A stretch of DNA of 64,000 nt from Omnitrophica bacterium GWA2_41_15. GTDB taxonomy: Bacteria > Omnitrophota > Gorgyraeia > Gygaellales > Profunditerraquicolaceae. The DNA is taken from contig CAKKQB010000013.1 in assembly GCA_919901915.1 (NCBI GenBank), forward strand, positions 64,192 through 128,191, in the 5' to 3' direction. The position numbers and the translations under genes were made by a program. Positions 1 through 64,000 of the stretch are shown here, piece by piece. The notes below the pieces were generated by a model. It was not told the origin of the DNA and made no database searches. It saw nothing but the letters and a program-made list of their open reading frames with translations. Numbering within the stretch: position 1 is the stretch's first letter; the number at the start of each line of letters is the position of its first letter.

Positions 1-1933
1 CTTTCGCTTTTTCTCTTATCTGCTTGTTCCAGAAAAATCTTTTTTTGCTTAAAAGAGTTAGGTAAGGAGAGGCCTCTTTGAAACAAACTTCTTCTATAAG
101 AGACATGTTCTCTAAAAGCGCGTTATTTTCCTTAACAGAAAAAAGCAATTCAACCGCCTCTTTTCTTGCCCCCTCACTTTTAGACAAAGCTTCTAACGCC
201 TGCCTCTTCAACAAAGGTGTACCTTTCTCTAAGGAAAGAATCGTAAATTTTTCATCAATCGCGCTTAATTTCTGCATCGCCTTCAATACTTCTATCTTTA
301 TAAACTCATTAGAAAACGAAAAAATATTCTTAAGCGCTTCTATGGCCAAGGCCAAATCAACTGTTTTCAAGCCATCTATAATCCCTAGCATAAATCCTAC
401 ATCAGTATTCTTTTTCTCTAAATTCCCATAAAAAATGTCCTTATGCCCGGGAAAAAACTTAAAAAATAATTTCAAGGCATAAGCGCTAACCTTACCTTCA
501 TTAAATATTTTATCCAGATAAAATTCAACCCCCATAGAGGATTTTTCCAGGGTATCCGCGAAATACTCCAAGTCAGAAGACAGTGGTTCGGCCTCCCCTT
601 GCCGAAGCCGCAAGTCAGAGGACAGTGGTTCGGCCGGCTCCCAAAACAGATTTTCTATTATTTTTGTAACGCGCGTATCCAAGACATCAAGAAAACGGCT
701 TAAATACGGTTTTTGTTTTCTTCCGTCTTTCAAAGCGCCACACAGATATTTAAGATATTGATAATCCTTTACCTTAACTATCTCGGGGAGCTCTTGAGAA
801 ATTTTTTCTATAATCTGCTCGGCCTTTTCAGAGTTTTCCTCTTGCGCGAACATACTCAACAAAATCAAACGGTAATTTTTTTGCAAAATTCCACGGTCAA
901 AAGAAAAAGCTCCCCCGGAAGAAATATCATTAAGCATAGCGCTAATCCTGCCGCGATAAACCTCTGAATCAAGAGAGGCATTGGGTTGGGCCAATAATTC
1001 CTGTATCTTTTTTATTGCTTTAGGATTCTGTTTTAAAGAATCTTTATTGAATGAATCTGTTAAAAAAAGTGAAGCGATGCCCTCCTGCATTTTTTCATCC
1101 GTGAAACGGGAAAATAACTCCAAACTTAAATTATCAAAATTTTCATCTTTTAATATTCCGCTCCAAAGCGCTCCCGCGAAGTCCTCTTCGCTCAAATGTC
1201 TAAAGAATACCTTAATTTTATCTATATTTTCTCCCCCTAAAACATCTTTATGCCTTAAAACTGACCTGAACATCGCGCTAATACAGGTTCTAAATCTTTC
1301 CTGATCATGTTTTTTAAGATAATCTAAAAAGGCCGTCACGCTCTGCCTTAGCTCTTCGTCATTAAGTAAATCATCCGCCTTAAACCTTAGAGCTATCTTT
1401 TCAAAATTATCCGCGAACACGCTTACCTTCTCTGAATCGCCCGAGCCTATTGCCTGAGCGACTAAATATTCCCATACATCCCTAATTTCTTCTCCCTCAT
1501 CTTTTAAAAATTGCGAATAATCCAACTCTTCAATAGATACATGCGCGATATTCTCCTTTTTTAGAATGCCCCCAAGGCCGCCTTGTTTAAAAACTTCTCG
1601 AACAGGTAAAGCTAAGCCGGCAAGAAAATATCTCAATTCCTCAACCGTAGCGCCTTGTTCTATCTGAATACTTCTCAATTTACGACGGTGAAAAATCATG
1701 GCTAATTCAACGCAAAACCCCATTTTCTGCCAATACCTTGAGTCCAAAAACAAAGAATTGGGAGTAACGCCTATTTTTATCGGGTTTAAAAAACCAAACA
1801 CCAAATCAGCGTTTTTTTTAAATTTTTCCACGGAATCTATAAAATAGGGGTGTGTTCCAGAATAAGAGGAGGCATTGTTTATAGCTATACGCAGGCTTTT
1901 AAGAAAATCATTTAAGACTTCTTCTTTATTCAT
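1..1933 (-). CDS. hypothetical protein, partial (C-terminus lies beyond window start); helical HEAT-like repeats in distal part
   Basis: Absent from ORF track because no stop falls in the window. Manual translation from ATG 1933..1931 (MNKEEVLNDFLKSLRIAINNASSYSGTHPYFIDSVEKF...) stays open for 644 codons to base 2. Only short low-complexity + ORFs oppose it. Confidence 0.6.
   Translation of the reverse strand, partial: MNKEEVLNDFLKSLRIAINNASSYSGTHPYFIDSVEKFKKNADLVFGFLNPIKIGVTPNSLFLDSRYWQKMGFCVELAMIFHRRKLRSIQIEQGATVEELRYFLAGLALPVREVFKQGGLGGILKKENIAHVSIEELDYSQFLKDEGEEIRDVWEYLVAQAIGSGDSEKVSVFADNFEKIALRFKADDLLNDEELRQSVTAFLDYLKKHDQERFRTCISAMFRSVLRHKDVLGGENIDKIKVFFRHLSEEDFAGALWSGILKDENFDNLSLELFSRFTDEKMQEGIASLFLTDSFNKDSLKQNPKAIKKIQELLAQPNASLDSEVYRGRISAMLNDISSGGAFSFDRGILQKNYRLILLSMFAQEENSEKAEQIIEKISQELPEIVKVKDYQYLKYLCGALKDGRKQKPYLSRFLDVLDTRVTKIIENLFWEPAEPLSSDLRLRQGEAEPLSSDLEYFADTLEKSSMGVEFYLDKIFNEGKVSAYALKLFFKFFPGHKDIFYGNLEKKNTDVGFMLGIIDGLKTVDLALAIEALKNIFSFSNEFIKIEVLKAMQKLSAIDEKFTILSLEKGTPLLKRQALEALSKSEGARKEAVELLFSVKENNALLENMSLIEEVCFKEASPYLTLLSKKRFFWNKQIREKAK
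570..635. repeat. intragenic palindromic element (E-type), two half-sites AAGTCAGARGACAGTGGTTCGGCC flanking TTGCCGAAGCCGC
   Basis: Direct 24-nt repeat at 570-593 and 612-635, in frame (AEPLSSDL twice). Its reverse complement closely matches 9768-9810, and the same modules recur more loosely at 35597-35658. Confidence 0.8.
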
Positions 1934-2066
1934 CGTACATTAGCAACTTGAACCCGGATTTTGCAATAGAAACGACATTCGCCGGCAAATCGGTTTCGGC
2001 TATAGGAAGCCGAACCATAGCCTTGTGGCTAAAAGAGCGCATCTTCATCATTTTAACAGGAACCGG

Positions 2067-2109
2067 AATAAGTGTAGAAACGAGGCACTGCCTCGTCTCT
2101 ACACTTATT
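2067..2109. repeat. GC-rich palindromic hairpin (GTAGAGACG type)
   Basis: aataagtgtagaaacgaggca / c / tgcctcgtctctacacttatt, 21-nt arms with 1 mismatch. Related cores at 10019-10046 and 22869-22897. Confidence 0.8.
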
Positions 2110-2145
2110 TCTGGCGCACCCTTCACATTATTTACAAAAGAACCA

Positions 2146-2376
2146 TTATTTTTGGGCTTTAATTTTCTCGATATTTATATCTTTACCTCTTAAATACTCA
2201 AAGGCCTTAGCTACTTCCTCTTCATCTCCCTCTAAGCCAAGTATAGCCCAACCGGAATACATAGAGAATGACGCCTCAAATATATTCAAGTTAATATTAA
2301 AACTTTTACACAAATAACAAATTATAGACTCATCCTTTAAATTGCCGGGAAAGGTTAACCCAATCAATACTTTCAT
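2146..2376 (-). CDS. small NIL/ACT-like domain protein
   Basis: 76 aa. The pattern LTFPGNLKDESIICYLCKSFNINLNIFEASF...GWAILGLEGDEEEV resembles NIL-domain proteins. RBS GGAG lies in gattacggagatttttagATG. Confidence 0.5.
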   Translation of the reverse strand: MKVLIGLTFPGNLKDESIICYLCKSFNINLNIFEASFSMYSGWAILGLEGDEEEVAKAFEYLRGKDINIEKIKAQK

Positions 2377-2401
2377 CTAAAAATCTCCGTAATCGATTCC
2401 A

Positions 2402-4114
2402 CTAAGCCTCCTCTGTTACCCGCAATACTTCATCTGGCGTCGTAGAGCCATTCTTGATTTTCTCTATGCCATCTTCGTATATGGTACGCGAACCTAAGAT
2501 TATCGCCTTTTTCTGAATTTCACGGCCAGGCATTTTAGCAACAACCATACTCTTAAGTTCATCATTCATCACCAGAAACTCAAAAATACCGATACGGCCA
2601 AAATATCCAGTATTCTTACAATTCTGACAGCCCTTTCCGCGATAAAATTCACCCTTATAATCTAATTTTAAATCACGCAACATCTCGTCAGAAGGCATAT
2701 AGCTTTCCTTACATTTAGGACAAATTACCCGCACTAACCTCTGCGCTAATATTCCAGTAACAGAAGTGGCAATTAAAAATGGCTCAATGCCCATATCCAA
2801 GAGCCGGGTCAGAGAACTAACGGCATCATTGGTATGCAGTGTAGAAAGCACTAAGTGCCCTGTTAAAGATGCCTGGATAGCAATCTCGGCAGTCTCTTTG
2901 TCGCGAATTTCACCTACCATTATTATATCCGGGTCCTGGCGCAAAATATTACGCAACCCATTAGCAAAAGTCAGGCCCGCAAGGGGATTAACCTGCGTTT
3001 GACGAATAAGAGGAACATCATATTCTACGGGATCCTCAATGGTAATGATATTTTTTTCTATGCTATTTATTACAGATAAGGCGGCGTAGAGGGTCGTGGT
3101 CTTACCTGAGCCAGTCGGCCCGGTAACTAAAATTATTCCATTGGGCCTTGTGATTAACTTTTCAAAGCCCTTTAGGTCTTTATCGGAAAAACCCAATTGG
3201 CTTAAACCTAAAATCACGTTGGATTTATCCAAAATTCTTAAAACTATATTTTCTCCGTTAATCGTAGGAAAAGAAGAAACCCTTAAATCAAGATTCTTGT
3301 TTTCCATCTTAATCTGAATCCGGCCATCTTGGGGCCTGCGCGTCTCAGCTATATCCATTCTCGCCATCACCTTAACACGCGAAACAAAAGCGCCCTGAAG
3401 GTATTTGGGAAGCTGCTGGGCCTCATGCAAAATTCCGTCAATGCGATAACGAATAAGTATCTTGCCTTGGGCTGGTTCAATATGGATATCGCTGGCGCGG
3501 TCTTTAACTGCCTGCATAATAATTAAATTTACTAATTTTATAACCGGCGCCTCCTCGGTAATATCAACTAATCCCTCGGGAACAAGCTTCTCTGCGCCTG
3601 TTGAAAAAGGAGACAAACCTTTAGGGCCTTTCGCCTGAACAGATAATTTTTCTTCGGTTAAATCTTCTATTAATTTTTTGACATCCCCTGCTGCCCCATA
3701 ATACTGGTCAATCATTTTTTCGATTGCCCCGGGTGAAGCCAGCATCGGCTCAATTACGTCTATACCGCTACTTTTTCTTATTTCATCTAACACCATAATG
3801 TTATGAGGATCTGCCATTGCCACTGTAAGAGAATTACCGATTTTAAATAAAGGCATGGCCTTGAATCTTTTTGCCATTGCCTCCGGAATAAATTTTATTA
3901 TCGCGGAATCAATCAAATAATCCGCCAAATCTATAAATGGAACACCTATTGAACCAGCCCATGCCTTCAAAATATCCACTTCGGAAATAAATCCCAGGCG
4001 TTCCAGGGCCTTCTCTAAAAGAAGACCTGTTTTTGCCGCCTCTTCCTGACCCTGGACAAGCTGCTCTCGCGTAATTATGCCTTCCTGAATAAGAAAATCA
4101 ACGCTTGCGCTCAT
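2402..4114 (-). CDS. pilB: type IV pilus assembly ATPase PilB (GspE family)
   Basis: 570 aa. N-terminal T2SSE_N-like domain, Walker A GPTGSGKTTT, Asp/His boxes, C-terminal CxxC...CxxC zinc motif (CPKCK...CQNCKNTG). RBS AAGGAG before the ATG. Confidence 0.92.
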   Translation of the reverse strand: MSASVDFLIQEGIITREQLVQGQEEAAKTGLLLEKALERLGFISEVDILKAWAGSIGVPFIDLADYLIDSAIIKFIPEAMAKRFKAMPLFKIGNSLTVAMADPHNIMVLDEIRKSSGIDVIEPMLASPGAIEKMIDQYYGAAGDVKKLIEDLTEEKLSVQAKGPKGLSPFSTGAEKLVPEGLVDITEEAPVIKLVNLIIMQAVKDRASDIHIEPAQGKILIRYRIDGILHEAQQLPKYLQGAFVSRVKVMARMDIAETRRPQDGRIQIKMENKNLDLRVSSFPTINGENIVLRILDKSNVILGLSQLGFSDKDLKGFEKLITRPNGIILVTGPTGSGKTTTLYAALSVINSIEKNIITIEDPVEYDVPLIRQTQVNPLAGLTFANGLRNILRQDPDIIMVGEIRDKETAEIAIQASLTGHLVLSTLHTNDAVSSLTRLLDMGIEPFLIATSVTGILAQRLVRVICPKCKESYMPSDEMLRDLKLDYKGEFYRGKGCQNCKNTGYFGRIGIFEFLVMNDELKSMVVAKMPGREIQKKAIILGSRTIYEDGIEKIKNGSTTPDEVLRVTEEA

Positions 4115-4132
4115 AACTGATACTCCTTCATT

Positions 4133-6085
4133 TTAAAGACGCGAACGTACAAATTTTGAGATAATTTTTTTATCTTTAGTTTTTAAATTTATAAATTCAA
4201 GGCCCAGCTTATATTCTTTAACGCCAATTCCCGGTGCCTCTTCTATATATTTTATCCAGGCCACATCCGCCATAACACAAAAAGGCTTTACTTTAGGAAA
4301 TTTCAATTTAACCTGTATCCGGCTGTCTGTTTCTATCTTTCTCTTAGCTATAAAACAAATTCCGCCTTCAGAGATATCAATAGTTTGAGAAGATTCTATC
4401 TCTTCCCCGGGCAATAAAATCTCAATATCCGCTTTATAAAAAATCCTGCGAAAACGCCTCTTTTCTAAGCCAACGCGTATCTTCTTAATATTGATACTGC
4501 TTATAAGCCGCGAAGCAGGAAGAGATTGAGATTTAGAATCATACGGCAATACTCCTAAATTTATAAAAACATTCTCTAAATTCTGTGCCGCGAAATATTT
4601 TCTTATTCTATTCTTGAGTAAATCGCAAAATTTTACGGCCACCTCTTCTCCTGCCTTTAAAAGCAGGATACCAATTTCTCCTTCTTTATAATTCTCTAAG
4701 CATACCCGCGGGGAACAGGCAGATATATCCCCCGCGCCTAATTTCTCAAATGTTTCCTCAAAAAATACCTTTAAATTACCAAGTAACCCTATGGAGTCAA
4801 TATTGAATTCTTTCTGGAATTGCGCGTAATTAACAATCAGCAAATTAACCAAATAAACAGGCAGGCTTTCTTCCGCTAAATTATTAATCTTATCCCTGAT
4901 ATCCTTGCTTAATATTTTATCCGTATAAAATCTGGGCAGGGTAAAATAAAATTTACTGCCCACGCCCAATTCAGATTCAACCCAAATCTCTCCACCGTGT
5001 TTTTCTATCAATTCTTTCGTGATAAAAAGCCCCAACCCGACTCCTTTTCTCTTTACTTGAGATTCACTGGCAAGCTGAATAAACTTATTAAATATTTTAG
5101 GTAAATCTTGTTTGGCTATCCCAATACCCGTGTCCATAACAACTACTCTAACCTTATCCTCCAAAATTCTGACTTCAATCCTAATCTTTCCGTTTTGTTC
5201 GGTAAACTTTATAGCGTTATTAACTAAGTTCGCGATAACCTGATTTATTCTTCCGGCATCTATAAATATATTTATTTCTTGGCCCTGAGGCAAATCATAC
5301 TCCAAACCTACGCCCTTTTGCTCTGCCAATTTTTTAAAAAACGCGAAAGAATCCATTAGTAAATCGCTAAGATTAACTAACGAATAACGCATTTTAATCT
5401 TACCTCTTTCAAATCTAGAAATATCAAGCAGTTCTTCTATTATATCATTTAGGCGCGCTATATTATTTTTTGCCTTCGTAAGTATTTCTTTCTGCTTAGA
5501 AATTAATGGGCCCGCAACCTCATCGATAAGAAGCATTACCGCGTCTTTAATAATCGCTAGTGGTGTCCTAATCTCATGAGAAACAACAGAAACAAATTCA
5601 GACTTCATTCTATTTAATTCTTCCAATCCTTCTATTTTTTTGCAAATCAACGCCTTTTCTTCTCTCAAGCGCTCAAATTGCATGCGCTGGGTAATATCCC
5701 TGGTAATACCAATAAGGCCGACAATCTTACCTTTATTGTCGTATCTGGGTATCTTGGTTGTTGACGCGTAATTATCAACGCCGTCTACCCGTGTAGCCCT
5801 TTCAATTTTATCAATTATAGGCTTACCGGTCGTCATAACATGCAAATCATCCTTAGCCATTTCCCGCGCCCGTTCCCGGGGAAAAATATCAAAATCCGTT
5901 TTCCCAACTACCTCTTCGGGCTTAAGGCCCAAGCCCTTAGCATGGGTCTGATTAACCATAATCAGCCTCCCCCGGGTATCTTTAAAGTAAATAACATCCG
6001 GCACCATATCCATAAGATCGGAAAGAAGTTTATACTTATTCTCTAACTCTTTATATTTCTTTTGTAACTCTTTAAAATTATTCAT
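4133..6085 (-). CDS. sensor histidine kinase: PAS - HisKA - HATPase_c - degenerate GGDEF-like region - PilZ
   Basis: 650 aa. H-box SHEIRTPL; G-boxes DTGIGI and GVGLGL; C-terminal PilZ motifs RRFRR and DISEGG. The intervening about 130 aa are GGDEF-like, with KEGEIG in place of GGDEF. Confidence 0.85.
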   Translation of the reverse strand: MNNFKELQKKYKELENKYKLLSDLMDMVPDVIYFKDTRGRLIMVNQTHAKGLGLKPEEVVGKTDFDIFPRERAREMAKDDLHVMTTGKPIIDKIERATRVDGVDNYASTTKIPRYDNKGKIVGLIGITRDITQRMQFERLREEKALICKKIEGLEELNRMKSEFVSVVSHEIRTPLAIIKDAVMLLIDEVAGPLISKQKEILTKAKNNIARLNDIIEELLDISRFERGKIKMRYSLVNLSDLLMDSFAFFKKLAEQKGVGLEYDLPQGQEINIFIDAGRINQVIANLVNNAIKFTEQNGKIRIEVRILEDKVRVVVMDTGIGIAKQDLPKIFNKFIQLASESQVKRKGVGLGLFITKELIEKHGGEIWVESELGVGSKFYFTLPRFYTDKILSKDIRDKINNLAEESLPVYLVNLLIVNYAQFQKEFNIDSIGLLGNLKVFFEETFEKLGAGDISACSPRVCLENYKEGEIGILLLKAGEEVAVKFCDLLKNRIRKYFAAQNLENVFINLGVLPYDSKSQSLPASRLISSINIKKIRVGLEKRRFRRIFYKADIEILLPGEEIESSQTIDISEGGICFIAKRKIETDSRIQVKLKFPKVKPFCVMADVAWIKYIEEAPGIGVKEYKLGLEFINLKTKDKKIISKFVRSRL

Positions 6086-6122
6086 AAAAAAGATTTTTCC
6101 GTAAATAGGGACTGCCCGACTG

Positions 6123-6215
6123 GACCCCGGCTTCCGCCGGGGTGACGAGCTAACATTGTCATTCCCTCGGTCAGCCTCATTACCATCGTCGTCATTCCGG
6201 CGAAAGCCGGAATCC
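6123..6215. repeat. cluster of GC-rich capped hairpins (GACCCCGGCTTCCGCCGGGGTGAC and GTCATTCCGGCGAAAGCCGGAATCC)
   Basis: Hairpins at 6123-6146 and 6191-6215. The same two modules recur together at 56161-56218. Confidence 0.8.
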
Positions 6216-6298
6216 AGAAAGAAATCTTGTCCACCTCGTAGGCGCGCGCTTATCTTTACTCGTATTCACCTACCAGGTGGACTCTGGTTCCCTAAATG

Positions 6299-6670
6299 CT
6301 AACCAAGTAACTGGCGAATCTTCTCTAATAACACGTGGGCATCAAAAGGTTTAGTAATATAAACGTCGGCGCGCACATCTTTAGCTATTTCTTTATCAGA
6401 TTCATCAGCGCGCGCGGTAAAAATAATAATTGGAATATTTTTATATTTCTCGTCAAACTTTAGCAACCGGCATACTTTATAACCGTCCATTTTAGGAAGC
6501 ATTAAATCTAATATAATAAGGTCTGGATTCTCTTTTTTCGCTTTCTCTAAACCCTCCAGGCCATCCCCCGCGGAAATAACCTCATAATCATTAGCCTCTA
6601 ACCGCAGGCTGACAGTTTCAACCAAATCACTCTCATCTTCAATAATCAATATTCTCTTTTTACTCATCAC
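6299..6670 (-). CDS. stand-alone response regulator receiver (CheY-like)
   Basis: 123 aa. Acidic pocket IIEDE, phospho-acceptor in LIILDLMLP, conserved T (FTA) and K (TKPF). Confidence 0.9.
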   Translation of the reverse strand: MMSKKRILIIEDESDLVETVSLRLEANDYEVISAGDGLEGLEKAKKENPDLIILDLMLPKMDGYKVCRLLKFDEKYKNIPIIIFTARADESDKEIAKDVRADVYITKPFDAHVLLEKIRQLLG

Positions 6671-6691
6671 ACGATACCTCCCTTAAAAATT

Positions 6692-6768
6692 TGGTGACGG
6701 CGGGTGGATTTGGACCACCGACTTAACGGGTATGAGCCGTTTGCTCTACCAGACTGAGCTACGCCGCC
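6692..6768 (-). tRNA. tRNA with CAU anticodon (elongator Met, or Ile2 if lysidine-modified)
   Basis: 77 nt: GGCGGCG TA GCTC AGTCTGGTA GAGC A AACGG CTCATAC CCGTT AAGTC GGTGG TCCAAAT CCACC CGCCGTC A CCA. The cloverleaf folds by hand and CCA is encoded. The anticodon stem lacks the three G-C pairs of an initiator. Confidence 0.85.
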
Positions 6769-6775
6769 TTAATCC

Positions 6776-7264
6776 TTACTGTTCCAAGATAAGTTCAATA
6801 TTTCTAGAGCCGTTATTCAAAATAACCCTGTCAAGCTTTATATCAACTACAGTATGGACGCCAATCTTATCTCCCACTTTTACAATATTATCATTTATTA
6901 TCGCCAAAGAAGCTTTTTTATCACAAATTATACCCATAAGTTTTAAGCCAATTATTTCTTCGTCGCAAAAATAAGTCTTACCGCTAAAAGGGCATCTTCC
7001 CTGAACATGTCCTTTGTCCGGCGGCGATTGCCTCGCGGTCCGTGGCTCCTCCGAGAAGCGGGTAAAACTAGGAACCTGCTTGTCTAACGGGTTAATTATC
7101 GCGGATACACCAGGATTTGTTCCGTTAAGAGGTTCTTTTCTCATGGAAGGAACGGCATTGGTCAAGGACCTTTTCTTAATCACCTTTAGGGTATTTCCCC
7201 AGGCAAAAATAAAAACCAGAATTAACACTCCTGTAATAATTATTTTTACGCGTTCCTTATCCAT
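6776..7264 (-). CDS. membrane-anchored PilP/GspC-like pilus assembly protein (putative)
   Basis: 162 aa. N-terminal TM segment, proline-rich linker, C-terminal beta-domain pattern LKLMGII...ASLAIINDNIVKVGDKIGVHTVVDIKLDRVIL. Positioned after pilO. Confidence 0.4.
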   Translation of the reverse strand: MDKERVKIIITGVLILVFIFAWGNTLKVIKKRSLTNAVPSMRKEPLNGTNPGVSAIINPLDKQVPSFTRFSEEPRTARQSPPDKGHVQGRCPFSGKTYFCDEEIIGLKLMGIICDKKASLAIINDNIVKVGDKIGVHTVVDIKLDRVILNNGSRNIELILEQ

Positions 7265-7284
7265 ATTGTCACAAAAAGAGTATT

Positions 7285-7429
7285 ATAGTTTCCACTGAAA
7301 AAGTGGAAACTATATGATTACAACGATTAAAAAATAGATTACAGTGATTAATGTCCGACGAGAAAAAATCTCCGTAATCTTTTTAAAATCTCCGTAATCA
7401 AGTTACTGCTGGGTTTTTCAGCAGTAACT
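7285..7429. repeat. intergenic region with two perfect hairpins and duplicated SD-like 15-mer
   Basis: Hairpins tatagtttccac/gtggaaactata (7285-7314) and agttactgctg/cagcagtaact (7401-7429). AAAATCTCCGTAATC occurs at 7365-7379 and 7385-7399, and again at 2380-2394. Confidence 0.7.
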
Positions 7430-7430
7430 A

Positions 7431-7991
7431 TTATGGAACCTTTTTAAACAAATAAACAGAAATTTGCAAAACAGCTTCTAAACAAATTTGACCTTCCCCC
7501 GCGCCCTGAATCTTAAGCTCTCTTATCCTTACAAGAAACACGGGATTATTCCTTAAAATATCTAAATATCTATTTATGGCTATAAATTCACCTGCCAAAT
7601 TAAAAGTTATAGGCAACTCTTCTATATCATAACCCGAAACAGGAGTTTCTATTGGGCGCCTGCTCGAACTGCTAAGATTTTTAATTTCGATATTTAAATT
7701 CTTTGCTGTCTCGGATAGATTATTTATTACTATTTCTTCCTTATTAAGCAGTTGGCTTTCAATTTTATTCAGTTGCGCTCCCATACCATTTAATGCTTCC
7801 CCTACATCCTTGCCCTGAAGAATACCTTTTATTTCTAAAATCTGGCTATCAGCATCCTTCAATTGATTCTTTATCAAAGCAAACCTCCGTATCTGGGGAG
7901 AATAAACAAACTGCCAGAACAAAAACAAAAACACCGCCGCGGCTACAGCAAAATAAATAATTTTCCTCTGTTCTTTGTTTAACACTATCAT
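7431..7991 (-). CDS. pilO: type IV pilus assembly protein PilO-like
   Basis: 186 aa. One N-terminal TM segment, a coiled coil, a C-terminal alpha/beta domain. Positioned after the pilM-pilN fusion. Confidence 0.6.
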   Translation of the reverse strand: MIVLNKEQRKIIYFAVAAAVFLFLFWQFVYSPQIRRFALIKNQLKDADSQILEIKGILQGKDVGEALNGMGAQLNKIESQLLNKEEIVINNLSETAKNLNIEIKNLSSSSRRPIETPVSGYDIEELPITFNLAGEFIAINRYLDILRNNPVFLVRIRELKIQGAGEGQICLEAVLQISVYLFKKVP

Positions 7992-8024
7992 AGCAATATT
8001 AATTTAACACGAATTCTCATGGGG

Positions 8025-8197
8025 CTGTTGCGAAATGCCATTTTTCGTCATTCCGGCGAAAACCGGAATCCAGAACTCTTTGATTTTAATAGACTTATGG
8101 ATACCGGCGACCGAGGGCGAAATGACCGAGGAAGTGTCGGAGCCTAACTGGGCTCGACCTTTCGCCAATATGACGATTTTAATGTATTTTGCAACAG
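8025..8197. mobile_element. MITE-like element, copy 1 (173 bp, inverted ends CTGTTGCGAAAT...ATTTTGCAACAG)
   Basis: Near-identical to 51992-52164 along its full length. It has an internal GTCATTCCGGCGAAAACCGGAATCC hairpin. The + ORF 8035..8259 (MPFFVIPAKTGIQ...) is its translation. Confidence 0.75.
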
Positions 8198-8207
8198 CCC
8201 CCTCATG

Positions 8208-8255
8208 GATTTATCCGTGTTTATCCGTGTTCTTTTATCCGTGTCAATCCGTGTT
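8208..8255. repeat. B-type array: four TATCCGTGT motifs
   Basis: ggatttatccgtgtttatccgtgttcttttatccgtgtcaatccgtgtt lies directly 3' of the pilM-pilN stop. Same unit order as 14690-14736. Confidence 0.85.
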
Positions 8256-15815: not shown

Positions 15816-16057
15816 TATTTTTTCTTATAAAGTGCTGCTAACTCTAGCGGATACCTCGCGTTAACAATATGATAATATTCCACAGCCATACGTATATTCA
15901 TTAGTTCATCTTTCAAAGCTGTTTTTCTGGCTGCGGCTAAGGTAATATTAACATATACCACGAAACTGCCAATCAATACAAATATCAGACAAATAACCGC
16001 CAAAAACTCAATAAGCGTAAATCCCATTAGGGCTTTTTTATCAGAATAATTTTTCAT
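15812..16057 (-). CDS. short pilin-like protein with canonical prepilin cleavage site
   Basis: 81 aa, MKNYSDKKALMG|FTLIEFLAVICLIFVLIG. Confidence 0.7.
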   Translation of the reverse strand: MKNYSDKKALMGFTLIEFLAVICLIFVLIGSFVVYVNITLAAARKTALKDELMNIRMAVEYYHIVNARYPLELAALYKKKY

Positions 16058-16071
16058 TTTTCATTTTCTAA

Positions 16072-17286
16072 CTACCCCGGCCTAAACAATTTAATCAAAT
16101 TCCACATCGGCAGGAATATAGCCAAAGCCATAATTAAAACCATAATCCCTAAAACAAAAATTAATATAGGCTCAATATAAGTAGTCAAATTCCTGATCAT
16201 ATAAGCTGTTTCCCTGTCATAATAATCCGCCACATTTATAAGCAATTCGCCCATCCTGCCTGTTTGTTCTCCGGTTGAGACCATCTGAACTACAACAATA
16301 GGAAACAAATTGCTTACCTTCATCGGTTCAGACATACCCTTGCCCTGGTTAACATTTTCCTTGATATGCCCGATTGCCCGCGCGACAATAATATTTCCGG
16401 ACGTGTTTGCCGTTAAATCCAACACCTCTAAAATAGACACGCCGCTTTCCATTAATATGGCGGTAACACGCGCGAAACGCGACATAATAAGCAAGGTTAT
16501 CAACGGCCCCAAAACCGGAATCTTTAATTTAAGATTATCAAAAATAGGCCTGCCTATTTTTGAATTAATGAAACTCCTTAAACCAAAAATACCTGCTCCT
16601 GTCAACAAAATAAATAAATACCAAAATTTCTTGATACTAATACTAAGGGCGATTAAAATCCTTGTCGGAAGAGGCAATAACGTATTAAACTGGCTGTAAA
16701 TAACCGCAAAACGCGGAATGACAAAGGTAATCACAATAAGAAAAGCTACACATAAAGCAGAAAATGCCAACATCGGATAACGCGTGGCCGCGTTTATGCG
16801 GCTGGAAGTATCAATCTCCTGCTCTAATAACCCCGAGAGCCTTTCCAAAACACCCACTATATTACCGCTGGTCTCCGCGACCTTAATCATCGCGACGTAG
16901 ATACCATTAAAAATTTGGGATTGCTCTTTTAAGCTATCAGAGAAACTTAAGCCTCCTTTAATATTGAGGGCAATTTTTTCAATAACAGATTTAAAATATC
17001 TATTTTTTGTTTGTTGTGCCAGCGTCTCTAAGTTTGATAACAAAGGAAGCCCCGCCTTTTGCATAGAATAAAGCTGGCGCGTAAAAACATCCAACTCTTG
17101 AAGCCCCACGCGCTTAAACCGCTTAAGAATCTTTCCAACGCCCAAATCACGCGCTTCAATAATGGATATGGGAATATAGCCCATATCCGCCAGTTCTTTC
17201 GCGGCAAAATCGCTGGTTTCAGCGACAATCGTGCCTATAGCAAGCTTAGAAAATTTATCACGCGCCTTATATTTAAAATTAGCCAT
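16072..17286 (-). CDS. pilC: type IV pilus platform protein PilC (GspF family)
   Basis: Two T2SSF repeats and three TM segments. Start preferred at ATG 17286 ([10 protein letters not shown]), which overlaps the carB stop by 8 nt. The track start at 17331 is GTG. Confidence 0.9.
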
Positions 17287-18916
17287 ACGTAGAATAATAA
17301 TAAGGTGTAGCGGCATGGAACTCCGCGGCACAGGTATCTACAAGTTTATACACGGGAAAAATATTAAATGATTCGCGTAATTTATACATGTCTTCTTCAT
17401 TTTTACCTAGTAAACGACTCAACTGCCTATCGCTAAAACCAAATTCCTTCGCTTGAGTAAGGAGCTCTTTTGTAATATTATTCTTGTTTTTTATAATCTC
17501 TTTCTCTAAATCAATTATTTCTTTTATATTTGCCAAAAACCAACGGTCAATCTTGGTTAATTCATTAATTTTTTCTATATCCACCCCTATCCTTAAGGCA
17601 TCGCCAATATAAAAGATCCTTTCAGCGTTAGGTATTCTTAACTTTTGCTCAATCTTTTCCCACGCGCCATTATCCAATTCGCCTAAACTTTCTAAACCAT
17701 ACTTTTTAATCTCCAGAGAACGCAGGCCCTTCTGCAAAGCCTCCTTAAAAGTCCTCCCTATCGCCATTACCTCACCAACGGACTTCATAGAAACTGTAAG
17801 CGTGGGATCAGCGGATGGAAATTTTTCAAAAGTAAAGCGGGGAATTTTTACCACGCAATAATCTATTGCCGGTTCAAAACAAGCGGGCGTTTCTTTGGTA
17901 ATATCATTAGGGATCTCATCTAAGGTATAACCCACGGCTAACTTCGCGGCAATTTTCGCGATGGGAAAACCAGTCGCCTTAGACGCCAGAGCAGAGCTTC
18001 TTGAAACCCTTGGATTCATCTCAATAATAACCATGCGCCCGGTTTCAGGATTAATCGCGAATTGAATATTAGAGCCTCCTGTACTAACGCCTATCTCTCT
18101 TATGCAGGCAATTGAGGCGTCGCGCATTTTTTGATATTCTTTATCAGTTAACGTTTGAATAGGCGCGACAGTAATACTATCTCCTGTATGTACGCCCATC
18201 GGATCAAAATTTTCAATGGAACAAACTATTACCACATTATCCATTGAATCCCGCATTACCTCTAATTCAAACTCCTTCCAGCCAATTACCGATTCCTCAA
18301 TAAGAATTTCGCTGTTCATGCTGGACTCAAGGCCATACTTTGCCAAATCCTTAAATTCTTCTATATTATAAGCAACACTTCCGCCTGTTCCGCCTAATGT
18401 AAAACTCGGCCGAATAATCACCGGAAAACCTATCTCTTTAACCGCCTCTATGGCCTCATTTAAATTATAGGCCTTTTTACTTTTAGGCAGGTCCAGGCCA
18501 ATTTTTTGCATCGCCTTTTTAAAAAGCTGCCTGTCTTCGCCTTTTTTGATTGCCTTTATATCTACGCCAATGGTTTCTACCTTATATTTTTTAAGGATTC
18601 CTTTTTCCGCTAAATCTATAGATATATTTAAAGCGGTCTGCCCTCCCAATGTAGGCAATAACGCGTCCGGCCTTTCTCTGGCGATAATCTTTTCTATGAC
18701 CTCTACGGTCATTGGCTCAATATATGTCGCGTCTGCCATTTGAGGGTCGGTCATAATAGTAGCAGGATTTGAATTTATTAAAACTACTTTATAACCTTCC
18801 TGCCTTAAAACCTTGCAGGCTTGAGTTCCGGAATAATCAAATTCACAACCCTGGCTGATAATAATCGGGCCTGAACCAATAATTAGAATCTTCTTTATGT
18901 CAGTACGTTTAGGCAT
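17279..18916 (-). CDS. carB: carbamoyl-phosphate synthase large subunit, N-terminal half only (split CarB)
   Basis: Start at [18 protein letters not shown]. The first ATP-grasp domain is present. It ends ...[19 protein letters not shown], exactly where the second half of a full-length (about 1070 aa) CarB begins. Confidence 0.9.
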
Positions 18917-18922
18917 AATAAT

Positions 18923-19029
18923 TAGCGTAGAGCGTAGAGCGGATAGTAAAATTAGCATTTAGCGTAGAGCGTAGAGCGTTTAATAAAAGTCTTTTGCCTT
19001 TTCTCTACGCTCTACGCTATACGCTATCC
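18923..19029. repeat. A-type heptamer-array hairpin (AGCGKAK)n ... (MTMCGCT)n
   Basis: tagcgtagagcgtagagcggatag...agcgtagagcgtagagcg-loop-ctctacgctctacgctatacgctatcc. The right arm contains the carA stop. Confidence 0.85.
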
Positions 19030-20102
19030 TTCATCATCTCTATAAATTTCCCAAATAGGTATTTCGTATCATGCGGACCAGGAGATGCCTCGGGATGAAA
19101 CTGAACAGAAAAAACAGGCAATTTCTTATGCCGCATTCCTTCCAGGGTATCGTCATTTAAATTTATATGCGTAAGCTCTATATCTTTCTTATCCAAAGAA
19201 TCTATGTCCACGCAAAAACCGTGATTTTGCGCTGTTATACAAACTTTTCCTGTCTTTAAGTCCTTAACCGGATGATTCGCGCCATGGTGGCCGAATTTAA
19301 GTTTATAGGTTTTACCGCCAAAAGCAAGCCCTAACATCTGATGGCCAAGGCAGATTCCGAATATCGGCAATTTACCAATTAAGCCTCTTGTTGTTTCTAC
19401 AACATATTTTACTGCTGATGGATCTCCCGGGCCGTTAGAAAGCAAAACCCCGTCAGGTTTAAGCTCTAAAATATCCTCTGCTCTTGTTTCAGCCGGCACA
19501 ACTACTGCTTCGCAATTATGCTCAACGAGCTCTCTTAAAATATTATATTTTACCCCGCAATCAATCACTACAACCTTATATTTAGCTTTCTTTAAACTAG
19601 GCCAGATATATTTTTTGGCACAACTTACCTCTTTAACTAAGTCTATTCCCGTCAGTCCCAATGACTTTTTTACTTTTTCCACTAAACTCTTTTCATCCAA
19701 ATCTCGCGTAGATAAAACTGCCTTCATCGCGCCTTTTTCTCTGACATGCAAGGTTAGCGCTCTTGTATCTATCCCTTCAATACCCATGATATTATTTTCT
19801 TCTAAGTATTCTCCTAATGACTGCTCCTTGCGCCAATTACTGGCAATTTTACTATATTCTTTTACCGCGAATCCTTCCAGAAACAACCCTGCTGACTCTG
19901 TATCAAGCCTGTTTACGCCATAATTACCAATTAAAGGATACGTCATCGTAACAATCTGGCCTTTATAAGAAGGGTCTGTCAAGATCTCCTGATACCCTGC
20001 CATACTGGTATTAAAAACTATCTCGCCATAGCTTTCGCCAGAAGCGCCAAAAGATTTACCCCTAAATATCATTCCGTCTTCTAATACAAGAATTGCTTCC
20101 AT
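19017..20102 (-). CDS. carA: carbamoyl-phosphate synthase small (glutaminase) subunit
   Basis: 361 aa. CPSase_sm N-domain plus class I GATase triad (GICLGHQ, HPE). Confidence 0.95.
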   Translation of the reverse strand: MEAILVLEDGMIFRGKSFGASGESYGEIVFNTSMAGYQEILTDPSYKGQIVTMTYPLIGNYGVNRLDTESAGLFLEGFAVKEYSKIASNWRKEQSLGEYLEENNIMGIEGIDTRALTLHVREKGAMKAVLSTRDLDEKSLVEKVKKSLGLTGIDLVKEVSCAKKYIWPSLKKAKYKVVVIDCGVKYNILRELVEHNCEAVVVPAETRAEDILELKPDGVLLSNGPGDPSAVKYVVETTRGLIGKLPIFGICLGHQMLGLAFGGKTYKLKFGHHGANHPVKDLKTGKVCITAQNHGFCVDIDSLDKKDIELTHINLNDDTLEGMRHKKLPVFSVQFHPEASPGPHDTKYLFGKFIEMMKDSV

Positions 20103-20107
20103 ATTTT

Positions 20108-20137
20108 TAGCGTATAGCGGATAGCGTAGAGCGTATA
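20108..20137. repeat. A-type heptamer array, single arm
   Basis: tagcgtatagcggatagcgtagagcgtata; no complementary arm seen nearby. Confidence 0.75.
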
Positions 20138-20157
20138 ATAGTATAAATTATTATCTT

Positions 20158-21525
20158 TTACTCCAATATGTACTTTGATATTTTTTTCGGCGGCTCTATG
20201 AGGTATTTTCCATCAAAACAAGCAGTGCAAAATTTATCTTTTGGTAAAGGCATAGCTTCCAGCATCCCTTCTTTGCTTAAATATTCAAGGCTATCCGCGC
20301 CGATAAAATCACGTATCCAATCAATGCTATGCTTAGCGGCAATAAGTTCTTTCTTGGTGGGAAAATCAATGCCATAAAAACAAGGGCTGATAAGCGGCGG
20401 GCAGCTTACCCGCATATGCACCTCTTTTGCTCCTGCCTCACGAATAGTTTTAATCCTGACCTTTGAGGTTGTGCCGCGCACAATTGAATCCTCAATAACC
20501 ACAACCTTTTTATCTTTTAAAATCGGCTTCACCGGATTAAGTTTTACCTTCACCCGGAAATCCCTCTGGGCCTGATCTGGCTGAATAAAAGTCCTGCCAA
20601 TATAATGATTACGCATCATTCCCATTTCATAAGAAATGCCTAAATGCTGCGCGTAACCTAACGCGGCGCAAGTACCGGAATCAGGGACAGGCATAACAAT
20701 ATCAGCCTTAACAGGAAATTCCCGCGCAAGCTGTTGGCCTAATTTTTTTCTTGTCTGATAAACATTCTCTTCAAAAATATTGCTGTCCGGCCGCGCGAAA
20801 TAAATGTATTCAAAAATACAAAACCCACAATCTTTTTTTATAACCGGCCTAATCGAATCTATTTTATCCTTTTGAATAAAGACAGTCTCCCCCGGCAAGA
20901 TATCCCGGACATATTGAGCGCCGATTAAATCAAATACACAGGTTTCACTGGCTAGGACATACGCCGCGCCTAATTTTCCTAAACAAAGCGGACGAAATCC
21001 TAAAGGGTCTCGTGAACCAATTAGAATATTATTAAACATTAAAACTAAGGAATACGCGCCTTTTAACTGCGCAAGCGCCCACGGGATTGCCTCTTGATAA
21101 TCTCTCTTAGGGCTATGGGCGATAAGATGCGCGATCACCTCTGAATCCATAGTCGTCTGAAACAACGCGCCCTTATCTTCTAATTGCCGCTGTAATTGAA
21201 ACGCGTTGACAATATTTCCATTATGGGCTATAGCAATATGACAGTTTTTAGTTTTTACATAAAACGGCTGGGCATTTTTTAAGGTACTGCTTCCTGTTGT
21301 GGAATAGCGCACATGACCAATCGCTAAATCGCCTTTGAGGCTAGAAATAGCTTTCTTATCAAATACCTCACTAACCAGGCCAAGGGCTTTATGGATATGG
21401 GGCTTCGAGCCATTGTGGGTAACTATGCCGGCAGATTCTTCGCCACGATGCTGAAGCGCGTATAATCCAAGGTAAGTAATTTTTGCGGCTTCTTTATGCG
21501 GATAAATCCCAAATATTCCACACAT
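20158..21525 (-). CDS. purF: amidophosphoribosyltransferase
   Basis: 455 aa. MCGIFGI Ntn start, PRTase motif VVVIEDSIVRGTT. Confidence 0.95.
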   Translation of the reverse strand: MCGIFGIYPHKEAAKITYLGLYALQHRGEESAGIVTHNGSKPHIHKALGLVSEVFDKKAISSLKGDLAIGHVRYSTTGSSTLKNAQPFYVKTKNCHIAIAHNGNIVNAFQLQRQLEDKGALFQTTMDSEVIAHLIAHSPKRDYQEAIPWALAQLKGAYSLVLMFNNILIGSRDPLGFRPLCLGKLGAAYVLASETCVFDLIGAQYVRDILPGETVFIQKDKIDSIRPVIKKDCGFCIFEYIYFARPDSNIFEENVYQTRKKLGQQLAREFPVKADIVMPVPDSGTCAALGYAQHLGISYEMGMMRNHYIGRTFIQPDQAQRDFRVKVKLNPVKPILKDKKVVVIEDSIVRGTTSKVRIKTIREAGAKEVHMRVSCPPLISPCFYGIDFPTKKELIAAKHSIDWIRDFIGADSLEYLSKEGMLEAMPLPKDKFCTACFDGKYLIEPPKKISKYILE

Positions 21526-21612
21526 CTTCTATTTATAGTATAAAAAGTTATGCCTAAGCATCTCTATTATTATCTCTTTATAAATAAAAATTAAGTAGTT
21601 AATACTAAAAAA

Positions 21613-21775
21613 GTGGCATTCAGGCTGTCTCGCAATCCTTATCGTGTCATTGCGAGGGCTGATTTATCAGCCCGTGGCAATCTTTTTACGACGAAGAATG
21701 TTAAAAAGATTGCTTCGCTTCGCTCGCTCTTGACACGCATTTTATTATTGTGATACAGTCTCAATGACACGAAAA
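21613..21775. mobile_element. MITE-like nested palindrome (ends CATTCAGGCTGT... / ...ACAGTCTCAATG; GTCATTGCGAG core)
   Basis: Imperfect inverted ends. The core gtcattgcgag...gcaatct...agattgcttcg is related to 23072-23177 and 29190-29262. A solo end is at 12397-12420. Confidence 0.6.
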
Positions 21776-21802
21776 TGAGGACTTTTCAGCGCTAACTAAC
21801 TA

Positions 21803-21830
21803 AGTATAACATATTCCTTTAGTCCGTCAA
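21803..21830 (-). promoter_or_regulatory. candidate sigma70 promoter upstream of purF (TTGACG-16-TATACT)
   Basis: Minus strand reads ttgacggactaaaggaatatgttatact. The MITE-like element lies between it and purF. Confidence 0.35.
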
Positions 21831-21898
21831 CATAAAACGCAACTTAATTTGGGAATGATACCATAAAAGCGATAAAAAGGGGAAAAGTTAAAGTAGTT

Positions 21899-22276
21899 TC
21901 AGGCAGTTTCGATAGCTCTTGTAGGCCGAGTAATATGAACTTTGTCTTTTTTTACAATTACCATGGCATTTTCAAAGGAAGCAAACATCTTTTTTTCTAC
22001 TAAGGGGTTCAAGATGTTAAGAAGGGCATCGGGAGCGAAAGGGTTAATTCTAAAAAATACAATTCCTTTATGGGTTCCTAAGGGGAATCTATAAAGACTG
22101 GTGAAATCATTATCTAAGGTAAGAATAATTCTATTTTCTTTTCTGCAAAACGAAACTATCTCTTCATCACTAGCCTTTTGCAATCCCACATCTAAGGCTT
22201 TAATAATATCGTAGCCATTCTTACGCAAGAGTTCTACGCCACAGCTAAAGAAACAATGGTCAGCAAATAACTTCAT
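21899..22276 (-). CDS. DUF5615 (PIN-like) putative toxin
   Basis: 125 aa. Has LFADHCF...ASDEEI...RIILTLDNDF, typical of DUF5615. Its start abuts the DUF433 stop. Confidence 0.7.
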   Translation of the reverse strand: MKLFADHCFFSCGVELLRKNGYDIIKALDVGLQKASDEEIVSFCRKENRIILTLDNDFTSLYRFPLGTHKGIVFFRINPFAPDALLNILNPLVEKKMFASFENAMVIVKKDKVHITRPTRAIETA

Positions 22277-22522
22277 TTAGTTAACCTCTTGGACAAAAAC
22301 TTCTTCGTTTTTAAAGATACAGGCAGCGTAATGAATGCAGGCTTTAATATCTTCGGGGGTAATATCAGGATAGCATTGTTTAATAATTTCCTCTATAGCC
22401 AGCCCTTGTTCAATAAGTTCCAGAACCATATAAACAGGAATTCTGGTTTCTTTAATACAGGGTTTTCCAAAGCAGATGTTGGGGTTAATAGAAATTCTAT
22501 CTTCCAGAGAATTATTTGCCAT
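22277..22522 (-). CDS. DUF433 putative antitoxin
   Basis: Start at ATG 22522 (MANNSLEDRISINPNICFGKPCIKETRIPV) with strong RBS GGAGGTGG. The track start at 22552 is an extension. Confidence 0.75.
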   Translation of the reverse strand: MANNSLEDRISINPNICFGKPCIKETRIPVYMVLELIEQGLAIEEIIKQCYPDITPEDIKACIHYAACIFKNEEVFVQEVN

Positions 22523-22613
22523 TGTTTCCACCTCCTGGCTGAAATATAACACGAACTTATATAAGCGTCAAGTTTTATCTCACAAAAATCAGGCCAGCCC
22601 ATATAAGTATAGA

Positions 22614-22704
22614 TGGAAATTAGGGGAAATTAGGGACAGCGACCGTTTTTCTGTAATAAAATAGTCGCTGACCCTATTTTCCGCAATTTCGCAATTTCGA
22701 AATT
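22614..22704. repeat. hairpin with decamer-repeat arms (GGAAATTAGG x2 ... CGCAATTTCG x2) around TAGGGACAGCGAC/GTCGCTGACCCTA
   Basis: Read directly from the sequence. Confidence 0.7.
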
Positions 22705-22847
22705 ATTATGAATAATATTGCCCCAAAGCAACCGCTTTCTTTTTTACCCCTTTTGGTATAGAAATCCCATAATTTATAGTGTATACTTTATTACAAAAAT
22801 ACATATCAGCTATCAGCTGTTGATGAACCGCGGTTCGTGGGATTATT

Positions 22848-23213
22848 ATGATTAACAAAAATAACAACATAGAGACGCCCCAGTGGGGCGTCTCTACAAA
22901 ATTCTTATCTTTAATTCTCTGCTTCTCTCTCCTACTTCAGCAGACAGGCTTGGCTCAGGCTCTGCCTTCTCTTTCTCAGCCTCAACCTCAGCCTTTGCTC
23001 CGCTATCTCTCCGTCAACTCCGCCAATCCCAATAATTATTTTAATTTCCTGATGGATAAGGGTAGTAACGTGTCATTGCGAAGAGGAGCGCTTTTTAGCG
23101 ACGACGAAGCAATCTTTTTACGAAGTAACTCTTTAAAAGATTGCTTCACCCTCGCTAACGCTCGGGTTCGCAATGACACATTACTTTCCACAATAATTAC
23201 GAATGACTCCTAA
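22848..23213 (+). CDS. doubtful ORF / gene remnant; signal-peptide-like segment flanked by repeat-derived sequence
   Basis: 121 aa. Residues ETPQWGVST derive from hairpin 22869-22897. The C-terminal 45 aa derive from palindrome 23072-23177. Only plus-strand candidate; weak RBS. Confidence 0.2.
   Translation: MINKNNNIETPQWGVSTKFLSLILCFSLLLQQTGLAQALPSLSQPQPQPLLRYLSVNSANPNNYFNFLMDKGSNVSLRRGALFSDDEAIFLRSNSLKDCFTLANARVRNDTLLSTIITNDS
23072..23177. repeat. GTCATTGCGA...TCGCAATGAC nested palindrome (core III)
   Basis: gtcattgcgaagagg...gaagcaatct...agattgcttc...gggttcgcaatgac. Confidence 0.8.
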
Positions 23214-23227
23214 TTTGTGCTATTTAC

Positions 23228-23517
23228 TTAGGTAACCTCTTCTATCGGCAGGAGAAAGGCTTTTACGCCTTCCTTATTTAAGGTTTCTCTCAATTTTCTT
23301 ACGCGGGATAAAAGTTTCTTAGCCAAATCATCCTCGCAAGCCACCGCTAAAACATTATTTAGGCCCGGCCATACGTTACTATCTAAATGCGGCTCACTTA
23401 CTTTGCCTTTACCTAAAACACGCTGCCATTTAGTAAAATGTTAATACCGCAGGCCTCTAAGGCATCCATAACCTCTATGTCAATTGCTTCATTATAAGTA
23501 ATCAAAACTAGCTTCAT
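23228..23517 (-). pseudogene. small P-II-like transporter-associated protein, disrupted by a 1-nt frameshift
   Basis: ATG 23517 overlaps the RND stop (ATGA). Frame 1 reads MKLVLITYNEAIDIEVMDALEACGINI, then stops. The adjacent frame continues FTKWQRVLGKGKVSEPHLDSNVWPGLNNVLAVACEDD...EEVT*. The span is 290 nt (3n+2). The shift is at the A4 run 23435-23438. Confidence 0.65.
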
Positions 23518-26500
23518 TGTTTATGCCTCCTGCCTTTAATAAGCGCGTAAATAACCGGGACTAAAACTAATGTAATGAGAGTAGAAATACTTAGGCCTCC
23601 GATCATGCTGATACCTATGGGCCTCCAAGTTTCCGAGCCTTCCCCGCGGCTAAAGGCAAGCGGAATCATCCCGAACAAGGTAGTGATGGTAGTCATTAAA
23701 ACCGGCCGCAAGCGGTTTGCGCCGCCGGTAACCACCGCGTCAGCAATAGAGAGCCCGCGGGAACGCAATATATTTATATAATCAACTAAAACAATCGCGT
23801 TATTTACGACGATACCGACGAGCATAATCAGGCCGATAAAAGAAGCAATATTTAAGGTTGTCCCTGTAACAAAAAGGCTAAAAGCCACGCCCGTAAAAGC
23901 AAAAGGCACGGAAAACATAATAATAAACGGGTCAATTAGGGAGCCGAATTGGCTGGCCATTACCATGTAAACCAAAAGCGCCCCCAGTAAAAATAAAAGA
24001 AATAAATCCCGGAAGGATTTTGCCTGTTCTTCCACATCTGCGCCCAGATTTACTGTTATGCCCTGCGGGATATTTTCCGTCTCAATTATTTTGCGCACAT
24101 CTTTAGCCACCTCACCTAAGGAACGCCGGAAAACATTCGCCTCTACCTTAATAATGCGCTCTTGATTCTGGCGTTCAATCTGTATGGGTCCGGTCTTATA
24201 AACTACTGCCGCTATACTGCTTAAACGGATAACCTTGCCCGCGGAATTCAGCAAAGAAATATTTTCTATATCACTTATACTGGCGCGGTCCTCGTCTTTA
24301 AGCCGCACAAAAACATCATATTCTTCTCCTGCCTCGCGGTATTTGGTAGCAGCACTCCCGTAAAAATAAGTACGCAACGTATCTGTAATCTGGCGCATGC
24401 TTAGCCCTAATAAAGATGCCTTGGTACGGTCAACCTCAATTTGTAGCTCTGGTTTGCCTATGTCGCGCGAAATACTTGTATCAACCACGCCGGGGATACG
24501 TTCCATCTTATCTTTAATTTTATTAGCAAGTTGGCCTGTAATTGTAAAATCATTCCCAAGGATTTCTACAGAGACAGGTTTGCCTGCCCCGAACATCAAT
24601 CGGGAAATCGGACTAATGGAAGAAATATTTACTTTTTTTACCCCGAGGATAGTTTTAAGCTTTGGTCGCAGACTTTCTCCGATTTCCTTGGCAGAGCGGC
24701 TGCGCTGTGTTGTTTTGCTTAATTTAATCCCGACAGTCGCGACATTTGAGCCGCTTTTTGCGCTAAATACCGAACCGAACCGACCGCTTGTGGTTGATTG
24801 TCCGCTGCGCGAATATACCTGTTTAGCCTCCGGAACTTCTCCATAGATAATTTTTTCCATTGCCCTTGCCGCGCGGTCAGTCTCTTCTACGCGCGTACCA
24901 ACCGGCATCTCTACTGTAATGGTCAAATCGCCGGAGTCTTCTTCCGGAACAAATTCCGTTCCAACGCGGGAAATAAGAAAAATACTAAAGATAAATACGC
25001 CAATAGCAATAAAAATAGTTGCACCTTTAAATTTAAGCGCTTGAGTTAAAATTTTCGCGTAAGTATAATCAAAAAAAGAAAGTAGTTTTCCGCTTTTCTC
25101 ATAAAGAAACCGCCAAAGGTCTTTTTTGTCCTTTACAGGTTCTGCCGCGGGATTTTTTAACCATAAAGAAGAGAGCATCGGGCTGAAGGTGAGAGCAGTA
25201 AAAAGCGAAGCCAGAAGCGTAACCGTAATCATTACTGCTAATTGTCTAAAGAAAACCCCGACTATTCCGGTAATAAAAACCATCGGCAGAAAAACAACTA
25301 CAGTGGTAAAGGTTGAGGCGCTGACTGCCGAGCCTACTTCAGAAGAGCCAAAGATTGCCGCCTCTTTCGGTTTCTGGCCGCGTTCAAGTTTGCGCACGAT
25401 ATTATCCACAATTACTATCGCGTTGTCCACGACCATTCCGATGGCAATAGCCAGGCTGGAAAGGGAGATGATGTTAATTGTGTAACCGAAAAAATACATA
25501 AAGGTAAAAGCGATAATCAGGGAAAACGGGATAGTCAGGGTAATGATTAGGCTGGGTAAAAATTGGCGCAGGAAAAAGAAAACCACAATTACCACAAAAA
25601 TTCCCCCCCAGTAAATAGTCTGAGACAAATCATTAATTGACTGTTCAATATGTTCGGCATTATCCATAAGCACGGCAAACTTAATTCCTTCTGGTAGGAG
25701 AGGTTGGAGCCGCAATAGTTCCTTGCGCACACTCTTAACGATATCCACGGTATTGGCGCCGGAACGTTTCTGTATCATCATCATTACACTGGGGACATTA
25801 TTTGAGCGCACAAACATTGTCTCTTCCTTAAAAGAATCCGCTACACTGGCAACATCCTTAAGATAAACGGTTTTTTCAGCCTGCTGGGTGAGGATGATGT
25901 CTTTTATCTGTTCGGGATTGCTGAATTCTCCGGGCACGCGCAGGCTGTAATCGGTAAAACCAATTTTTAGGCCGCCGGCAGGAAGGGTGATATTTTCTTC
26001 AGAGAGCCTGTTGATTACCTGTTGGGGGGAGATGTTATATGCCTCTAGGCGGCCGCGGTCAAGGCTGACATTAATCTGGCGCTCTCTTCCGCCAGAAATC
26101 TGCACTGCCCCGACCCCGGGAAGCCGTTTAAGCGCCTCAGCCACATTTTTATCCATCAGATGGTATAATTGGGTATAGTATTTTTCGGAGCTGACAGAGA
26201 AATAAAGAATAGGGATCATTGAGGTGTTAAACTTAAAGACAATCGGCGTATCAATTTCCTCAGGGAGGAGTCGTTTGGCAAATTCTAATTTATCGCGGAT
26301 ATCATTTGAGGCCTCATCAAGATTAACCCCCCATTTAAAACGGCAGGAGACTACGGATGTTCCCTCCATAGAACGCGAGGTAAGCTTGTCTAAGTTAGCA
26401 ACAGTGGCAAGGTTATTTTCTATAACCTCGGTAACCTTACTTTCTACATCTTCCGCGGAAGCCCCTTCATAAACAGTAATAACAGAAATTGAAGGCGGTT

Positions 26501-26621
26501 CAATTTCAGGCATCAAATCAAGAGGAAGCCGAAAAAAAGAAACTATCCCCCAGACTAGGACCGCGAAAAAAATCATCAGATTTGCTACCGGGTATTTTAC
26601 GCCGAATTCAGGTAATTTCAT
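23514..26621 (-). CDS. RND efflux transporter permease (AcrB/HAE1-like)
   Basis: 1035 aa, 12 TM segments, two large periplasmic loops, typical ACR_tran sequence. Confidence 0.95.
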   Translation of the reverse strand: MKLPEFGVKYPVANLMIFFAVLVWGIVSFFRLPLDLMPEIEPPSISVITVYEGASAEDVESKVTEVIENNLATVANLDKLTSRSMEGTSVVSCRFKWGVNLDEASNDIRDKLEFAKRLLPEEIDTPIVFKFNTSMIPILYFSVSSEKYYTQLYHLMDKNVAEALKRLPGVGAVQISGGRERQINVSLDRGRLEAYNISPQQVINRLSEENITLPAGGLKIGFTDYSLRVPGEFSNPEQIKDIILTQQAEKTVYLKDVASVADSFKEETMFVRSNNVPSVMMMIQKRSGANTVDIVKSVRKELLRLQPLLPEGIKFAVLMDNAEHIEQSINDLSQTIYWGGIFVVIVVFFFLRQFLPSLIITLTIPFSLIIAFTFMYFFGYTINIISLSSLAIAIGMVVDNAIVIVDNIVRKLERGQKPKEAAIFGSSEVGSAVSASTFTTVVVFLPMVFITGIVGVFFRQLAVMITVTLLASLFTALTFSPMLSSLWLKNPAAEPVKDKKDLWRFLYEKSGKLLSFFDYTYAKILTQALKFKGATIFIAIGVFIFSIFLISRVGTEFVPEEDSGDLTITVEMPVGTRVEETDRAARAMEKIIYGEVPEAKQVYSRSGQSTTSGRFGSVFSAKSGSNVATVGIKLSKTTQRSRSAKEIGESLRPKLKTILGVKKVNISSISPISRLMFGAGKPVSVEILGNDFTITGQLANKIKDKMERIPGVVDTSISRDIGKPELQIEVDRTKASLLGLSMRQITDTLRTYFYGSAATKYREAGEEYDVFVRLKDEDRASISDIENISLLNSAGKVIRLSSIAAVVYKTGPIQIERQNQERIIKVEANVFRRSLGEVAKDVRKIIETENIPQGITVNLGADVEEQAKSFRDLFLLFLLGALLVYMVMASQFGSLIDPFIIMFSVPFAFTGVAFSLFVTGTTLNIASFIGLIMLVGIVVNNAIVLVDYINILRSRGLSIADAVVTGGANRLRPVLMTTITTLFGMIPLAFSRGEGSETWRPIGISMIGGLSISTLITLVLVPVIYALIKGRRHKQ

Positions 26622-27499
26622 TCTCCTCTTCCCTCTCTATCAACGATTATTGCCGCGCCGTCTTTTAGGTCCTGCTGGCCGAAAACAATCACTATATCTC
26701 CTTCTTTTATCCCGGTTAATATCTCAAGCCTGTTGTTATCGCGCCGGCCCGTAGTAACCTTAGTTTTATTAGCAATATTACCCTCTGCCAAAAAGACAAA
26801 TTTTTCTCCTCCATCCTGCACAACGGCGTCTTGAGGTAAAACCAAAACATCGCTTAAAACTGAGGCAATAATTTTAATCCGGCAAAACATCCCGGATTTT
26901 AAATGATGGCTGTTATTCGGGATAGAGATTTCTATTGGCAGGGTGCGGGTTTGCGAGTCAACCATCTCGCTGACGCGCCAAACCTCTCCGAAAAATTCTT
27001 CACGCGGATAAGCCTCTACCGCAATGACTGCTCTAAGACCGCGTTTCATATAAGGTATATCCTGCTCAGGGATATTCAGCTGGACAATTACCTCATCCAT
27101 ATTTACGACAATTGCTACCGCGCTTAAGCCGGGCGTAAGGCTAGCCCCTTTATCAAGAAGGATTCTTCCGACAATGCCGGAAATCGGAGACTCAACTTTG
27201 GCTAATTCAAATTTTAATCCGGTTTCATCGCGGTCAATATTTGCCAGCGCCTGGCCTTTTTGCACTACATCCCCCTCCTCAACCAAATATTCAAAAAGCT
27301 TCCCGGTAACTTTAGAAAAAACCTTTGCTTCGTCTTTTGCCTTAAGGCTACCGACATAATCAAAGGATAAAGTAAAATTTTCTTTTTTTACCGGCGCGGC
27401 CTTAACAACTTGTTTCGCTTGCTCTGCCATGGCAGGGCAGACGAACAATAGAATAAAAAGATAAAGACAAATTTGCATTCTATATTTTGCATTTTTCAT
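26618..27499 (-). CDS. efflux RND periplasmic adaptor subunit (HlyD/MFP family)
   Basis: 293 aa. Signal peptide, lipoyl-like and beta-barrel segments. 4-nt overlap with the RND gene. Confidence 0.85.
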   Translation of the reverse strand: MKNAKYRMQICLYLFILLFVCPAMAEQAKQVVKAAPVKKENFTLSFDYVGSLKAKDEAKVFSKVTGKLFEYLVEEGDVVQKGQALANIDRDETGLKFELAKVESPISGIVGRILLDKGASLTPGLSAVAIVVNMDEVIVQLNIPEQDIPYMKRGLRAVIAVEAYPREEFFGEVWRVSEMVDSQTRTLPIEISIPNNSHHLKSGMFCRIKIIASVLSDVLVLPQDAVVQDGGEKFVFLAEGNIANKTKVTTGRRDNNRLEILTGIKEGDIVIVFGQQDLKDGAAIIVDREGRGE

Positions 27500-27501
27500 T
27501 T

Positions 27502-28764
27502 TTATATCCCTCCTGTTGCCTGCTCAAACTTTGCCTTAGCGATAATGTAATCGTAAATTGCCTGCTTTTGATTAAACAAAGAAACCTCGTATTTTAGCCC
27601 GGCATCACCCAAATCAAGGGAACTGCTCTGGCCGGCTTTGTATTTTTCCTGTAATACTAAAAATGTATTTTTATAAAGGCCCTCCTCGGTTTGGCTGGCC
27701 TTTATTCTGGCAATAGCGTTCTTCAGCTCTAAATAAGTATTTTTTAATTCCAAAGCGATATCCTTAACGGTTTTTTCTTTAATAAGACGCGTTGCTTTTA
27801 AATCCACGATTGCCTGCTCAATCTTAGCCTTGGTCAACCAACCATCAAATATAGGCCCGGAGAAAGTCAGGCCAATCACATTATAATCATTCTGGTTTTT
27901 TTCCATAGCTGTACTTGCGCGCGAACGGCCGTAATAATCCCAAGAGGCATAAATATCCGGACGGTTACCCGCCTTGGCAATTTCAATTGACCTCTTATCC
28001 GCGTTCTCCTGCGCCTCATATTGCTTTATTTCCGGCCTATTACGCATCGCTTTTAAAAATGCTTCATCAAAAGCAATCACGCGCTCTTCATAATTAAACA
28101 CGCCCGTTAATTTTATCCGCGCGTCAAAACCTAAATATAATAAATTTCTCAAAAGCTCTTCGCCTGTTTCAACCTGATTTAAAGACGCGCTATAAGCCTC
28201 TTCTGTTACGGCAAGCGACAACTGAATACCTAAAATATCAGATTCAGAAACCTCTCCGTTTTTATAACGTAAAAGTAAAGAATTCAAATGTTCTCGCGCG
28301 TTTTCAAGTATCCCTCTATTTAACCGCGTAAATTCCTCACTGAGAAGTAAAGCATAAAATGCCTTTGTTACGTCTAAAACTAATTCTAATTTTGTCTTAT
28401 CCATAATAGCCCGCGCCACTTCAAATTTAGCGTTATTATACCGGATAGTATTAACAACCTCGCCACCTCTATAAAGGTATTGTTTTAAAGCGGCTCCAGC
28501 AGTAGTTTGCGCCAAGTCCTTCGCGTAATACCCCCGAGTATCTGTCAGGCTTCCAGTAAGATTTAGCGTCGGGAAAAAACTGGCTTTACTCTCAGAGATT
28601 TTCTCTTTCGCTTTTTTAACATCTTCTGCCTTAAGCAAAATGCCGCGGTTATCCCGCAAGGCAATAACTATCGCTTCATCAAGAGTCAAAGTTATCTCTT
28701 GCGCGTGGACAATAGACGGTAAAAAAAAAGTAAGTACGATTAACAAAAAAAATAGTCTTTTCAT
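27502..28764 (-). CDS. TolC family outer-membrane efflux protein
   Basis: 420 aa. Signal peptide and a duplicated OEP repeat. Confidence 0.9.
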   Translation of the reverse strand: MKRLFFLLIVLTFFLPSIVHAQEITLTLDEAIVIALRDNRGILLKAEDVKKAKEKISESKASFFPTLNLTGSLTDTRGYYAKDLAQTTAGAALKQYLYRGGEVVNTIRYNNAKFEVARAIMDKTKLELVLDVTKAFYALLLSEEFTRLNRGILENAREHLNSLLLRYKNGEVSESDILGIQLSLAVTEEAYSASLNQVETGEELLRNLLYLGFDARIKLTGVFNYEERVIAFDEAFLKAMRNRPEIKQYEAQENADKRSIEIAKAGNRPDIYASWDYYGRSRASTAMEKNQNDYNVIGLTFSGPIFDGWLTKAKIEQAIVDLKATRLIKEKTVKDIALELKNTYLELKNAIARIKASQTEEGLYKNTFLVLQEKYKAGQSSSLDLGDAGLKYEVSLFNQKQAIYDYIIAKAKFEQATGGI

Positions 28765-28766
28765 TT

Positions 28767-29117
28767 TTAAACGAAATTTTCTTGAACCAACATCTCCTTT
28801 ATTCGCGTCAGAATACGCAGGTAATCAAGCCGATCTTTTTCTGAAATCTTGCTAAAAATTTTAATAATCATCTCTCGCCGCTGGACATTGATCTTCTTAA
28901 CCAGCTTCGTACCGCGCAAGCTAAGTTTTACTTTAATAATCCGCCTGTCTTTAGAATCATCCTGTCTTAAACAATATCCGCCCCTAACCAGCCTATCCAC
29001 AGTGCCGGTCATCGCGGCGGTAGTCACGCGCATAAAACGCGCCAAAGCGCTCATCTTAGATTCGCCTACACGGTTTAAAGACTCCAAAATCAAAATTGTC
29101 AAGGAGTAACTACTCAA
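28767..29117 (-). CDS. MarR family regulator, apparently N-terminally short
   Basis: 116 aa with a TTG start. The wHTH is present (MSALARFMRVTTAAMTGTVDRLVRGGY...DRRIIKVKLSLRG), but about 30 aa of the usual N-terminal helix are missing. A terminator abuts the start. Confidence 0.7.
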   Translation of the reverse strand: MSSYSLTILILESLNRVGESKMSALARFMRVTTAAMTGTVDRLVRGGYCLRQDDSKDRRIIKVKLSLRGTKLVKKINVQRREMIIKIFSKISEKDRLDYLRILTRIKEMLVQENFV

Positions 29118-29118
29118 T

Positions 29119-29156
29119 AAAAAAAGCGCCTCTGCTTTCGCAGAGGCGCTTTTTTT
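29119..29156 (-). terminator. bidirectional rho-independent terminator
   Basis: aaaaaa-gcgcctctgc-tttc-gcagaggcgc-tttttt, a GC-rich stem flanked by A6 and T6. Confidence 0.75.
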
Positions 29157-29427
29157 GTAATAGTTCAGCTCTCGGAAGTACCCGTCGGTGTCATTGCGAG
29201 CCCGAAGGGCGAAGCAATCTCTTTAAAAAGATTGCTTCGTCGCTATCGCTCCTCGCAATGAGACTGCGTCATAATTCGGTTTTGGTGTCATTCCGGCGAA
29301 AGCCGGAATCCATTCTCCGGCAATAACACAACTCACTGGATTCCGGCTTTCGCCGGAATGACGAATTTTTAACGATTATGACACAGTCTGAATGACACAA
29401 GTACTTCCAAGAGCTGAACTATTACCT
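29155..29427. mobile_element. composite nested palindromic element with about 21-bp inverted ends TAGTTCAGCTCTYGGAAGTAC
   Basis: Ends at 29161-29181 and 29400-29420 with 1 mismatch. Inside are core III (29190-29262) and an inverted pair of core I hairpins (29287-29311, 29338-29362). Confidence 0.65.
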
Positions 29428-29466
29428 TTTTTTGTATTTCTTAAAACAGAAAACTCCTTAAGTCCA

Positions 29467-31110
29467 TTAGGCCGCCTTCATGATCTTCTTTGCCTTGGCA
29501 TCAGCCGCATCTGTAATAAACGCGATTCCGGTTTCCTTTTCAGTCTCACGGTTGGCAGAGAAAATATCATCCCGGGTAATTGTCTTGAGCGAAAATCTCC
29601 TCGCGCCAGCCATTAACTGCTGAACCCCTGCGGCTAATTTATCCGCCAATGTCCAAACAGCAACCGCGCCATACGGAATATTTTTCATTTCATCCTTGCC
29701 AACCTTTTTCTGCACATCATAGTATCCGGAAAATATCTCATCAACAGTAGCTCCGAATTCAGCAACCGAAGCAGGAAGCTTATCCCAATTGCCACAAACT
29801 TTTTCTTTTACTGCCGGATTCAATGCTCCCTCGATATTCGAGCCCAAAAATCCGGGAATCATCAACGAGCGGCCCATACAAACAAGTTTCGTATACGGAG
29901 CGCCTAAAGCCAACGCCTTAAAAATATGGTCTTCACGGGCTAGACCGCCAGCAAAAGCCATATCCACAACTTTCTTATCTTTTTTAGTAAGCATTTGCGC
30001 GTACTCATAAGCCTTAGCATGCAAAAGAAGAGAAGGAACTCCCCATGCCTCCATCATATTCCACGGGCTCATTCCAGTTCCGCCGCCTGAACCATCAATA
30101 GTAAGCAAGTCTAATTTCGCGTCAGTAGCGTATTTTATAGACATCGCCAAAGCTTCCATTCCGTAAGAACCGGTTTTTAAAGAAATGCGCTTATAACCGA
30201 TTTTACGCAAATATTTAACCGCCTTCATAAAATTTTCTCTCACAGCGTCAGAAGAAGATAGGCTTGTATAACCTAAACGGCTGTGGCGCGCGAATGACTT
30301 AATTGCTTTGTGTTTAAAAGCCTCTTGAACTTCCGGAATCGTAGGATCAGGGTCAACCACATAACCTCTTTTCTTTAAGAAAAGGGCGTAGTCAAGGCTA
30401 TTTACCTGAATTTCTCCACCGATACACTTTGCTCCCTGGCCCCACTTAAGTTCAATAATCGCCTTATCACCATATTTCTCAATCACGTATTCAGCAACGC
30501 CATTACGCGTATCTTCCACATTCATCTGCACGATAATCGCGCCATATCCGTCATAATAACGTAAAAATGTCTCAATCCTTCTATCTAATTCCGGCGCCTT
30601 CAAAATCCTGCCGTCTTTTATTTCCGCTTTCTGATCAATACCAACTACGTTTTCGCCAACTACAATTGGAAAACCTACTAGCGCCGCGCCTACAGCAAAA
30701 GATTCCCAATATTTAGCGGCAATAAATGTTGAGCCTAACGCGCCGGTCATCACAGGAATTTTAAACTTTGTCTTTACTTGCTGCCCAAATTCACCCTCAA
30801 GGCTTACATTCGGAAAAATACAATCATCTTCAGAATTGGATAACCCTTTTGGCAAACCAGTAACTCCGTAATTATATCCATTTATACGCAAAGAATTATA
30901 GCAAACACCCGTATGAGAGGTATTGGAACTGCCTGCTGTAGTAAAACTATAATCCCTGGGGTAGAGCATTTTTCTTCCCTTAAGGCTCGAAAGCCATGTT
31001 TCACATTTTCCCATACAATCAGCCCGGCACAAGGTGCATAAGCCTGATTCCGCGGGATTGCCTCTATTCACACTCCCTAAAGCATCATTTGTCTTTGGCC
31101 ATTGAATCAT
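29467..31110 (-). CDS. FMN-binding glutamate synthase family protein (GltB central-domain homologue) with N-terminal Cys cluster
   Basis: 547 aa. Has CTLCRADCMGKCE, DGSGGGTG and GG...ALALGA, typical of the Glu_synthase domain. Confidence 0.85.
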   Translation of the reverse strand: MIQWPKTNDALGSVNRGNPAESGLCTLCRADCMGKCETWLSSLKGRKMLYPRDYSFTTAGSSNTSHTGVCYNSLRINGYNYGVTGLPKGLSNSEDDCIFPNVSLEGEFGQQVKTKFKIPVMTGALGSTFIAAKYWESFAVGAALVGFPIVVGENVVGIDQKAEIKDGRILKAPELDRRIETFLRYYDGYGAIIVQMNVEDTRNGVAEYVIEKYGDKAIIELKWGQGAKCIGGEIQVNSLDYALFLKKRGYVVDPDPTIPEVQEAFKHKAIKSFARHSRLGYTSLSSSDAVRENFMKAVKYLRKIGYKRISLKTGSYGMEALAMSIKYATDAKLDLLTIDGSGGGTGMSPWNMMEAWGVPSLLLHAKAYEYAQMLTKKDKKVVDMAFAGGLAREDHIFKALALGAPYTKLVCMGRSLMIPGFLGSNIEGALNPAVKEKVCGNWDKLPASVAEFGATVDEIFSGYYDVQKKVGKDEMKNIPYGAVAVWTLADKLAAGVQQLMAGARRFSLKTITRDDIFSANRETEKETGIAFITDAADAKAKKIMKAA

Positions 31111-31291
31111 TTTAATTCTCCTTTTCTATTTGTTACACAATTTCTCTGCCTATAGCTTTGGCTATCGAAAGCCAAAGCTAAAAATTAAAAAGACACCTTA
31201 GAAAGTATTCAGAACGTCTTTGTTCTATACTTCTTTCGAAAAACCCAACCTGCTTCTTTGCAAGTTCCGGCTGTCTTAAATTATTGACAAA

Positions 31292-31319
31292 ATCTTAGCA
31301 CCGAAACAACTTTTGTCAA
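31292..31319 (-). promoter_or_regulatory. sigma70-type promoter (tttttcTTGACA-16-TAAGAT)
   Basis: Minus strand reads TTGACAaaagttgtttcggtgcTAAGAT, about 175 nt upstream of the 31110 start. Confidence 0.5.
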
Positions 31320-31402
31320 GAAAAATAAACACGAATTACCACGAATTTTCACCCCACACCAATACATTAGTAACCCGCTTTGTCGTATCGAGCGCTCTTT
31401 TT

Positions 31403-31468
31403 GGGCGAGCAAGCTCGCCCCTACGAATCGTCGTATACATCGCGTAGGGGTGGGCTTGCCCACCCTAT
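31403..31468. repeat. pair of GC-rich hairpins (GGGCGAGCAAGCTCGCCCCTACGA; GTAGGGGTGGGCTTGCCCACCCTAT)
   Basis: The first is repeated at 33208-33231 with the same T-rich 5' flank. Confidence 0.8.
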
Positions 31469-31527
31469 GTTGATTATTAAATTCGTAACTATGTTCACAA
31501 TAAATACAAAACAACGAAAATTTGCTA

Positions 31528-33186
<1,659 letters not shown>

Positions 33187-33207
33187 TCATCTTATAATTT
33201 CTGTTTT

Positions 33208-33231
33208 GGGCGAGCAAGCTCGCCCCTACGA
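33208..33231. repeat. GC-rich hairpin GGGCGAGCAAGCTCGCCCCTACGA, copy 2
   Basis: Identical to 31403-31426. Confidence 0.85.
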
Positions 33232-33322
33232 AAAATTATCATCGTCCGGTCAAACCCCGGAATCGTACGGGACAGGCATGGCTACCCCCTACACGAGCGA
33301 CAATCCCTATTATAGGATATTT

Positions 33323-34750
33323 TTAGATAATCGGCAAATTATTTTCTTGCGTCAAATACTTATCCATAAAATCAGCGCAGCGCCTTCCTTCTGAAATGGC
33401 CCAAACAATTAAAGACTGACCGCGACGCATATCTCCACAAGAAAAAACGCCTCGCCGAGAAGTCAGAAAACTTTCTTTTAACAAGTTGTTTCTCTCTGGG
33501 GGCAAAAAACCCAAGGCTAAAATTACCAAATCCCCATCGAGTTCAAATTCGCTTCCGGAAATTTCTTCCATTACAGAATGGCCTGATTCATTCTTCTTGA
33601 ATTCAACCCGGCAGCAAGAAAGCTTTTTTACGTGTCCATTCTCACCAATAAACTTTTTTGTGGAAACCGACCAATCGCGAATTCCAGCTTCTTGGTGGCT
33701 GGTAGTAGCCTTAAGAAGCAGCGGATACTTTGGCCAGGGATAATCACGCGTGCGGGATTCAGCCGGCCGCGGCATAATTTCAATCTGGGTGACGCTCTTC
33801 GCGCCTTGCCTATGCGCGACGCCGATACAATCCGCGCCGGTATCCCCGCCGCCAATCACCACAACTTTTTTATCTTTAGCATCAATAAGTTCATCCGAAG
33901 AAAATTTTACGCCTTGCGCTCTTTTATTTGATTGAATCAAATAATCCATCGCGAAATATATGCCTTTTAATTCCCTTCCTTCTATCTTTTCAGCCGCAGG
34001 CTGATCCGCCTTCGGCGGAAGATCCCGAGGAATACGAGAACCGCAAGCTAAACAAATCGCGTCAAACTCTTTTCTTGAATAAGGCGCCTTTAAATCCATA
34101 CCCACATTTATGCCCGGCATAAATTTTATTCCTTCCTTTTTCAAAATTTCTAAGCGCCGATCCAAAATCCTTTTTTCTAATTTAAAATCCGGGATCCCAT
34201 AGCGAAGAATACCGCCAATTTTATCATCCCGCTCAAACACCACTACATTATGCCCCGCCTTGTTTAATTGATCCGCGCAAGATAAGCCCGCAGGGCCAGA
34301 ACCAATAATTGCCACTTTTTTTCCGGTGCGCCTCTTAGGCGGATTAGGCTTAATAAATCCATGTTTAAACGCGTACTCAATTATTGCCAACTCATTCTCT
34401 CTTGTAGTTACCGCCTCATCATTAATCTCTAAAACACAGGCATATTCGCAAAGAGCCGGACAAATTCTGCCGGTAATCTCCGGAAAATTATTAGTAGCCG
34501 AAAGCAGCAAATAAGCCTTTTCCCACTTGCCGCGAAATAACAAATCATTCCATTCCGGGATATAATTACTAATGGGACAGCCCCAAAGACAAAACGGCGT
34601 CCCACAATCCATGCAGCGCGAAGCCTGCTCCATAGAATGTTCGACTGCAGGTAATATGCCCACTTCGCGATAATCTTGGACGCGTTCACAAACAGGCCTG
34701 CATTTAGATACTTGCCTTTTAACTTTTAAGAAACCTTTAATATCACCCAT
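33323..34750 (-). CDS. gltD: glutamate synthase small subunit (NAD(P)H)
   Basis: 475 aa. Fe-S Cys motifs, GSGPAGL and GGGDTG dinucleotide folds. 8-nt overlap with gltB. Confidence 0.9.
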   Translation of the reverse strand: MGDIKGFLKVKRQVSKCRPVCERVQDYREVGILPAVEHSMEQASRCMDCGTPFCLWGCPISNYIPEWNDLLFRGKWEKAYLLLSATNNFPEITGRICPALCEYACVLEINDEAVTTRENELAIIEYAFKHGFIKPNPPKRRTGKKVAIIGSGPAGLSCADQLNKAGHNVVVFERDDKIGGILRYGIPDFKLEKRILDRRLEILKKEGIKFMPGINVGMDLKAPYSRKEFDAICLACGSRIPRDLPPKADQPAAEKIEGRELKGIYFAMDYLIQSNKRAQGVKFSSDELIDAKDKKVVVIGGGDTGADCIGVAHRQGAKSVTQIEIMPRPAESRTRDYPWPKYPLLLKATTSHQEAGIRDWSVSTKKFIGENGHVKKLSCCRVEFKKNESGHSVMEEISGSEFELDGDLVILALGFLPPERNNLLKESFLTSRRGVFSCGDMRRGQSLIVWAISEGRRCADFMDKYLTQENNLPII

Positions 34751-37700
34751 CTGATGCCTCCACCAACTCTATTTTCTCTTCTGTTTTTCTGCCTCCTAAT
34801 ACACGTTTATATTCAATGGGCATAACTTTTACAAATTTTTTTAATTCAGGAGTAAAATTATCTAAGATATTTTTCGCGCTGGAACTGCGCGTATAATGAT
34901 AGTGATTAGAAAGCAACTTCTCGATTGTTCGCGCGTCTTCTTCGGCCACGGCCTCAAGTATTACCATTTCCATATTGCACTTATTCTTAAAATCTCCGTC
35001 CTTATCCCAAACATAGGCGATACCGCCTGACATACCCGCGGCAAAATTTCTTCCGGTTCTGCCGATAACCACAACTCTGCCTCCGGTCATATATTCGCAA
35101 GCGTGATCTCCTACGCCCTCAACCACCGCGTAAAGGCCGGAATTCCTGATACAAAATCTCTCACCGGCAATCCCGCGGATATAGGCAGAGCCTAAAATTG
35201 CTCCGTAAAAAGTAGTATTGCCAATAATAATATTTTCTTCTACTTTGTAATTTGATTGCCTATCCGGATAGATGATAATTTTCCCTCCGGACATACCTTT
35301 ACCTACATAATCATTCGTCAGGCCTTCTAACTCAAGAGTAACTCCTTTGGCAAGCCAAGCGCCAAAACTTTGACCTGCCACACCCTTAAATTTAAAGTGT
35401 ATCGTATTCGCGGGTAAACCATCCTCCCCAAAAATACGACAAACTTCGCCGCTTAACATCGTGCCGACACTACGATTATGATTTCTAATGGATAGCTCTA
35501 TTTTAATTGGCTTCCTATTTTCCAAGGCGCCCCGAGCCAATTCGATAAGTTTTCTATCTAGAATATTGTCAATTCCGTAATCCTGTTTATAAGGAGCCAA
35601 ACCACTGCCCTCTGGCTTGCGGCTCGGGCTATGGGAAGCCCGACCATTGCCCTTTGGCTGATATAAAATCCGGGAAAAATCTATTTTCTTTGCTTTCCAG
35701 GGAAGAATCTTGCTATTTACTTCCAACAAATCAGCGCGGCCAATCAGATCATCTATTTTAACAATACCTAAACTACTCATAATCTGACGCAATTCCTGGG
35801 CAATGAAACGAAAATAATTTTCTACATATTCCGGCTTCCCGCTAAAGCGTTTCTCTAAAAGTTCATCCTGCGTAGCCACGCCAAGAGAACAGTTATTTAA
35901 GTGGCAATGTCTAAGCATAACACATCCCAAAACAACTAAGACTGAAGTACAAAATCCAAACTCCTCCGCGCCCAAAAGCGCGGCCACAGCCACATCCCTG
36001 CCGGTGCGCATTCCTCCGTCAACCTGAAGCCTCACCCTGCTTCTTAAATCATTTAAAACCAGGGTCTGATGTGTTTCGGCAATACCTAATTCCCAGGGAA
36101 GCCCGGCATGCTTAATGGAACTTAAGGGGGATGCCCCGGTGCCGCCATCTCCGCCGGAAATCAAAATCATATCCGCGTGCCCCTTAGCCACTCCCGTGGC
36201 AATAGTTCCTACTCCAATTTCAGAAACAAGTTTTACACTAACGCGCGCGCGCGGATTAACATTTTTTAAATCAAAAATTAGCTGGGCTAAATCTTCAATA
36301 GAATAAATATCATGATGCGGCGGCGGAGAAATCAAAGTTACGCCGGGAGTTGTATAACGAATCTTAGCGATAGCCGCGCTTACTTTGTGGCCGGGAAGCT
36401 GGCCGCCTTCCCCGGGCTTAGCGCCTTGCGCGATTTTAATCTGCAATTCATCAGCATTTACTAAGTAATTCGTAATAACGCCAAAACGCCCGGAAGCAAC
36501 CTGCTTTATAGCGCTGCGCTTAGAATCTCCGTTTGGGAACGCGACAAAACGCGCTGGATCCTCTCCTCCTTCGCCGGTATTAGACCTACCCCCCAATCTA
36601 TTCATCGCGATAGCTATTGTTTCATGGCAAGCCTTACTAATTGAGCCAAAACTCATCGCGCCGGTAACAAAACGCCGGACGATTTCGCTAACCGGCTCTA
36701 CTTCTTCAATGGGAATAGGCTTAACTTCTTTAAATTTAAAAAGGCTTCTTAAAGTAGCAGGATTACTTGATTGATCATTAATGAGTTTCGCAAACTCCTG
36801 GTATTTTTTAGAATCATTATTTCTTACCGCACCCTGCAAAGCGGCAATACTATCCGGATTCCAAAGATGAAATTCACCGTCTTTCTTCCACTGATACAGG
36901 CCGCCAGTTGCTAAAAATGGCCTTTGTAAACCATCGACCGCGAATGCCTCTTTGTGCCTTAGAAGCGCTTCCTTCTCAATAATTCCTAAATCAATACCTC
37001 CAATACGGGAAACTGTTCCGGTGAAATATTTATCAATTACCTCTGAACTTAGGCCCAATGCCTCGAATATCTGCGCGCCCCGATAACTTTGTAAAGTAGA
37101 AATTCCCATTCTTGAGAGTATCTTTAGAATGCCTTTATCCACTGCCTTAATATAATGCTTTATCGCGGACTCTAAATCTAAGTCAACTTCCTTATCTCTA
37201 ATTAAAAAGGCGGCCGCTTCATAGGCAAGATACGGATTAATACAATCCGCGCCATACCCAAACAAGAGCGCGAAATGATGCACCTCGCGCGGAGAAGCGC
37301 TTTGAACAATAATACTTACCTGGGTACGCAGCGCCTTTCTTACCAAATCCTGATGCACACAAGCCGTTGCCAATAACGCGCTAAGGCAGGCCTTATCTTT
37401 ATTTATACCCTGATCACTTAAAATAACAAAAGTAAAACCCTCTTTTATCGCGGCTTCTGTTTCTTTGCAAATCCTGTCTAATGCTTTTTTAAAATTGTTT
37501 TTTTCTGAAATATTAAACAGAAGAGAAATTGTTTTTGTTTTAAAACCGTTCTTTTTTATATCGTGAATCTTTTTCAGATCTTCATTTGTCAAAATAGGAT
37601 TTTTTACTAATAACTTATGGCAATGCCGCGGCTGCTCATCCAAAATATTTTTTTGCGGCCCTAAATACGTATCAAGGCTCATCACCAGCTCTTCCCTGAT

Positions 37701-39386
37701 TGGGTCAATTGCCGGATTAGTAACCTGCGCGAATAACTGTTTAAAATAACTATAAAGCAACTGCGGCTTATCAGATAAAACCGCATGCGGGGTATCATTA
37801 CCCATTGAGCCATTCGGTTCATGAGAATCTTCCACCATAGGTTTAATGATAAATTTAAAATCCTCGCGGGTGTAACCGAAAGCTTTGAATAGAGTTAACG
37901 GATCTACTTTATTAGCGGATAGCGGATAGCTTTTATTAGCGTAGAGCGTAGAGCGTAAAGCGTAGAGCGTTTTGCTTTTCCTATCCGCTATACGCTCTAC
38001 GCTATCCGCTGATAATTTATCCAACTCTAACATATTTTTTTTAAGCCATTCTCCATACGGCTTAGAGCTTGCCATTGTTTCTTTTATTTCCTTATCTTCA
38101 ATTATGCGGCCTTCTTCTGTATCAACAAAAAGCATCTTTCCCGGTTCAAGCCTTCCTGAGATAGAAATATCATCCGGCGCGATATCTAAAACCCCTGCCT
38201 CTGAAGCCATAACTACCAAATTCTTTTTGGTCACAATATAGCGGCTAGGCCTTAAACCATTTCTGTCTAAAACCGCGCCAATCCTTACGCCATCAGTAAA
38301 GGCAATGGCTGCCGGTCCATCCCAGGACTCAATAAGACAAGTGTGGTATTTATAAAAATCTCTTACATTTTGACTCAAAAGATTATTCTGCTCCCAAGCG
38401 CTGGGTATTAACATCATCATCGCGTGAGACAAAGATCTACCCGATAAAACTAAAAGTTCAAAAACATTATCAATAGCCGCGGAATCGCTTCCCCCGGGAA
38501 CAATCACCGGAAAAATTTCCTTTAAATCCTTACCAAATAATTTACTTTTTAGTAAACCTTGGCGGGCAGTCATCCAATTTATATTCCCTTTTAAGGTATT
38601 TATCTCTCCATTATGCGCCAAGAACCGAAAAGGCTGCGCCAGATCCCAAGTGGGAAAAGTATTGGTACTATAACGGGAATGCACTAAACAAATCGCGCTT
38701 TGAAGAGCGCTGTCTTTTAAATCCAAAAAGAATTTCTCCAACTGCTCAGGCATAAGCAGGCCTTTATAAGAAAGCGTGCGGCAAGAAAGATTAGTAATAT
38801 AAAAAAATGATTTTTGTTTTAAGAATAAAGAGCGGATTTCGTTTTCTATTTTCTTGCGGATAATATAAAGCCTGCGCTCAAAATCAAGGCCATCCTTACC
38901 TATACTTAGACCTTTACCTTTACCTATAAAAACCTGCTCAATCACCGGTTGAGTAAGCTTTGCGGTTTTGCCAATCGCGGAATTATCAACCGGGACAATC
39001 CGCCAACCAAGCAAGGCCTGGCCCTCTTCTTTAATAATTCTAGCAAAGATACCCTTACATAACGCGCGCTCTTTTTTGTTAGTGGGAAGAAATACCATGC
39101 CTATCCCATAATCGCCAGAGGACGGTAAAATAAAATTTTCCTTCGCGCAGGCTTTTGCCAAAAATTCATGTGGCGCCTGAATAAGTATGCCTGCGCCATC
39201 CCCGGTCTCTGGGTCGGCGCCAGTTGCCCCGCGATGAGAAAGACGGCCTAAAACCTCCATGCCCTGTTTAATAATTTCATAAGATTTTTTGCCTTTGACA
39301 TCGCAAACAAATCCTACGCCGCAGGAATCATGTTCAAAACGGGAATCATACAACCCGTATTTTTCTAATTTCTGACGATTATCCAT
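34743..39386 (-). CDS. gltB: glutamate synthase large subunit
   Basis: 1547 aa. Ntn Cys (DSCGVGF), central domain, FMN domain and GXGXG domain. Contains two repeat-derived inserts. Confidence 0.95.
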   Translation of the reverse strand: MDNRQKLEKYGLYDSRFEHDSCGVGFVCDVKGKKSYEIIKQGMEVLGRLSHRGATGADPETGDGAGILIQAPHEFLAKACAKENFILPSSGDYGIGMVFLPTNKKERALCKGIFARIIKEEGQALLGWRIVPVDNSAIGKTAKLTQPVIEQVFIGKGKGLSIGKDGLDFERRLYIIRKKIENEIRSLFLKQKSFFYITNLSCRTLSYKGLLMPEQLEKFFLDLKDSALQSAICLVHSRYSTNTFPTWDLAQPFRFLAHNGEINTLKGNINWMTARQGLLKSKLFGKDLKEIFPVIVPGGSDSAAIDNVFELLVLSGRSLSHAMMMLIPSAWEQNNLLSQNVRDFYKYHTCLIESWDGPAAIAFTDGVRIGAVLDRNGLRPSRYIVTKKNLVVMASEAGVLDIAPDDISISGRLEPGKMLFVDTEEGRIIEDKEIKETMASSKPYGEWLKKNMLELDKLSADSVERIADRKSKTLYALRSTLYANKSYPLSANKVDPLTLFKAFGYTREDFKFIIKPMVEDSHEPNGSMGNDTPHAVLSDKPQLLYSYFKQLFAQVTNPAIDPIREELVMSLDTYLGPQKNILDEQPRHCHKLLVKNPILTNEDLKKIHDIKKNGFKTKTISLLFNISEKNNFKKALDRICKETEAAIKEGFTFVILSDQGINKDKACLSALLATACVHQDLVRKALRTQVSIIVQSASPREVHHFALLFGYGADCINPYLAYEAAAFLIRDKEVDLDLESAIKHYIKAVDKGILKILSRMGISTLQSYRGAQIFEALGLSSEVIDKYFTGTVSRIGGIDLGIIEKEALLRHKEAFAVDGLQRPFLATGGLYQWKKDGEFHLWNPDSIAALQGAVRNNDSKKYQEFAKLINDQSSNPATLRSLFKFKEVKPIPIEEVEPVSEIVRRFVTGAMSFGSISKACHETIAIAMNRLGGRSNTGEGGEDPARFVAFPNGDSKRSAIKQVASGRFGVITNYLVNADELQIKIAQGAKPGEGGQLPGHKVSAAIAKIRYTTPGVTLISPPPHHDIYSIEDLAQLIFDLKNVNPRARVSVKLVSEIGVGTIATGVAKGHADMILISGGDGGTGASPLSSIKHAGLPWELGIAETHQTLVLNDLRSRVRLQVDGGMRTGRDVAVAALLGAEEFGFCTSVLVVLGCVMLRHCHLNNCSLGVATQDELLEKRFSGKPEYVENYFRFIAQELRQIMSSLGIVKIDDLIGRADLLEVNSKILPWKAKKIDFSRILYQPKGNGRASHSPSRKPEGSGLAPYKQDYGIDNILDRKLIELARGALENRKPIKIELSIRNHNRSVGTMLSGEVCRIFGEDGLPANTIHFKFKGVAGQSFGAWLAKGVTLELEGLTNDYVGKGMSGGKIIIYPDRQSNYKVEENIIIGNTTFYGAILGSAYIRGIAGERFCIRNSGLYAVVEGVGDHACEYMTGGRVVVIGRTGRNFAAGMSGGIAYVWDKDGDFKNKCNMEMVILEAVAEEDARTIEKLLSNHYHYTRSSSAKNILDNFTPELKKFVKVMPIEYKRVLGGRKTEEKIELVEASDG
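35597..35658. repeat. E-type palindromic element inside gltB (in frame, linker between FMN and C-terminal domains)
   Basis: ccaaaccactgccctctggcttgcggctcgggctatgggaagcccgaccattgccctttggc encodes QPKGNGRASHSPSRKPEGSGL. Confidence 0.7.
37911..38010. repeat. A-type heptamer-array hairpin inside gltB (in frame)
   Basis: attagcggatagcggatagc...tagcgtagagcgtagagcgtaaagcgtagagcg-loop-ctatccgctatacgctctacgctatccgct encodes SADSVERIADRKSKTLYALRSTLYANKSYPLSAN. Confidence 0.85.
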
Positions 39387-39389
39387 ATT

Positions 39390-39558
39390 TTTAGCGTATA
39401 GCGTATAGCGTAGAGCGTAGAGCGTATAGCGTATAGCGTAGAACGTAGAGCGTAGAGCGGATAGCGGATAGTAAAAATCTATGTTTTAACTATATGTTAT
39501 CCGCTATTCCTACACGCTTTCTTTCCTATCCGCTAAACGCTATACGCTCTACGCTAAT
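39390..39558. repeat. A-type heptamer-array hairpin, largest copy (left arm about 11 units)
   Basis: tagcgtatagcgtatagcgtagagcgtagagcgtatagcgtatagcgtagaacgtagagcgtagagcggatagcggatag, then a loop, then a degenerate complementary arm. Confidence 0.85.
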
Positions 39559-39589
39559 ATAAAATACCTCATAGACCTACGAGGCATAT

Positions 39590-41785
39590 TTAGTTTATAA
39601 ATAACATCTCCCTATATTTGGGAAGATCCCAGGTATCATCCGGAACAACAGATTCCAATGAGTCCACGTGCCTGCGGATATGCTCCATTAACGGCTTAAG
39701 CTCCTCAAAATAAATCTGCGCGCGTTTTTCGCTGCCTACCTGTTTAGCCCTATCAAGCAGTTTAACCATCGCCAGAGAATTTTTACGCACATAATAAATC
39801 TTTGAAACTACCTCACAAAGATGCTCTTTTTTATCATTTAATACCGCCTCATTTATTTTTAGGCCCGCGCTTTTCTTAAGCTTAACTAATTCATCCAAAG
39901 TAGAAGCCAGTAATTTCTCATACTTATAACCCGCTGGCACCACCGAAGCATTAACCATCTCATTTAAAGTATTAGCTTCGATTTCCAGAATGAGATTATA
40001 CATATGGATCCAAATGTGATACCGCGCAGCCAACTCCTCTTTAGAAAAAACCTTATATTTTTCAAAAAGAGCGACATTTTCTTTTTTATTTAAAGCTTCC
40101 AGCGACTCATAAGTAGCAGCGACATTCGCTAAACCGCGTTTTTTAGCTTCCTTGACCCACTCCTCTGAATAGTTATTTCCTTCAAAACGAATATACTTAG
40201 TTTCTTTAACGATTTTAGAGATCACCTGCAAAACGCCAGCGTTAAAATCCTTTCCCGCGGAAACAGCTCCCTTAATCTGCTCAGCAACATAGTCTAAGCT
40301 TTCAGCAATTATCGTGTTGATTACCGTAATCGACGTAGAGATATTCTGCGATGAACCTACAGCGCGGAATTCGAATTTAGCCCCGGTAAAAGCAAACGGT
40401 GAAGTACGATTCCTATCCGTTGAATCCTTGCTAAACTTAGGCAGACGAGCGATACCAAAATCCATAATATCAGCTTTAGAAACTTTTGACTTAACCCCTT
40501 TTTCAATCATATCCAAAATATTAGTCAATTGCTCGCCCAGAAACACACTAATGATCGCCGGAGGCGCTTCATTTGCCCCTAAACGATGCTCATTGCCGGC
40601 TAATGCCACAGAGGCGCGCAAAAGATCGCCATGCGAATAGACTGCTCTTAAAACCGCGGCTAAAACCGCTAAAAATTGCAGATTATCTTCCGGAGTCTGG
40701 CCGGGATTAAGCAAATTATTACCTTGATCATCCGCTAGCGACCAGTTCAGGTGTTTTCCGCTTCCGTTTATACCGGCAAATGGTTTCTCATGCAAAAGGC
40801 AAACCAGATTATGCTTTAAGGCAACCTTCTTCATCAACTCCATAAGTAATTGGTTATGATCAGCGGCAATATTTGATTCCTCAAACATTGGAGCAAATTC
40901 ATACTGATGCGGAGCAACTTCATTATGACGGGTTATTACCGGTATGCCCAACTTATAAGCCTCTTGAGCCACCTCAAACATAAAATTAACTACGCGCTCT
41001 TTAATCGTTCCGAAATACTGATCTTCTAATTGCTGGCCTTTAGGGCTTGGCGCGCCAATCAAAGTGCGGCCGGTCATAATTAAATCCTGGCGTAAATTAT
41101 AATAGTTTTTATCAATCAAAAAGTATTCCTGCTCCGCCCCGCAAGTTGAAAAAACTTTTTTGATCTGCTGATGGCCAAAAAGCTTAAGCAATTCCAATGC
41201 GGATTTATTTAAAGCTTCATCAGAACGCAGAAGCGGAAGCTTCTTATCCAATGCCTCACCATGATAAGAAATAAATATCGTCGGAATACAGAGAGTCTTA
41301 CCCAGCGCGCTTTCAATAATAAAAGCGGGGCTGGAAGGATCCCATGCGGTGTAACCTCTGGCTTCAAAAGTCGCGCGAATGCCGCCTGAAGGAAAACTCG
41401 ACGCATCAGGCTCGCCTTGAATCAGTTTATTCCCGGAAAATTTCTCAATAACTTTACCCGGGCCAATAATCGAAATAAAACTATCATGTTTTTCCGCGGT
41501 AAGCCCGGTCATCGGCTGAAACCAATGCGTATAATAGGTAGCGCCCAAATCAGTCGCCCAATTTTTTATAGCATCAGCAATCTCATCAGCTTGAACCAAA
41601 CTTATAATCTTACCCGCAGACATCCATGTCTTAAACGCCTCAAAAGTATCCTTAGAAATATGTTTCTGCATAGTTTCAAGGCTAAAAGTATTCTGCCCGA
41701 AATACGTAGAAACTTTATCCGGCGCCTCCACCTTATCTAATTCTAAACTTTTAATCCTAAACAAAACTTTCTGTCTTATACTCAT
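39590..41785 (-). CDS. glnN: glutamine synthetase type III
   Basis: 731 aa. Length and sequence typical of GSIII (GEPDASSFPSGG, NGSGKHLNWS). Confidence 0.9.
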   Translation of the reverse strand: MSIRQKVLFRIKSLELDKVEAPDKVSTYFGQNTFSLETMQKHISKDTFEAFKTWMSAGKIISLVQADEIADAIKNWATDLGATYYTHWFQPMTGLTAEKHDSFISIIGPGKVIEKFSGNKLIQGEPDASSFPSGGIRATFEARGYTAWDPSSPAFIIESALGKTLCIPTIFISYHGEALDKKLPLLRSDEALNKSALELLKLFGHQQIKKVFSTCGAEQEYFLIDKNYYNLRQDLIMTGRTLIGAPSPKGQQLEDQYFGTIKERVVNFMFEVAQEAYKLGIPVITRHNEVAPHQYEFAPMFEESNIAADHNQLLMELMKKVALKHNLVCLLHEKPFAGINGSGKHLNWSLADDQGNNLLNPGQTPEDNLQFLAVLAAVLRAVYSHGDLLRASVALAGNEHRLGANEAPPAIISVFLGEQLTNILDMIEKGVKSKVSKADIMDFGIARLPKFSKDSTDRNRTSPFAFTGAKFEFRAVGSSQNISTSITVINTIIAESLDYVAEQIKGAVSAGKDFNAGVLQVISKIVKETKYIRFEGNNYSEEWVKEAKKRGLANVAATYESLEALNKKENVALFEKYKVFSKEELAARYHIWIHMYNLILEIEANTLNEMVNASVVPAGYKYEKLLASTLDELVKLKKSAGLKINEAVLNDKKEHLCEVVSKIYYVRKNSLAMVKLLDRAKQVGSEKRAQIYFEELKPLMEHIRRHVDSLESVVPDDTWDLPKYREMLFIN

Positions 41786-41803
41786 GTGTTCCTCCTTTTA
41801 ATA

Positions 41804-41840
41804 GTGTATAGCGGATAGTTTTACTTTTTTTTATCCACTA
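41804..41840. repeat. short degenerate A-type hairpin
   Basis: gtgtatagcggatag-ttttactttttt-ttatccacta. Confidence 0.5.
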
Positions 41841-41865
41841 ACCTACCCTTTATAACTAACAATTA

Positions 41866-43023
41866 CTAAGCATCAAGAAATTCTTCAGCATCCGCGTAGG
41901 CCTCTGCTCTTCTGCCAAAAAGCGAAAGTATTAATCCCGAGATATACCCACTAACAAAAGCTAGTACAACAGCAATAACAATACCTGTCCACTGCTTTCT
42001 GCAATCTAATCCGCTTACAACAAACATCGCGGCAATACCGCCCATTAAACCGGGTAGCCCATGTAAACACATAACACCGCAAGTATCTACTTTCTTAATT
42101 TTATTCTGCAACCATGGGAGAATAACAGCAAAACCAAATACCGACAAGGCTCCGGCTAATAATCCGATTACCATTGAACTAACTGGGTTCGCGTAATCAC
42201 AAGTAGAACCAATAGCCACGCCGCCAGCCAATGACGCGTTCGCGATATCACTAATTGAAATCTTGCGCCTCAAAACACAAGAAGTAATATAGGTAGCTAA
42301 CGTCGCGCCGCAAAGAGCAATAACCACATTAATTACCGTTTGTGGCACCTTTGCCGTTGGCACAAGCGCCGCGCAAAAACTTGGCCAAAAAAACCACAAG
42401 ACCATACTCCCCAACATTGAGAATCTGTCGCTTACAACATCCGTTTCTATGGGTGTATCAAATTCTTTTTTTGTGGTCAAATTCATTATCAGGCCAAACC
42501 CAAAAATAGCTCCGAAGGCATGGATTATTATAGAACCTCCAGTATCCGCGAAACCGCCATTAGGCAACAATCCAAAGCCGCCTGAAAGAATTATCCATTC
42601 ATTCAACATATAACAAGGAACAAAAAGCAACCCTAATATAATATATTGAATCATTTTTAATCTGCCTAACACCGCGCCGGCACAGATCAAAAGGCCTGCT
42701 CCCGCGAACTCTGCCAAAATCAAGCCGTCTATACCTGTCTGAACATTTCCAAATAAACCTAAACTATTGAGACAAATATATAACGGTACTGCCACGCTTA
42801 CCAGCAAGAATGTCGCTGTCAACGCGGAGCGCCCATACTTTTTAACAAAAACCATCAAAAAACCAAACCCAACTAAAAGCATTGCCATTATATGTATTGC
42901 CCGATCACATTTTTGAACATCTGTAACTGGGCCTAAAAAATCCTCTGCCGAACTAACACGCAGAAAAATTAACGACGCAGCCAACACCAACAACAATATT
43001 AACATCCAACGATTTTTTTTCAT
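41866..43023 (-). CDS. ammonium channel, Rh-type (Rh50-like) rather than AmtB-type
   Basis: 385 aa, about 11 TM segments. Has LVGFGFLMVFVKKYGRSA and IIHAFGAIFGFG, which resemble Rh-family signatures. Confidence 0.75.
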   Translation of the reverse strand: MKKNRWMLILLLVLAASLIFLRVSSAEDFLGPVTDVQKCDRAIHIMAMLLVGFGFLMVFVKKYGRSALTATFLLVSVAVPLYICLNSLGLFGNVQTGIDGLILAEFAGAGLLICAGAVLGRLKMIQYIILGLLFVPCYMLNEWIILSGGFGLLPNGGFADTGGSIIIHAFGAIFGFGLIMNLTTKKEFDTPIETDVVSDRFSMLGSMVLWFFWPSFCAALVPTAKVPQTVINVVIALCGATLATYITSCVLRRKISISDIANASLAGGVAIGSTCDYANPVSSMVIGLLAGALSVFGFAVILPWLQNKIKKVDTCGVMCLHGLPGLMGGIAAMFVVSGLDCRKQWTGIVIAVVLAFVSGYISGLILSLFGRRAEAYADAEEFLDA

Positions 43024-43083
43024 TTTATCCTTTCTTTGCCTAAAAAAGTAACTTCCCTTAATAAGCTGAAGACGTCCCTGTCC

Positions 43084-43121
43084 TTAAAAACAAGAAGCCC
43101 CAAAACATTTTGGGGCTTCTT
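43084..43121 (-). terminator. intrinsic-terminator-like hairpin + U tract located inside the predicted leader of the Rh-type channel gene
   Basis: Minus strand reads aagaagccccaaaatgttttggggcttctt followed by gttttt. Confidence 0.6.
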
Positions 43122-43147
43122 TGCCTTTGACTTAATTGTCAATTAAG

Positions 43148-43175
43148 ATCATAGCATATTTCATATTCTTGTCAA
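43148..43175 (-). promoter_or_regulatory. sigma70-type promoter (tttttcTTGACA-16-TATGAT) upstream of the Rh-type channel gene
   Basis: Minus strand reads TTGACAagaatatgaaatatgcTATGAT, followed by palindrome cttaattgacaattaag. Confidence 0.5.
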
Positions 43176-43201
43176 GAAAAAAAATGCAAGGGGAGGGGAA
43201 T

Positions 43202-44635
43202 TTAGGTTCTTTCGTCTTTAAGGTAGTTAATTATTGAAAAAGCGGCTTTCTTAGCCATGCCCATTGCCTCAATAACCGTGCCTTCTCCACCCACGATATC
43301 TCCGCCGGCAAAAACGCCTTTAATAGATGTCTCCATAGTTTGGGGGTTTACGATAACATCTTTGTATTTATCGGTTTTTAACTCCGATGTAACATTAGTT
43401 AAAACCTGATTTGCCTGCAAACCCACGGCAATAATCGCTATATCGCAATCTATTCCAAAATCGCTTCCCTCTACAGCAACCGGCCTTCTTCTCCCGGATT
43501 CATCCGGCTCTCCCAAGCGGCACCTAAGACACCTTAACTTTTGCACCTTTCCTTCCTCATCGCCGATAAACTCTACTGGCTGAACCAAAAATTCAATTTT
43601 TATTCCCTCTTCCTTAGCATGTTCGATTTCCAATCTTCTTGCCGGCATCTCAACTTCAGTCCTACGATAAAGAATTGTGGTGTTAGGGCTAAACCCATTT
43701 ATTATTTGCAATCTTAACGCGGCTCGAGCAGCATCCAAAGCTGTATTGCCTCCGCCAACAACTAAGACCTGCTTACCTATATTAATAGGGGTGTGAAACT
43801 GAGGAAACTTGTCAGCTAACATCAAATTAACCCGAGTTAAGAATTCATTGGCTGAATAAACATTGCCTAAATTCTCGCCTTTTATTTCTAAAAATGACGG
43901 CACACCCGCGCCCAACCCCAGAAATATAGCAGAATATCCTTCGCTAAAAAGCTCATCTAACGCCTTAACTTTTCCCACAATAAAATTAGGGATGAGTTGA
44001 ACCCCCAATTTCTTTAACTCATTTATTTCATAATCAAGAACATCGCGCGGCATCCTAAAAGGGGGTATCCCATACCTTAAAACTCCGCCCGGTTTATGCA
44101 AACTCTCAAAGATATCCACCTTTACTCCCTGCCTTGCCAATTCACCGGCGCAAGCCAAACCAGCCGGACCAGAACCCACAACCGCGACTTTAAACCCAAA
44201 CTTAACAAATTTCTGATCCTTGCCTGCTGGCGCCTCCAAATTATTCTTTACCCCATAATCACCGACAAATCTTTCCAAAAAATGAATATTGATTGCCTGC
44301 TCTGAAGCAAAAGAGGCGGTCTTTTTTGTCAAAACACAAGCCCTGCGGCACTGATATTCCGCGGGACAAACCCTTCCGCAAATAGAGGGAAAATCATTCT
44401 TTTCCCGAAGAATAAAATAAGCCGCCCTATAATCTTTTTTGGTAATCCAAGAGATAAACTCCTTTATATTTATTCCTACGGGACAACCGAATTGACAAAT
44501 AGGGTTCGGACACTGCAGACAGCGGTTAGCCTCAATAAGCGCCTCTTCTTCTGTGTATCCTAAAACTACCTCATCAAAATTCTTTATTCTTTCTGAAGGA
44601 TTTAATTCTCTTACTTTTACTGCTTCTTTTTTCAT
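43202..44635 (-). CDS. nfnB: NfnB/SudA-like NADPH-dependent glutamate-synthase-beta-type oxidoreductase
   Basis: 477 aa. Two Fe-S Cys clusters, GSGPAGL and GGGNTA folds. Paired with the NfnA-like gene. Confidence 0.75.
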   Translation of the reverse strand: MKKEAVKVRELNPSERIKNFDEVVLGYTEEEALIEANRCLQCPNPICQFGCPVGINIKEFISWITKKDYRAAYFILREKNDFPSICGRVCPAEYQCRRACVLTKKTASFASEQAINIHFLERFVGDYGVKNNLEAPAGKDQKFVKFGFKVAVVGSGPAGLACAGELARQGVKVDIFESLHKPGGVLRYGIPPFRMPRDVLDYEINELKKLGVQLIPNFIVGKVKALDELFSEGYSAIFLGLGAGVPSFLEIKGENLGNVYSANEFLTRVNLMLADKFPQFHTPINIGKQVLVVGGGNTALDAARAALRLQIINGFSPNTTILYRRTEVEMPARRLEIEHAKEEGIKIEFLVQPVEFIGDEEGKVQKLRCLRCRLGEPDESGRRRPVAVEGSDFGIDCDIAIIAVGLQANQVLTNVTSELKTDKYKDVIVNPQTMETSIKGVFAGGDIVGGEGTVIEAMGMAKKAAFSIINYLKDERT

Positions 44636-44659
44636 CCTCTTATTTTTAATGTTTTAGTA

Positions 44660-44732
44660 TTTAGCGGATAGCGTATAGCGTATATATAGGTTTTACTATC
44701 CGCTATACGCTCTACGCTATACGCTATACGCT
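44660..44732. repeat. A-type heptamer-array hairpin
   Basis: tttagcggatagcgtatagcgtata-loop-tatccgctatacgctctacgctatacgctatacgct. The right arm contains the nfnA stop. Confidence 0.85.
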
Positions 44733-45569
44733 TGATATTTTAAGATTACAGATATGCTTTTCTTTATCTAAATAAACACTGTTCCTCTTTGTCAATTCAT
44801 CCCAATTTACTTGAGTTCCGTCAAATTCCGGGCCATCAACGCAAGCAAATTTCGTCTTACCTGCCACAGTTACACGGCAACAGCCGCACATTCCAGTAGC
44901 ATCTACCATCAAAGGATTCAAAGAAACAATGGTTTTAACTTTAAAATCGCTAGCAACCTCGCAAACTCTTCTCATCATCGGTATCGGGCCGACTGCGTAA
45001 ATTAGCGAATAGCGGATAGCGGATAGTGAATAGCTTAATACCTCCTGCAAAATATCAGTAACAAAGCCTTTCCTGCCGCAAGAACCGTCATCAGTGGTTA
45101 TATAAAGCTCATCGCAAAACACCTTTAGCTCCTGCTCCAAAATCAATAAATCATTGTTTCTTGCGCCCAGTATAGTAGTAGTATGGTTTCCCGCTTCTTT
45201 CAAAGCCTTGGCAACCGGATAAATCTCCGCAATTCCTACGCCTCCGCCTACAAGAATTAAATTTCCAAAATTTTTAATCTCAGTAGCATGCCCCAGGGGC
45301 CCGGCCAAAGCGTATAATGAATCACCAACCTCCATCTTGCCCAGCAACTTAGTAGTTAAGCCAACCTCTTGAAAGATCAAGGTAATTGTGCCTATGTCAG
45401 AATTTTTATCTACTATAGTTAGAGGTATCCTTTCGCCTTCCTCGCATACCATAAGAACAACAAATTGGCCCGGTCTTACTTTCCTGGCAATAAGCGGGCT
45501 TAAGATTTCAAAGCGCTTAATTGTTACGTCTTGCGTTTGTGCTAAAATTTCTTTTTTGATTATCCGCAT
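44724..45569 (-). CDS. nfnA: NfnA/SudB-like FAD/NAD-binding ferredoxin-reductase-type subunit (PyrK family)
   Basis: 281 aa. Has RPGQFV, GGGVGIA and a C-terminal 2Fe-2S Cys cluster (GMCGCCRV...CVDGPEF). Confidence 0.75.
   Translation of the reverse strand: MRIIKKEILAQTQDVTIKRFEILSPLIARKVRPGQFVVLMVCEEGERIPLTIVDKNSDIGTITLIFQEVGLTTKLLGKMEVGDSLYALAGPLGHATEIKNFGNLILVGGGVGIAEIYPVAKALKEAGNHTTTILGARNNDLLILEQELKVFCDELYITTDDGSCGRKGFVTDILQEVLSYSLSAIRYSLIYAVGPIPMMRRVCEVASDFKVKTIVSLNPLMVDATGMCGCCRVTVAGKTKFACVDGPEFDGTQVNWDELTKRNSVYLDKEKHICNLKISSV
45001..45035. repeat. A-type heptamer array (single arm) inside nfnA, in frame
   Basis: agcgaatagcggatagcggatagtgaatagc encodes SYSLSAIRYSLIY. Confidence 0.7.
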
Positions 45570-45607
45570 AGAAAAAATTGATTACCGAAAGAAAAGGATT
45601 CGTTGAT

Positions 45608-45728
45608 GGGACTGTTGTGAAATACCAAACCTTGCGTCATTCTGAGGCCGAAAGCCGAAGAATCTCGACGCTGATAAGATCCTTCGCTTCGCTCAGGATG
45701 ACGAAAAAGGGTATTTCGCAACGGTCCC
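45608..45728. mobile_element. MITE-like element, short variant (ends GGGACTGTTGTGAAATACC / GGTATTTCGCAACGGTCCC)
   Basis: Same end family as 8025-8197 and 51992-52164, but with core II inside (gtcattctgaggccgaaagccgaagaatc...gctcaggatgac). Confidence 0.75.
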
Positions 45729-45740
45729 TTGATCGGAATC

Positions 45741-46478
45741 TTACTTTACATCACTGTAATCATTCTTATTTTTTAATTCGGCAGTTAAAATAATTGCTTC
45801 GGCGATTTCGCGCATGGACTTACGTTTATCCATACTCTGTTTTTGAATTAATCTGTAGGCCTCGGATGGTTTTACATCTGCCTCCTGGGAAAGTATATCC
45901 TTTGCCCGTTCAATCAGCTTGCGGGTAACTAAGGCTTCTTCAGCGCTATGCGCCCGCAAAGATAATTCAGCATTTTCAATGGCCATAGCCGTCTGATTGG
46001 CCAAAGTTGTAAGAAGACTTATCTCGGATTTTGTAAACTTATGTCTTTTTGAGGTATAACAATTAAGCACGCCGATTACTGTCCCTCTTACTGCCAAAGG
46101 GACACTAGCCAAAGAACAAAGCCCTTCTTTTTTAGCGATGTCCCTATTTAAGTAATCCGCGTCTTCCCTGACATCCAAAACAACCATTGATTTATTATCC
46201 CGCGCAACCGCTCCCGCAATCCCCTCTCCTAATTTTATATTGGGTTTTTTATTGTAGCTTTGAGAAATAGACTGGGTCGCGCGTACAACTAATTCTTTCC
46301 TCTCGGAATCAAGAAGCATCAAAGAAGAGATTTTTAAATTCATCACCTGGGCAGTAACCTCAACAACTAAACGAAGAAGCTCGTCCAGATACAAGCCTGA
46401 AGTAATCAGGTTCGCGACCTTAGAAATCGCCTCAATCTGCTTTGTATAAACCTGATAACCCTTTACCTTTTTAATCAT
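45741..46478 (-). CDS. GAF + ANTAR domain RNA-binding antitermination regulator
   Basis: 245 aa. A GAF domain, then an ANTAR-like C-terminus (LVTRKLIERAKDILSQEADVKPSEAYRLIQKQSMDKRKSMREIAEAII). Confidence 0.85.
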   Translation of the reverse strand: MIKKVKGYQVYTKQIEAISKVANLITSGLYLDELLRLVVEVTAQVMNLKISSLMLLDSERKELVVRATQSISQSYNKKPNIKLGEGIAGAVARDNKSMVVLDVREDADYLNRDIAKKEGLCSLASVPLAVRGTVIGVLNCYTSKRHKFTKSEISLLTTLANQTAMAIENAELSLRAHSAEEALVTRKLIERAKDILSQEADVKPSEAYRLIQKQSMDKRKSMREIAEAIILTAELKNKNDYSDVK

Positions 46479-46484
46479 AATTAG

Positions 46485-47642
46485 TTAACGATTCCTCTTC
46501 AAAAAACTTTCTATTCTACTTAACGCCTCTTTCAAATTATCAAAACTTGCGGCATAGGATATGCGAATATTGTCCGCGAACTGAGCGCCAAAAGCTGTGC
46601 CCGGAATAACCGCGACCTTTTCCTCCTTTAAAAGCTGTTGGCAAAAATCCATCGCCTTAAGACCGCTGCTTTTTATGCTGGGAAAAGCATAGAAAGCACC
46701 CTGCGGCTTTGAACACTCAAGGCCGATGCGATTCAGCTCACTAACCACAAACTCTCTTCTTCGTTTATATTCACGCTTCATCTCTTCCACTGATTTTCTG
46801 CCTGAATGCATCGCTTCAGAAGCAGCTATTTGAGAAGTAATAGACACGCACATAATGGTATACTGATGAATCTTAGTCATAGCCGCGATAATCTCTTTTG
46901 GGCCGCAAGCAAAGCCCACACGCCAGCCAGTCATCGCGTAACTTTTGGAAAAACCATCAAGATAAACAGTCGAATTTTTTGCTTGAGGCAATGTCGCGAA
47001 AGGCGTATGAGTAAAATCATACGTCAAATCTCCATAAACCTCATCGCTGATACAAAGCAGATTATACTTCAACGCGATCTTCTTAATTTCCTCTAATTCT
47101 TTTTTAGTATAAGATACGCCCGTAGGATTAGTAGGGTAGTTCAATATAATTGCTTTAGCTTTCTTGTCTATGCTCTTCTCCAAGCTTTCCGGTGTAAGCT
47201 TAAAATTGTTTTTACTTGTATCGATATAAACAGGTATACCGCCGGCTAATTCACTAACCGGGCCGTAAGAAACATAACATGGCTCGGGTATAATTATTTT
47301 ATCACCCGGATTTATAATGGAACGCAAAACTAAATCCAAAGCCTCGCTTACCCCAACAGTAATCAAAATCTCTTCATCCGGACAATAATCCAAACCGTAT
47401 TTATTTTTTAGGTATTGTGAAATGGTCAGCCTTAATTTATACAAGCCCTTATTTGAGGTGTAAGAGGTAAAACCCTCTTCTAATGAAGCTATCCCTGCTT
47501 CGCGTATCTGCCAAGGCGTAACAAAATCCGGCTCACCCACGCCAAGGGAAATTACATCCTTCATGCCTAATACTAAATCAAAAAACGCGCGAATTCCGGA
47601 GGGATGCATTTGCTTAACTTTTTCGGAAACCAAATCTTTCAT
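46485..47642 (-). CDS. class I/II PLP-dependent aminotransferase (AspC-like)
   Basis: 385 aa. Has NPTG and the PLP lysine motif SKSYAMTGWRVG. Confidence 0.9.
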   Translation of the reverse strand: MKDLVSEKVKQMHPSGIRAFFDLVLGMKDVISLGVGEPDFVTPWQIREAGIASLEEGFTSYTSNKGLYKLRLTISQYLKNKYGLDYCPDEEILITVGVSEALDLVLRSIINPGDKIIIPEPCYVSYGPVSELAGGIPVYIDTSKNNFKLTPESLEKSIDKKAKAIILNYPTNPTGVSYTKKELEEIKKIALKYNLLCISDEVYGDLTYDFTHTPFATLPQAKNSTVYLDGFSKSYAMTGWRVGFACGPKEIIAAMTKIHQYTIMCVSITSQIAASEAMHSGRKSVEEMKREYKRRREFVVSELNRIGLECSKPQGAFYAFPSIKSSGLKAMDFCQQLLKEEKVAVIPGTAFGAQFADNIRISYAASFDNLKEALSRIESFLKRNR

Positions 47643-47649
47643 CGTTTTC

Positions 47650-47716
47650 AGCGTTTAGCGGATAGCGTTTAGCGTATAGTTTTTTTTATCCGCTATACGC
47701 TCTACGCTATACGCTA
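47650..47716. repeat. A-type heptamer-array hairpin
   Basis: cagcgtttagcggatagcgtttagcgtatag-ttttttt-tatccgctatacgctctacgctatacgcta. Confidence 0.85.
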
Positions 47717-48202
47717 TTAATACGATATAGCTATCCTCTTATTCTCTTCCCTGTGCTTCAAAATCACTCCATCTTCCTTATATTTTTTTAATAAAAAGTG
47801 CGTGACTATGCCGCGGATATTCTCGAGGCAAGAAAGTTTCTCCGCTACAAATTGTGAAACTTTTTGTAAATTCTTGCCCTCAACTATAACCAAAAGGTCA
47901 TACGTGCCGGAAATCAAGCAACAGTCAGTTACCTCCGGAAACGAATAAATACGCTCAGCAATTTTATCAAAACCAATATCCTTTTGCGGAGCAATATTAA
48001 CCTCTATCAAAGCCCTGACGGAAGGCTCTTCGGTTTTAATTAAATCCTTATTTATTACTGTTTTATATTTTAAAATTATCCCCTCTTTTTCATACTTTTT
48101 TATCGCCTCTTTTATTGCCTCCGGCTTTTTCTTTAACATTTTCGCGATCTCTTCCGGAGTTACAAGCGCGTTCTTTTCTAATATCTCTAATATTTCGTCC
48201 AT
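47717..48202 (-). CDS. Lrp/AsnC family transcriptional regulator
   Basis: 161 aa. An HTH, then a RAM/AsnC_trans_reg domain. Confidence 0.85.
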   Translation of the reverse strand: MDEILEILEKNALVTPEEIAKMLKKKPEAIKEAIKKYEKEGIILKYKTVINKDLIKTEEPSVRALIEVNIAPQKDIGFDKIAERIYSFPEVTDCCLISGTYDLLVIVEGKNLQKVSQFVAEKLSCLENIRGIVTHFLLKKYKEDGVILKHREENKRIAISY

Positions 48203-48225
48203 TACCTCGCTCCTTTCAGTCGCTC

Positions 48226-48287
48226 GGAGAGAACAGATTACAGAGTACGGATTACTGAAAGATTTTTCTGTGCTCTGTTCTCTGTGC
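48226..48287. repeat. C-type heptamer hairpin (CAGAGMA units), overlapping the nadE 3' end
   Basis: ggagagaacagattacagagtac...ctgtgctctgttctctgtgc. Related to 61007-61095. Confidence 0.7.
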
Positions 48288-49008
48288 TTTCTTTAATATA
48301 GCATATTTTCGGCCCTTCCCTCTTATGCTCTGATTTCTTTACCATATTTTTTACTTTATTTACTTTCTCTTTTGATAAGACCTGTTTCTTCTTGTTTTCC
48401 AAACGCTCCAATATGTCATCTAACTCGTTATAGGTAAGCCCCATTTCTCCTTCATCGGTCTGGCCTGGCCAGAGTCCGGCAGTAGGCGGCTTAGTAACAA
48501 TGGATTCGGGAATCTTTAATTCTTTAGCCAATGCCCTTACCTGTTTTTTTAATAAACCGCCGATTGGCAAAATATCCGTTGCCCCGTCGCCATACTTGGT
48601 AAAATAACCGACTTCAATTTCAGATCTATTTCCTGTGCCGCAGACAAGATAATTAAGTTTATTGGCAAAATAATATAAAACTAACATCCTTAAGCGCGGT
48701 TTTAAATTTGCCAAAGCTAACGGCCCCGCTTTGGGTAAAATTTTCATGACATTGTCGTAAATATCAGCCAAATCAATTAATTTTATTTTTATCCCAAATT
48801 TCCTTGCCACTAACTTTGCGTCATCTAAATCCTGTTTTTGACTATGACAGCCAAGAAACAAAACCAAAAGTTTTTGTTTACCCAGCGCTTCCCTGGCTAA
48901 AACAGCTACCACCGCGGAATCTATCCCCCCGCTTAAACCCATAACAATACCCTTTGCCTTAGCCGCTTTGACCTGCTGCCTAATCCAAGAAATAATTTTC
49001 TTTTTCAT
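48238..49008 (-). CDS. nadE: NH3-dependent NAD+ synthetase
   Basis: 256 aa with the SGGIDS PP-loop. The last about 16 aa (STENRAQKNLSVIRTL) are repeat-derived. Confidence 0.9.
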   Translation of the reverse strand: MKKKIISWIRQQVKAAKAKGIVMGLSGGIDSAVVAVLAREALGKQKLLVLFLGCHSQKQDLDDAKLVARKFGIKIKLIDLADIYDNVMKILPKAGPLALANLKPRLRMLVLYYFANKLNYLVCGTGNRSEIEVGYFTKYGDGATDILPIGGLLKKQVRALAKELKIPESIVTKPPTAGLWPGQTDEGEMGLTYNELDDILERLENKKKQVLSKEKVNKVKNMVKKSEHKREGPKICYIKESTENRAQKNLSVIRTL

Positions 49009-49107
49009 ATTTTATTTAAAAATATCACCTAAATAAACCGGGACCGAGAACCGCCCCTGTTTCTTGCCCCTGCTTCTCACAATATTGCACTTTTAAGCAA
49101 TGCTCGT

Positions 49108-49815
49108 TTACGCGGCTTCGCGCAAAAAATTTGTACCCCTGCAGGCGCCGACGCAAACTCCGCAAACATATTGATCTGCTAATCTCTGCTTTTGAAACTC
49201 CTTTAACTTCTCAAAACACTTGATATGATCAAATTCTGTTGCTTCCTCTTTTATTGCTCCAGAGGGACATATTTTAGCACAAAGCATACAACTACCGCAA
49301 TCTTTTTTTACCGGCTTATCTATTTTCAAAGGCATATTGGTAAGTATGGTAACTAAGCGAAATTGACTTCCTAAGGTTTCGTTAACCAATAAATTATTCC
49401 TGCCAATCCAGCCTAAACCAGCTAAGACACCTATCTTTTTATGCGAAAGATGCGCCTTTTGGTTCTGCCAATCTAAAATTATTGAAGCAGGAATTGGCAA
49501 GGCAAGAAAACTTTTTTTCTGTATGTAATTACATATTTTAAGGCTACTCTGATCCAAAAACGCGTTGACTACGCGATAATGATGAAAATAAAGACGGGTA
49601 GGACTATCAACAATTTCTTCTAAAATACTCCCGGATAACCTTACGCCCAGGCAAACCGCGCTATCTAATTTATCAATGGCCTTGCCAGATAAAAGAAAAT
49701 CCTTTTTTATCTCTTTGATATCCGCGACACCAAATAAATCTATACCTAAATCCTGACAGAATTTCTTTAATTGCGAATAATTTTTATTTTTGCTTACACT
49801 CTCTTGCATATACAA
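49108..49815 (-). CDS. 4Fe-4S protein, short QueG (epoxyqueuosine reductase)-like
   Basis: 235 aa. Has AGLGWIGRNNLLVNETLGSQFRLVTILTN and CGSCMLCAKICPSGAI. Confidence 0.5.
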   Translation of the reverse strand: MYMQESVSKNKNYSQLKKFCQDLGIDLFGVADIKEIKKDFLLSGKAIDKLDSAVCLGVRLSGSILEEIVDSPTRLYFHHYRVVNAFLDQSSLKICNYIQKKSFLALPIPASIILDWQNQKAHLSHKKIGVLAGLGWIGRNNLLVNETLGSQFRLVTILTNMPLKIDKPVKKDCGSCMLCAKICPSGAIKEEATEFDHIKCFEKLKEFQKQRLADQYVCGVCVGACRGTNFLREAA

Positions 49816-49832
49816 TTATCAAAAACCACCCT

Positions 49833-49903
49833 GTCATTCTGAGGCCCTGAAGGGGCCGAAGAATCTCGACGCTAATAAGATCCTTCGCTTCGCTCAGGAT
49901 GAC
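49833..49903. repeat. core II capped hairpin without MITE ends, overlapping the mnmG 3' end
   Basis: gtcattctgaggccctgaaggggccgaagaatctcgacgctaataagatccttcgcttcgctcaggatgac; compare 45636-45702. Confidence 0.8.
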
Positions 49904-51773
49904 AAAAATGAGATATTTTCTTCAAATACACCATTAAAATAGAAATGGCCGCGGGCGTTACTCCGGAAATTCGCGAAGCCTGGCCCAGATTTAATGGCCT
50001 AAACTTACTTAGCTTTTCTTTAACCTCTCTCGAAAGGCTATTGATAGCAGTATAATCCAACCCCTCCGGAAGCCTGATTTTTTCTAAATTTTTAAATCTC
50101 TCCACATCCTTTAATTGCCTCCGGATAAATCCCGCGTATTTTACCTCAATTTCAATCTGACGTAAAGCTAATTCCGGAAAATTATTGAAAAAATCCTCCT
50201 GGCACAAGTTTTTTAATTTCTCGATGTCAATCTGCGGCCTTTTTAAGAGCTCCTCAAGAGTTACGGATTTCTTTAAAGGAGAACTACTATATTGGGTCAG
50301 CTTATCATTGACCTCCCGCGTTGGCTTAAGACGCGTATTTCTTATACAATTAAAACCTTCGGTTATCGCGTCTTTTTTCCTTTGTAATTTTTCATAATCC
50401 TTGCTATTTACCAATCCTAAATCATACCCTATTTTTCCAAGGCGTAAATCCGCGTTATCTTCGCGCAAGATCAAGCGATATTCCACGCGCGAAGTAAACA
50501 TCCGGTATGGCTCAAGAGTTCCCTTAATAGTTAAATCATCTATCAATACGCCAATATAGCTGGTCGCGCGATCCAAAATCAATGCCTCCTTAGATTTTAC
50601 TCTTAAGGCCGCGTTTATTCCCGCGATTAAACCCTGGGCTGCTGCTTCCTCATAACCGGTAGTGCCATTAATTTGTCCGGCAAAATATAAATTCTTAATC
50701 AATTTTGTTTCTAAAGAAAGCTTTAGCTGGGTAGGCTCTGCCACAGTATGCTCTATTCCATAACCAAAACGAATAATTTTAGCATTCTCTAATCCTTCAA
50801 TTGAATGTATTAAGTCCGATTGCGCGTCTTCAGGCAAACTTGTGGACAGGCCATTCGGATACACCTCATCCGTAGACAAACCTTCTAGCTCCAGAAACAC
50901 CTGGTGCCTTTCTTTATCAGAAAATTTAACAATTTTGTCTTCAACTGACGGACAATAGCGGACTCCCGTTGCCTTGATAAGGCCGGTATAGAGCGGAGAA
51001 CGGCATAAATTATCAAGAATAATTTTATGAGTTCTTTTATTTGTATAGGTTATATGGCAGGGAACTTGTTTTTGTATTAACTTTTCACTTGAAAAAGAAA
51101 ACGCTCGCGCCGGATTATCCCCTTCCTGAACTATAAGCTTAGAAAAATCTATTGTATTCTTATCTAAGCGGCTGCAGGTCCCGGTTTTAAATCTAAGCAA
51201 ATAGAAACCTAACTCCTTTAGGTTATTTGTCAGGCCTATCGCCGCTGGCTCATTGATGCGCCCCGCGCTAAAAGACTTAAGGCCAACATAGATTAAGCCA
51301 TCTAAAAACGTGCCCGGACAGATAACCACGGTTTTGGATAAAATCTCCTCGTCCTTACTCGTAACCACCCCCATCACTATATTATCAGAAACTACCAATC
51401 TTTTTACCTCCGCCTCTTTGATAAAAAGATTTTCCTGTTTCTCCAATATTTCCTTCATATACTGGCTGTATATTTCCATATCCACCTGCGCGCGGGATGA
51501 TTGCACAGCCGGCCCCTTAGAGGCATTAAGAATTCTAAACTGAATTCCGCTAAAATCAGCGGCCTTCGCCATTTGCCCGCCCAAGGCATCAATCTCTTTT
51601 ACAAGCTGGCCCTTGCCTACTCCGCCAATCGCCGGATTACAGCTCATCAAGCCTATTGTTTTCACGCTCAAAGTAATAATAAGCGTCTTGCAGCCCATCC
51701 GCGCTGAAGCCAACCCTGCCTCAATTCCAGCATGGCCGGCGCCAATAATTATAACGTCGTAATTTTGAGTCAT
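49872..51773 (-). CDS. mnmG: tRNA uridine-5-carboxymethylaminomethyl modification enzyme MnmG (GidA)
   Basis: 633 aa, YDVIIIGAGHAGIEA. The tail CHPERSEGSY is encoded by repeat 49833-49903. Confidence 0.95.
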   Translation of the reverse strand: MTQNYDVIIIGAGHAGIEAGLASARMGCKTLIITLSVKTIGLMSCNPAIGGVGKGQLVKEIDALGGQMAKAADFSGIQFRILNASKGPAVQSSRAQVDMEIYSQYMKEILEKQENLFIKEAEVKRLVVSDNIVMGVVTSKDEEILSKTVVICPGTFLDGLIYVGLKSFSAGRINEPAAIGLTNNLKELGFYLLRFKTGTCSRLDKNTIDFSKLIVQEGDNPARAFSFSSEKLIQKQVPCHITYTNKRTHKIILDNLCRSPLYTGLIKATGVRYCPSVEDKIVKFSDKERHQVFLELEGLSTDEVYPNGLSTSLPEDAQSDLIHSIEGLENAKIIRFGYGIEHTVAEPTQLKLSLETKLIKNLYFAGQINGTTGYEEAAAQGLIAGINAALRVKSKEALILDRATSYIGVLIDDLTIKGTLEPYRMFTSRVEYRLILREDNADLRLGKIGYDLGLVNSKDYEKLQRKKDAITEGFNCIRNTRLKPTREVNDKLTQYSSSPLKKSVTLEELLKRPQIDIEKLKNLCQEDFFNNFPELALRQIEIEVKYAGFIRRQLKDVERFKNLEKIRLPEGLDYTAINSLSREVKEKLSKFRPLNLGQASRISGVTPAAISILMVYLKKISHFCHPERSEGSY

Positions 51774-51823
51774 TCGTAAATATTATGAAGTAATTATCGT
51801 AAATATTTAATAGACAACCTGAT

Positions 51824-51987
51824 AACGAAAGTTCCTGTTTGCGCACGAAATTTTTTGCCATGCGCTACGGTTTACTCCTCGTTTCCGCAGTGACTTACCA
51901 AAAAAAACAAGTGCTCCAACTCGTCGTAAATCCTTGCGCACATTTGGCAAAAAAATTTCTAATTGTGCGCAAACAGGAACTTTCGTT
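51824..51987. mobile_element. 164-bp MITE-like element with perfect 23-bp terminal inverted repeats
   Basis: AACGAAAGTTCCTGTTTGCGCAC (51824-51846) and GTGCGCAAACAGGAACTTTCGTT (51965-51987). Further imperfect internal complementarity. Confidence 0.7.
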
Positions 51988-51991
51988 GAGT

Positions 51992-52164
51992 CTGTTGCGA
52001 AATGCCATTTTTCGTCATTCCGGCGAAAGCCGGAATCCAGAACTCTTTGATTTCAATAGGCTTATGGATACCGGCGACCGAGGGCGAAATGCCCGAGGAA
52101 GTGTCAGAGCCCAACTGGGCTCGACCTTTCGCCGGTATGACGGTTTTAATGTATTTCGCAACAG
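51992..52164. mobile_element. MITE-like element, copy 2 (173 bp)
   Basis: Collinear with 8025-8197, differing by a few substitutions. It starts 4 nt after the 51824-51987 element. Confidence 0.75.
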
Positions 52165-52280
52165 TCCCTCGTTATCTGACAACCATCATTTTTTATCACA
52201 TTATTTACGAAAGAACCATAATTTTCCATATAAATTAAAAAAAATGCTATAATTTAGATTCTTTCGTATTTAAAATAATC

Positions 52281-52310
52281 CGTAGGGGCGGTTCGTGAAC
52301 CGCCCTTACG
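52281..52310. repeat. GC-rich hairpin CGTAGGGGCGGTTCGTGAACCGCCCTTACG
   Basis: Related copy at 59738-59761 (GTAGGGGCGGTTCGCGAACCGCCC). Confidence 0.8.
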
Positions 52311-52353
52311 ACGAAACATAAATCATTGAAACGGTTGATTGGCGCGTTTAATA

Positions 52354-53637
52354 TTATTCTCTCGCGCTTTTCACGAGGAGAGGCATGATATCCCGGCCAA
52401 GAAGCTCGCCAAGCGAACCAAGCGATGCCGCTTTTTCAGAAAAACTTAAAGAACCGTCGGGCTTAATGTTTCCACCCGAGATAAGCAAAGGAACGGGGTC
52501 AGAGGAATGGGCTTTTATGACGCAAACAGTAGAATGATCCGCGGTTACAGCAATAATCGTATTGTTTATATCTATTTTTGGCAAAAAGCTTGAAAAAAAA
52601 TACTTATCTATCGCTTCAATAATGTCTTTCTTTTTATTAAAATCTCCGTCGTGCGCTGGCTCATCAGGGCCTTTGATATGCACATAAATACCATCATATT
52701 TCTTCATTGATTCCAAAGCCACCTTAGCCCAAACAGGATAATCCACATCTAAATGCCCGCTTGCATCAGGAACATCAATTATATCCATACCTGTTAATAA
52801 GGCAATCCCTTTTTCTACAGGCATCTGCACAAATGAACCAAACTTTACATCGTAAAAACTCTGAATAGGGGGAAATTTAGGGATGTGGTCCCCCGCGTCA
52901 CGCGATAAAATCACATTGCCGGGCATCTTATTTTCAGAAATCCTCTTTTTATTAACTAAGGAATCATTTAAAACTTTATGGGATTTCTGGGTAAATTCAT
53001 TTAAAAGCGCGGCCGCCTCCTTTGACTCGGGTGAATTCTCGTATCCGGGCATAGGAATTGACTCAACCACAAAATTCTCAAATTTCTCCTTGGCAACACC
53101 AAACACACCCTCCCTGTCATACGCGGGATCAGTATTAGTAATCCATCCGGATAATCTAGAGCGAACCCCTCTTATCACCAAAATTCCGCGATGCCCAATA
53201 GTACTTTTAAATTCAAAAGTCGCGCTTGAAAGCGTAACCTTTGAATTAATTTCTTTTGATAAAGCGACAGCCTCTTCAGTGGTAAGATTTCTTCCCACGC
53301 GCCTATCCTTAATTGTCAAGCCATCTGGCGCCACTGTGGCAAAATTAACCCGGAAAGCCACATCACCATCATTTACAACCAACCCTTCCGCGAAAGATTC
53401 TAAGGGCCCTCTGCCTGTATAATATTTGTGCGCGTCATAGCCTAAAAGACTGATTACCGCGATATCCGACTCCGGAGCAATTCCCTTAGCAACAGGATAA
53501 ACAATACCGGTTCTGCCTTTTTGAGCAAGACGATCAAGATTAGGCGTTAAAGCCGCCTCTAAAGGAGTTTTATTACCTAATTCCTTAACCGGTAAATCAC
53601 CTAAACCATCGAGAACTATATAAATAATTTTTTTCAT
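52354..53637 (-). CDS. apgM: cofactor-independent phosphoglycerate mutase, archaeal-type
   Basis: 427 aa, alkaline-phosphatase-superfamily pattern (ILDGLGD...ADHS). Confidence 0.85.
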   Translation of the reverse strand: MKKIIYIVLDGLGDLPVKELGNKTPLEAALTPNLDRLAQKGRTGIVYPVAKGIAPESDIAVISLLGYDAHKYYTGRGPLESFAEGLVVNDGDVAFRVNFATVAPDGLTIKDRRVGRNLTTEEAVALSKEINSKVTLSSATFEFKSTIGHRGILVIRGVRSRLSGWITNTDPAYDREGVFGVAKEKFENFVVESIPMPGYENSPESKEAAALLNEFTQKSHKVLNDSLVNKKRISENKMPGNVILSRDAGDHIPKFPPIQSFYDVKFGSFVQMPVEKGIALLTGMDIIDVPDASGHLDVDYPVWAKVALESMKKYDGIYVHIKGPDEPAHDGDFNKKKDIIEAIDKYFFSSFLPKIDINNTIIAVTADHSTVCVIKAHSSDPVPLLISGGNIKPDGSLSFSEKAASLGSLGELLGRDIMPLLVKSARE

Positions 53638-53642
53638 ATTTT

Positions 53643-53700
53643 ATTAGCGCGGATAGCGTTTAATTTTTTCTATACGCTATACGCTCTACGCTATACGCTA
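53643..53700. repeat. A-type heptamer-array hairpin
   Basis: ttagcgcggatagcgttta-atttttt-ctatacgctatacgctctacgctatacgcta. Confidence 0.85.
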
Positions 53701-53710
53701 AAACTTTTAT

Positions 53711-56068
53711 TTAACATTTACTAAATCCGCACCCCTGACATTTGACACAACCCTCTTCGTGACGCAATGTTCCTCCGCAATCAGGACAAACACCCATAAT
53801 CTCCCCATGCAATTTAGCGTTAAAAATAACAGCTTCATCACTAGAAGAGTGCTTCATAGCCATATCTACGGATTCTAAAGAAGCTACAGCCGAGGCGCCA
53901 TTTATCAACCTTTTCTCAATCACACGGGCAATAGCATCAGCGCAAGAAAATATTCGCTGCCCCTTTTCCCATGATGGACTGGGACAACGGATATTGCGCA
54001 ATTGCTCAATAATGGATTTTACCTCAATGCCTGAACGAAAAGCCAGAGAAACCAACCGGCCAATAGCTTCGAGCTGAGAAGCAGCGCAACCACCGGCTTT
54101 ACCCATCTGAGTAAAAAGCTCAAAAGGCATACCTCCTTCATCACTATTGGTTGTTATATATAAGTTACCGCATCCTGTAGCGACTTTGGTCGTTGTGCCG
54201 CTAATTACTTCCGGCCGCGGCTGCGGAGCAATTTCTTTCTTAGTCTCTGGAGTTTTTGTATCCTGTTTTTGCTCATTATGCGCGATATTTAAAACCTGTT
54301 CTTCACGGCTCCTATCACGATATATGGTAATACCCTTACAACCCAATTCATAAGCCAGCTCATAAGCGCGCTCGACATCTTCTATTGTTGCCTCATGAGG
54401 AAAATTAATAGTTTTGGATACAGCGTTATGTGTATATTTCTGAAAGACAGCCTGCATACGCACATGCCACTCAGGCGAAATATCGTGCGAAGTAACAAAT
54501 ACCCTCCTTATGTCTCCGGGAATATCCTTAAAATCATGAATAGAACCTTTTTCAGTAATTCTTTGTATCAACTCGCGGCTATAAAAACCTCTTTCACGCG
54601 CCACCTTTTCAAATAACGGCTCAACCTCCATCAATTTATTATTATCCATTACATTACGATAATAGGATAAAGCGAATAACGGCTCTATCCCTGAAGAACA
54701 GGGCCCGGCAATAATACTAATTGTTCCGGTAGGAGCAATAGTAGTTAAAGTGGCATTGCGCAGACGCAACCCCTTAGAACCTTCTTTTTTATCATAAATA
54801 CTGCCTTCAAAAACAGGAAATAATCCTTTCGTCTTGCCTAATTCCTGCGACTTCTTAATTGCCTCATTTAACACAAAAGACATCACCTTATCGGCAAGGT
54901 TAACCGCTTCATCGCTATTGTAAGGAATATTAAGCTGTATTAATAAACTTGCCCAACCCATAACGCCTAAACCGATTTTACGCGTTAATTTTGTGGCTTT
55001 TTCTATAGCAGGTAATGGAAATTTATTTACATCAATAAGATTGTCCAGAAAATACACGGCTAAATGCGTTACGCTTCTTAATTTATCCCAATCAATCCGT
55101 TCGGCGCACTTTGTTTGCTCAGGATTGATGGTGAGCGTAGTCGAACCATCAATTTCACAGCCTCCTGCTCCTTTTTCCTTAATCATCCGCGCCAAATTTA
55201 CAGAACCTAAATCACAACTTTCATAAGGCAAAAGTACTTGCTCACCACACGGATTTGTTGATTCATATCTTCCCAATTTCGGCGTGGGATTAAAATCATT
55301 CATCCTATCAATAAAAATAAGTCCTGGTTCGCCATTCTTATGCGCCTGTTTTACGATTAAATCAAATACTTTTTTCGCGCTAAGCTGCCGGACGGCTTTA
55401 TTTGTATGGGGGTCAATCAAATCATACTCTTGTCCATTTTGTAATTTCCGCATAAAATCATGAGTTATGGCAACCGAAATATTGAAATTAGTAATCTCTT
55501 TATTACTGTTCTTACAAGTAATAAATTCCAATATATCCGGATGGTCTACACGCAAAATACCCATGTTAGCGCCTCTGCGGCAACCGCCCTGCTTTACCGC
55601 CTCTGTTGCCGCATCATAAACTCTCATAAAAGAAATCGGGCCTGAGGCAACCCCTCCAGTGGTTCTAACCATAGAGTTTTTAGGGCGCAGGCGAGAAAAA
55701 GAAAACCCTGTACCTCCACCGGATTGATGAATCAGAGATGTTGCTTTTAATGTTTCAAATATCGACTCCATAGAATCTTCAATGGGAAGTGTAAAACAAG
55801 CGCTCAATTGAGCAAGCTCTTTTCCCGCGTTCATAAGGCAAGGCGAATTCGGCATAAATTCCAAGGCAGTCATAATACGATAAAAAGCCTCTTCTAATTG
55901 AGCTATCTCTTCTTCTGTCTTACCATAAAGTTTATCCGCGCTGGCAATCGCTTTTGCTACACGGCGAAATAACTCTTGCGGCTTTTCGACAACACAACCC
56001 GTCTCATCCTTGCTCAAATATCTTTTTTCTAATACCTTTAAAGCATTCTCAGAAAGTTTTAATGTCAT
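53711..56068 (-). CDS. nrdJ: class II (adenosylcobalamin-dependent) ribonucleotide reductase
   Basis: 785 aa. Has TNPCGEQ and a C-terminal Cys-rich tail CPDCGG...CVKCQGCGFSKC. Confidence 0.9.
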   Translation of the reverse strand: MTLKLSENALKVLEKRYLSKDETGCVVEKPQELFRRVAKAIASADKLYGKTEEEIAQLEEAFYRIMTALEFMPNSPCLMNAGKELAQLSACFTLPIEDSMESIFETLKATSLIHQSGGGTGFSFSRLRPKNSMVRTTGGVASGPISFMRVYDAATEAVKQGGCRRGANMGILRVDHPDILEFITCKNSNKEITNFNISVAITHDFMRKLQNGQEYDLIDPHTNKAVRQLSAKKVFDLIVKQAHKNGEPGLIFIDRMNDFNPTPKLGRYESTNPCGEQVLLPYESCDLGSVNLARMIKEKGAGGCEIDGSTTLTINPEQTKCAERIDWDKLRSVTHLAVYFLDNLIDVNKFPLPAIEKATKLTRKIGLGVMGWASLLIQLNIPYNSDEAVNLADKVMSFVLNEAIKKSQELGKTKGLFPVFEGSIYDKKEGSKGLRLRNATLTTIAPTGTISIIAGPCSSGIEPLFALSYYRNVMDNNKLMEVEPLFEKVARERGFYSRELIQRITEKGSIHDFKDIPGDIRRVFVTSHDISPEWHVRMQAVFQKYTHNAVSKTINFPHEATIEDVERAYELAYELGCKGITIYRDRSREEQVLNIAHNEQKQDTKTPETKKEIAPQPRPEVISGTTTKVATGCGNLYITTNSDEGGMPFELFTQMGKAGGCAASQLEAIGRLVSLAFRSGIEVKSIIEQLRNIRCPSPSWEKGQRIFSCADAIARVIEKRLINGASAVASLESVDMAMKHSSSDEAVIFNAKLHGEIMGVCPDCGGTLRHEEGCVKCQGCGFSKC

Positions 56069-56160
56069 TTTTTTTCTCCCTATCGTATTACATTTGACAC
56101 TATCATATTACACGTATTGTCAAAAGTATTTAGTTAATTCTTTTATATCTGCTGGCTCTT

Positions 56161-56218
56161 GTCATTCCGGCGAAAGCCGGAATCCAGTCTTCTGGACCCC
56201 GGCTTTCGCCGGGGTGAC
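56161..56218. repeat. core I hairpin + GACCCCGGCTTTCGCCGGGGTGAC hairpin in the nrdJ leader
   Basis: Same module pair as 6123-6215. Confidence 0.8.
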
Positions 56219-56238
56219 ATCTTAAATTTTCTATAATA

Positions 56239-56267
56239 AGTATAACCTATACAAAAATTTTTGTCAA
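56239..56267 (-). promoter_or_regulatory. sigma70-type promoter (tttttcTTGACA-17-TATACT) for nrdJ
   Basis: Minus strand reads TTGACAaaaatttttgtataggtTATACT. Confidence 0.5.
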
Positions 56268-56274
56268 GAAAAAA

Positions 56275-56320
56275 ACACAATCTATAGTATTATATTAAAT
56301 TAAGTATACAATATGCTGTA
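56275..56320. promoter_or_regulatory. candidate tandem NrdR boxes
   Basis: 56275-56290 read on the minus strand gives ATACTATAGATTGTGT, matching 14 of 16 positions of the remembered consensus acaCwAtATaTwGtgt. 56305-56320 (atacaatatgctgtat) matches 12 of 16. Centres are 30 bp apart. Confidence 0.4.
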
Positions 56321-56338
56321 TTTTACCTCGAGTGGGGT

Positions 56339-57367
56339 TTAACCGGGATTTAAAGGTTGACAGGATTCCCTGATAATTAATTCTGATGGCAAAATTATTT
56401 TTTCTATTTTCTCATTATTCCCCGGACGCATAAGCAAGTTTATTTTTTTTACGCTTTCCTCGCCCATCTTAATCAGGGGCTGCCGGACTGTAGTTAAAGC
56501 TACCGGGCCATAAAGACCGGATGGATTATCATCAAAACCTACGATAGACAAATCAGCAGGTATCTTTTTGCCCAATTCTCTGGCTACGCTCATTACCTCC
56601 AAAGCCATAGCATCCGAAGAAACAAATACAGCAGAAGGCCCGTCTTGCATCTTAAGCAAATTTTCCGCGGCACTCCTGGCCTGGCCGCGAGAATAATCCG
56701 TTCTAAATATATATTTTTCGTCTAACGTGATATTGTTCTTCTCTAAAATATGCTTATACCCCTCAAAACGCTGAGTTGCCGCTTGCGTAGCCAAATCGCC
56801 CGTAATATGCGCTACTTTTCTATGCCCCAAACTAATTAAATAATTAACTGCTACCTCCGCTCCGCCTGTATTATCAACAGCAATACAATTAACATTTAAG
56901 TCTTCAATGAAATTATTAATTACCACGCAAGGAATATTATTATCCAGCACGTCTAAAAGCTGTTGGCGATTACCGATAATATCAGCAAAAATTATGCCGC
57001 CTAAACCGCTTAAATTTAAAAATGCCTGCCTATTAGTAAGATGTAACAATAAATCTAATTTTAACGCGTCGCAAAGCGTGCCGATACCGCGTATCAACTC
57101 CAGCGCGTAAAATGAATAAAAAATCCCTTCATATTGCGGCATAACCAAAGTTACTACATTGCTTTTTCCTGTGGCAAGCCTTTGCGCGAATATTGATGGT
57201 TTAAATTTAAGCTCCTCAATTACCTCCAATACCTTAGCGCGATTCTTTTCTCCTACTGTGGGAATTTTATTTATCACACGCGAAACTGTAGTAATAGATA
57301 CCCGGGCTTTACGGGCAACATCCTCTATGGAAATAGTCTTGGAAGGAGTTTTTCTAATGCGGCTCAT
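56339..57367 (-). CDS. LacI family transcriptional regulator
   Basis: 342 aa. An HTH (IEDVARKARVSITTVSRVIN) and a periplasmic-binding-fold sugar sensor. Confidence 0.9.
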   Translation of the reverse strand: MSRIRKTPSKTISIEDVARKARVSITTVSRVINKIPTVGEKNRAKVLEVIEELKFKPSIFAQRLATGKSNVVTLVMPQYEGIFYSFYALELIRGIGTLCDALKLDLLLHLTNRQAFLNLSGLGGIIFADIIGNRQQLLDVLDNNIPCVVINNFIEDLNVNCIAVDNTGGAEVAVNYLISLGHRKVAHITGDLATQAATQRFEGYKHILEKNNITLDEKYIFRTDYSRGQARSAAENLLKMQDGPSAVFVSSDAMALEVMSVARELGKKIPADLSIVGFDDNPSGLYGPVALTTVRQPLIKMGEESVKKINLLMRPGNNEKIEKIILPSELIIRESCQPLNPG

Positions 57368-57381
57368 TCATTAAATCACAA

Positions 57382-57456
57382 ATATACACGAATTTTTTAA
57401 CACGGATTTTCACGGATCTATCCGTGCCCATCCGTATCTTATTTATTCGTGTATAT
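57382..57456. repeat. nested inverted repeat with CACGGAT/ATCCGTG core (B-type) and ATATACACGAAT/ATTCGTGTATAT outer arms
   Basis: cacggattttcacggatctatccgtgcccatccgta, flanked by the outer arms. Confidence 0.75.
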
Positions 57457-57462
57457 CAAGTG

Positions 57463-58326
57463 CTATCTAACAACATCCCCGATCTTAACGGGAAACATTT
57501 CTCTCTTTATATCACAAGCCGCGATATTGCTGCGAGTCTGAATCACTTCAAGAGAAGCGATAAGTTGATCTTCTCTATAAACCCGAAAGATATCACCTAC
57601 CTTGGCGCCCGCGTCAAACCCTAAATTTATAATCACGAAATTACTCTCTTTATTTATTGCTAATACTTTGCCCCTAACGGGCACGACAGGTATTTCCCGC
57701 GCTTCGGGTTCTGCCGATGGACGCACCACAATGGGAGATAGCTCTATGGCTTTTATACCATCCCTTACCTCTTCGGCCTTAGGTATCCGCGGCCCGGGCG
57801 CGCTTTGAATAACATCCGGCTGTTCTTTAAGGTTATCTACCTGCGCTACAGGGCTTGGTATTATCTGCTCTTCTCCTTCAAAACTTTGTTCAACCTTTAT
57901 CTTCTCTTTTTGTGAATCCTGAAATTTTTTCTCCAGATCATTCTTTTGCTCGTTCAACTTACTTAATTGCCGCGTTAGAATCTTATTATCATTTTTTAAT
58001 ACCTCAAATCTCTGCTCTAATAGAGCCTTGGCATTCTTCTCTTCCTCTAATTCACTCGTTATACTATCTATTGCTTTTTGAAGGCCATCCTTTTCCGAAG
58101 AAATCTCATCCATCCCAGCGCTTAAAGAATTAAGCTTTTTTTCATAATCATGCGCGTCGCTTTTAAGCTTATTAATACCATTCTCTAATGTTACCTTTTC
58201 CTCTTTTAAAACTTCTTTATCTCTTATTAATTGCTGCTTAACGCCTTGGGCTTGTATAAAAAGAAGAAAAAAAACTATCGCGAAACCCGCAAGACCTATT
58301 ATAATAAATTTTGTTTTTTGCTCCAT
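57463..58326 (-). CDS. membrane-anchored coiled-coil protein with C-terminal beta-rich domain (hypothetical)
   Basis: 287 aa. An N-terminal TM segment, about 130 aa of heptad-rich sequence, a Pro-rich linker and a C-terminal domain. No family recognised. Confidence 0.6.
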   Translation of the reverse strand: MEQKTKFIIIGLAGFAIVFFLLFIQAQGVKQQLIRDKEVLKEEKVTLENGINKLKSDAHDYEKKLNSLSAGMDEISSEKDGLQKAIDSITSELEEEKNAKALLEQRFEVLKNDNKILTRQLSKLNEQKNDLEKKFQDSQKEKIKVEQSFEGEEQIIPSPVAQVDNLKEQPDVIQSAPGPRIPKAEEVRDGIKAIELSPIVVRPSAEPEAREIPVVPVRGKVLAINKESNFVIINLGFDAGAKVGDIFRVYREDQLIASLEVIQTRSNIAACDIKREMFPVKIGDVVR

Positions 58327-58364
58327 CAGTTCTCCTCAGAAAAGAAAACTTATACTTACTCTAA

Positions 58365-59591
58365 TCAAACAAATGTTTTCTGCATAACAAGGCTTGCCGC
58401 GCCTAATGCTACCGCGTTTTCTCTTAGCTGGGAATAAACTATCCTTAAATCATCGGTTGCCTCCCTAAAAGCCCAAGACTTAACCGTAAAATTAACCTTA
58501 CTTAAAAAATCATCTCCTGCTTCTTCAAGCCCGCCTCCGATAACAACAGTCTGGGGATTAAGCAAATTCACAAGATGCGCGATTTTTATACCTAACCTTC
58601 TGGCTGCCACTTCTAAAACTGAAAGCGCGATTTCATCCCTTGAGCGCACAGCTATAAATACACTTTTTAAATCCACATTATCTATATTACTTGAGGTAAG
58701 CTTAAAAAACTTTTCCGCCTTCTCCTTATCCTTAGCCAGCATTAACTTCACATCGCTGACAATACCCATATCCATTTCCCAATGCTTTATAAAACAACTG
58801 TTGCCGAGAGAACAATTAAAATCATCCTGCTCCTTATAATTAGAAATTGAAACTTCTCCGGCGTAACCTTGAGACCCGCGGTAACAATCGCCATTAATCA
58901 TAATTCCGCACCCCACACCTGAGAACATAAATATAGCATTACTAATATCACGGTTTAGAACAAACCATTTCTCGCCGAAACAAGCGGCGGTCGCGTCATT
59001 TTCAATTAATACTGGTAAATTAAATTCTTTTCCTAATAGATCGCCTAAAGGAAAATCTGCCGAAGCATACGTATAACAATGATCCATCTTTTGAGGCCAG
59101 TGTATGGAACCATTTTTTTTGTTAATCAAACCGGCAATACCTACACCAATGCCTCTTATTTTAGGAGTATACTCCTTTGAGCGCCTGAAAATCTCCCGAA
59201 CAATCTCAAGCAGGCATTCAGCAATATCTTTAACAGAAGGCCTTGGACGGACAATCTGTGTTTTGGTAATGATGTTGCCTTTTAAATCTATCAAAAGGCC
59301 AACCATGTTCATAAGATTTAATCCTACCCCGATAACATAACCGGCTTGAGAATTTAAATCCAAAAGAACAGGCCTTCTTCCGCCTTCCGAAGTATCTAAT
59401 TCTTTCTCGTAAATTAAATCCTGTTTTATAAACTCATCGATATAACTAGAGATAGTTACTACATTTACGCCCATCTCTTTAGATATATCCGGACGGCTTA
59501 TAGGCCCATGCCTTCTTAATATTTCCAATATATCAATATTGCGTTTCTCTTTTTCTGATAAAATTTCTTTTTGAAGGTTTAATGAAGACAT
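58365..59591 (-). CDS. ROK family transcriptional regulator (NagC/XylR-like)
   Basis: 408 aa. An N-terminal wHTH and a ROK sugar-kinase fold (GVGIAGLI, CGCG-type region). Confidence 0.85.
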   Translation of the reverse strand: MSSLNLQKEILSEKEKRNIDILEILRRHGPISRPDISKEMGVNVVTISSYIDEFIKQDLIYEKELDTSEGGRRPVLLDLNSQAGYVIGVGLNLMNMVGLLIDLKGNIITKTQIVRPRPSVKDIAECLLEIVREIFRRSKEYTPKIRGIGVGIAGLINKKNGSIHWPQKMDHCYTYASADFPLGDLLGKEFNLPVLIENDATAACFGEKWFVLNRDISNAIFMFSGVGCGIMINGDCYRGSQGYAGEVSISNYKEQDDFNCSLGNSCFIKHWEMDMGIVSDVKLMLAKDKEKAEKFFKLTSSNIDNVDLKSVFIAVRSRDEIALSVLEVAARRLGIKIAHLVNLLNPQTVVIGGGLEEAGDDFLSKVNFTVKSWAFREATDDLRIVYSQLRENAVALGAASLVMQKTFV

Positions 59592-59644
59592 CTAGCGCAC
59601 CATAAGTATAATTTTTATAAAATTTTCGTACCCGCCATTAACTA

Positions 59645-59673
59645 TTTATACTACTAAAAATAGGGCAAGTCAA
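59645..59673 (-). promoter_or_regulatory. sigma70-type promoter (tttttcTTGACT-17-TATAAA) for the ROK gene
   Basis: Minus strand reads TTGACTtgccctatttttagtagTATAAA. Confidence 0.45.
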
Positions 59674-59775
59674 GAAAAATCGTAGAGATTATTTCGTGTT
59701 TAAGGTAATAAACGTAGATTAAATATAAAAGATATTTGTAGGGGCGGTTCGCGAACCGCCCAAATAATAGAATTA

Positions 59776-61116
59776 TTAATGAAATTTTTTCTTGGCTTTT
59801 TTTGAGATACACAAGGCGGGATTTTTCCAAAACTCTTTGAGCGTATAATAAGCTTTGCGGGGAGAGCGTTTATTCAACCTTTGTCCTGCCGGGTCTTTAC
59901 TGCCTAATAAGGCATCCTCAGGCTCTTGCGACAATGCCACAATACCAAACCACTCTTCATTCATATTTTTATTGCCTTCTACCTTTATATCAAAATAATA
60001 GTTTCCGTTAGACCAATTCGAACCAGTATCATGCTCGAGCCACGTATCAGAGGCATGCTCATCATACTTCCACCATTCATCTGACCACTCAAAAATAACG
60101 CCGCCTAAACAATTGCCCGCGCCTTTCTTATTACCCGCCAGATTCCCATAAATCTGACACCATTGAGATTCCAGGAAAAATGCCTGCATATCCTGATCTT
60201 CCTTTTTTAAATAGGCATCATAACAATCAGCACCAATTTCTACCAAAAGAATTGGCTTGTCAAAAGTTAATTTTAAAGATTTAAAAAGGTTTCCAAAGGT
60301 CTTACCTCTATAGATAATGCAAGCAATCAAATCTACGTCAGGACAATATTCCTTCGCGTATTCCAACCCTGTCAACTCGCCATTCCCCAATGCCACAGGA
60401 TGTTGAGGGTCGAGTTCATGGACAGCTTTCGTCAAATCATTTACATAAGAATAATAAATCCTGGAACGTATGGCTCCTTGTTTCTGGGGATCTGGTTCTT
60501 TTTCTGCTTCTTCGCAGGCCCAAGGATTAACACGGCCTAAACAAGAATAGTTATTTTCATTGCCCATAATCCACATAAGCAATCCGGGCTCGTCCTTATA
60601 TAAGCTGACCATATCCAGGACATCTTTCTTTATTCTTTCCTGAAAACCCTTATCTCCATAGAATGGGCCGGGATACTCCCAAAAAGATAACCAATGGCCT
60701 AAAATTGTGCGTATTCCGTAAAGCTGATAAAGCTCGCTAATTACTTTTTTTACCGCTTCTGGATTATCTCCCGGCTGATAAATTCTTATGGTATTAACCC
60801 CCATCTCATGCATCAGTTTTCCGTCTACAATCCAAGGTTTATTGGGGTCAGACCACCAGTCATATTCGTGATTCTTACCAATAGGAACAGGATTATAACA
60901 AACCCCTTTTACGATGTAAGGTTTTTTATCTACTATCAACTGGTAGTAATTATTTTTAAGTTTTTTAATATAAACTCCGGGCTTTGGCTTTGAGGCCATA
61001 CCCATTAAAAACAGAACACAGAGCACAGAAAACAGAGAACAGAATATTTTTCTCTGTGCTCTGCGCTCTGTTCTCTGTGCTCTATTTTCCGTTCTCTTAT
61101 TCATACTTAATTTCAT
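59776..61116 (-). CDS. clan GH-A (beta/alpha)8 glycoside hydrolase (GH2/GH72-like motifs), paralogue 1
   Basis: 446 aa. Has VKGVCYNP, GVNTIRIY, WIMGNENNY (acid/base) and LLVEIG (nucleophile region). The N-terminal 40 aa are encoded by repeat 61007-61095. Confidence 0.7.
   Translation of the reverse strand: MKLSMNKRTENRAQRTERRAQRKIFCSLFSVLCVLFLMGMASKPKPGVYIKKLKNNYYQLIVDKKPYIVKGVCYNPVPIGKNHEYDWWSDPNKPWIVDGKLMHEMGVNTIRIYQPGDNPEAVKKVISELYQLYGIRTILGHWLSFWEYPGPFYGDKGFQERIKKDVLDMVSLYKDEPGLLMWIMGNENNYSCLGRVNPWACEEAEKEPDPQKQGAIRSRIYYSYVNDLTKAVHELDPQHPVALGNGELTGLEYAKEYCPDVDLIACIIYRGKTFGNLFKSLKLTFDKPILLVEIGADCYDAYLKKEDQDMQAFFLESQWCQIYGNLAGNKKGAGNCLGGVIFEWSDEWWKYDEHASDTWLEHDTGSNWSNGNYYFDIKVEGNKNMNEEWFGIVALSQEPEDALLGSKDPAGQRLNKRSPRKAYYTLKEFWKNPALCISKKAKKKFH
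61007..61095. repeat. C-type heptamer-array hairpin (CAGAGMA)n / (TKCTCTG)n inside the 5' end of the hydrolase ORF
   Basis: acagaacacagagcacagaaaacagagaacagaa-tattttt-ctctgtgctctgcgctctgttctctgtgctc. Confidence 0.8.
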
Positions 61117-62290
61117 CTAAATAAAATGTTACTCCTTGCGGATTATTGTCAAGATTAGCCGCCCAGCAGAAACCACCGATAATATAGGACATATCCTTGC
61201 CCTTTAAATCAATAGAATACTGTGTCCATTCTTTGTTCAGGATAACCGGGCCAATATTAGCTGAATCAGAATCAGAATATTCCCCCATTATTCCGCCAAC
61301 CTTAAATTCCTCGATACGCTCTCCTCCATTTTCTCCGTGCGCCCAAAAGGATAATTTAACAGCCTTGGACAGATCATAACCCGCGTCTATTGTTCCCCAG
61401 TTATTAGCCGGCTCCTGCCAAAACATCCCCGCCCAACGACTGCCTTGAGAAGCCTTATTACCATAAATAATTTTAATACAAGTATCTCCTAAATAAGGGT
61501 TCTCCTTCGACGTTCCATTAAATTTCAAATCACTGTAATCACCCATCCAACCCGAAGAAATAAAGTGGTTTATGGAAGACCTATCAGCATAAACATAGAA
61601 AGGCATCTCCTTTTGTTTTTTGCCTTCCGGTTTCATAGCTGAATCAACCTCAAACTTTATATCGTCAATAAAAAATTTGGCTCCTTCGAGATTCAAATCA
61701 GCGGTAGTAATCCACGAGAAACCACCGCTTACACAAGATAAGTCTTTCCCCGCAAGATTAATTGTATATTGCTTCCATACATCAGTAAGTTCGATCGGCC
61801 CCATTTGCGCGTCTACTGAATCTGGATATGTATTTTTTGGCTCAATACCAATTCCGCCGACCTTTACCTTCTCTATCACTTCCCCGCCTTTAGCGCCTCT
61901 TGCCCAAAAAGTTAACTTAGTCATCCCGGTTAAATCATACCCGCCTTTTTTGCTTCCCCAATTATTAGCCGGATTCTGCCAATAAACACCTACCCATTCC
62001 TTGCCTTGCGATCTCTTGGCGGTATATTCAAATTCAATGCAAGTACTTCCTGAATGAGGGTCTTCCGTAGACTGATCATTCATCTTAACATCGCCATAAT
62101 CACCCATCCATCCGGAAGGGGCATAATGATTTTCACGGCTATTTCTATCCGCGTAAACCACGAATTCCTTAGTGCCCGCGACACTCTCAACAACTTGAGT
62201 TGTTTCTCCGGTTTCCCCTGCTTCCTGCGCCATTACGCAAAAAGGCAACGCCAAAATCGCTGCTACTAACACCACTAACAACTTCTTCAT
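61097..62290 (-). CDS. secreted protein with two tandem carbohydrate-binding-module-like domains
   Basis: 397 aa with a signal peptide. Internal duplication: YADRNSRENHYAPSGWMGDYGDVKMN...YWQNPANNWG versus YADRSSINHFISSGWMGDYSDLKFN...FWQEPANNWG. Confidence 0.65.
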   Translation of the reverse strand: MKKLLVVLVAAILALPFCVMAQEAGETGETTQVVESVAGTKEFVVYADRNSRENHYAPSGWMGDYGDVKMNDQSTEDPHSGSTCIEFEYTAKRSQGKEWVGVYWQNPANNWGSKKGGYDLTGMTKLTFWARGAKGGEVIEKVKVGGIGIEPKNTYPDSVDAQMGPIELTDVWKQYTINLAGKDLSCVSGGFSWITTADLNLEGAKFFIDDIKFEVDSAMKPEGKKQKEMPFYVYADRSSINHFISSGWMGDYSDLKFNGTSKENPYLGDTCIKIIYGNKASQGSRWAGMFWQEPANNWGTIDAGYDLSKAVKLSFWAHGENGGERIEEFKVGGIMGEYSDSDSANIGPVILNKEWTQYSIDLKGKDMSYIIGGFCWAANLDNNPQGVTFYLDEIKYE

Positions 62291-62307
62291 TTTACCCCTC
62301 CCATTTT

Positions 62308-62379
62308 TCGTATTACGTGATGCGTGACGCGTATCGCGTTAAAATTTTCGCAATACGCACAACGCACGACGCAATACGA
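62308..62379. repeat. D-type heptamer hairpin (CGTNNNN units)
   Basis: tcgtatta cgtgatg cgtgacg cgtatcg cg-ttaaaatttt-cg caatacg cacaacg cacgacg caatacga. The arms are only partly complementary. Confidence 0.65.
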
Positions 62380-62380
62380 A

Positions 62381-64000: not shown

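What the first reader, a model, noticed from the sequence alone, without database searches (positions are those of the whole stretch)
43024..43201. Promoter, then operator-like palindrome, then terminator hairpin, ahead of the ammonium channel gene; a GAF-ANTAR regulator is encoded 2.7 kb upstream
Reading the minus strand gives this order:
1. tttttcTTGACA-16-TATGAT (43175-43148)
2. palindrome cttaattgacaattaag
3. a near-perfect stem (about 13 bp per arm), aagaagccccaaaatgttttggggcttctt, followed by gttttt (43121-43084)
4. about 60 nt further on, the start codon at 43023

If the promoter is real, the terminator lies within the 5' leader. That is the layout of an attenuator controlled by antitermination.

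ANTAR proteins (NasR, AmiR, EutV) act exactly this way, and the GAF-ANTAR gene at 45741-46478 is in the same block. I could not recognise the canonical ANTAR dual hexaloop target by eye. The link is therefore a hypothesis.
Basis: inference. Interest (0 to 1): 0.6.

Follow-up and report, generated by a model that had tools for sequence, protein, structure and literature searches.

The report
ANTAR antitermination leader of ammonium channel gene
The DNA in front of this uncultured bacterium's ammonium-channel gene encodes an RNA stop signal, overlapped by the small loops that a neighbouring RNA-binding regulator (GAF-ANTAR) would grip to cancel the stop; this is a known kind of nitrogen switch, seen here in a new phylum with an unstudied type of regulator.

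Summary
The missing piece is also there. The "operator-like palindrome" contains a hexaloop hairpin, P1 (43142-43127, UUGAC-AAUUAA-GUCAA). One base later sits a canonical ANTAR hexaloop hairpin, P2 (43125-43114, GGC-AAAGAA-GCC). P2's loop and 3' arm form the 5' arm of the 13-bp terminator (43121-43092, then GUUUUU).

- **Model search.** A covariance model built only from the published, mostly Firmicutes ANTAR-target alignment ranks this site first in the 64-kb window. The score is weak (14.5 bits, E about 0.17), because P1 has U instead of G at loop position 4 and the linker is 1-2 nt.
- **Comparative evidence (decisive).** Orthologous Rh-type amt genes in at least 12 other Omnitrophota contigs carry P1/P2 plus a terminator whatever gene lies upstream, often ending about 20 nt before the start codon. 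The closest relative shares 50 identical nt across P1, P2 and the stem, and has three such modules in series.
- **Regulator.** The GAF-ANTAR protein keeps EutV's RNA-contact residues.

Verdict: an ANTAR-type attenuator, and a new member of a known kind (compare Geobacter GnfR and E. faecalis EutV). The regulator's signal, the transcription start and actual read-through control are inferred, not shown.

The parts
43170..43175 (-). -35 hexamer TTGACA
   Evidence: 11/12 promoter match; sequence.
43148..43156 (-). Extended -10: TG-c-TATGAT. The predicted transcription start is about 43141 (43144-43140), at the first bases of P1.
   Evidence: The start position is inferred from the usual 7-nt spacing and was not measured. 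'atatgcTAT' is shared with the L036 leader. In L095 the -10 is only partly conserved (TATAGC).
43127..43142 (-). P1 hexaloop hairpin UUGAC-AAUUAA-GUCAA. It keeps the closing AC/GU pairs and A1 of the ANTAR consensus, but has U where G4 should be. It lies inside the 17-nt palindrome 43147-43131.
   Evidence: Predicted in the minimum-free-energy fold. Aligned to P1 of the published-alignment model R1. Identical in L095. L098 has another G4-less P1, AACUUA.
43114..43125 (-). P2 hexaloop hairpin GGC-AAAGAA-GCC (A1 and G4 present). Its loop and 3' arm are the first 8 nt of the terminator's 5' arm.
   Evidence: the only GGCARWGARGCC in the window. The same 12-mer class sits before amt or an N operon in 11 loci. 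It is identical to P2 loops in the published alignment.
43086..43121 (-). Intrinsic terminator T1: AAGAAGCCCCAAA-ATGT-TTTGGGGCTTCTT (13 bp), then G-TTTTT.
   Evidence: The stem-loop alone folds at -20 kcal/mol. With the 12 nt of P2 blocked, only a 5-bp stem remains, 8 nt from the U-run.
43069..43084 (-). Second hexaloop hairpin AGGAC-AGGGAC-GUCUU (A1, G4). It is the remnant of a further attenuator module whose terminator 3' arm has been lost in this genome.
   Evidence: (hit 43084-43046, 9.8 bits). The alignment with L094/L095, where the homologous hairpin overlaps an intact terminator AGAGACGTCTTC...GAAGTCGTCTCT+T7, is.
43021..43033 (-). Ribosome-binding stretch AAAGGA (43033-43028) and ATG start (43023-43021) of amt.
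41866..43023 (-). Controlled gene: an Rh-type ammonium channel (385 aa). It is followed 80 nt later, with no predicted terminator in between, by type III glutamine synthetase (39590-41785).
   Evidence: Pfam. Sources name it 'ammonium transporter Rh'. No terminator is listed in 41786-41865.
45741..46478 (-). Candidate regulator: a one-component GAF-ANTAR protein (245 aa). It is the only ANTAR protein in the window.
   Evidence: Pfam. Only one ANTAR-domain protein was found. The equivalents of EutV Arg142, Lys149 and Tyr164 and the SM(N/D)KR methionine are conserved (read against PMC8934654). It is 77-82% identical across Omnitrophota, with conserved synteny.
43202..44635 (-). Upstream gene: an NfnB/GltD-like oxidoreductase. 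Its transcripts, if not stopped earlier, would also meet T1.
   Evidence: Pfam. No terminator is predicted between its stop (43202) and T1.

Best explanation
The 178-nt spacer ahead of the Rh-type ammonium-channel gene is a transcription attenuator of the ANTAR class.

Proposed sequence of events:
1. Transcription starts at a near-consensus sigma-70-type promoter, about 43141. Some transcripts probably also arrive by read-through from nfnAB.
2. The first 30 nt or so of the RNA fold into two small hexaloop hairpins, P1 and P2.
3. By default the much more stable 13-bp terminator forms, using P2's loop and 3' arm. Transcription then stops at the U-run, 62 nt before the start codon.
4. When the GAF-ANTAR protein encoded 2.6 kb upstream is in its active state, its ANTAR domains hold the P2 hexaloop, possibly after first touching P1. 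This keeps 8 of the 13 nt of the terminator's 5' arm unavailable.
5. RNA polymerase then runs on into amt and probably glutamine synthetase III.

Shown here: the sequence anatomy, the folding energetics, its conservation in front of orthologous genes, and an ANTAR domain with intact RNA-contact residues.

Inferred: the transcription start, that termination and read-through actually occur, that this particular protein is the antiterminator, and that the GAF domain reports nitrogen status. My guess for the signal is 2-oxoglutarate or glutamine, with activity under nitrogen limitation.
For: 1. Anatomy. In folding, the nascent 38 nt adopt exactly P1+P2 as the minimum-energy structure (-7.8 kcal/mol). 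The full leader adopts the terminator (-26.8). Blocking P2 leaves only a 5-bp stem detached from the U-run.
2. Independent model. Model R1, built only from 34 published ANTAR targets, puts 43142-43114 first of all hits on both strands of the window. It is the only top hit that overlaps a terminator, which is the two-step criterion used in PMC3369931.
3. P2. It equals the published consensus RRGY-AAHGDV-GCYY. It also matches the Geobacter GnfR box CAGGCAANGGCGCC at 10 of 13 specified positions (my count).
4. Orthologous leaders. L004, L031, L037, L038, L039, L042, L043, L046, L084, L096, L098 and L099 have P1 + P2 + terminator in front of amt. L042 has the identical P2.
5. Closest relative. L095 (87% Amt identity) is identical over the 50 nt spanning P1, P2 and the stem, while its flanks differ. 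It carries three terminators in series up to 22 nt before the ATG.
6. Link to the regulator.
   - L005 has an ANTAR gene, then this leader, then amt and gltB.
   - L092 has two GAF-ANTAR genes followed by hexaloop-terminator modules and amt, P-II, glnA and gltB.
   - L093 has a module before nfnAB-gdh, 3.2 kb after its GAF-ANTAR gene.
7. Hexaloops that overlap terminator 5' arms in Omnitrophota sequences are enriched for A1/G4: 28, against a mean of 8.8 for the 15 other letter pairs. Their stems show G-C to A-U exchanges.
8. No promoter-like site lies between the hairpin and the start codon.
9. ANTAR control of ammonium transporter, P-II and glutamine/glutamate synthase genes is documented or predicted in other phyla.
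Against: - The model score is weak (14.5 bits, E about 0.17), against 19.6-26.4 bits for related leaders.
- P1 has U at loop position 4. G4 stacks on the conserved tyrosine in the EutV-RNA structure, and mutating it weakens EutV binding.
- The P1-P2 linker is 1-2 nt. Published targets have 3-18 nt, and shortening the eutP linker to 3 nt nearly abolished induction.
- The predicted start lies on the first bases of P1, so P1 may be only 3-4 bp in the real transcript.
- The promoter match alone is within chance for a 64-kb window. Its -10 is only partly conserved in L095.
- Some 80-82% identical amt orthologues (L001-L003, L040, L041, L097) have no such leader.
- No expression, binding or termination data exist.
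- The organism is uncultured, and the rest of its genome may encode other ANTAR proteins.
Confidence: 0.75

Rival explanations
1. The hairpin is an ordinary, unregulated terminator for the upstream nfnAB genes. The hexaloop resemblance is vestigial or chance, and amt is expressed from leak-through or from an unrecognised promoter.
For: The hairpin is the first terminator after the nfnB stop. The model score is not significant on its own. P1 lacks G4 and the linker is too short by EutV standards. A neighbouring module has visibly decayed in this genome.
Against: The same P2 plus terminator travels with amt whatever the upstream gene is. In L031/L038 that gene is tRNA-Asn, and no locus has nfnB upstream. 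The 50-nt block is identical in L095 while its flanks diverge. No promoter-like site lies downstream of the hairpin. In relatives the terminators end about 20 nt before the ATG.
Confidence: 0.1
2. The palindrome is (also) a DNA operator. TTGAC-N6-GTCAA, or the 17-nt CTTAATTGACAATTAAG, straddles the transcription start. A dimeric DNA-binding regulator, for example the Lrp/AsnC protein at 47717-48202, binds it and represses initiation, acting on top of the attenuator.
For: It is a perfect palindrome placed exactly over the predicted start. The -35 element also sits in a 13-nt palindrome TTCTTGACAAGAA with the same TTGACAA core, 33 bp away (read). An Lrp/AsnC gene is conserved in the same gene block across Omnitrophota.
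Against: TTGAC-N6-GTCAA-like sites are not enriched in the window: 3, against 1.2 expected. Perfect palindromes of this size are frequent here. The GACAA core is explained by the ANTAR P1 consensus (xxAC-AA...GU) and recurs in other hexaloop hairpins. The equivalent hairpin in L036 (GUAAC-AAAGCA-GUUGU) relies on G-U pairs, which preserve an RNA helix but not a DNA palindrome. No binding motif is known for this regulator.
Confidence: 0.1
3. The attenuator works through P2 alone. P1 is a structural 5' hairpin, or a degenerate relic, and is not contacted by the regulator.
For: The EutV-RNA structure redefined the minimal ANTAR site as a single hexaloop. P1 is the variable part across Omnitrophota leaders, with loops AGCGUA, AAUGUAA, AGCGUAA, AACUUA and AAUUAA, while P2 always keeps A1/G4. 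Several modules (L092 before amt, L093, L036 module 3) show only one hexaloop.
Against: In EutV both hairpins and their spacing are needed for antitermination in vivo and in vitro. P1 is perfectly conserved between the window and L095.
Confidence: 0.35

Closest known systems
GnfK/GnfR antitermination of nitrogen genes in Geobacter sulfurreducens (Ueki & Lovley 2010, PMC2995071)
   Same: An ANTAR protein acts on leaders of nitrogen genes, including amtB and glnK. The conserved box CAGGCAANGGCGCC (= GGC-AANGGC-GCC hexaloop hairpin) lies upstream of and overlaps a Rho-independent terminator. The window has AAGGCAAAGAAGCC in the same position.
   Different: GnfR is a phosphorylated response regulator (REC-ANTAR) under a histidine kinase, and its target genes use RpoN promoters. 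Here the regulator is a one-component GAF-ANTAR protein, the promoter looks sigma-70-type, and the phylum is Omnitrophota.
EutV/EutW and the eut dual-hexaloop antiterminators of Enterococcus faecalis (Ramesh 2012, PMC3369931; Walshe 2022, PMC8934654)
   Same: Two mini-hairpins with 6-nt loops, with P2 overlapping the terminator's 5' arm. The P2 loop AAAGAA is the same as in eutS and L. monocytogenes eutG. The RNA-contact residues Arg, Lys, Tyr and Met are conserved.
   Different: The eut linkers are 5-12 nt and both loops carry G4. Here the linker is 1-2 nt and P1 has U4. The sensor is GAF rather than REC, and the pathway is ammonium assimilation rather than ethanolamine use.
Predicted ANTAR regulons for nitrogen metabolism (Desulfotomaculum acetoxidans, D. 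reducens, Pelobacter carbinolicus; Ramesh 2012)
   Same: Covariance-model hits with overlapping terminators lie upstream of ammonium transporters, P-II, and glutamine and glutamate synthases. There are several attenuators per genome and per transcription unit. Relatives of this window have up to three modules in series.
   Different: Those predictions were in Firmicutes and Deltaproteobacteria and did not assign GAF-ANTAR regulators. As far as I could find, no Omnitrophota case and no characterised GAF-ANTAR protein is in the searchable literature.
NasR / nasF leader of Klebsiella oxytoca
   Same: A one-component ANTAR protein: a ligand-sensing domain fused to ANTAR, with no kinase. It relieves a leader terminator by binding hexaloop hairpins in a nitrogen-assimilation operon.
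   Different: NasR senses nitrate or nitrite through a NIT domain. Here the sensor is a GAF domain of unknown ligand. Its nearest solved relatives by sequence include NifA-like and PtsP (EI-Ntr) GAF domains.

Membership tests
ANTAR-target RNA (dual-hexaloop antiterminator, Ramesh 2012) | Two tandem short stem-loops, each with a six-nucleotide loop | tested here: met
   P1 is 5 bp with a 6-nt loop (43142-43127). P2 is 3 bp with a 6-nt loop (43125-43114). Together they are the minimum-energy fold of the nascent 38 nt.
ANTAR-target RNA (dual-hexaloop antiterminator, Ramesh 2012) | A at position 1 and G at position 4 of the P2 loop | tested here: met
   The loop is AAAGAA. It is identical to loops in the published alignment.
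ANTAR-target RNA (dual-hexaloop antiterminator, Ramesh 2012) | A at position 1 and G at position 4 of the P1 loop | tested here: not met
   The loop is AAUUAA: A1 is present, but position 4 is U. The same holds in L095. L098 has AACUUA.
ANTAR-target RNA (dual-hexaloop antiterminator, Ramesh 2012) | Linker between P1 and P2 within the working range (5-12 nt in eut; 3-18 nt in the published alignment) | tested here: not met
   The linker is 1 nt with a 5-bp P1, or 2 nt as aligned by the model.
ANTAR-target RNA (dual-hexaloop antiterminator, Ramesh 2012) | The 3' part of P2 overlaps the 5' arm of an intrinsic terminator | tested here: met
   The terminator's 5' arm starts at 43121, inside the P2 loop. 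8 of its 13 nt belong to P2.
ANTAR-target RNA (dual-hexaloop antiterminator, Ramesh 2012) | Significant score against a covariance model of known targets | tested here: inconclusive
   It is the top hit in the window, but at 14.5 bits and E about 0.17 with rough calibration. Related leaders score 19.6-26.4 bits. Rfam 15 returned no ANTAR-target match, only sub-threshold hits driven by the terminator.
ANTAR-target RNA (dual-hexaloop antiterminator, Ramesh 2012) | An ANTAR-domain protein encoded in the same genome | tested here: met
   PF03861, E = 3.8e-17, at 45741-46478. The RNA-contact residues are conserved.
ANTAR-target RNA (dual-hexaloop antiterminator, Ramesh 2012) | Protein binding to the RNA and protein-dependent read-through | not testable with these tools
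   This needs gel-shift and in vitro transcription assays, or in vivo reporters.
Minimal ANTAR site (single hexaloop, Walshe 2022) | One hexaloop hairpin with G4 available for stacking on the conserved tyrosine | tested here: met
   P2 has G4 at 43119. A second such hairpin lies at 43084-43069. The tyrosine is conserved in the regulator.
Rho-independent (intrinsic) terminator | G+C-containing stem-loop directly followed by a U-run | tested here: met
   13 bp with 6 G-C pairs and a 4-nt loop, then G-UUUUU. The stem-loop folds at -20 kcal/mol. Actual termination was not tested.
Sigma-70-type promoter | -35 and -10 hexamers at 16-18 nt spacing; transcription start mapped | tested here: inconclusive
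   The match is 11/12 with an extended -10 TG. Matches this good are expected 1.85 times per window by chance. No start-site data exist.

The most novel reading that the evidence does not exclude
The GAF-ANTAR protein, about 80% identical across Omnitrophota genera and always in the block Lrp/AsnC, aminotransferase, (glnA), GAF-ANTAR, is the phylum's one-component nitrogen-status sensor. It binds a metabolite such as 2-oxoglutarate or glutamine directly. It controls ammonium uptake and assimilation purely by antitermination, acting on one to three hexaloop-terminator modules in series. Its binding geometry differs from EutV's: a P1 without G4, a 1-2 nt linker, and often a single hexaloop.
Probability: 0.35. 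Interest if true: 0.55.

Novelty: new member of a known kind. Interest (0 to 1): 0.35.

Why it matters
ANTAR antitermination is already linked to nitrogen genes in Firmicutes and Deltaproteobacteria. However, no regulator that couples a GAF sensor to ANTAR appears to have been characterised, and nothing is known about gene regulation in the uncultured, often ultra-small Omnitrophota.

This locus gives a compact, testable pair: a 245-aa regulator and a 60-nt RNA. It could be used in vitro to find the GAF ligand, and to ask how much of the EutV-derived rule set (two G4 loops, 5-12 nt linker) is general. The natural series of one to three tandem modules in close relatives is also a ready-made comparison for how serial attenuators shape the response.

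It is not a new mechanism.

Tried and rejected
- **Rfam 15.** I ran the whole window at gathering thresholds and the 400-nt region at E up to 10. Only a tRNA elsewhere passed. The local hits (rimP, Phe_leader, MicC) are sub-threshold and driven by the terminator alone.
- **Sigma-54 promoter downstream of the hairpin.** A GG-N10-GC reading fits aGGgacgtcttcaGC. I rejected it because the GG is not conserved in L094/L095, and the stretch is instead the second hexaloop hairpin.
- **Leader-peptide attenuation.** A 10-codon ORF (atgaaatatgctatgatcttaattgacaattaa) ends in P1. It lies upstream of the predicted start, has no ribosome-binding site and has no informative codon run (read).
- **Palindrome as a repeated operator.** TTGAC-N6-GTCAA with up to 1 mismatch occurs 3 times in the window, against 1.2 expected, so there is no regulon signal.
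- **Other leaders of the cluster.** I checked the spacers before GSIII, gltB, nfnB and nfnA. No dual hexaloop with a terminator was found. They hold heptamer arrays or another repeat instead.
- **L036 as support for 'transcription starts at P1'.** Its TTGACA-17-TATACA is my reading only. The scan tool does not call it, because position 6 is A, so I use it only as sequence similarity.
- **Closer relatives.** The two collection scans found none above 82% Amt identity. The protein database gave L095 (87%) and L094 (85%) on very short contigs. One look-up returned no DNA.
- **My own dual-hexaloop pattern scan.** It gives mostly noise when P1 is relaxed. Only the hits before amt are credible.
- **Covariation count on hexaloop stems.** It uses hairpins I picked by hand, so the percentage paired is circular. 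Only the G-C to A-U exchange is informative.

Full report
**Observation.**
On the minus strand, the spacer between the stop of an NfnB/GltD-like gene (43202) and the start of the next gene (43023) contains the following.
- TTGACA (43175-43170), 16 nt, then TG-c-TATGAT (43156-43148).
- The 17-nt palindrome cttaattgacaattaag (43147-43131).
- A 13-bp hairpin with a 4-nt loop (43121-43092) followed by GTTTTT.
- 62 nt further on, the ATG.

The promoter match (11/12 with an extended -10) and the hairpin are each the best of their kind in 38000-50000. The leader RNA folds at -38.6 kcal/mol, z = -5.0. Pfam confirms the gene calls:
- ammonium transporter family, 41866-43023
- GAF+ANTAR, 45741-46478
- type III glutamine synthetase, 39590-41785
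- NfnA/NfnB-like pair, 43202-45569
- aminotransferase and Lrp/AsnC upstream of the regulator.

Taken alone, the promoter match is within chance for 64 kb: 3 observed against 1.85 expected. Perfect palindromes of this size are also common here.

**What the palindrome and hairpin are.**
The window belongs to a Candidatus Omnitrophota bacterium. Its Amt protein is 80-82% identical to those of several Omnitrophota genome bins.

Reading the leaders of those orthologues gave the key. L004, L031 and many metagenome contigs have ctgc-AGCGTA-gcag, a 5-7 nt linker, then ggc-AGAGAG-gcc. The last element runs straight into a terminator (gccttac...gtagggc plus a T-run). That is the ANTAR dual-hexaloop layout.

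In the window the same logic holds.
- GGC-AAAGAA-GCC (43125-43114) has A at loop position 1 and G at position 4.
- Its loop and 3' arm are the first 8 nt of the terminator's 13-nt 5' arm.
- L042 has the identical P2.

The 12-mer class GGCARWGARGCC occurs once in the window. In 11 related loci it sits at the equivalent place, before amt or before a nitrogen operon.

**Independent test.**
Rfam returned no ANTAR-target match. I therefore took the published alignment of ANTAR substrates, PMC3369931 Figures S1/S2. Its consensus is P1 SYAC-AAHGRH-GUDB and P2 RRGY-AAHGDV-GCYY. I built a covariance model from 34 of its rows.

With filters off, the best hit on both strands of the window is 43142-43114, aligned as UUGAC-AAUUAA-GUCA / AA / GGC-AAAGAA-GCC (14.5 bits, E about 0.17). 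The score is depressed for two reasons. The P1 loop has U where G4 should be, and the linker is 1-2 nt against 3-18 nt in the published set.

Related leaders score higher:
- L042: 25.5 bits
- L036: 26.4, 18.2 and 14.3 bits
- L005: 19.6 bits.

By the operational rule of the original paper (model hit, plus a terminator overlapping P2, plus an ANTAR gene in the genome) the site qualifies. On score alone it would not.

**Energetics.**
- The first 38 nt of the predicted transcript fold into exactly P1+P2 (-7.8 kcal/mol).
- Once the 3' arm is made, the terminator wins (-26.8 kcal/mol for the leader; -20 for the stem-loop alone).
- If the 12 nt of P2 are held, only a 5-bp stem remains, 8 nt away from the U-run.

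This is the expected behaviour of a protein-dependent antiterminator.

**Does the terminator belong to amt or to the upstream gene?**
The module travels with amt.
- In L031/L038 the upstream gene is tRNA-Asn.
- No related locus has an nfnB homologue upstream.
- In L031, L046 and others the T-run ends about 20 nt before the ATG.

The closest relative found is L095 (Amt 87% identical). It is identical to the window over the 50 nt from cttaattgac to ttttgggg, while the -10 region and the distal stem differ. It continues with two more hexaloop-terminator modules, the last ending 22 nt before the ATG.

The window lacks the 57-nt middle module. It retains the hexaloop hairpin of the last one (AGGAC-AGGGAC-GUCUU, 43084-43069), but that module's terminator 3' arm has been lost. 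No promoter-like site lies between the hairpin and the start codon.

So transcripts for amt must pass the terminator. Transcripts from nfnAB would also meet it, so it may serve both purposes.

**The regulator.**
- Only one ANTAR protein is encoded in the window.
- Aligned to EutV (6wsh), it keeps the residues that contact the hexaloop in the crystal structure. These are the arginine and lysine that bind G4, the tyrosine that stacks on G4, and the methionine of SM(N/D)KR (read against PMC8934654).
- It is unusually conserved: 77-82% identity in hundreds of Omnitrophota sequences.
- It sits in a conserved block: mnmG..., nadE, Lrp/AsnC, aminotransferase, (glnA), GAF-ANTAR.

Where neighbours are visible, hexaloop-terminator modules lie nearby:
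- after the first of two GAF-ANTAR genes and before amt in L092
- before nfnAB-gdh in L093
- between an ANTAR gene and amt-gltB in L005
- three in series before a short ORF followed by glnA, amtB, glnB and gltB in L036.

The nearest solved relatives of the GAF domain by sequence include NifA-like proteins and the GAF domain of PtsP. That fits a nitrogen-metabolite sensor but does not show one.

**Wider pattern.**
I examined 305 terminator-like sites in the window plus 21 Omnitrophota loci. Hexaloop hairpins placed so that their 3' arm lies in the terminator's 5' arm carry A1/G4 28 times, against a mean of 8.8 for the other 15 letter combinations. Orthologous leaders inflate this count.

Across 15 such hairpins:
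- the closing C-G pair and G4 are invariant
- A1 is present in 14
- the third stem pair is G-C in 7 and A-U in 7.

The set was hand-picked, so only the base-pair exchange is informative.

P1 is the variable element. Its loops are AGCGUA, AAUGUAA, AGCGUAA, AACUUA (L098) and AAUUAA (window, L095). G4-less P1 loops have therefore arisen at least twice while P2 stayed canonical.

**Comparison with known systems.**
The closest characterised case is Geobacter GnfR. It is an ANTAR response regulator that binds the box CAGGCAANGGCGCC, which overlaps leader terminators of nifH, glnK, amtB and other genes. The window's AAGGCAAAGAAGCC is the same hairpin.

The E. faecalis EutV system defines the dual-hexaloop rules and the structure. 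The 2012 survey already predicted ANTAR targets before ammonium transporters, P-II and glutamine/glutamate synthases in other phyla.

What differs here:
- the sensor, which is GAF and one-component, as NasR is with its NIT domain
- the phylum
- the non-canonical P1 and linker
- the serial modules in relatives.

I found no paper describing a characterised GAF-ANTAR protein or ANTAR control in Omnitrophota. The 2025 review lists the GAF-ANTAR architecture only as abundant.

**Verdict.**
The palindrome is best read as the P1 RNA hairpin rather than as an operator. A DNA-operator role cannot be excluded, but nothing requires it.

It is a new member of a known kind. Confidence that this is an ANTAR-type attenuator of amt is about 0.75. 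Whether P1 takes part is open. All regulatory behaviour is inferred.

Noticed in passing
window 39392-39471, 44696-44732, 47650-47679, 53670-53700, 41800-41830 (minus-strand reading): Arrays of a 7-nt unit (TAGCGTA/CTATACG, up to 11.4 copies) fill several intergenic spacers of the nitrogen cluster. They often come with inverted copies nearby, so long hairpins are possible. They lie before gltB, before GSIII and at the nfnA/nfnB junction, but not in the amt leader.
   Followed up: partly
window 37899-37970, inside the gltB ORF (34743-39386): The same heptamer array lies inside the glutamate synthase large-subunit reading frame. There it is translated as ...KTLYALRSTLYANKSYPLSANK.... The segment appears absent from the L036 orthologue, by eye comparison of the two translations, which would make it an in-frame repeat insertion in a coding region.
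   Followed up: no
window 45678-45702 and 49879-49903 (minus strand): An exact 25-nt repeat, GTCATCCTGAGCGAAGCGAAGGATC, with none expected by chance. One copy is in the spacer between the GAF-ANTAR gene and nfnA, as part of an inverted repeat. The other supplies the odd C-terminal ...CHPERSEGSY of the MnmG ORF.
   Followed up: partly
window 14714-15598: A 464-bp unit repeated 1.9 times at 100% identity. It begins with TTTATCCGTG repeats. It is either a true tandem duplication or an assembly artefact.
   Followed up: no
L092 10001-11839: Two paralogous GAF-ANTAR genes lie in tandem. They are separated by a promoter-like TTGACA...TAAACT and two hexaloop-terminator modules, so the second paralogue may itself be under ANTAR attenuation.
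   Followed up: partly
L002, L003, L040, L041 (about 60 nt before amt); also L001, L097: Amt orthologues of 80-82% identity in higher-GC Omnitrophota have no hexaloop-terminator leader. Four of them share a different conserved stretch (ctggacagtc.tc....cctgaagtatcctacgc), which suggests another mode of control.
   Followed up: no
L036 4271-4558: A 95-aa ORF of unknown function sits between the three tandem attenuators and glnA-amtB-glnB-gltB.
   Followed up: no
window 43135-43167 (minus strand): A 10-codon ORF (MKYAMILIDN*) overlaps the promoter spacer and ends in P1. It has no ribosome-binding site and lies upstream of the predicted start, so it is probably meaningless (read).
   Followed up: yes

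What the first reader, a model, noticed from the sequence alone, without database searches (positions are those of the whole stretch)
44697..44732. Repeat arms donate the last codons and the stop codon of carA and nfnA (both end ...SV-TAG from AGCGTATAG)
carA ends AAG GAT AGC GTA TAG (KDSV*) at 19017-19031. nfnA ends TCA AGC GTA TAG (SSV*) at 44724-44735. In both cases the AGC GTA TAG lies inside the right arm of an A-type hairpin.

Either the elements target stop codons, or insertion replaced the native 3' ends. In both cases the hairpin forms on the mRNA exactly at the site of translation termination. That could couple termination to RNA structure or to expression of the downstream gene (carB, nfnB).
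Basis: seen in the sequence. Interest (0 to 1): 0.5.

Follow-up and report, generated by a model that had tools for sequence, protein, structure and literature searches.

The report
Repeat hairpins supply two genes' stop codons
In this uncultured Omnitrophota bacterium, hairpin-forming arrays of a 7-base repeat have been inserted at tight gene junctions, so carA and nfnA now finish in repeat sequence (…Ser-Val-stop); this is best read as a by-product of selfish or slippage-prone repeat DNA and not as a demonstrated regulatory device.

Summary
carA (19017-20102, minus strand) ends GAT AGC GTA TAG. nfnA (44724-45569, minus strand) ends TCA AGC GTA TAG. Both ends lie in the mRNA-5' arm of strongly predicted hairpins built from inverted arrays of the heptamer AGCGKAK.

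None of about 119 CarA or 119 NfnA orthologues ends in SV. The conserved cores end before the repeat.

In repeat-free relatives, the carA stop overlaps the carB start (..TAT GCC TAA / ATG CCT AA) and nfnA/nfnB overlap as ATGA. In the window the repeat sits between the carA body and the intact carB start.

The shared SV* follows from the unit sequence. The 5'-arm orientation carries TAG in two of three frames within 14 nt; the 3'-arm orientation has no stops.

The same family gives ...SV*, ...SVERRA* or boundary-TAG endings in other genomes. Five other palindromes occupy the same carA|carB junction in other Omnitrophota-like contigs.

There is no terminator signature and no Rfam match, and the nfnB start is not sequestered. 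A regulatory role is untested.

The closest published analogue is the TAACTGA heptamer repeats of Beggiatoaceae.

The parts
44696..44732 (-). mRNA-5' arm of the nfnA/nfnB hairpin: five AGCGKAK units. It holds the last two nfnA codons and the stop (AGC GTA TAG = 44732-44724).
44662..44685 (-). mRNA-3' arm of the nfnA/nfnB hairpin (ATACGCT/ATCCGCT units). It has no stop codon in any frame.
44724..45569 (-). nfnA-like gene (DHODB_Fe-S_bind / NAD_binding_1), 281 aa. The conserved core ends at ..KEKHICNL; the tail is KISSV*.
43202..44635 (-). nfnB/gltD-like gene. Its ATG (44635) is 88 nt after the nfnA stop and 26 nt beyond the hairpin, preceded by AAGAGG.
19003..19030 (-). mRNA-5' arm of the carA/carB element (GGAT AGCGTAT AGCGTAG AGCGTAG AG). 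It holds the carA codons GAT AGC GTA and the stop TAG (19028-19017).
18960..18979 (-). First 3'-arm copy. It pairs with the 5' arm in the minimum-free-energy fold.
18923..18946 (-). Second 3'-arm copy. It ends 6 nt before the carB ATG and lies outside the main stem in the MFE fold, where part of it pairs only weakly with carA coding sequence (absent from the centroid).
19017..20102 (-). carA (carbamoyl-phosphate synthase small subunit), 361 aa, ending ..FIEMMKDSV*. Orthologues mostly end ..MMKKYA* or ..MMKKHA* at the same length.
18909..18917 (-). TAT GCC TAA, overlapping the carB start ATG CCT AAA (ATG = 18916-18914). In repeat-free relatives this same string encodes the last two carA codons and its stop.
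17279..18916 (-). carB N-terminal half. The homology-supported start is MPKRTD at 18916. The mechanical ORF starts at 18958, inside the array.
20108..20137 (-). Solitary 3'-arm-type array of the same family, ending 5 nt before the carA ATG. It has no partner arm and no adjacent stop.
37913..38010 (-). Complete element of the same family, translated in frame inside gltB (a linker insertion absent from 34 homologues).
39392..39556 (-). Largest element of the family (an 11-unit 3' arm), between glnA (type III) and gltB. The glnA stop is about 35 nt upstream; the 3' arm ends 5 nt before the gltB ATG.
47650..47716 (-). Element whose 5' arm abuts the TAA stop of the AsnC-type regulator gene (47717-48202). 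Its 3' arm ends 7 nt before the aminotransferase ATG.
53645..53700 (-). Element between the ribonucleotide reductase and phosphoglycerate mutase genes. The native TAA is about 10 nt upstream. The same junction carries the same family in another Omnitrophota MAG (L099).

Best explanation
The window comes from an uncultured Omnitrophota genome that carries a dispersed family of palindromic heptamer arrays. Each has a run of AGCGKAK units, a short A-rich loop, and a run of the complementary MTMCGCT units.

These arrays arise or insert at the few places where a compact genome tolerates them, which are mainly gene junctions.

carA|carB: the ancestral arrangement was an overlap in which the last carA codons and its stop are embedded in the carB start. 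nfnA|nfnB is ATGA-overlapped in two relatives; its ancestral state in this lineage is undetermined. The array was inserted a few codons before the end of the upstream gene. Its reading frame now runs into the array and stops at the first in-frame TAG.

The unit carries TAG at the junction of T-type units, and the period 7 is not a multiple of 3. The 5'-arm orientation therefore has stops in at least two of three frames within 14 nt, so only 2-3 foreign residues are added to a non-conserved tail. In the AGCGTAT|AG register these are always Ser-Val.

The complementary orientation has no stops at all. This is why the same element can be read through in gltB, and why ORF callers over-extend downstream genes.

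Shown: the sequence facts, the orthologue tails, the overlapping junctions in relatives, and the recurrence in other genomes.

Inferred: the direction of the event (insertion into an ancestral overlap), and that the stop donation is a tolerated by-product with no selected function. A terminating ribosome must melt most of the 5' arm, so some slowing of termination and loss of the original overlap coupling are likely. This last point is inference from general ribosome-footprint knowledge, not a tool result.
For: Sequence and fold:
-.

Orthologue tails:
- Only the window's own proteins end in SV among 120 NfnA and 120 CarA sequences.
- 58 of 119 CarA orthologues end in [YHND]A, as expected for xAT GCC TAA overlapping ATG CCT AA. 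56 of 120 CarA sequences (the 119 orthologues plus the query) have the query's tail length.

Junctions in relatives:
- Repeat-free carA|carB junctions L122, L136 and L138 show the overlap.
- nfnA/nfnB overlap as ATGA in L125 and L126.
- Alignment A1 places the whole element between ..GAGATGATGAAG and ATGCCTAAACG.

Frame analysis:
- 5' arms have stops in 2 of 3 frames by offset 13 or less in five of six arms.
- 3' arms have none in 9 of 10.

Recurrence in other genomes:
- 15 of 79 arrays in 117 loci from other genomes plus the window contain the stop of an ORF of 100 or more codons. Ten more lie 1-10 nt after one. Random positions give 3.3% and 1.1%.
- Endings seen elsewhere: KNSV*, LDSV*, NISV*, TISV*, AYSV*..SVERRA*, or TAG at the array edge.

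Insertional nature:
- The gltB linker insertion is absent from 34 homologues.

Other repeat families doing the same thing:
- MnmG tail HFCHPERSEGSY* in the window.
- NfnA of the closest relative.
- CarA in L123, L124, L129, L130 and L137.
Against: - No close relative (over 90% identity) with an empty site was found, so the insertion is inferred from relatives at 68-80% protein identity. The closest CarA and NfnA orthologues are 77-80% identical.
- For nfnA the ancestral state (overlap or short spacer) cannot be decided. One relative (L127) has a 63-nt spacer.
- No target-site duplication, transposase or other mobilising function was identified, so the mechanism that creates the arrays is unknown.
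- Six of nine carA|carB junctions examined are occupied by palindromes. In the window, five 3' arms end 5-7 nt before SD-less start codons. Both facts could reflect selection for a function and not mere tolerance.
- The random-position control is crude, because most random positions fall in coding sequence.
Confidence: 0.72

Rival explanations
1. The elements integrate site-specifically at stop codons. For example, they recognise TAG or TA at gene ends, so the stop is the target and not a donated part.
For: Five arrays in other genomes begin exactly with the gene's TAG (L034, L052, L053, L083, L099). In the window, one arm abuts a TAA (47717) and another lies 10 nt after a TAA (53711).
Against: - Donated stops are spread over offsets -2/-1, +4/+6, +13 and +18 (about 6:7:2:3), as expected for random frame entry.
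- Elements also occur with no stop nearby: a lone array before the carA start, in frame inside gltB, and 35 nt after the glnA stop.
- At carA|carB the position of the ancestral stop (TAA inside the carB start) lies downstream of the whole element.
- Element flanks show no consistent TA or TAG duplication.
Confidence: 0.08
2. The hairpins are selected intercistronic RNA elements. With the stop codon inside the 5' arm, upstream translation must open the stem. This could tune termination or mRNA stability of the upstream gene, as proposed for REP elements close to stop codons in E. coli. It could also re-create translational coupling with the downstream gene after the overlap was lost.
For: - The predicted stems are very stable.
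- The stop lies 6-7 nt inside the stem.
- Five 3' arms in the window end 5-7 nt before start codons that lack a Shine-Dalgarno motif.
- Six of nine carA|carB junctions are occupied by unrelated palindromes.
- The same family sits at the same RNR|apgM junction in two genomes whose RNRs are only 68% identical.
- TAACTGA heptamer repeats were proposed to act in translational regulation (PMC4679880).
Against: - The architecture is inconsistent. The nfnB start is 26 nt beyond the stem, and the carB start follows a 3'-arm copy that is outside the main stem in the MFE.
- Distances from stop to arm range from inside the arm to 35 nt upstream.
- In other genomes, 3' arms are not enriched next to starts: 8 of 79 within 10 nt against 8% for random positions.
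- Arm lengths vary from 2 to 11 units.
- One element is tolerated inside gltB coding sequence.
- No covariation test is possible, because the arms are complementary by construction.
Confidence: 0.15
3. The overlap is a coincidence or an artefact. Either the native C-termini happen to be ..SV*, or the junctions are mis-assemblies at a repeat.
For: - The CarA length (361 aa) equals the modal orthologue length.
- Short-read contigs break inside the array.
Against: - No orthologue ends in SV.
- The last three carA codons match the array unit exactly.
- The gene-to-array junction is reproduced in an ENA assembly and in two independent Logan assemblies.
- The same endings recur in unrelated MAGs.
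Confidence: 0.03
4. The hairpins are intrinsic transcription terminators or attenuators placed between the cistrons.
For: They are stable stem-loops located between genes.
Against: - No terminator-like site was found in either region.
- The stems are followed by A-rich sequence, not U-rich.
- The partner genes are subunits of one enzyme and overlap in relatives, so termination between them would be counter-productive.
Confidence: 0.02

Closest known systems
TAACTGA heptamer direct repeats of marine Beggiatoaceae, cyanobacteria and Bacteroidetes (MacGregor 2015, PMC4679880)
   Same: - 7-nt units in tandem, mostly intergenic.
- One orientation is full of stop codons and the other is open.
- 13 sets overlap the stop codon of the upstream gene.
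- Most lie a few nt before start codons that lack a ribosome-binding site.
- A few are read through inside ORFs at protein ends or between domains.
- The same heptamer is seen in distant phyla.

   Different: - The unit sequence differs (AGCGKAK).
- The window's 5' arms have stops in two, not three, frames.
- The window's arrays are mostly paired as inverted arrays that fold into long hairpins. TAACTGA sets are direct repeats with no predicted structure, with one indirect repeat among 170.
REP/BIME/REPIN elements of Enterobacteria and Pseudomonas
   Same: They are abundant extragenic imperfect palindromes that form stem-loops in polycistronic mRNAs, often right after stop codons. From my own knowledge (not retrieved here), Liang, Rudd and Deutscher 2015 reported that a REP within about 15 nt of a stop codon lowers translation of the upstream gene through ribosome stalling.
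   Different: - REPs have a fixed 20-40-nt consensus and are mobilised by RAYT transposases.
- The arms here are variable-length arrays of a 7-nt unit.
- No RAYT was looked for beyond the window.
Rickettsia palindromic elements and other MITEs (Correia, RUP, ERIC) that insert into or next to genes
   Same: They are palindromic selfish DNA tolerated at gene ends and, in frame, inside protein-coding genes. The gltB linker insertion here behaves like an RPE. The comparison itself is from my own knowledge.
   Different: - MITEs have a defined length, terminal inverted repeats and target-site duplications.
- None of these is evident here.
Cyanobacterial STRR heptanucleotide repeats and the general excess of heptameric SSRs in bacteria
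   Same: Period-7 tandem arrays in intergenic DNA. Heptamers are reported as the over-represented long SSR class, possibly through polymerase slippage (PMC4692102).
   Different: STRRs are described as tandem arrays, not as paired inverted arrays at operon junctions, and have not been reported from Omnitrophota. Two searches of the held literature, plus a term search inside one Omnitrophota paper, found nothing on this.

Membership tests
Heptanucleotide tandem-repeat arrays (STRR / TAACTGA-type long SSRs) | Unit of 7 nt repeated head to tail | tested here: met
   TRF finds period 7 at 18924-19025, 20108-20137, 37913-38010, 39392-39556, 44662-44732, 47650-47717 and 53670-53700.
Heptanucleotide tandem-repeat arrays (STRR / TAACTGA-type long SSRs) | One orientation stop-rich, the reverse orientation open, so arrays can overlap only the very end of an upstream ORF | tested here: met
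   5' arms have stops in 2 of 3 frames, within 13 nt in five of six arms. 3' arms have none in 9 of 10. carA and nfnA overlap the array by 12 and 9 nt.
Heptanucleotide tandem-repeat arrays (STRR / TAACTGA-type long SSRs) | Direct repeats only, with no predicted RNA structure (as described for TAACTGA) | tested here: not met
   Arrays are paired with inverted arrays and fold at -32 and -48 kcal/mol, z below -4. In other phyla, however, most arrays of this unit are solitary (24 of 117 loci are palindromic).
REP / REPIN | Extragenic imperfect palindrome in many copies per genome | tested here: met
   There are nine loci in 64 kb, all but two between genes. Short-read contigs break in the array.
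REP / REPIN | Fixed-length consensus sequence | tested here: not met
   Arms range from 2 to 11 units with variable unit order.
REP / REPIN | Associated RAYT (IS200/IS605-like) transposase in the genome | not tested
   Only 64 kb of the genome is available. Nine of the window's ORFs were scanned against Pfam and none gave a transposase hit; the rest were not scanned.
MITE (Correia / RUP / RPE type) | Target-site duplication flanking a unit of defined length | tested here: not met
   Flanks of six elements show no consistent duplication, and lengths vary.
MITE (Correia / RUP / RPE type) | Insertion polymorphism relative to orthologous loci, including in-frame insertion in genes | tested here: met
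   The element is absent from L122, L136 and L138 at carA|carB. The gltB linker insertion is absent from 34 homologues.
Intrinsic (Rho-independent) terminator | G+C-rich stem immediately followed by a U-tract | tested here: not met
   Zero terminator-like sites in 44400-45000 and 18700-19300. A-rich sequence follows the stems.
Translational-coupling hairpin (downstream start sequestered, opened by the upstream ribosome) | Downstream ribosome-binding region paired within the stem that the terminating ribosome melts | tested here: not met
   The nfnB ATG is 26 nt past the stem. The carB ATG follows a second 3'-arm copy that lies outside the main stem in the MFE (weak outer pairs only, absent from the centroid). 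The geometry is more suggestive at 47650-47716, but this was not tested.
Any curated RNA family (Rfam 15) | Match at gathering threshold | tested here: not met
   The only hit in the window is a tRNA at 6695-6768.

The most novel reading that the evidence does not exclude
Omnitrophota may possess an undescribed process that builds palindromic 7-nt arrays, with genome-specific units, specifically at gene junctions. Units seen at the one carA|carB junction include AGCGKAK, AGTTGAT and TTTTCAG, plus weaker period-7/8 arrays (GTCACAA, TTTTGCG). Under this reading the arrays are functional intercistronic modules. The stop-rich 5' arm ends the upstream gene, and the stop-free 3' arm delivers an SD-less start a few nt downstream. 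The stem would open only when the upstream gene is translated, and so would replace the overlap-based coupling it destroyed.
Probability: 0.12. Interest if true: 0.7.

Novelty: new variant of a known kind. Interest (0 to 1): 0.35.

Why it matters
For annotation: in repeat-rich uncultured genomes such as this one, the last residues of proteins can be repeat-derived. Examples are ..SV*, ..SVERRA*, K-rich tails and ..HPERSEGSY*. N-termini can also be over-extended through the stop-free arm. Both effects contaminate protein databases and C-terminal motif analyses.

For biology: the data show how compact genomes with overlapping, translationally coupled genes absorb palindromic repeats. The overlap is split, and a repeat that carries its own stop codons limits the damage.

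The recurrence of period-7 palindromes with different units at one junction across Omnitrophota points to an uncharacterised generating mechanism. It could be studied with existing metagenomes.

Tried and rejected
1. Intrinsic terminator: no stem-plus-U-tract in either region.
2. Known RNA family: Rfam gave only a tRNA elsewhere in the window.
3. Array-like stretch inside nfnA (45003-45027) as an in-frame insertion: rejected. The alignment with 39 orthologues shows no length change, and orthologues encode similar residues.
4. Target-site duplications or a fixed TA/TAG boundary: not consistent across six elements.
5. A single preferred register between stop and array across genomes: not seen.
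6. Enrichment of 3' arms next to start codons in other genomes: not seen, 8 of 79 against 8% for random positions. It does hold for 5 of 8 arrays in the window.
7. Stops in all three frames of the 5' arm (my first expectation from period 7): wrong for mixed T/G units. Two of three frames is the rule.
8. Search for near-identical strains with an empty site: the degenerate carA-end pattern in JGI metagenomes returned only more distant relatives.
9. Retrieving the E. coli REP/stop-codon paper from the held library failed. It is cited from memory only.
10. Literature on such repeats in Omnitrophota: none found.

Full report
**What is in the sequence**

Nearly all genes in the window are on the minus strand. 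On that strand carA (19017-20102) ends ...ATG ATG AAG GAT AGC GTA TAG. The nfnA-like gene (44724-45569) ends ...AAA ATA TCA AGC GTA TAG.

Both ends lie in period-7 tandem arrays of the unit AGCGKAK. After a short A-rich loop, each array is followed by an array of the complementary unit MTMCGCT.

As RNA, the nfnA/nfnB element (44663-44732) folds at -32.3 kcal/mol (z = -4.5). The carA/carB element (main stem 18953-19026) folds at -48.2 kcal/mol (z = -5.3). No shuffle reached either value. Each stop codon lies 6-7 nt inside the 5' arm.

The 9-mer AGCGTATAG occurs 18 times against 0.44 expected. The 14-nt array motif occurs 39 times against 0.06 expected.

The family has nine loci in the window:
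- the two flagged ones;
- a lone 3'-type array 5 nt before the carA ATG (20108-20137);
- a complete element inside the gltB ORF (37913-38010);
- a large element between glnA and gltB (39392-39556);
- an array-like stretch inside nfnA (45003-45027);
- an element abutting the TAA of an AsnC-type regulator gene (47650-47716);
- an element between the ribonucleotide reductase and phosphoglycerate mutase genes (53645-53700).

**Source and reliability**

The NfnA and CarA proteins are 100% identical to proteins from an NCBI/ENA metagenome-assembled genome. Their nearest relatives are annotated as Candidatus Omnitrophota.

An independent ENA contig is identical to the window over 41724-48569. Two Logan assemblies of separate runs reproduce the nfnA end and the first four repeat units before their contigs break in the array.

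TAG is used as a stop by six other ORFs in the window, so no recoding is suggested.

Among 120 NfnA and 120 CarA sequences, only the window's own proteins end in SV.

The conserved NfnA core ends at ..KEKHIC(N/K)L and is followed by a variable tail, most often 3 residues. The window has KISSV.

CarA orthologues are mostly 361 aa, as here, but end ..MMKKYA or ..MMKKHA. 58 of 119 end in [YHND]A.

The reason is visible in DNA. In the repeat-free relative L122 the genes overlap as AAA TAT GCC TAA / ATG CCT AAG. L136 and L138 show the same overlap. The last CarA residues are therefore encoded by the carB start.

In the window the carB start ATG CCT AAA CGT is intact at 18916. carA ends 100 nt upstream, inside the array. 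Alignment A1 places the whole element between ..GAGATGATGAAG and ATGCCTAAACG. The array therefore sits between the carA body and the place where carA ends in relatives.

The equal protein length is a coincidence of three replaced codons: K-Y-A becomes D-S-V.

For nfnA, two relatives have an ATGA overlap with nfnB (L125, L126). One has a 63-nt spacer (L127). The exact ancestral end is therefore undetermined, but it lay in the variable tail.

**Why SV-stop**

The unit explains the ending. At a junction of T-type units (AGCGTAT|AG) the stop TAG is necessarily preceded by AGC GTA.

In the six 5' arms of the window, two of three frames are closed, within 13 nt in five of them. Nine of ten 3' arms have no stop in any frame. 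My initial expectation of stops in all three frames was wrong for arrays that mix T and G units.

A gene entering the element from either side meets the stop-rich arm first, because a palindrome looks the same on both strands.

**Generality**

The motif TAGCGTAKAGCGTAKAGCG occurs in at least 117 stretches of species-representative genomes. About 17 would be expected by chance (my estimate from 596 Gb). Many are Omnitrophota, Atribacterota and Planctomycetota. In 24 of these loci both orientations occur together.

Of 79 arrays with three or more perfect units:
- 15 contain the stop codon of an ORF of 100 or more codons;
- 10 more begin 1-10 nt after one;
- random positions give 3.3% and 1.1%, a crude control.

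The endings seen in other genomes are ..KNSV*..LDSV*..NISV*..TISV*..AYSV*..SVERRA*, or a TAG formed at the array edge. They are spread over all registers. This argues against integration at a fixed position relative to stop codons.

L099, another Omnitrophota MAG whose RNR is 68% identical, carries the same family at the same RNR|apgM junction.

**Other palindromes do the same thing at the same place**

The carA|carB junction is occupied by a different palindrome in each of these loci:
- L123: a non-heptamer palindrome; carA ends MM-TGA.
- L124: AGTTGAT/ATCAACT heptamers; carA ends AAT AGT TGA in the first unit.
- L130: AGTTTTC/CTGACAA heptamers, with both arms detected by TRF.
- L129 and L137: weaker period-7/8 arrays that are translated as odd tails.

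Six of nine junctions examined are thus invaded. The sample is small and was selected by similarity to the window.

In the closest NfnA relative (77% identity) the tail ..CHPERAHSLRHPE* and its TGA come from yet another repeat. That repeat family also supplies the last 11 or so residues and the TAG of MnmG in the window (49872-49907).

**Insertional nature**

The element inside gltB is read in frame as ..SADSVERIADRKSKTLYALRSTLYANKSYPLSANK.. It lies between the GATase_2 domain (22-447) and the Glu_syn_central domain (501-780).

The linker is 38 residues here against 12 in the Bacillus subtilis structure 7mfm. The extra segment of about 24 residues is absent from all 34 nearest homologues. Its unit composition leaves exactly one frame open, and that frame is the gltB frame (arm E3).

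**Function**

There is no terminator signature and no Rfam match.

The nfnB start lies 26 nt beyond the stem. The carB start follows a second 3'-arm copy that lies outside the main stem in the MFE fold (part of it pairs only weakly with carA coding sequence, and these outer pairs are absent from the centroid).

From general knowledge of ribosome footprints, a ribosome with the stop in its A site must have melted roughly the first 18 nt of the 5' arm. Hairpin formation and termination are therefore mutually exclusive. Some slowing of termination and loss of the ancestral overlap coupling are plausible consequences.

In the window, five 3' arms end 5-7 nt before SD-less start codons. This keeps a translational role conceivable. 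However, the geometry varies from junction to junction, and the proximity to starts is not enriched in other genomes.

I therefore rank "tolerated insertion whose own stop codons limit the damage" first (0.72). A selected coupling or stalling function comes second (0.15), followed by stop-codon targeting (0.08), artefact or coincidence (0.03) and terminator (0.02).

**Comparison with what is known**

The closest published case is the TAACTGA heptamer repeats of marine Beggiatoaceae (PMC4679880). They share these features:
- stops in the forward orientation and an open reverse orientation;
- 13 sets overlapping the upstream stop codon;
- positions just upstream of RBS-less starts;
- occasional read-through at protein ends or between domains.

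The present family differs in its unit sequence. It also differs in being organised as inverted array pairs that form long hairpins, which makes it REP-like in shape. It fails the REP and MITE definitions on fixed length and target duplication. RAYT association was not tested.

Heptamers are the over-represented class of long SSRs in bacteria (PMC4692102). Nothing on such repeats in Omnitrophota was found in the held literature.

**Verdict**

The mechanism is ordinary: a repeat invades a tight or overlapping gene junction and supplies the new stop. The phenomenon has precedent. The specific family, and the recurrence of period-7 palindromes at one junction across Omnitrophota, appear to be undescribed. 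This is a new variant of a known kind, of moderate to low interest (0.35).

Noticed in passing
window 37913-38010 (minus strand), inside gltB 34743-39386: A complete palindromic heptamer element is translated in frame in the linker between the amidotransferase and central domains of glutamate synthase. The segment is ..SADSVERIADRKSKTLYALRSTLYANKSYPLSANK.. It adds about 24 residues that are absent from 34 homologues and from solved GltB structures, which is behaviour like a Rickettsia palindromic element.
   Followed up: yes
window 45003-45027 (minus strand), inside nfnA: Three heptamer units (CTATCCG CTATCCG CTATTCG CTA) encode LSAIRYSLIY with no length change relative to orthologues. P0022, for example, has NAIRYTLIY. 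This could be chance resemblance, a seed for the family, or conversion of a variable loop.
   Followed up: partly
window 49872-49907 and 45640-45700 (minus strand); L121 1010-1140: A different repeat (GTCATCCTGAGCGAAGCGAAGGATC...GCCTCAGAATGAC) donates the last 11 or so residues (HFCHPERSEGSY) and the TAG of MnmG/GidA. A second copy lies between the GAF-ANTAR gene and nfnA. A related repeat donates the tail and stop of NfnA in the closest relative.
   Followed up: partly
window 18914-18958 and 61003-61116 (minus strand): The 3' arms have no stops, so mechanical ORFs over-extend the N-termini of downstream genes. carB is listed from 18958 but homology starts at 18916. ORF 59776-61116 probably starts near 61003, after another hairpin.
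   Followed up: partly
window 61008-61097: This is a second palindromic period-7 family (AGAGCAC/AGAGAAC units and their complement). Its 5' arm begins right after the TAA of ORF 61097-62290. Its 3' arm ends a few nt before a candidate ATG, the same layout as the AGCGKAK elements.
   Followed up: no
L124 1520-1585; L130 4655-4735; L129 6670-6765; L137 2068-2240; L123 3595-3690: The carA|carB junction of other Omnitrophota-like contigs holds different palindromes. Four of them are period-7 (or 7-8) arrays with other units (AGTTGAT, AGTTTTC, TTTTGCG-like, GTCACAA). Odd K-rich CarA tails in the protein database (for example P0152 and P0211) probably have this origin.
   Followed up: partly
window 14714-15598; also 8210-8255, 14013-14046, 14692-14734, 15178-15198, about 57400-57420: There is a perfect 464-bp tandem duplication (1.9 copies, 100% identical). 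It is flanked by decamer repeats TTTATCCGTG, which recur at several other intergenic sites.
   Followed up: no
window 29287-29362, 52013-52142, 56160-56219: A third dispersed palindrome family (GTCATTCCGGCGAAAGCCGGAATCCAG and its complement) has one perfectly complementary 26-nt pair.
   Followed up: no
window 17279-18916 and L122 3579-5231: carB is present only as an N-terminal half of about 545-550 aa, followed by unrelated genes (T2SS protein F here, purS in L122). This indicates a split carB in these Omnitrophota.
   Followed up: no
L001-L117: The identical heptamer AGCGTAK occurs as arrays in distant phyla, including Atribacterota, Planctomycetota, Patescibacteria, Bacteroidota and one Asgard archaeon. 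Outside Omnitrophota these are mostly solitary direct arrays. This echoes the patchy distribution reported for TAACTGA.
   Followed up: partly

What the first reader, a model, noticed from the sequence alone, without database searches (positions are those of the whole stretch)
51992..52164. MITE-like family with GGGACTGTTGCGAAAT inverted ends, three copies with two different cargo hairpins
8025-8197 and 51992-52164 are collinear 173-bp copies differing by a few substitutions. 45608-45728 shares the same termini but carries a different internal palindrome (core II instead of core I). Copy 1 sits inside the pilus operon, between pilM-pilN and pilO.

No transposase is present in the window. Shared ends with swapped cargo suggest modular, non-autonomous elements mobilised in trans.
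Basis: seen in the sequence. Interest (0 to 1): 0.5.

Follow-up and report, generated by a model that had tools for sequence, protein, structure and literature searches.

The report
IS5-type MITEs carrying REP hairpin pairs
Three short, gene-less mobile DNA elements in this uncultured bacterium have the end sequences of IS5-family insertion sequences and carry inside them pairs of "CGTC-tagged" palindromic repeats (the kind called dRS3 in Neisseria): a known type of element in an uncommon and informative combination.

Summary
The true limits are 8021-8201, 45608-45728 and 51988-52168; two copies were drawn 4 bp short at each end. Each copy has 16-bp terminal inverted repeats (GGGRCTGTTGCGAAAT) and a perfect 5-bp target-site duplication (CTCAT, TTGAT, TCGTT). 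The chance of a 5/5 flank match is about 0.002 per site.

The same 16-mer forms the ends of complete 1.1-1.35-kb insertion sequences in other genomes. These encode 319-328-aa IS5-family DDE transposases. It also bounds 100-175-bp MITEs with 5-bp duplications in several phyla.

No transposase lies in the window or in the rest of the contig that I could reach.

The "cargo hairpins" are head-to-head dimers of CGTC-tagged REPs. Core I fits the published CGTC-1 family, which includes Neisseria dRS3. The same dimers also occur in the window without these ends.

Copy 3 sits inside the terminal repeat of another MITE-like element. Removing it and one duplication restores that repeat 26/26, which serves as an internal empty site.

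A similar arrangement, CGTC-1 dimers inside a closely similar palindrome, was reported in Halothiobacillus neapolitanus but not linked to IS5.

Verdict: a genuine IS5-derived MITE family. The kind is ordinary. It is moderately interesting because CGTC REPs have no known transposase.

The parts
8021..8201 (.). MITE copy 1 (181 bp, core I cargo). TIR-L is GGGGCTGTTGCGAAAT at 8021-8036; TIR-R is ATTTTGCAACAGCCCC at 8186-8201.
   Evidence: It lies between the PilM(-N) gene (8256-9980, minus strand) and the next minus-strand gene.
8016..8020 (.). Left copy of the 5-bp target-site duplication CTCAT of copy 1. The right copy is at 8202-8206.
8046..8175 (.). Cargo of copy 1: a head-to-head dimer of CGTC-tagged REPs. 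The left unit is 8046-8073. The right, eroded unit is 8148-8175. A 74-bp structured spacer separates them.
   Evidence: Family definition is from PMC3733652.
45608..45728 (.). MITE copy 2 (121 bp, core II cargo). TIR-L is GGGACTGTTGTGAAAT; TIR-R is ATTTCGCAACGGTCCC.
   Evidence: It starts 7 nt after the stop of the GAF-ANTAR gene and ends 33 nt before the next gene.
45603..45607 (.). Left copy of the 5-bp duplication TTGAT of copy 2. The right copy is at 45729-45733.
45635..45703 (.). Cargo of copy 2: a CGTC-tagged REP heterodimer (units 45635-45664 and 45678-45703). The same unit stands alone at 49832-49904.
   Evidence: (family D15, 96%).
51988..52168 (.). MITE copy 3 (181 bp, core I cargo; this is the finding's own copy). 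TIR-L is GAGTCTGTTGCGAAAT; TIR-R is ATTTCGCAACAGTCCC.
   Evidence: It lies between the phosphoglycerate mutase gene and mnmG.
51983..51987 (.). Left copy of the 5-bp duplication TCGTT of copy 3. The right copy is at 52169-52173.
52013..52142 (.). Cargo of copy 3: a CGTC-1-type REP (CGTC-ATTCCGGC-GAAA-GCCGGAAT-CCAG, 52013-52040) paired with an eroded partner (52115-52142).
51821..52176 (.). Host MITE-like element ('shell C'; TIR GATAACGAAAGTTCCTGTTTGCGCAC), into whose right terminal repeat copy 3 is inserted.
   Evidence: Deleting 51988-52173 restores a 26/26 inverted repeat.
29261..29389 (.). Probable diverged relative (129 bp; ends AGACTGYGTCATAAT; flanks CAATG/GAATG). It carries a perfect CGTC-1 homodimer (29286-29363) and is nested in another TIR shell (29157-29425).
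   Evidence: (flank similarity to the MITE arms, p about 0.02).
31527..31542 (-). Solitary TIR-like 16-mer GAGACTGTTGCGTAAT (2 mismatches). It supplies the last four codons and the stop codon of pyrG.
   Evidence: No partner end was found.

Best explanation

Each consists of two parts:

- an outer 'shell': the 16-bp terminal inverted repeat GGGRCTGTTGCGAAAT plus about 10 nt of loosely conserved spacer on each side;
- an inner head-to-head dimer of CGTC-tagged REP hairpins.

Proposed mechanism: an IS5-family DDE transposase (DUF772 + DDE_Tnp_1, about 320 aa), encoded elsewhere in the genome or now lost, binds the two ends. It moves the whole unit and inserts it at a 5-bp staggered cut, which produces the 5-bp duplication.

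The two subfamilies differ only in which REP dimer sits between the arms. Homology between them runs through the arms to the shared CGTCAT head and then stops. The cargo was therefore either acquired independently or exchanged between REP dimers at their common heads.

Shown here: the ends, the duplications, the identity of the ends with those of IS5-family elements, the absence of a transposase locally, and the independent existence of the cargo.

Inferred: transposition in trans in this genome, the route of cargo exchange, and any effect on neighbouring genes. The copies look old (7% divergence, 1-2 mismatches in four of the six end repeats, none in the other two).
For: 1. All three copies have perfect 5-bp duplications. 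The chance per site is 0.00205, so about 9e-9 for three.
2. Copy 3 interrupts the terminal repeat of another element. Excising it with one duplication restores that repeat 26/26.
3. The exact 16-mer ends complete insertion sequences:
   - L071, Bauldia, 1162 bp; its transposase scores 285 bits on NCBIfam NF033581 (IS5 family), with DUF772 + DDE_Tnp_1.
   - L080, Phenylobacterium, 5-bp repeat CTGGG.
   - L212-L216, 1334 bp, ends GGGGCTGTTGCGAAAT / GGGACTGTTGCGAAAT, 320-aa P0082.
   - L217, 328-aa P0077, 147 bits against a cutoff of 140, 5-bp repeat TACTA.
   - L231 and L233-L242, two further lineages.
   - L211 and L105, Margulisiibacteriota: exact end plus a DUF772 gene remnant.
4. In other genomes, 12 of 28 short elements with paired ends have perfect 5-bp duplications, and 3 more match 4/5. 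Many carry CGTC/TGTC-REP dimers of other subfamilies.
5. Subfamily I also occurs in Candidatus Omnitrophica CG1_02_40_15. Its hairpin stem differs by a paired change, CCGGC/GCCGG to CCCGC/GCGGG.
6. Short-read contigs of the same population break 30-40 nt inside copies 2 and 3, as expected for multi-copy DNA.
7. Relatives with 67-80% identical ANTAR proteins show no convincing copy of the end repeat in 648 kb. Their apgM-mnmG spacer is 96-150 bp in five of seven loci, against 580 bp here.
8. IS5-family ends published for ISNme1 and ISPg1 (GAGACCTTTGCAAAA) resemble this end.
Against: - No partner transposase was found in the window, in the rest of the contig that I could reach, or in 648 kb of relatives. 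Trans-mobilisation in this lineage is therefore unproven.
- No base-precise empty site was found in another genome. The intergenic DNA of the nearest relatives does not align.
- Several autonomous elements on short metagenome contigs show no duplication (L212, L231, L233-L241). The P0066-element contigs (L233-L242) combine shared left flanks with different right flanks and may be chimeric.
- Two alphaproteobacterial copies have 6-bp rather than 5-bp repeats.
- Copies 1 and 3 differ at 13 of 181 positions and the hairpins of copy 1 are eroded. There is no sign of recent activity or of selection on structure.
Confidence: 0.85

Rival explanations
1. The outer inverted repeat is not a transposon end. 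It is a resident 'target palindrome' into which CGTC-REP dimers insert, which is how the similar Halothiobacillus neapolitanus arrangement was read in the literature. On this view the REP dimer is the mobile part and the shell is passive.
For: - PMC3733652 reports all H. neapolitanus CGTC-1 dimers inside a 41-bp palindrome, GGGaaGCTT-GAAAaACC..GGTaTTTCgAAGC-gCCC, and calls it a target.
- Cargo-free minimal palindromes made of the outer 11 bp exist (L020, L028, L076).
- REP dimers of at least four subfamilies sit 9-12 nt from the end repeat.
- CGTC dimers in this window also lie inside two unrelated TIR shells.
Against: - The 5-bp duplications flank the shell, not the REP dimer.
- The shell ends are identical to those of IS5-family insertion sequences that carry a transposase.
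- Shells with non-REP cargo also have 5-bp duplications (L013, L021, L089, L091, L093, L098).

This rival explains how the cargo arrived and may be true in addition. It does not explain how the whole unit spread.
Confidence: 0.06
2. The whole element is a REPIN/BIME-type unit moved by a RAYT (an IS200/IS605-like tyrosine HUH transposase) acting on single-stranded hairpins.
For: The interior is an inverted REP pair, which is the REPIN architecture. GTAG-type REP-like hairpins also occur in the window, at about 31380-31470.
Against: - From my own knowledge of the family, HUH transposition leaves no target duplication and needs no terminal inverted repeats.
- The published survey found no tyrosine transposase associated with CGTC repeats.
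- No such gene is recorded in the window.
Confidence: 0.03
3. It is a Tn3-family derivative (a 'TIME'), suggested by ends that start GGGG and by 5-bp duplications.
For: A 5-bp duplication and a GGG(G) terminus. That these are Tn3-family hallmarks is from my own knowledge.
Against: - The conserved end is 16 bp and is identical to IS5-family element ends.
- No Tn3-type 38-bp repeat ending in TAAG is present (my own knowledge of the Tn3 consensus, compared).
Confidence: 0.02
4. It is a host-selected structured RNA or DNA element (an mRNA stabiliser, processing site, attenuator or terminator) rather than a selfish element.
For: - The folds are very stable: -86 kcal/mol as minus-strand RNA (z = -8.4), and -50.5 and -32.2 kcal/mol as DNA (z = -8.8 and -6.9).
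- All copies lie between co-directional genes.
- One compensatory stem change is seen between genomes.
Against: - No Rfam family matches.
- No promoter-like or terminator-like site lies inside the elements.
- Relatives lack the element at the same gene junctions.
- Substitutions in copy 1 break stems.
- The duplications and the IS ends explain its presence without any function.

A secondary effect on transcripts is not excluded.
Confidence: 0.03

Closest known systems
IS5-family-derived MITEs (for example Neisseria ATR elements attributed to ISNme1, and Porphyromonas gingivalis BrickBuilt/MITE239 with ISPg1-type ends; PMC4596501)
   Same: Short and non-coding. The ends match those of IS5-family elements. 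Only the ends resemble the parent IS. Short target duplications. Located between genes. The published IS5 end GAGACCTTTGCAAAA resembles GGGACTGTTGCGAAA.
   Different: The end sequence, the parent IS lineage and the host phyla all differ. The duplication here is consistently 5 bp, whereas BrickBuilt showed variable lengths. The interior is a pair of GC-rich REP hairpins rather than AT-rich filler or a minisatellite.
CGTC-tagged REPs, family CGTC-1 (Di Nocera et al. 2013, PMC3733652), which includes Neisseria dRS3 / NIME units
   Same: Core I is CGTC + an 8-bp stem starting AT + a 4-nt loop + a CCA tail, arranged as head-to-head dimers. This is exactly the published CGTC-1 definition. N. gonorrhoeae and Niveispirillum carry the same CGTCAT..hairpin..CCAG / CTGG..hairpin..ATGACG architecture.
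   Different: This applies only to the cargo. Here the dimers are enclosed by IS5-type ends with target duplications, and they are not arranged in NIME arrays. Core II has a longer stem with GA mismatches and does not fit any of the four families cleanly.
[quoted passage not shown]
   Same: The layout is the same, and the outer palindrome is visibly similar: GGGaaGCTT-GAAAaACC ... GGTaTTTCgAAGC-gCCC against GGGACTGTTGCGAAATACC ... GGTATTTCGCAACGGTCCC.
   Different: That paper treated the palindrome as an insertion target and reported neither a duplication nor a link to an insertion sequence. I could not inspect the H. neapolitanus genome here.
REPINs / BIMEs mobilised by RAYTs
   Same: Inverted pairs of REP hairpins that fold into one long hairpin, in many intergenic copies.
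   Different: REPINs carry a GTAG tag, have no terminal inverted repeats outside the REPs and no target duplication, and are associated with a tyrosine transposase. None of these applies to the shell.
Correia elements (CREE) of Neisseria
   Same: MITE of about 100-160 bp with terminal inverted repeats, often between genes, forming RNA hairpins.
   Different: The paper read here gives 51-bp inverted repeats bounding the element; from my own knowledge they make a TA duplication. There is no sequence similarity, and no parent IS is known.

Membership tests
MITE (non-autonomous DDE-type transposable element) | Small size (about 50-1000 bp) and no coding capacity | tested here: met
   121 and 181 bp. 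The gene callers place no gene in them. The only overlapping ORF is a mechanical one, 51839-52252 on the plus strand.
MITE (non-autonomous DDE-type transposable element) | Terminal inverted repeats | tested here: met
   16-bp ends with 0-2 mismatches to GGGACTGTTGCGAAAT in all six arms. The arms are alignable for about 31 nt.
MITE (non-autonomous DDE-type transposable element) | Target-site duplication of fixed length | tested here: met
   5 bp, perfect, in 3 of 3 copies (chance 0.002 each), and in 12 of 28 paired-end elements elsewhere.
MITE (non-autonomous DDE-type transposable element) | Multiple dispersed copies in one genome | tested here: inconclusive
   Three copies plus one diverged relative and one solitary end in 64 kb, and none in a further 13 kb of the contig. 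Short-read contigs break inside the copies. A whole-genome count was not possible.
MITE (non-autonomous DDE-type transposable element) | Filled and empty sites | tested here: inconclusive
   Internal evidence only: excising copy 3 restores the 26/26 repeat of its host element. Relatives lack the elements, but their spacers do not align.
IS5-family derivative | Ends match those of autonomous elements encoding an IS5-family DDE transposase | tested here: met
   An exact 16-mer bounds L071, L212-L216 and L211. One- or two-mismatch versions bound L217, L231, L233-L242 and L209. The transposases hit NF033581, DUF772 and DDE_Tnp_1.
IS5-family derivative | Same duplication length as the autonomous partner | tested here: inconclusive
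   5 bp in L217 and L080. 6 bp in L071 and L209. None visible in L212, L231 and L233-L241; the L233-L242 contigs have inconsistent flanks and may be chimeric.
IS5-family derivative | Partner transposase present in the same genome | not testable with these tools
   Only about 77 kb of the 95-kb source contig could be read, and it holds no IS5 transposase.
CGTC-tagged REP, family CGTC-1 (cargo, core I) | Unpaired CGTC (or TGTC) tag, 8-bp stem beginning AT, 4-nt loop, CCA tail | tested here: met
   CGTC-ATTCCGGC-GAAA-GCCGGAAT-CCAG at 52013-52040, 6190-6217 and elsewhere, compared with the definition.
CGTC-tagged REP, family CGTC-1 (cargo, core I) | Predominantly head-to-head dimers, in many intergenic copies | tested here: met
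   Dimers at 8046-8175, 29286-29363, 52013-52142 and 56160-56219. A different arrangement, with the tagged ends facing inward, lies at 6120-6217.
CGTC-tagged REP (cargo, core II) | Fits one of the four published CGTC families | tested here: not met
   The tag and the AT-initial stem are present. However, the stem is interrupted by GA/GA mismatches and the loop region is longer. It is CGTC-tagged but matches none of the four families as described.
REPIN/RAYT system | GTAG tag, no target duplication, associated tyrosine transposase | tested here: not met
   The tag is CGTC, 5-bp duplications are present, and no such gene is in the window. The literature finds no RAYT linked to CGTC repeats.
Neisseria NIME array | Arrays of dRS3 (ATTCCC-N8-GGGAAT) alternating with RS segments | tested here: not met
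   The hairpin is ATTCC-N10-GGAAT here, and exactly ATTCCC-N8-GGGAAT in L030. Units occur as single dimers, not arrays.

The most novel reading that the evidence does not exclude
IS5-type (and other) TIR shells may be a general vehicle for CGTC-tagged REP dimers, which have no known transposase. On this reading, REP dimers repeatedly enter the centre of small TIR-bounded MITEs and are then copied by DDE transposases. This would help to explain the spread of near-identical dRS3-like hairpins across Neisseria, Alphaproteobacteria, Omnitrophota and others.

In this window, five of about nine CGTC dimers lie inside three different TIR shells. The H. neapolitanus 'target palindrome' would then be the same IS5-type shell.
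Probability: 0.2. Interest if true: 0.65.

Novelty: new variant of a known kind. Interest (0 to 1): 0.4.

Why it matters
- CGTC-tagged REPs, including Neisseria dRS3, are abundant in several phyla, but the 2013 survey that defined them found no dedicated transposase. Here, such dimers sit inside units that have the ends of IS5-family elements and clean 5-bp duplications. This gives a concrete and testable route for at least part of their spread. It also reinterprets a published oddity, the H. neapolitanus palindromes.
- On the practical side, these elements break short-read assemblies and generate spurious ORFs.
- They also place RNA hairpins of up to -86 kcal/mol (181-bp copy) between co-transcribed genes, including genes of a type IV pilus cluster, where they may affect transcript processing. 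That effect is untested.

Tried and rejected
- Rfam scan of the window: only a tRNA.
- Promoter and terminator scans around copies 1 and 3: nothing inside the elements.
- Literature search for the raw sequence motifs: only primer coincidences and one N. gonorrhoeae sequence.
- Search for a base-precise empty site. Exact-protein look-ups returned only the same contig and short contigs that break in the repeats. The metagenome scan with the ANTAR protein gave 80 relatives (67-80% identity), but their spacers do not align.
- Viral contig scan for the end repeat: 11 isolated hits, no paired ends, looks like chance.
- Phage collection search for the core I hairpin: no match.
- Test of whether stand-alone CGTC dimers are decayed MITEs. 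Flanks of 49832-49904, 56160-56219 and 23071-23177 are no more similar to the MITE arms than random DNA (p = 0.2-0.9). Only 29286-29363 is (p about 0.02).
- A survey of 'dimer inside a TIR shell' frequency across fetched loci was abandoned. Those loci had been selected by the end repeat, so the sample is biased.
- Duplications around autonomous copies on short metagenome contigs were uninformative. The P0066-element contigs combine shared left flanks with different right flanks, which suggests chimeric assembly.
- The first hit on the L105 remnant, IS1182 (E = 1e-6), was superseded. Full-length relatives are 320-328-aa IS5-family proteins.
- The organism could not be named. tblastn of window proteins against the named genome loci gave nothing useful.
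Full report
**1. The observation.**

The three stretches were read directly. Copies 1 and 3 are collinear: the repeat finder pairs 8020-8201 with 51987-52168 at 93%, and 168 of 181 positions are identical. Copy 2 shares only the ends.

The 16-mer GGGACTGTTGCGAAAT occurs 8 times at up to 3 mismatches, against 0.6 expected, and no shuffle out of 100 reached 8. Six of these hits are the three inverted pairs. The seventh, 31527-31542, has 2 mismatches and overlaps the last codons of pyrG. The eighth, with 3 mismatches, looks like chance.

The elements have 49-51% G+C in a 40.5% window. They fold into long hairpins: -50.5 and -32.2 kcal/mol as DNA, and -86 kcal/mol as minus-strand RNA, with z-scores from -6.9 to -8.8.

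**2. Corrected anatomy.**

With limits of 8021-8201, 45608-45728 and 51988-52168, every copy is flanked by a perfect 5-bp direct repeat: CTCAT, TTGAT and TCGTT. Random pairs of sites at the same spacing in this window share 5/5 flanking bases 0.2% of the time. Three out of three is therefore about 9e-9.

The arms of the two subfamilies are alignable for about 31 nt, through a loosely conserved spacer (RCCATTTTTC-like), up to the motif CGTCAT. Similarity then stops.

**3. An internal empty site.**

On the gene strand, copy 3 is followed immediately by AACGAAAGTTCCTGTTTGCGCAC. The reverse complement of this sequence lies about 140 bp further on.

Removing copy 3 and one copy of its duplication (51988-52173) joins GATAACGA to AAGTTCC... 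This restores a 26/26 inverted repeat, GATAACGAAAGTTCCTGTTTGCGCAC, belonging to a second MITE-like element of about 170 bp. That element has a 7-bp direct repeat, GACAACC, one base outside each end.

The intact arm of this host element thus shows what the interrupted arm looked like before insertion. I regard this as the strongest single piece of evidence for insertion by staggered cleavage.

**4. What the ends belong to.**

From the stated 596 billion bases I calculate that chance alone would give several hundred hits in that collection, so the count means nothing. The content of the loci does.

(a) *Short paired-end elements.* Elements of 100-175 bp with paired ends and perfect 5-bp duplications occur in Omnitrophota, Elusimicrobia, Margulisiibacteriota, a Rickettsiales MAG, and Alpha- and Gammaproteobacteria MAGs. 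Twelve of 28 paired elements are perfect and three more match 4/5.

(b) *Contig ends.* Many hits sit at contig ends, which is typical of multi-copy insertion sequences.

(c) *Complete elements.*

| Locus | Size | Ends | Transposase | Direct repeat |
|---|---|---|---|---|
| L071 (Bauldia) | 1162 bp | exact 16-mer | 319-aa ORF; 285 bits on NCBIfam NF033581 'IS5 family transposase' (cutoff 140); DUF772 + DDE_Tnp_1 | 6 bp |
| L080 (Phenylobacterium) | not determined | exact 16-mer | IS5-like ORF of about 320 aa | CTGGG (5 bp) |
| L209 (Mesorhizobium plasmid) | 1144 bp | GGGCCTGTTGCGTAAT | IS5 family | 6 bp |

(d) *Gene remnants.* In L105 and L211 (Margulisiibacteriota) the exact end is followed by a DUF772 gene remnant.

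A profile of those remnants retrieved 575 proteins at E<1e-10. The great majority of those listed are 320-328 aa with DUF772 + DDE_Tnp_1, and most lie on contigs of 1.1-2 kb. Fetching their DNA showed four further elements:

- A 1334-bp element bounded by GGGGCTGTTGCGAAAT and GGGACTGTTGCGAAAT (L212-L216). L214 is a contig that runs exactly from end to end.
- A 1237-bp element with GAGCCTGTTGCGAAAT and the 5-bp duplication TACTA (L217). Its left end is almost identical to the contig-end sequences of an Omnitrophota MAG (L041, L066).
- Two more lineages (L231; L233-L242) with GGGACTGTTGCAAAAT and GGGTCTGTTGCGAAAT.

P0077 passes the NF033581 cutoff (147 against 140). P0082 is just below it (137).

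At least five transposase lineages of the IS5 family therefore use this end. Published IS5-family ends (ISNme1, ISPg1: GAGACCTTTGCAAAA) are visibly similar.

Duplications around the autonomous copies are 5 bp (L217, L080) or 6 bp (L071, L209). They are not visible on several short metagenome contigs. In the L233-L242 set, left and right flanks are combined inconsistently, so I treat those contigs as uninformative.

**5. No partner here.**

The window is part of a 95-kb ENA contig (ERZ1292638 NODE_67). Sibling accessions are labelled Hain-H41 and Hain-H43.

Pfam families on record for the called genes of the window, and of 13 kb beyond it, include no transposase. tblastn with seven IS5 proteins finds nothing. 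No further end repeats occur in the extra DNA.

Short-read contigs of the same population end 30-40 nt inside copies 2 and 3, as expected where a repeat branches the assembly graph.

In 648 kb from 80 relatives (ANTAR protein 67-80% identical) there is no convincing end repeat. The apgM-mnmG spacer is 96-150 bp in five of the seven loci that preserve that junction, against 580 bp here. The ANTAR-downstream spacer is 94-148 bp and lacks the element in three of the loci that keep that junction.

The insertions are therefore lineage-specific. The spacers are too diverged for a base-precise empty site.

**6. What the cargo is.**

*Core I* is CGTC-ATTCCGGC-GAAA-GCCGGAAT-CCAG. It is paired with an inverted, partly eroded partner across a 74-bp structured spacer. 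The same hairpin occurs four more times in the window without the IS5-type ends: at 6190-6217, as a perfect dimer at 29286-29363, and at 56160-56219.

*Core II* stands alone at 49832-49904, 96% identical over 54 nt.

Di Nocera et al. (PMC3733652) defined 'CGTC-tagged REPs'. Their CGTC-1 family has an unpaired CGTC tag, an 8-bp stem beginning AT, a 4-nt loop and a CCA tail, is mostly arranged as head-to-head dimers, and includes Neisseria dRS3. Core I meets every one of these features.

The closest matches to core I in the plasmid collection are these:

- 23-27 sites per record in two N. gonorrhoeae chromosomes filed as plasmids;
- 9-10 sites per replicon in Niveispirillum.

Read out, both show the same CGTCAT-hairpin-CCAG ... 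CTGG-hairpin-ATGACG layout. The copy of subfamily I in Candidatus Omnitrophica CG1_02_40_15 carries ATTCCCGCGAAAGCGGGAAT. This fits the dRS3 consensus ATTCCC-N8-GGGAAT exactly, and it differs from the window's hairpin by a paired stem change.

*Core II* is CGTC-tagged, but GA/GA mismatches interrupt its stem. It fits none of the four published families.

**7. Precedent for the combination.**

The same paper notes that all H. neapolitanus CGTC-1 dimers lie 'within 41 bp palindromic sequences' with the consensus GGGaaGCTT-GAAAaACC--...GGTaTTTCgAAGC-gCCC. It also notes that such palindromes are never found empty, and it reads them as insertion targets.

That consensus is recognisably the same kind of end as GGGACTGTTGCGAAATACC...GGTATTTCGCAACGGTCCC. 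[quoted passage not shown]

My results add three things: the outer palindrome is an IS5-family end pair, the composite has 5-bp target duplications, and shells with this end carry REP dimers of several subfamilies as well as unrelated cargo.

In this window, CGTC dimers also sit inside two other shells:

- 29261-29389, with ends AGACTGYGTCATAAT and flanks CAATG/GAATG. Its arms resemble the MITE arms (p about 0.02).
- The element that encloses it, 29157-29425, with ends GTAATAGTTCAGCTCTYGGAAGTAC.

Stand-alone dimers show no trace of decayed ends. The shell is therefore not the only context in which these dimers occur.

**8. Mechanism and rivals.**

*Best explanation (0.85).* This is an IS5-derived MITE whose interior is a CGTC-REP dimer, moved in trans by an IS5-family DDE transposase that makes a 5-bp staggered cut.

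How the cargo differs between subfamilies is inferred. Either REP dimers entered the centre of a small shell more than once, or dimers were exchanged by recombination at the shared CGTCAT/ATGACG heads.

*Rivals.*

- The 'passive target palindrome' reading explains cargo arrival, but not the duplications outside the shell or the identity with IS ends.
- RAYT/REPIN mobility is contradicted by the duplications and by the lack of any associated tyrosine transposase.
- A Tn3-type origin is contradicted by the identity of the end.
- A selected RNA function is not needed. It is also not supported by Rfam, by motif scans, by conservation in relatives, or by the stem-breaking substitutions in copy 1. 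A side effect on transcripts remains possible.

**9. Context and state.**

All three copies lie between co-directional minus-strand genes:

- after the PilM(-N-like) gene of a type IV pilus/T2SS-like cluster (PilM confirmed, 'pilO' not);
- 7 nt after the stop of a GAF-ANTAR gene;
- between the phosphoglycerate mutase gene and mnmG.

Three features suggest old insertions: 7% divergence between copies 1 and 3, one or two mismatches in four of the six end repeats, and eroded hairpins in copy 1. The nearest relative of subfamily I is in an Omnitrophica MAG, so an Omnitrophota origin is my guess, not a result.

**10. Verdict.**

The kind of element is known: a MITE of the IS5 family.

The interest lies in the cargo, a REP superfamily without a known transposase enclosed in a DDE-type vehicle. 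This reinterprets a published observation and can be tested directly.

Noticed in passing
window 18913-19049, 20098-20140, 37903-38027, 39382-39559, 44641-44754, 44993-45035, 47639-47732, 53634-53709: Many intergenic regions hold tandem arrays of 7-bp units (AGCGTAT/AGCGGAT/AGCGTAG), usually followed by the inverted array (CTATCCG/CTATACG/CTCTACG). Together they form long imperfect palindromes. Relatives have the same layout at the apgM-mnmG junction with quite different heptamers: GTTCATA.. in L135/L160, CGCAAAG.. in L191/L192, GCTCCAG.. in L163. No explanation was sought.
   Followed up: partly
window 51821-52176 (interrupted by 51988-52173): A second MITE-like element of about 170 bp with perfect 26-bp terminal inverted repeats (GATAACGAAAGTTCCTGTTTGCGCAC). 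A 7-bp direct repeat, GACAACC, lies one base outside each end. It is the host of MITE copy 3.
   Followed up: partly
window 29157-29425: A nested composite. The outer shell has 25-bp inverted repeats (GTAATAGTTCAGCTCTYGGAAGTAC) and encloses a TGTC-tagged GTCATTGCGAG-type REP dimer (29189-29261 plus). The last bases of that dimer are split by a 129-bp element (29261-29389) carrying a perfect CGTC-1 homodimer.
   Followed up: partly
window 31527-31542 (minus strand): A solitary IS5-type end, GAGACTGTTGCGTAAT, provides the last four codons (E-T-V-A) and the TAA stop of the CTP synthase gene. No partner end was found downstream.
   Followed up: partly
window 31375-31470 and 52283-52315: GTAG-tagged REP-like hairpins (for example CGTAGGGGCGAGCTTGCTCGCCC and GTAGGGGTGGGCTTGCCCACCC; CCGTAGGGGCGGTTCGTGAACCGCCCTTACG). 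The genome therefore carries both published REP superfamilies.
   Followed up: no
window 8207-8254, 13984-14031, 14687-14758, 15175-15222: Arrays of an 8-bp unit, TATCCGTG, in spacers of the pilus-like gene cluster. One begins 6 bp after MITE copy 1.
   Followed up: no
window 14714-15013 and 15178-15477: A 300-bp direct duplication at 100% identity, 464 bp apart, spanning small ORFs of the pilin-like region.
   Followed up: no
window 571-617 and 9765-9811: A 47-nt inverted repeat (87% complementary), 9.1 kb apart, bracketing the PilB-like ATPase to PilM part of the cluster. Not examined.
   Followed up: no
L146 versus L202 (relatives), apgM-mnmG spacer: Both carry a MITE-like element with ends GGGACGGTTCTCAACTC.. 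L202 has an extra insertion of about 177 bp inside it, with a CGTC-like hairpin and a terminal ..CTGTTGCGAATGTAT. This is a filled/empty pair for a different element.
   Followed up: no
L036/L047 (Saganbacteria MAG) versus L212-L216 (protein labelled Ignavibacteria): The left ends (about 97-135 nt) of the 1334-bp IS5-family element are nearly identical in assemblies assigned to different phyla. This suggests recent horizontal transfer or binning error.
   Followed up: no
L001, L016, L018, L044, L054, L061, L071, L080, L099 (Alphaproteobacteria): Every copy of the alphaproteobacterial IS has a run of C's 4-6 nt before its left end. In L080 the target reads as a palindrome, CCTCCCC-CTGGG-GGGAGG. 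This suggests a preference for a structured target.
   Followed up: no

What the first reader, a model, noticed from the sequence alone, without database searches (positions are those of the whole stretch)
56161..56218. GTCATT...AATGAC/GTGAC-capped GC hairpins occur in three sequence flavours and as fixed module pairs
Three flavours of capped hairpin occur.
- Core I, GTCATTCCGGCGAAAGCCGGAATCC: 6191, 8047, 29287, 29338 (inverted), 52014, 56161.
- Core II, GTCATTCTGAGGCC...CTCAGGATGAC: 45636, 49833.
- Core III, GTCATTGCGAG...CTCGCAATGAC: 21646, 23072, 29190.

All share the GTCATT / ATGAC caps but have different GC-rich stems. Compensatory change of both arms under a constant cap suggests that structure, not sequence, is maintained.

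The pair core I + GACCCCGGCTTYCGCCGGGGTGAC occurs twice, at 6123-6215 and 56161-56218. Both are in 5' leaders, of the kinase gene and of nrdJ.
Basis: partly seen in the sequence, partly recalled or inferred. Interest (0 to 1): 0.5.

Follow-up and report, generated by a model that had tools for sequence, protein, structure and literature searches.

The report
Known CGTC-tagged hairpin repeats (NTS/SRM)
The GC-rich hairpins are copies of a known, very widespread family of small bacterial DNA repeats (Neisseria dRS3/NTS, "CGTC-tagged REPs"), which in other bacteria are cut as single-stranded DNA by small Ssn nucleases; here they are insertions in an Omnitrophota genome, not conserved gene leaders.

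Summary
The repeats are real and far above chance. Core I (CGTCATTCCGGCGAAAGCCGGAATCCAG) differs from the published Neisseria NTS only by one compensatory stem pair. It matches the published Ssn-related-motif (SRM) pattern 7 times in the window (0.09 expected). The second module, GACCCC..GGGGTGAC, is the same unit inverted, with ATT/AAT changed to ACC/GGT.

A cross-phylum scan gave 147 units; 135 have all five free stem positions complementary, so the hairpin covaries strongly. In metagenome contigs the identical unit flanks small GIY-YIG (ssn-like) genes on both sides.

Orthologous loci in two related Omnitrophota keep the nrdJ promoter but lack the hairpin pair. It is therefore an insertion in the 5' UTR, not a conserved leader.

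Four copies sit in composites with terminal inverted repeats and 5- or 8-bp target duplications.

Cores II and III keep the YGTCAT head and ATC tail, but the stem is interrupted by G·A pairs around a mini-hairpin. They miss the SRM pattern, are abundant in IMG/VR, have no partner gene that I could find, and appear in no searchable paper.

No ssn or transposase gene lies in the 64 kb window or in the roughly 10 kb of flanks I could fetch.

Verdict: a new member of a known kind. The RAYT idea and the leader idea are not supported.

The parts
56160..56187 (+). Type I unit (ATT stem): TGTCATTCCGGCGAAAGCCGGAATCCAG. It is the left half of the dimer in the nrdJ 5' UTR.
   Evidence: Exact core I match. 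Matches the published SRM pattern.
56192..56219 (-). Type I unit (ACC stem variant): TGTCACCCCGGCGAAAGCCGGGGTCCAG. It is the right half of the dimer, with tags outward and a 4-nt spacer TCTT.
   Evidence: As ssDNA the dimer folds at -29.6 to -30 kcal/mol, z = -9.2 to -9.7. It is absent from the orthologous leaders in L002 and L003.
6120..6147 (-). Type I unit, ACC stem, GGAA loop: CGTCACCCCGGCGGAAGCCGGGGTCCAG. It lies between the response-regulator gene and the histidine-kinase gene.
6190..6217 (+). Type I unit (ATT stem). Its tag faces the 6120-6147 unit across a 42-nt spacer that holds a degenerate GTCATTCCCTCGGTC motif.
8021..8201 (.). 181-bp composite resembling a MITE (miniature transposon). 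Terminal inverted repeat GGGGCTGTTGCGAAAT..; type I unit at 8046-8073; degenerate inverted partner at 8148-8175; 5-bp direct repeat CTCAT on both sides.
   Evidence: 93% identical to 51988-52168. Inverted-repeat search: 9 matches against 0.65 expected. Target duplication checked. Fold z = -7.3.
51988..52168 (.). Second copy of the 181-bp composite. Type I unit at 52013-52040; 5-bp direct repeat TCGTT on both sides. It lies in the apgM-gidA spacer.
   Evidence: The spacer is 580 nt here and 147 nt in L002 and L003, which lack the element.
45608..45728 (.). 121-bp composite with the same terminal inverted repeat family but a type II dimer inside (units 45636-45664 on the plus strand and 45678-45702 on the minus strand). 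5-bp direct repeat TTGAT on both sides.
   Evidence: Fold z = -5.9.
49833..49903 (.). Bare type II dimer with no outer inverted repeat and no duplication. Units at 49833-49865 (plus strand) and 49879-49903 (minus strand). The minus-strand unit supplies the last 10 codons (CHPERSEGSY) and the stop codon of gidA.
29157..29425 (.). 269-bp composite. 25-bp terminal inverted repeat GTAATAGTTCAGCTCTYGGAAGTAC, flanked by CTTTTTTT on both sides, inserted in the T-run of the terminator after the MarR gene. It contains a type III dimer (29190-29264) and a type I homodimer (29286-29313 plus strand, 29336-29363 minus strand).
23072..23177 (.). Type III dimer. Units at 23072-23114 (plus strand) and 23139-23177 (minus strand): GTCATTGCGA-[variable hairpin]-GAAGCAATC.
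   Evidence: ssDNA fold -38.3 kcal/mol, z = -10.
21646..21736 (.). Type III unit at 21646-21682 (plus strand) with a degenerate inverted partner at 21708-21736. The pair is flanked by inverted CATTSAGRCTGT.TC.CAAT motifs at about 21617 and 21770.

Best explanation
**What the hairpins are.** They belong to the CGTC-tagged REP superfamily. This family is also known as Neisseria dRS3 and NTS, and as 'Ssn-related motifs' (SRM).

Each unit is an oriented element:
- an unpaired 5' tag YGTC;
- an 8-bp stem starting A-T-T (or A-C-C) with a 4-nt loop;
- an unpaired 3' C(CAG).

**Known function.** In the characterised species the tagged strand, as a single-stranded DNA hairpin, is bound by a roughly 95-aa single-domain GIY-YIG nuclease, Ssn, and cut a few nucleotides upstream. 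In Neisseria this restricts incoming transforming DNA that carries the motif. The published determinants are the three bases before the palindrome, the stem and the C after it. The loop is dispensable.

**What is shown here.**
- Family identity of type I.
- Covariation of the stem.
- The unit-ssn-unit architecture in other organisms, with exactly this unit.
- That the window copies are insertions. Two inverted units with a short spacer have the same architecture as unit-ssn-unit without the gene.
- That some copies sit inside composites with terminal inverted repeats and 5- or 8-bp target duplications.

**What is inferred.**
- That this Omnitrophota genome encodes a cognate Ssn.
- That types II and III (same head and tail, with the distal stem replaced by G·A pairs plus a GNA/GNRA mini-hairpin) are served by the same nuclease or a related one.
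- That any effect on nrdJ or kinase mRNA is a by-product of insertion.
For: **Sequence match to the known family.**
- The published NTS is CGTCATTCCCGCGMAVGCGGGAATCYRG (PMC11893778). Core I differs only by one C-G to G-C stem swap.
- The published SRM pattern matches 7 window units, against 0.09 expected.
- The CGTC-1 definition in PMC3733652 also fits: tag CGTC or TGTC, 8-bp stem with A-T at the first two positions, 4-nt loop, CCA tail, mostly inverted dimers, heterodimers in some species.

**Distribution and covariation.**
- 135 of 147 units are fully complementary at the free positions.
- The covariation score is 0.434 against 0.127 for shuffles.
- The ATT/ACC heterodimer seen at 56160-56219 recurs in L030, L050, L112, L014, L028 and L082.

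**Link to ssn genes.**
- Of 82 ssn-like GIY-YIG genes in metagenome contigs, 40 have type I units within 150 nt on both sides, tags outward, and 28 have a unit on one side.
- The exact window unit flanks ssn in L137, L139, L141, L145, L159, L175 and L193.

**Insertion status.**
- The nrdJ promoter is conserved in L002 and L003 but the dimer is absent.
- The 181-bp composite is absent from their apgM-gidA spacer.
- Target duplications CTCAT, TCGTT, TTGAT and CTTTTTTT flank the four composites.

**Other support.**
- The elements form strong ssDNA hairpins.
- All nine sites are intergenic or at the extreme 3' end of a gene.
- Ssn tolerates removal or extension of the loop; cleavage depends on the three bases upstream and binding on the C after the palindrome.
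Against: - No GIY-YIG gene lies in the window, in about 7.6 kb beyond its left end or in about 2 kb beyond its right end. An Ssn in this genome is therefore unproven.
- The ssn homologs flanked by the identical unit that I could name are from Syntrophales, not Omnitrophota.
- Types II and III do not match the SRM pattern. I found no ssn-like or other recurrent gene flanked by them in 2.16 Mb of IMG/VR loci.
- How these repeats spread is unknown even in Neisseria.
- The composites with inverted repeats and target duplications point to a different, DDE-type mobilisation for some copies.
Confidence: 0.8

Rival explanations
1. The hairpins are REP/REPIN elements mobilised by a RAYT (an IS200/IS605-type Y1 transposase).
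For: The anatomy is similar: a tagged hairpin, inverted dimers that fold into one long hairpin, and no target duplication around the bare dimers. GTAG-tagged palindromes also occur in the window, at 31402-31470 and 52282-52309, so the genome may well carry a RAYT.
Against: The tag here is CGTC or TGTC, not GTAG. The survey of CGTC repeats found none flanking a RAYT or any other transposase gene. The gene that is flanked by this unit is a GIY-YIG nuclease. No Y1 transposase lies in the window or its flanks.
Confidence: 0.05
2. The hairpins are cis-regulatory RNA structures in the 5' leaders of nrdJ and the kinase gene, acting as attenuators, stabilisers or riboswitch-like elements, and they are maintained for that role.
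For: The nrdJ dimer lies downstream of the best promoter match: TTGACA-17-TATACT, 11 of 12, minus strand 56267-56239. It would therefore be transcribed. A Wolbachia sRNA model built on such a dimer gives a sub-threshold match: WsnRNA46, 38.8 bits against a gathering score of 65.3.
Against: The dimer is absent from the orthologous nrdJ leaders, where the promoter and the palindromic boxes are conserved. The same sequence occurs in unrelated contexts and in more than 12 phyla. There is no terminator-like T tract. No Rfam family reaches its threshold. SsnA does not act on RNA.
Confidence: 0.05
3. The hairpins are only internal parts of ordinary MITEs moved by a DDE transposase, and the hairpin has no function of its own.
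For: Four composites have terminal inverted repeats and 5- or 8-bp direct duplications.
Against: The same outer inverted repeat carries either a type I or a type II interior. Bare dimers without any outer repeat or duplication also exist, at 56160-56219 and 49833-49903. The unit is conserved across phyla while the outer shells are not. A similar palindromic shell around CGTC-1 dimers was reported in Halothiobacillus as a possible target.
Confidence: 0.1

Closest known systems
NTS / Ssn-related motifs with SsnA GIY-YIG ssDNA nucleases (Chenal et al. 2025, Nat Commun 16:2388, PMC11893778)
   Same: Type I has almost the same sequence: 26 of 28 bases match the NTS consensus, and the two differences form a compensatory pair. 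It shares the oriented flanks, hairpin, intergenic location and wide phyletic spread. The identical unit flanks ssn-like genes in metagenome contigs.
   Different: No ssn gene was seen in the sequence available for this genome, and no biochemistry was done. Types II and III fall outside the published SRM pattern.
Neisseria dRS3 repeats and NIME arrays (Parkhill 2000; Bentley 2007, PMC1797815)
   Same: The 20-bp core ATTCC(C/G)-N8-(G/C)GGAAT is shared. Both are intergenic and interleaved with other repeat families, giving mosaic composites.
   Different: The stem is ATTCCG/CGGAAT rather than ATTCCC/GGGAAT. There are no long arrays here. The organism is an Omnitrophota, and no filamentous-phage or IS110 link was seen.
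CGTC-tagged REPs, families CGTC-1 to CGTC-4, including Rickettsia RPE-4 and RPE-6 (Di Nocera et al. 2013, PMC3733652)
   Same: Shared features are the CGTC or TGTC tag, an 8-bp stem beginning A-T, a 4-nt loop, a CCA tail, inverted dimers including heterodimers, occasional copies at gene ends, and palindromic shells around dimers.
   Different: That survey covered five phyla and did not include Omnitrophota. Types II and III have interrupted stems and a CTY tail, features not described in the text available to me.
GTAG REP / REPIN elements with RAYT transposases
   Same: Both are tagged hairpins, occur as inverted doublets that fold into one long hairpin, and are intergenic.
   Different: The tag and the partner protein differ. 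No RAYT association is known for CGTC repeats.
Rfam RF02625, WsnRNA46 (Wolbachia sRNA 46)
   Same: The model consensus is itself an inverted pair of GTCAT..GATCCAG units. It aligns end to end with 56142-56237.
   Different: The score is 38.8 bits against a gathering score of 65.3, so this is not a member. The inner stem and the spacer differ.

Membership tests
NTS/SRM (Ssn-related motif) | Sequence fits the published SRM search pattern HGTCWYN(0-2)YYVSBRHN(0-5)WNVSBRGN(0-2)RNCYNB. | tested here: met
   Seven type I units match, against 0.09 expected in Markov-1 random sequence. The 6120-6147 unit with a GGAA loop just misses.
NTS/SRM (Ssn-related motif) | The same pattern, applied to cores II and III. 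| tested here: not met
   None of the type II or III units appears among the SRM matches. They keep the YGTCAT head, the ATT stem base and the C after the stem.
NTS/SRM (Ssn-related motif) | Strict NTS consensus CGTCATTCCCGCGMAVGCGGGAATCYRG with at most 1 mismatch, the criterion used in the paper. | tested here: not met
   The window units differ at two positions (CCCGC to CCGGC and GCGGG to GCCGG). They are therefore SRM, not strict NTS.
NTS/SRM (Ssn-related motif) | Forms a hairpin as single-stranded DNA, with stem covariation. | tested here: met
   DNA folds have z from -9 to -10. 94.9% of cells are paired, all five free pairs change on both sides, and 0 of 500 shuffles reach the score.
NTS/SRM (Ssn-related motif) | The units flank a small single-domain GIY-YIG (cd10448) gene. 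| tested here: inconclusive
   This holds in other organisms: 40 of 82 genes are flanked on both sides, including by the identical unit. No such gene lies in the roughly 74 kb available from this genome.
NTS/SRM (Ssn-related motif) | Strand-specific binding and cleavage by Ssn on ssDNA. | not testable with these tools
   This needs purified protein and oligonucleotides.
CGTC-tagged REP (CGTC-1) | Unpaired CGTC or TGTC tag; 8-bp stem with A-T at positions 1-2; 4-nt loop; CCA tail. | tested here: met
   All eight type I units fit, except that in the ACC variant position 2 is C-G.
CGTC-tagged REP (CGTC-1) | Mostly inverted dimers; rarely inside genes. | tested here: met
   Six of the eight type I units are in pairs. 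All sites are intergenic.
GTAG REP / RAYT | GTAG tag at one end of the palindrome. | tested here: not met
   The tag is CGTC or TGTC in every unit.
GTAG REP / RAYT | A Y1 (IS200-like) transposase gene flanked by the repeats. | tested here: inconclusive
   None lies in the window or its flanks. The rest of the genome was not available.
MITE (composites only) | Terminal inverted repeats plus a direct target-site duplication, with no coding capacity. | tested here: met
   Three composites have 5-bp duplications and one has an 8-bp duplication. They contain only spurious ORFs. No autonomous partner was found.

The most novel reading that the evidence does not exclude
Cores II and III (consensus across metagenomes GTCATTGCGAG-CGNAGC-GAAGCAATC and GTCATYCTGAG-CGNAGC-GAAGRATC) are uncharacterised sister families of the NTS/SRM repeat.

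They keep the nuclease-critical YGTC head, the ATT stem base and the 3' C. The distal stem is replaced by G·A pairs around a GNA or GNRA mini-hairpin. They are very abundant, including on contigs classed as viral.

They would be the targets of a distinct ssDNA nuclease that has not yet been identified, or of an Ssn clade with a different specificity.

A lesser point: some units spread as cargo of composites with inverted repeats and target duplications.
Probability: 0.3. Interest if true: 0.5.

Novelty: new member of a known kind. Interest (0 to 1): 0.3.

Why it matters
- It extends the NTS/SRM (Ssn target) repeat to Omnitrophota.
- It shows by orthologous comparison that copies are recent insertions, one in the 5' UTR of nrdJ and one rewriting the C-terminus of GidA.
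- It warns annotators that peptides such as WIPAFAGMT, SFRRKPESR and CHPERSEGS are translated repeats, not proteins.
- The only part that may be new is that two further hairpin flavours with the same head and tail are equally widespread but lie outside the published motif and have no known partner protein.

Tried and rejected
**Searches that found nothing.**
- An ssn/GIY-YIG gene in the window. Neither the small-ORF list, Pfam scans, nor a tblastn with recalled consensus sequences found one. Nor did about 7.6 kb beyond the left end (L124) or about 2 kb beyond the right end (L001). The look-up for the right-end protein failed.
- A partner gene for types II and III in 233 IMG/VR loci (2.16 Mb). 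A tblastn with ssn proteins gave one frameshifted hit that is not flanked by units. ORFs lying between inverted units were ordinary phage genes. A GIY-YIG regex found only that same hit.
- Inverted repeats beyond the units that flank ssn genes. Identity there is at random level.
- The autonomous element for the GGGGCTGTTGCGAAAT ends. Among all fetched loci these ends occur only on this contig. The two IMG/VR matches are chance hits inside coding sequence.
- Naming an Omnitrophota ssn by homology search. The named hits are from Syntrophales.

**Ideas considered and dropped.**
- Rfam at gathering threshold finds only the tRNA.
- A hammerhead-like reading of CUGAG..GAAG was dropped because there is no stem I.
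- A CRISPR-repeat reading was dropped because the copies are inverted pairs, not arrays.
- An intrinsic-terminator reading was dropped because there is no T tract.

Full report
**Observation**

The window is about 40% G+C, and nearly all genes are on the minus strand.

Core I (GTCATTCCGGCGAAAGCCGGAATCC) occurs at the six stated positions, with none expected by chance. GACCCCGGCTTYCGCCGGGGTGAC occurs at 6123 and 56195. Read on the other strand, that module is GTCAccCCGGCGAAAGCCGGggTCCAG. It is therefore core I with ATT/AAT replaced by ACC/GGT, a compensatory double change.

A scan anchored on GTCA plus a 5-bp outer stem lists the units in the window:
- eight type I units (tail CCAG);
- four type II units (ATTCT or ATCCT stems, interior GAG..GA);
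- four good type III units (ATTGC stem), plus two degenerate partners.

All units are preceded by C or T, giving a CGTC or TGTC tag.

Most units are in inverted pairs. As single-stranded DNA these pairs fold into one long hairpin, with z from -6 to -10; the bare 49825-49910 dimer is weaker, at z = -3.1.

The two 'module pairs' are not equivalent:
- 56160-56219 has tags outward and a 4-nt spacer;
- 6120-6217 has tags inward and a 42-nt spacer.

**Source and context**

The nrdJ product is found exactly on a 95-kb metagenome contig (ENA ERZ1292638, NODE_67) and in an NCBI record. Its close homologs are named Candidatus Omnitrophota.

All nine repeat-bearing sites lie between genes or at the extreme 3' end of a gene. 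The type II unit at 49879-49903 supplies the last ten codons (CHPERSEGSY) and the stop codon of gidA. Relatives end differently at this point.

**Insertions, not conserved leaders**

Two related contigs keep the gene order lacI-nrdJ-apgM-gidA: L002 (nrdJ 84% identical at protein level) and L003 (GCA_041643295.1, 82%).

In the lacI-nrdJ spacer all three share two 16-bp palindromes and a TTGACA-17-TATACT promoter. That promoter is the best promoter match in the region. The 58-nt hairpin pair, together with surrounding window-only sequence (about 98 nt in the alignment), is present only in the window, starting about 20 nt after the -10 box.

The apgM-gidA spacer is 147 nt in the relatives and 580 nt in the window, where it holds a 181-bp repeat element.

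No terminator-like T tract follows the hairpins.

**Composite elements**

The copies at 8021-8201 and 51988-52168 are 93% identical over 181 bp. They end in inverted GGGRCTGTTGCGAAAT.. sequences. The same ends enclose a type II dimer at 45608-45728.

Each of the three is flanked by an exact 5-bp direct repeat: CTCAT, TCGTT and TTGAT. A fourth composite, 29157-29425, has a different 25-bp inverted repeat. It holds both a type III and a type I dimer and is flanked by CTTTTTTT inside a terminator T-run.

These composites therefore behave like MITEs. The bare dimers show no duplication.

**Distribution and covariation**

Matches came from Proteobacteria, Chloroflexota, Bacteroidota, Patescibacteria, Nitrospirae, Planctomycetes, Hydrogenedentota, Acidobacteria and others.
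- Of 147 units, 135 have all five free positions complementary, with more than a dozen stem variants.
- On the 34 distinct sequences, 94.9% of cells pair and all five free pairs change on both sides.
- The covariation score is 0.434, against 0.127 for shuffles (0 of 500 reach it) and 0.04-0.13 for slid controls.
- The ATT/ACC heterodimer of 56160-56219 recurs in several phyla.

**Identification**

A literature string search led to Neisseria. The 20-bp core is the dRS3 repeat, ATTCCC-N8-GGGAAT, of neisserial intergenic mosaic elements (PMC1797815).

Di Nocera et al. classed it as CGTC-1 in a superfamily of CGTC-tagged REPs with these features (PMC3733652):
- an 8-9-bp stem starting A-T;
- a 4-5-nt loop;
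- a CCA tail;
- mostly inverted dimers;
- no associated transposase.

Chenal et al. defined the 28-nt NTS, CGTCATTCCCGCGMAVGCGGGAATCYRG, and the broader SRM pattern. They showed the following (PMC11893778):
- SsnA, a 94-aa GIY-YIG protein (cd10448), binds and cuts the tagged strand only as ssDNA.
- Cleavage depends on the three bases upstream of the palindrome, and binding on the C after it.
- The loop is dispensable.
- ssn genes are typically flanked by the motif.

Their SRM pattern matches seven window units, against 0.09 expected.

I reproduced the association independently. Two GIY-YIG ORFs found next to units in the genome loci served as query for a metagenome scan. Of 82 ssn-like genes, 40 have units on both sides within 150 nt with tags outward, and 28 have a unit on one side. 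The exact window unit flanks the gene in at least seven loci.

The window dimers thus have the unit-ssn-unit architecture with the gene missing.

Rfam's nearest family is WsnRNA46, a Wolbachia sRNA whose model is itself such a dimer. The match is sub-threshold.

**Cores II and III**

They do not fit the SRM pattern, but they retain the head, the stem base and the 3' C.

- The commonest interiors are CGAAGC, CGCAGC, CGTAGC and CGGAGC. This gives ..GAG-CGNAGC-GAAG.., which reads as a GC-GNA-GC mini-hairpin between G·A mismatches.
- The free stem pair of type II is T-A or C-G in 166 of 174 units.
- Most copies are close inverted dimers.
- Similar units co-occur with type I in other phyla.

I found no flanked partner gene and no paper containing these strings.

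Because Ssn tolerates changes distal to the stem base, the same enzyme family is a reasonable candidate. That is an inference, not a result.

**Limits**

No ssn or transposase gene lies in the roughly 74 kb available from this genome. The named relatives of the ssn genes flanked by the identical unit are from Syntrophales. The mechanism by which units multiply is unknown.

**Verdict**

The finding is a real repeat family. Its type I members are already described and mechanistically linked to Ssn nucleases, and this is a new host lineage for them. The structural reading is right. The RAYT and leader readings are not supported. Types II and III are the only possibly new element.

Noticed in passing
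window 18913-19049, 20098-20140, 37903-38027, 39382-39560, 44641-44754, 47639-47732, 53634-53709: Tandem 7-nt arrays (AGCGTAK or AGCGGAT)n face inverted arrays (MTACGCT)n a few tens of nt away, right at gene boundaries, in at least seven intergenic regions. This is a separate and abundant repeat family that I did not explain.
   Followed up: no
window 8207-8254, 13984-14031, 14687-14758, 15175-15222: Short TATCCGTGT-type direct repeats recur in four intergenic regions. One lies directly beside the 8021-8201 composite.
   Followed up: no
window 14714-15013 and 15178-15477: A perfect 300-nt direct repeat, 464 nt apart, spans two adjacent genes that carry the N-terminal methylation (pilin-like) motif. 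This may be a recent tandem duplication or an assembly effect.
   Followed up: no
window 31402-31470 and 52282-52309: GTAG-tagged palindromes (GTAGGGGTGGGCTTGCCCACCC with an inverted partner, and GTAGGGGCGGTTCGTGAACCGCCCTTAC) are present. The classical REP type therefore coexists with the CGTC type in this genome.
   Followed up: partly
window 56275-56290 and 56306-56321 (minus strand, upstream of nrdJ): Two 16-bp palindromes (ATACAGCATATTGTAT and ATACTATAGATTGTGT) lie 31 bp apart, just upstream of the -35 box. They are conserved in L002 and L003. From my own knowledge they look like NrdR boxes. If so, nrdJ is controlled by a repressor rather than by a B12 riboswitch.
   Followed up: partly
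window 49872-49903: The last ten codons of gidA (CHPERSEGSY) and its stop codon come from a type II repeat unit. Relatives have unrelated C-terminal ends.
   Followed up: yes
L002 5450-5585 and L003 13600-13737: In the apgM-gidA spacer the related Omnitrophota carry a different palindromic element, AGGGACGTCTTTA...TAAAGACGTCCCT. The same spacer has therefore been colonised independently by different repeats.
   Followed up: no
proteins P0121-P0240 (ssn homologs): The ssn-like genes lie mostly on very short contigs (0.5-5 kb), with many near-identical clusters. This is what multicopy, repeat-flanked genes that break assemblies would look like.
   Followed up: no
window 22277-22552 / 21899-22276, and 14123-14455 / 14440-14634: Two small toxin-antitoxin-like gene pairs (DUF433 with DUF5615/PIN-like, and PemK/MazF with DUF2281) lie next to repeat-rich spacers.
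   Followed up: no
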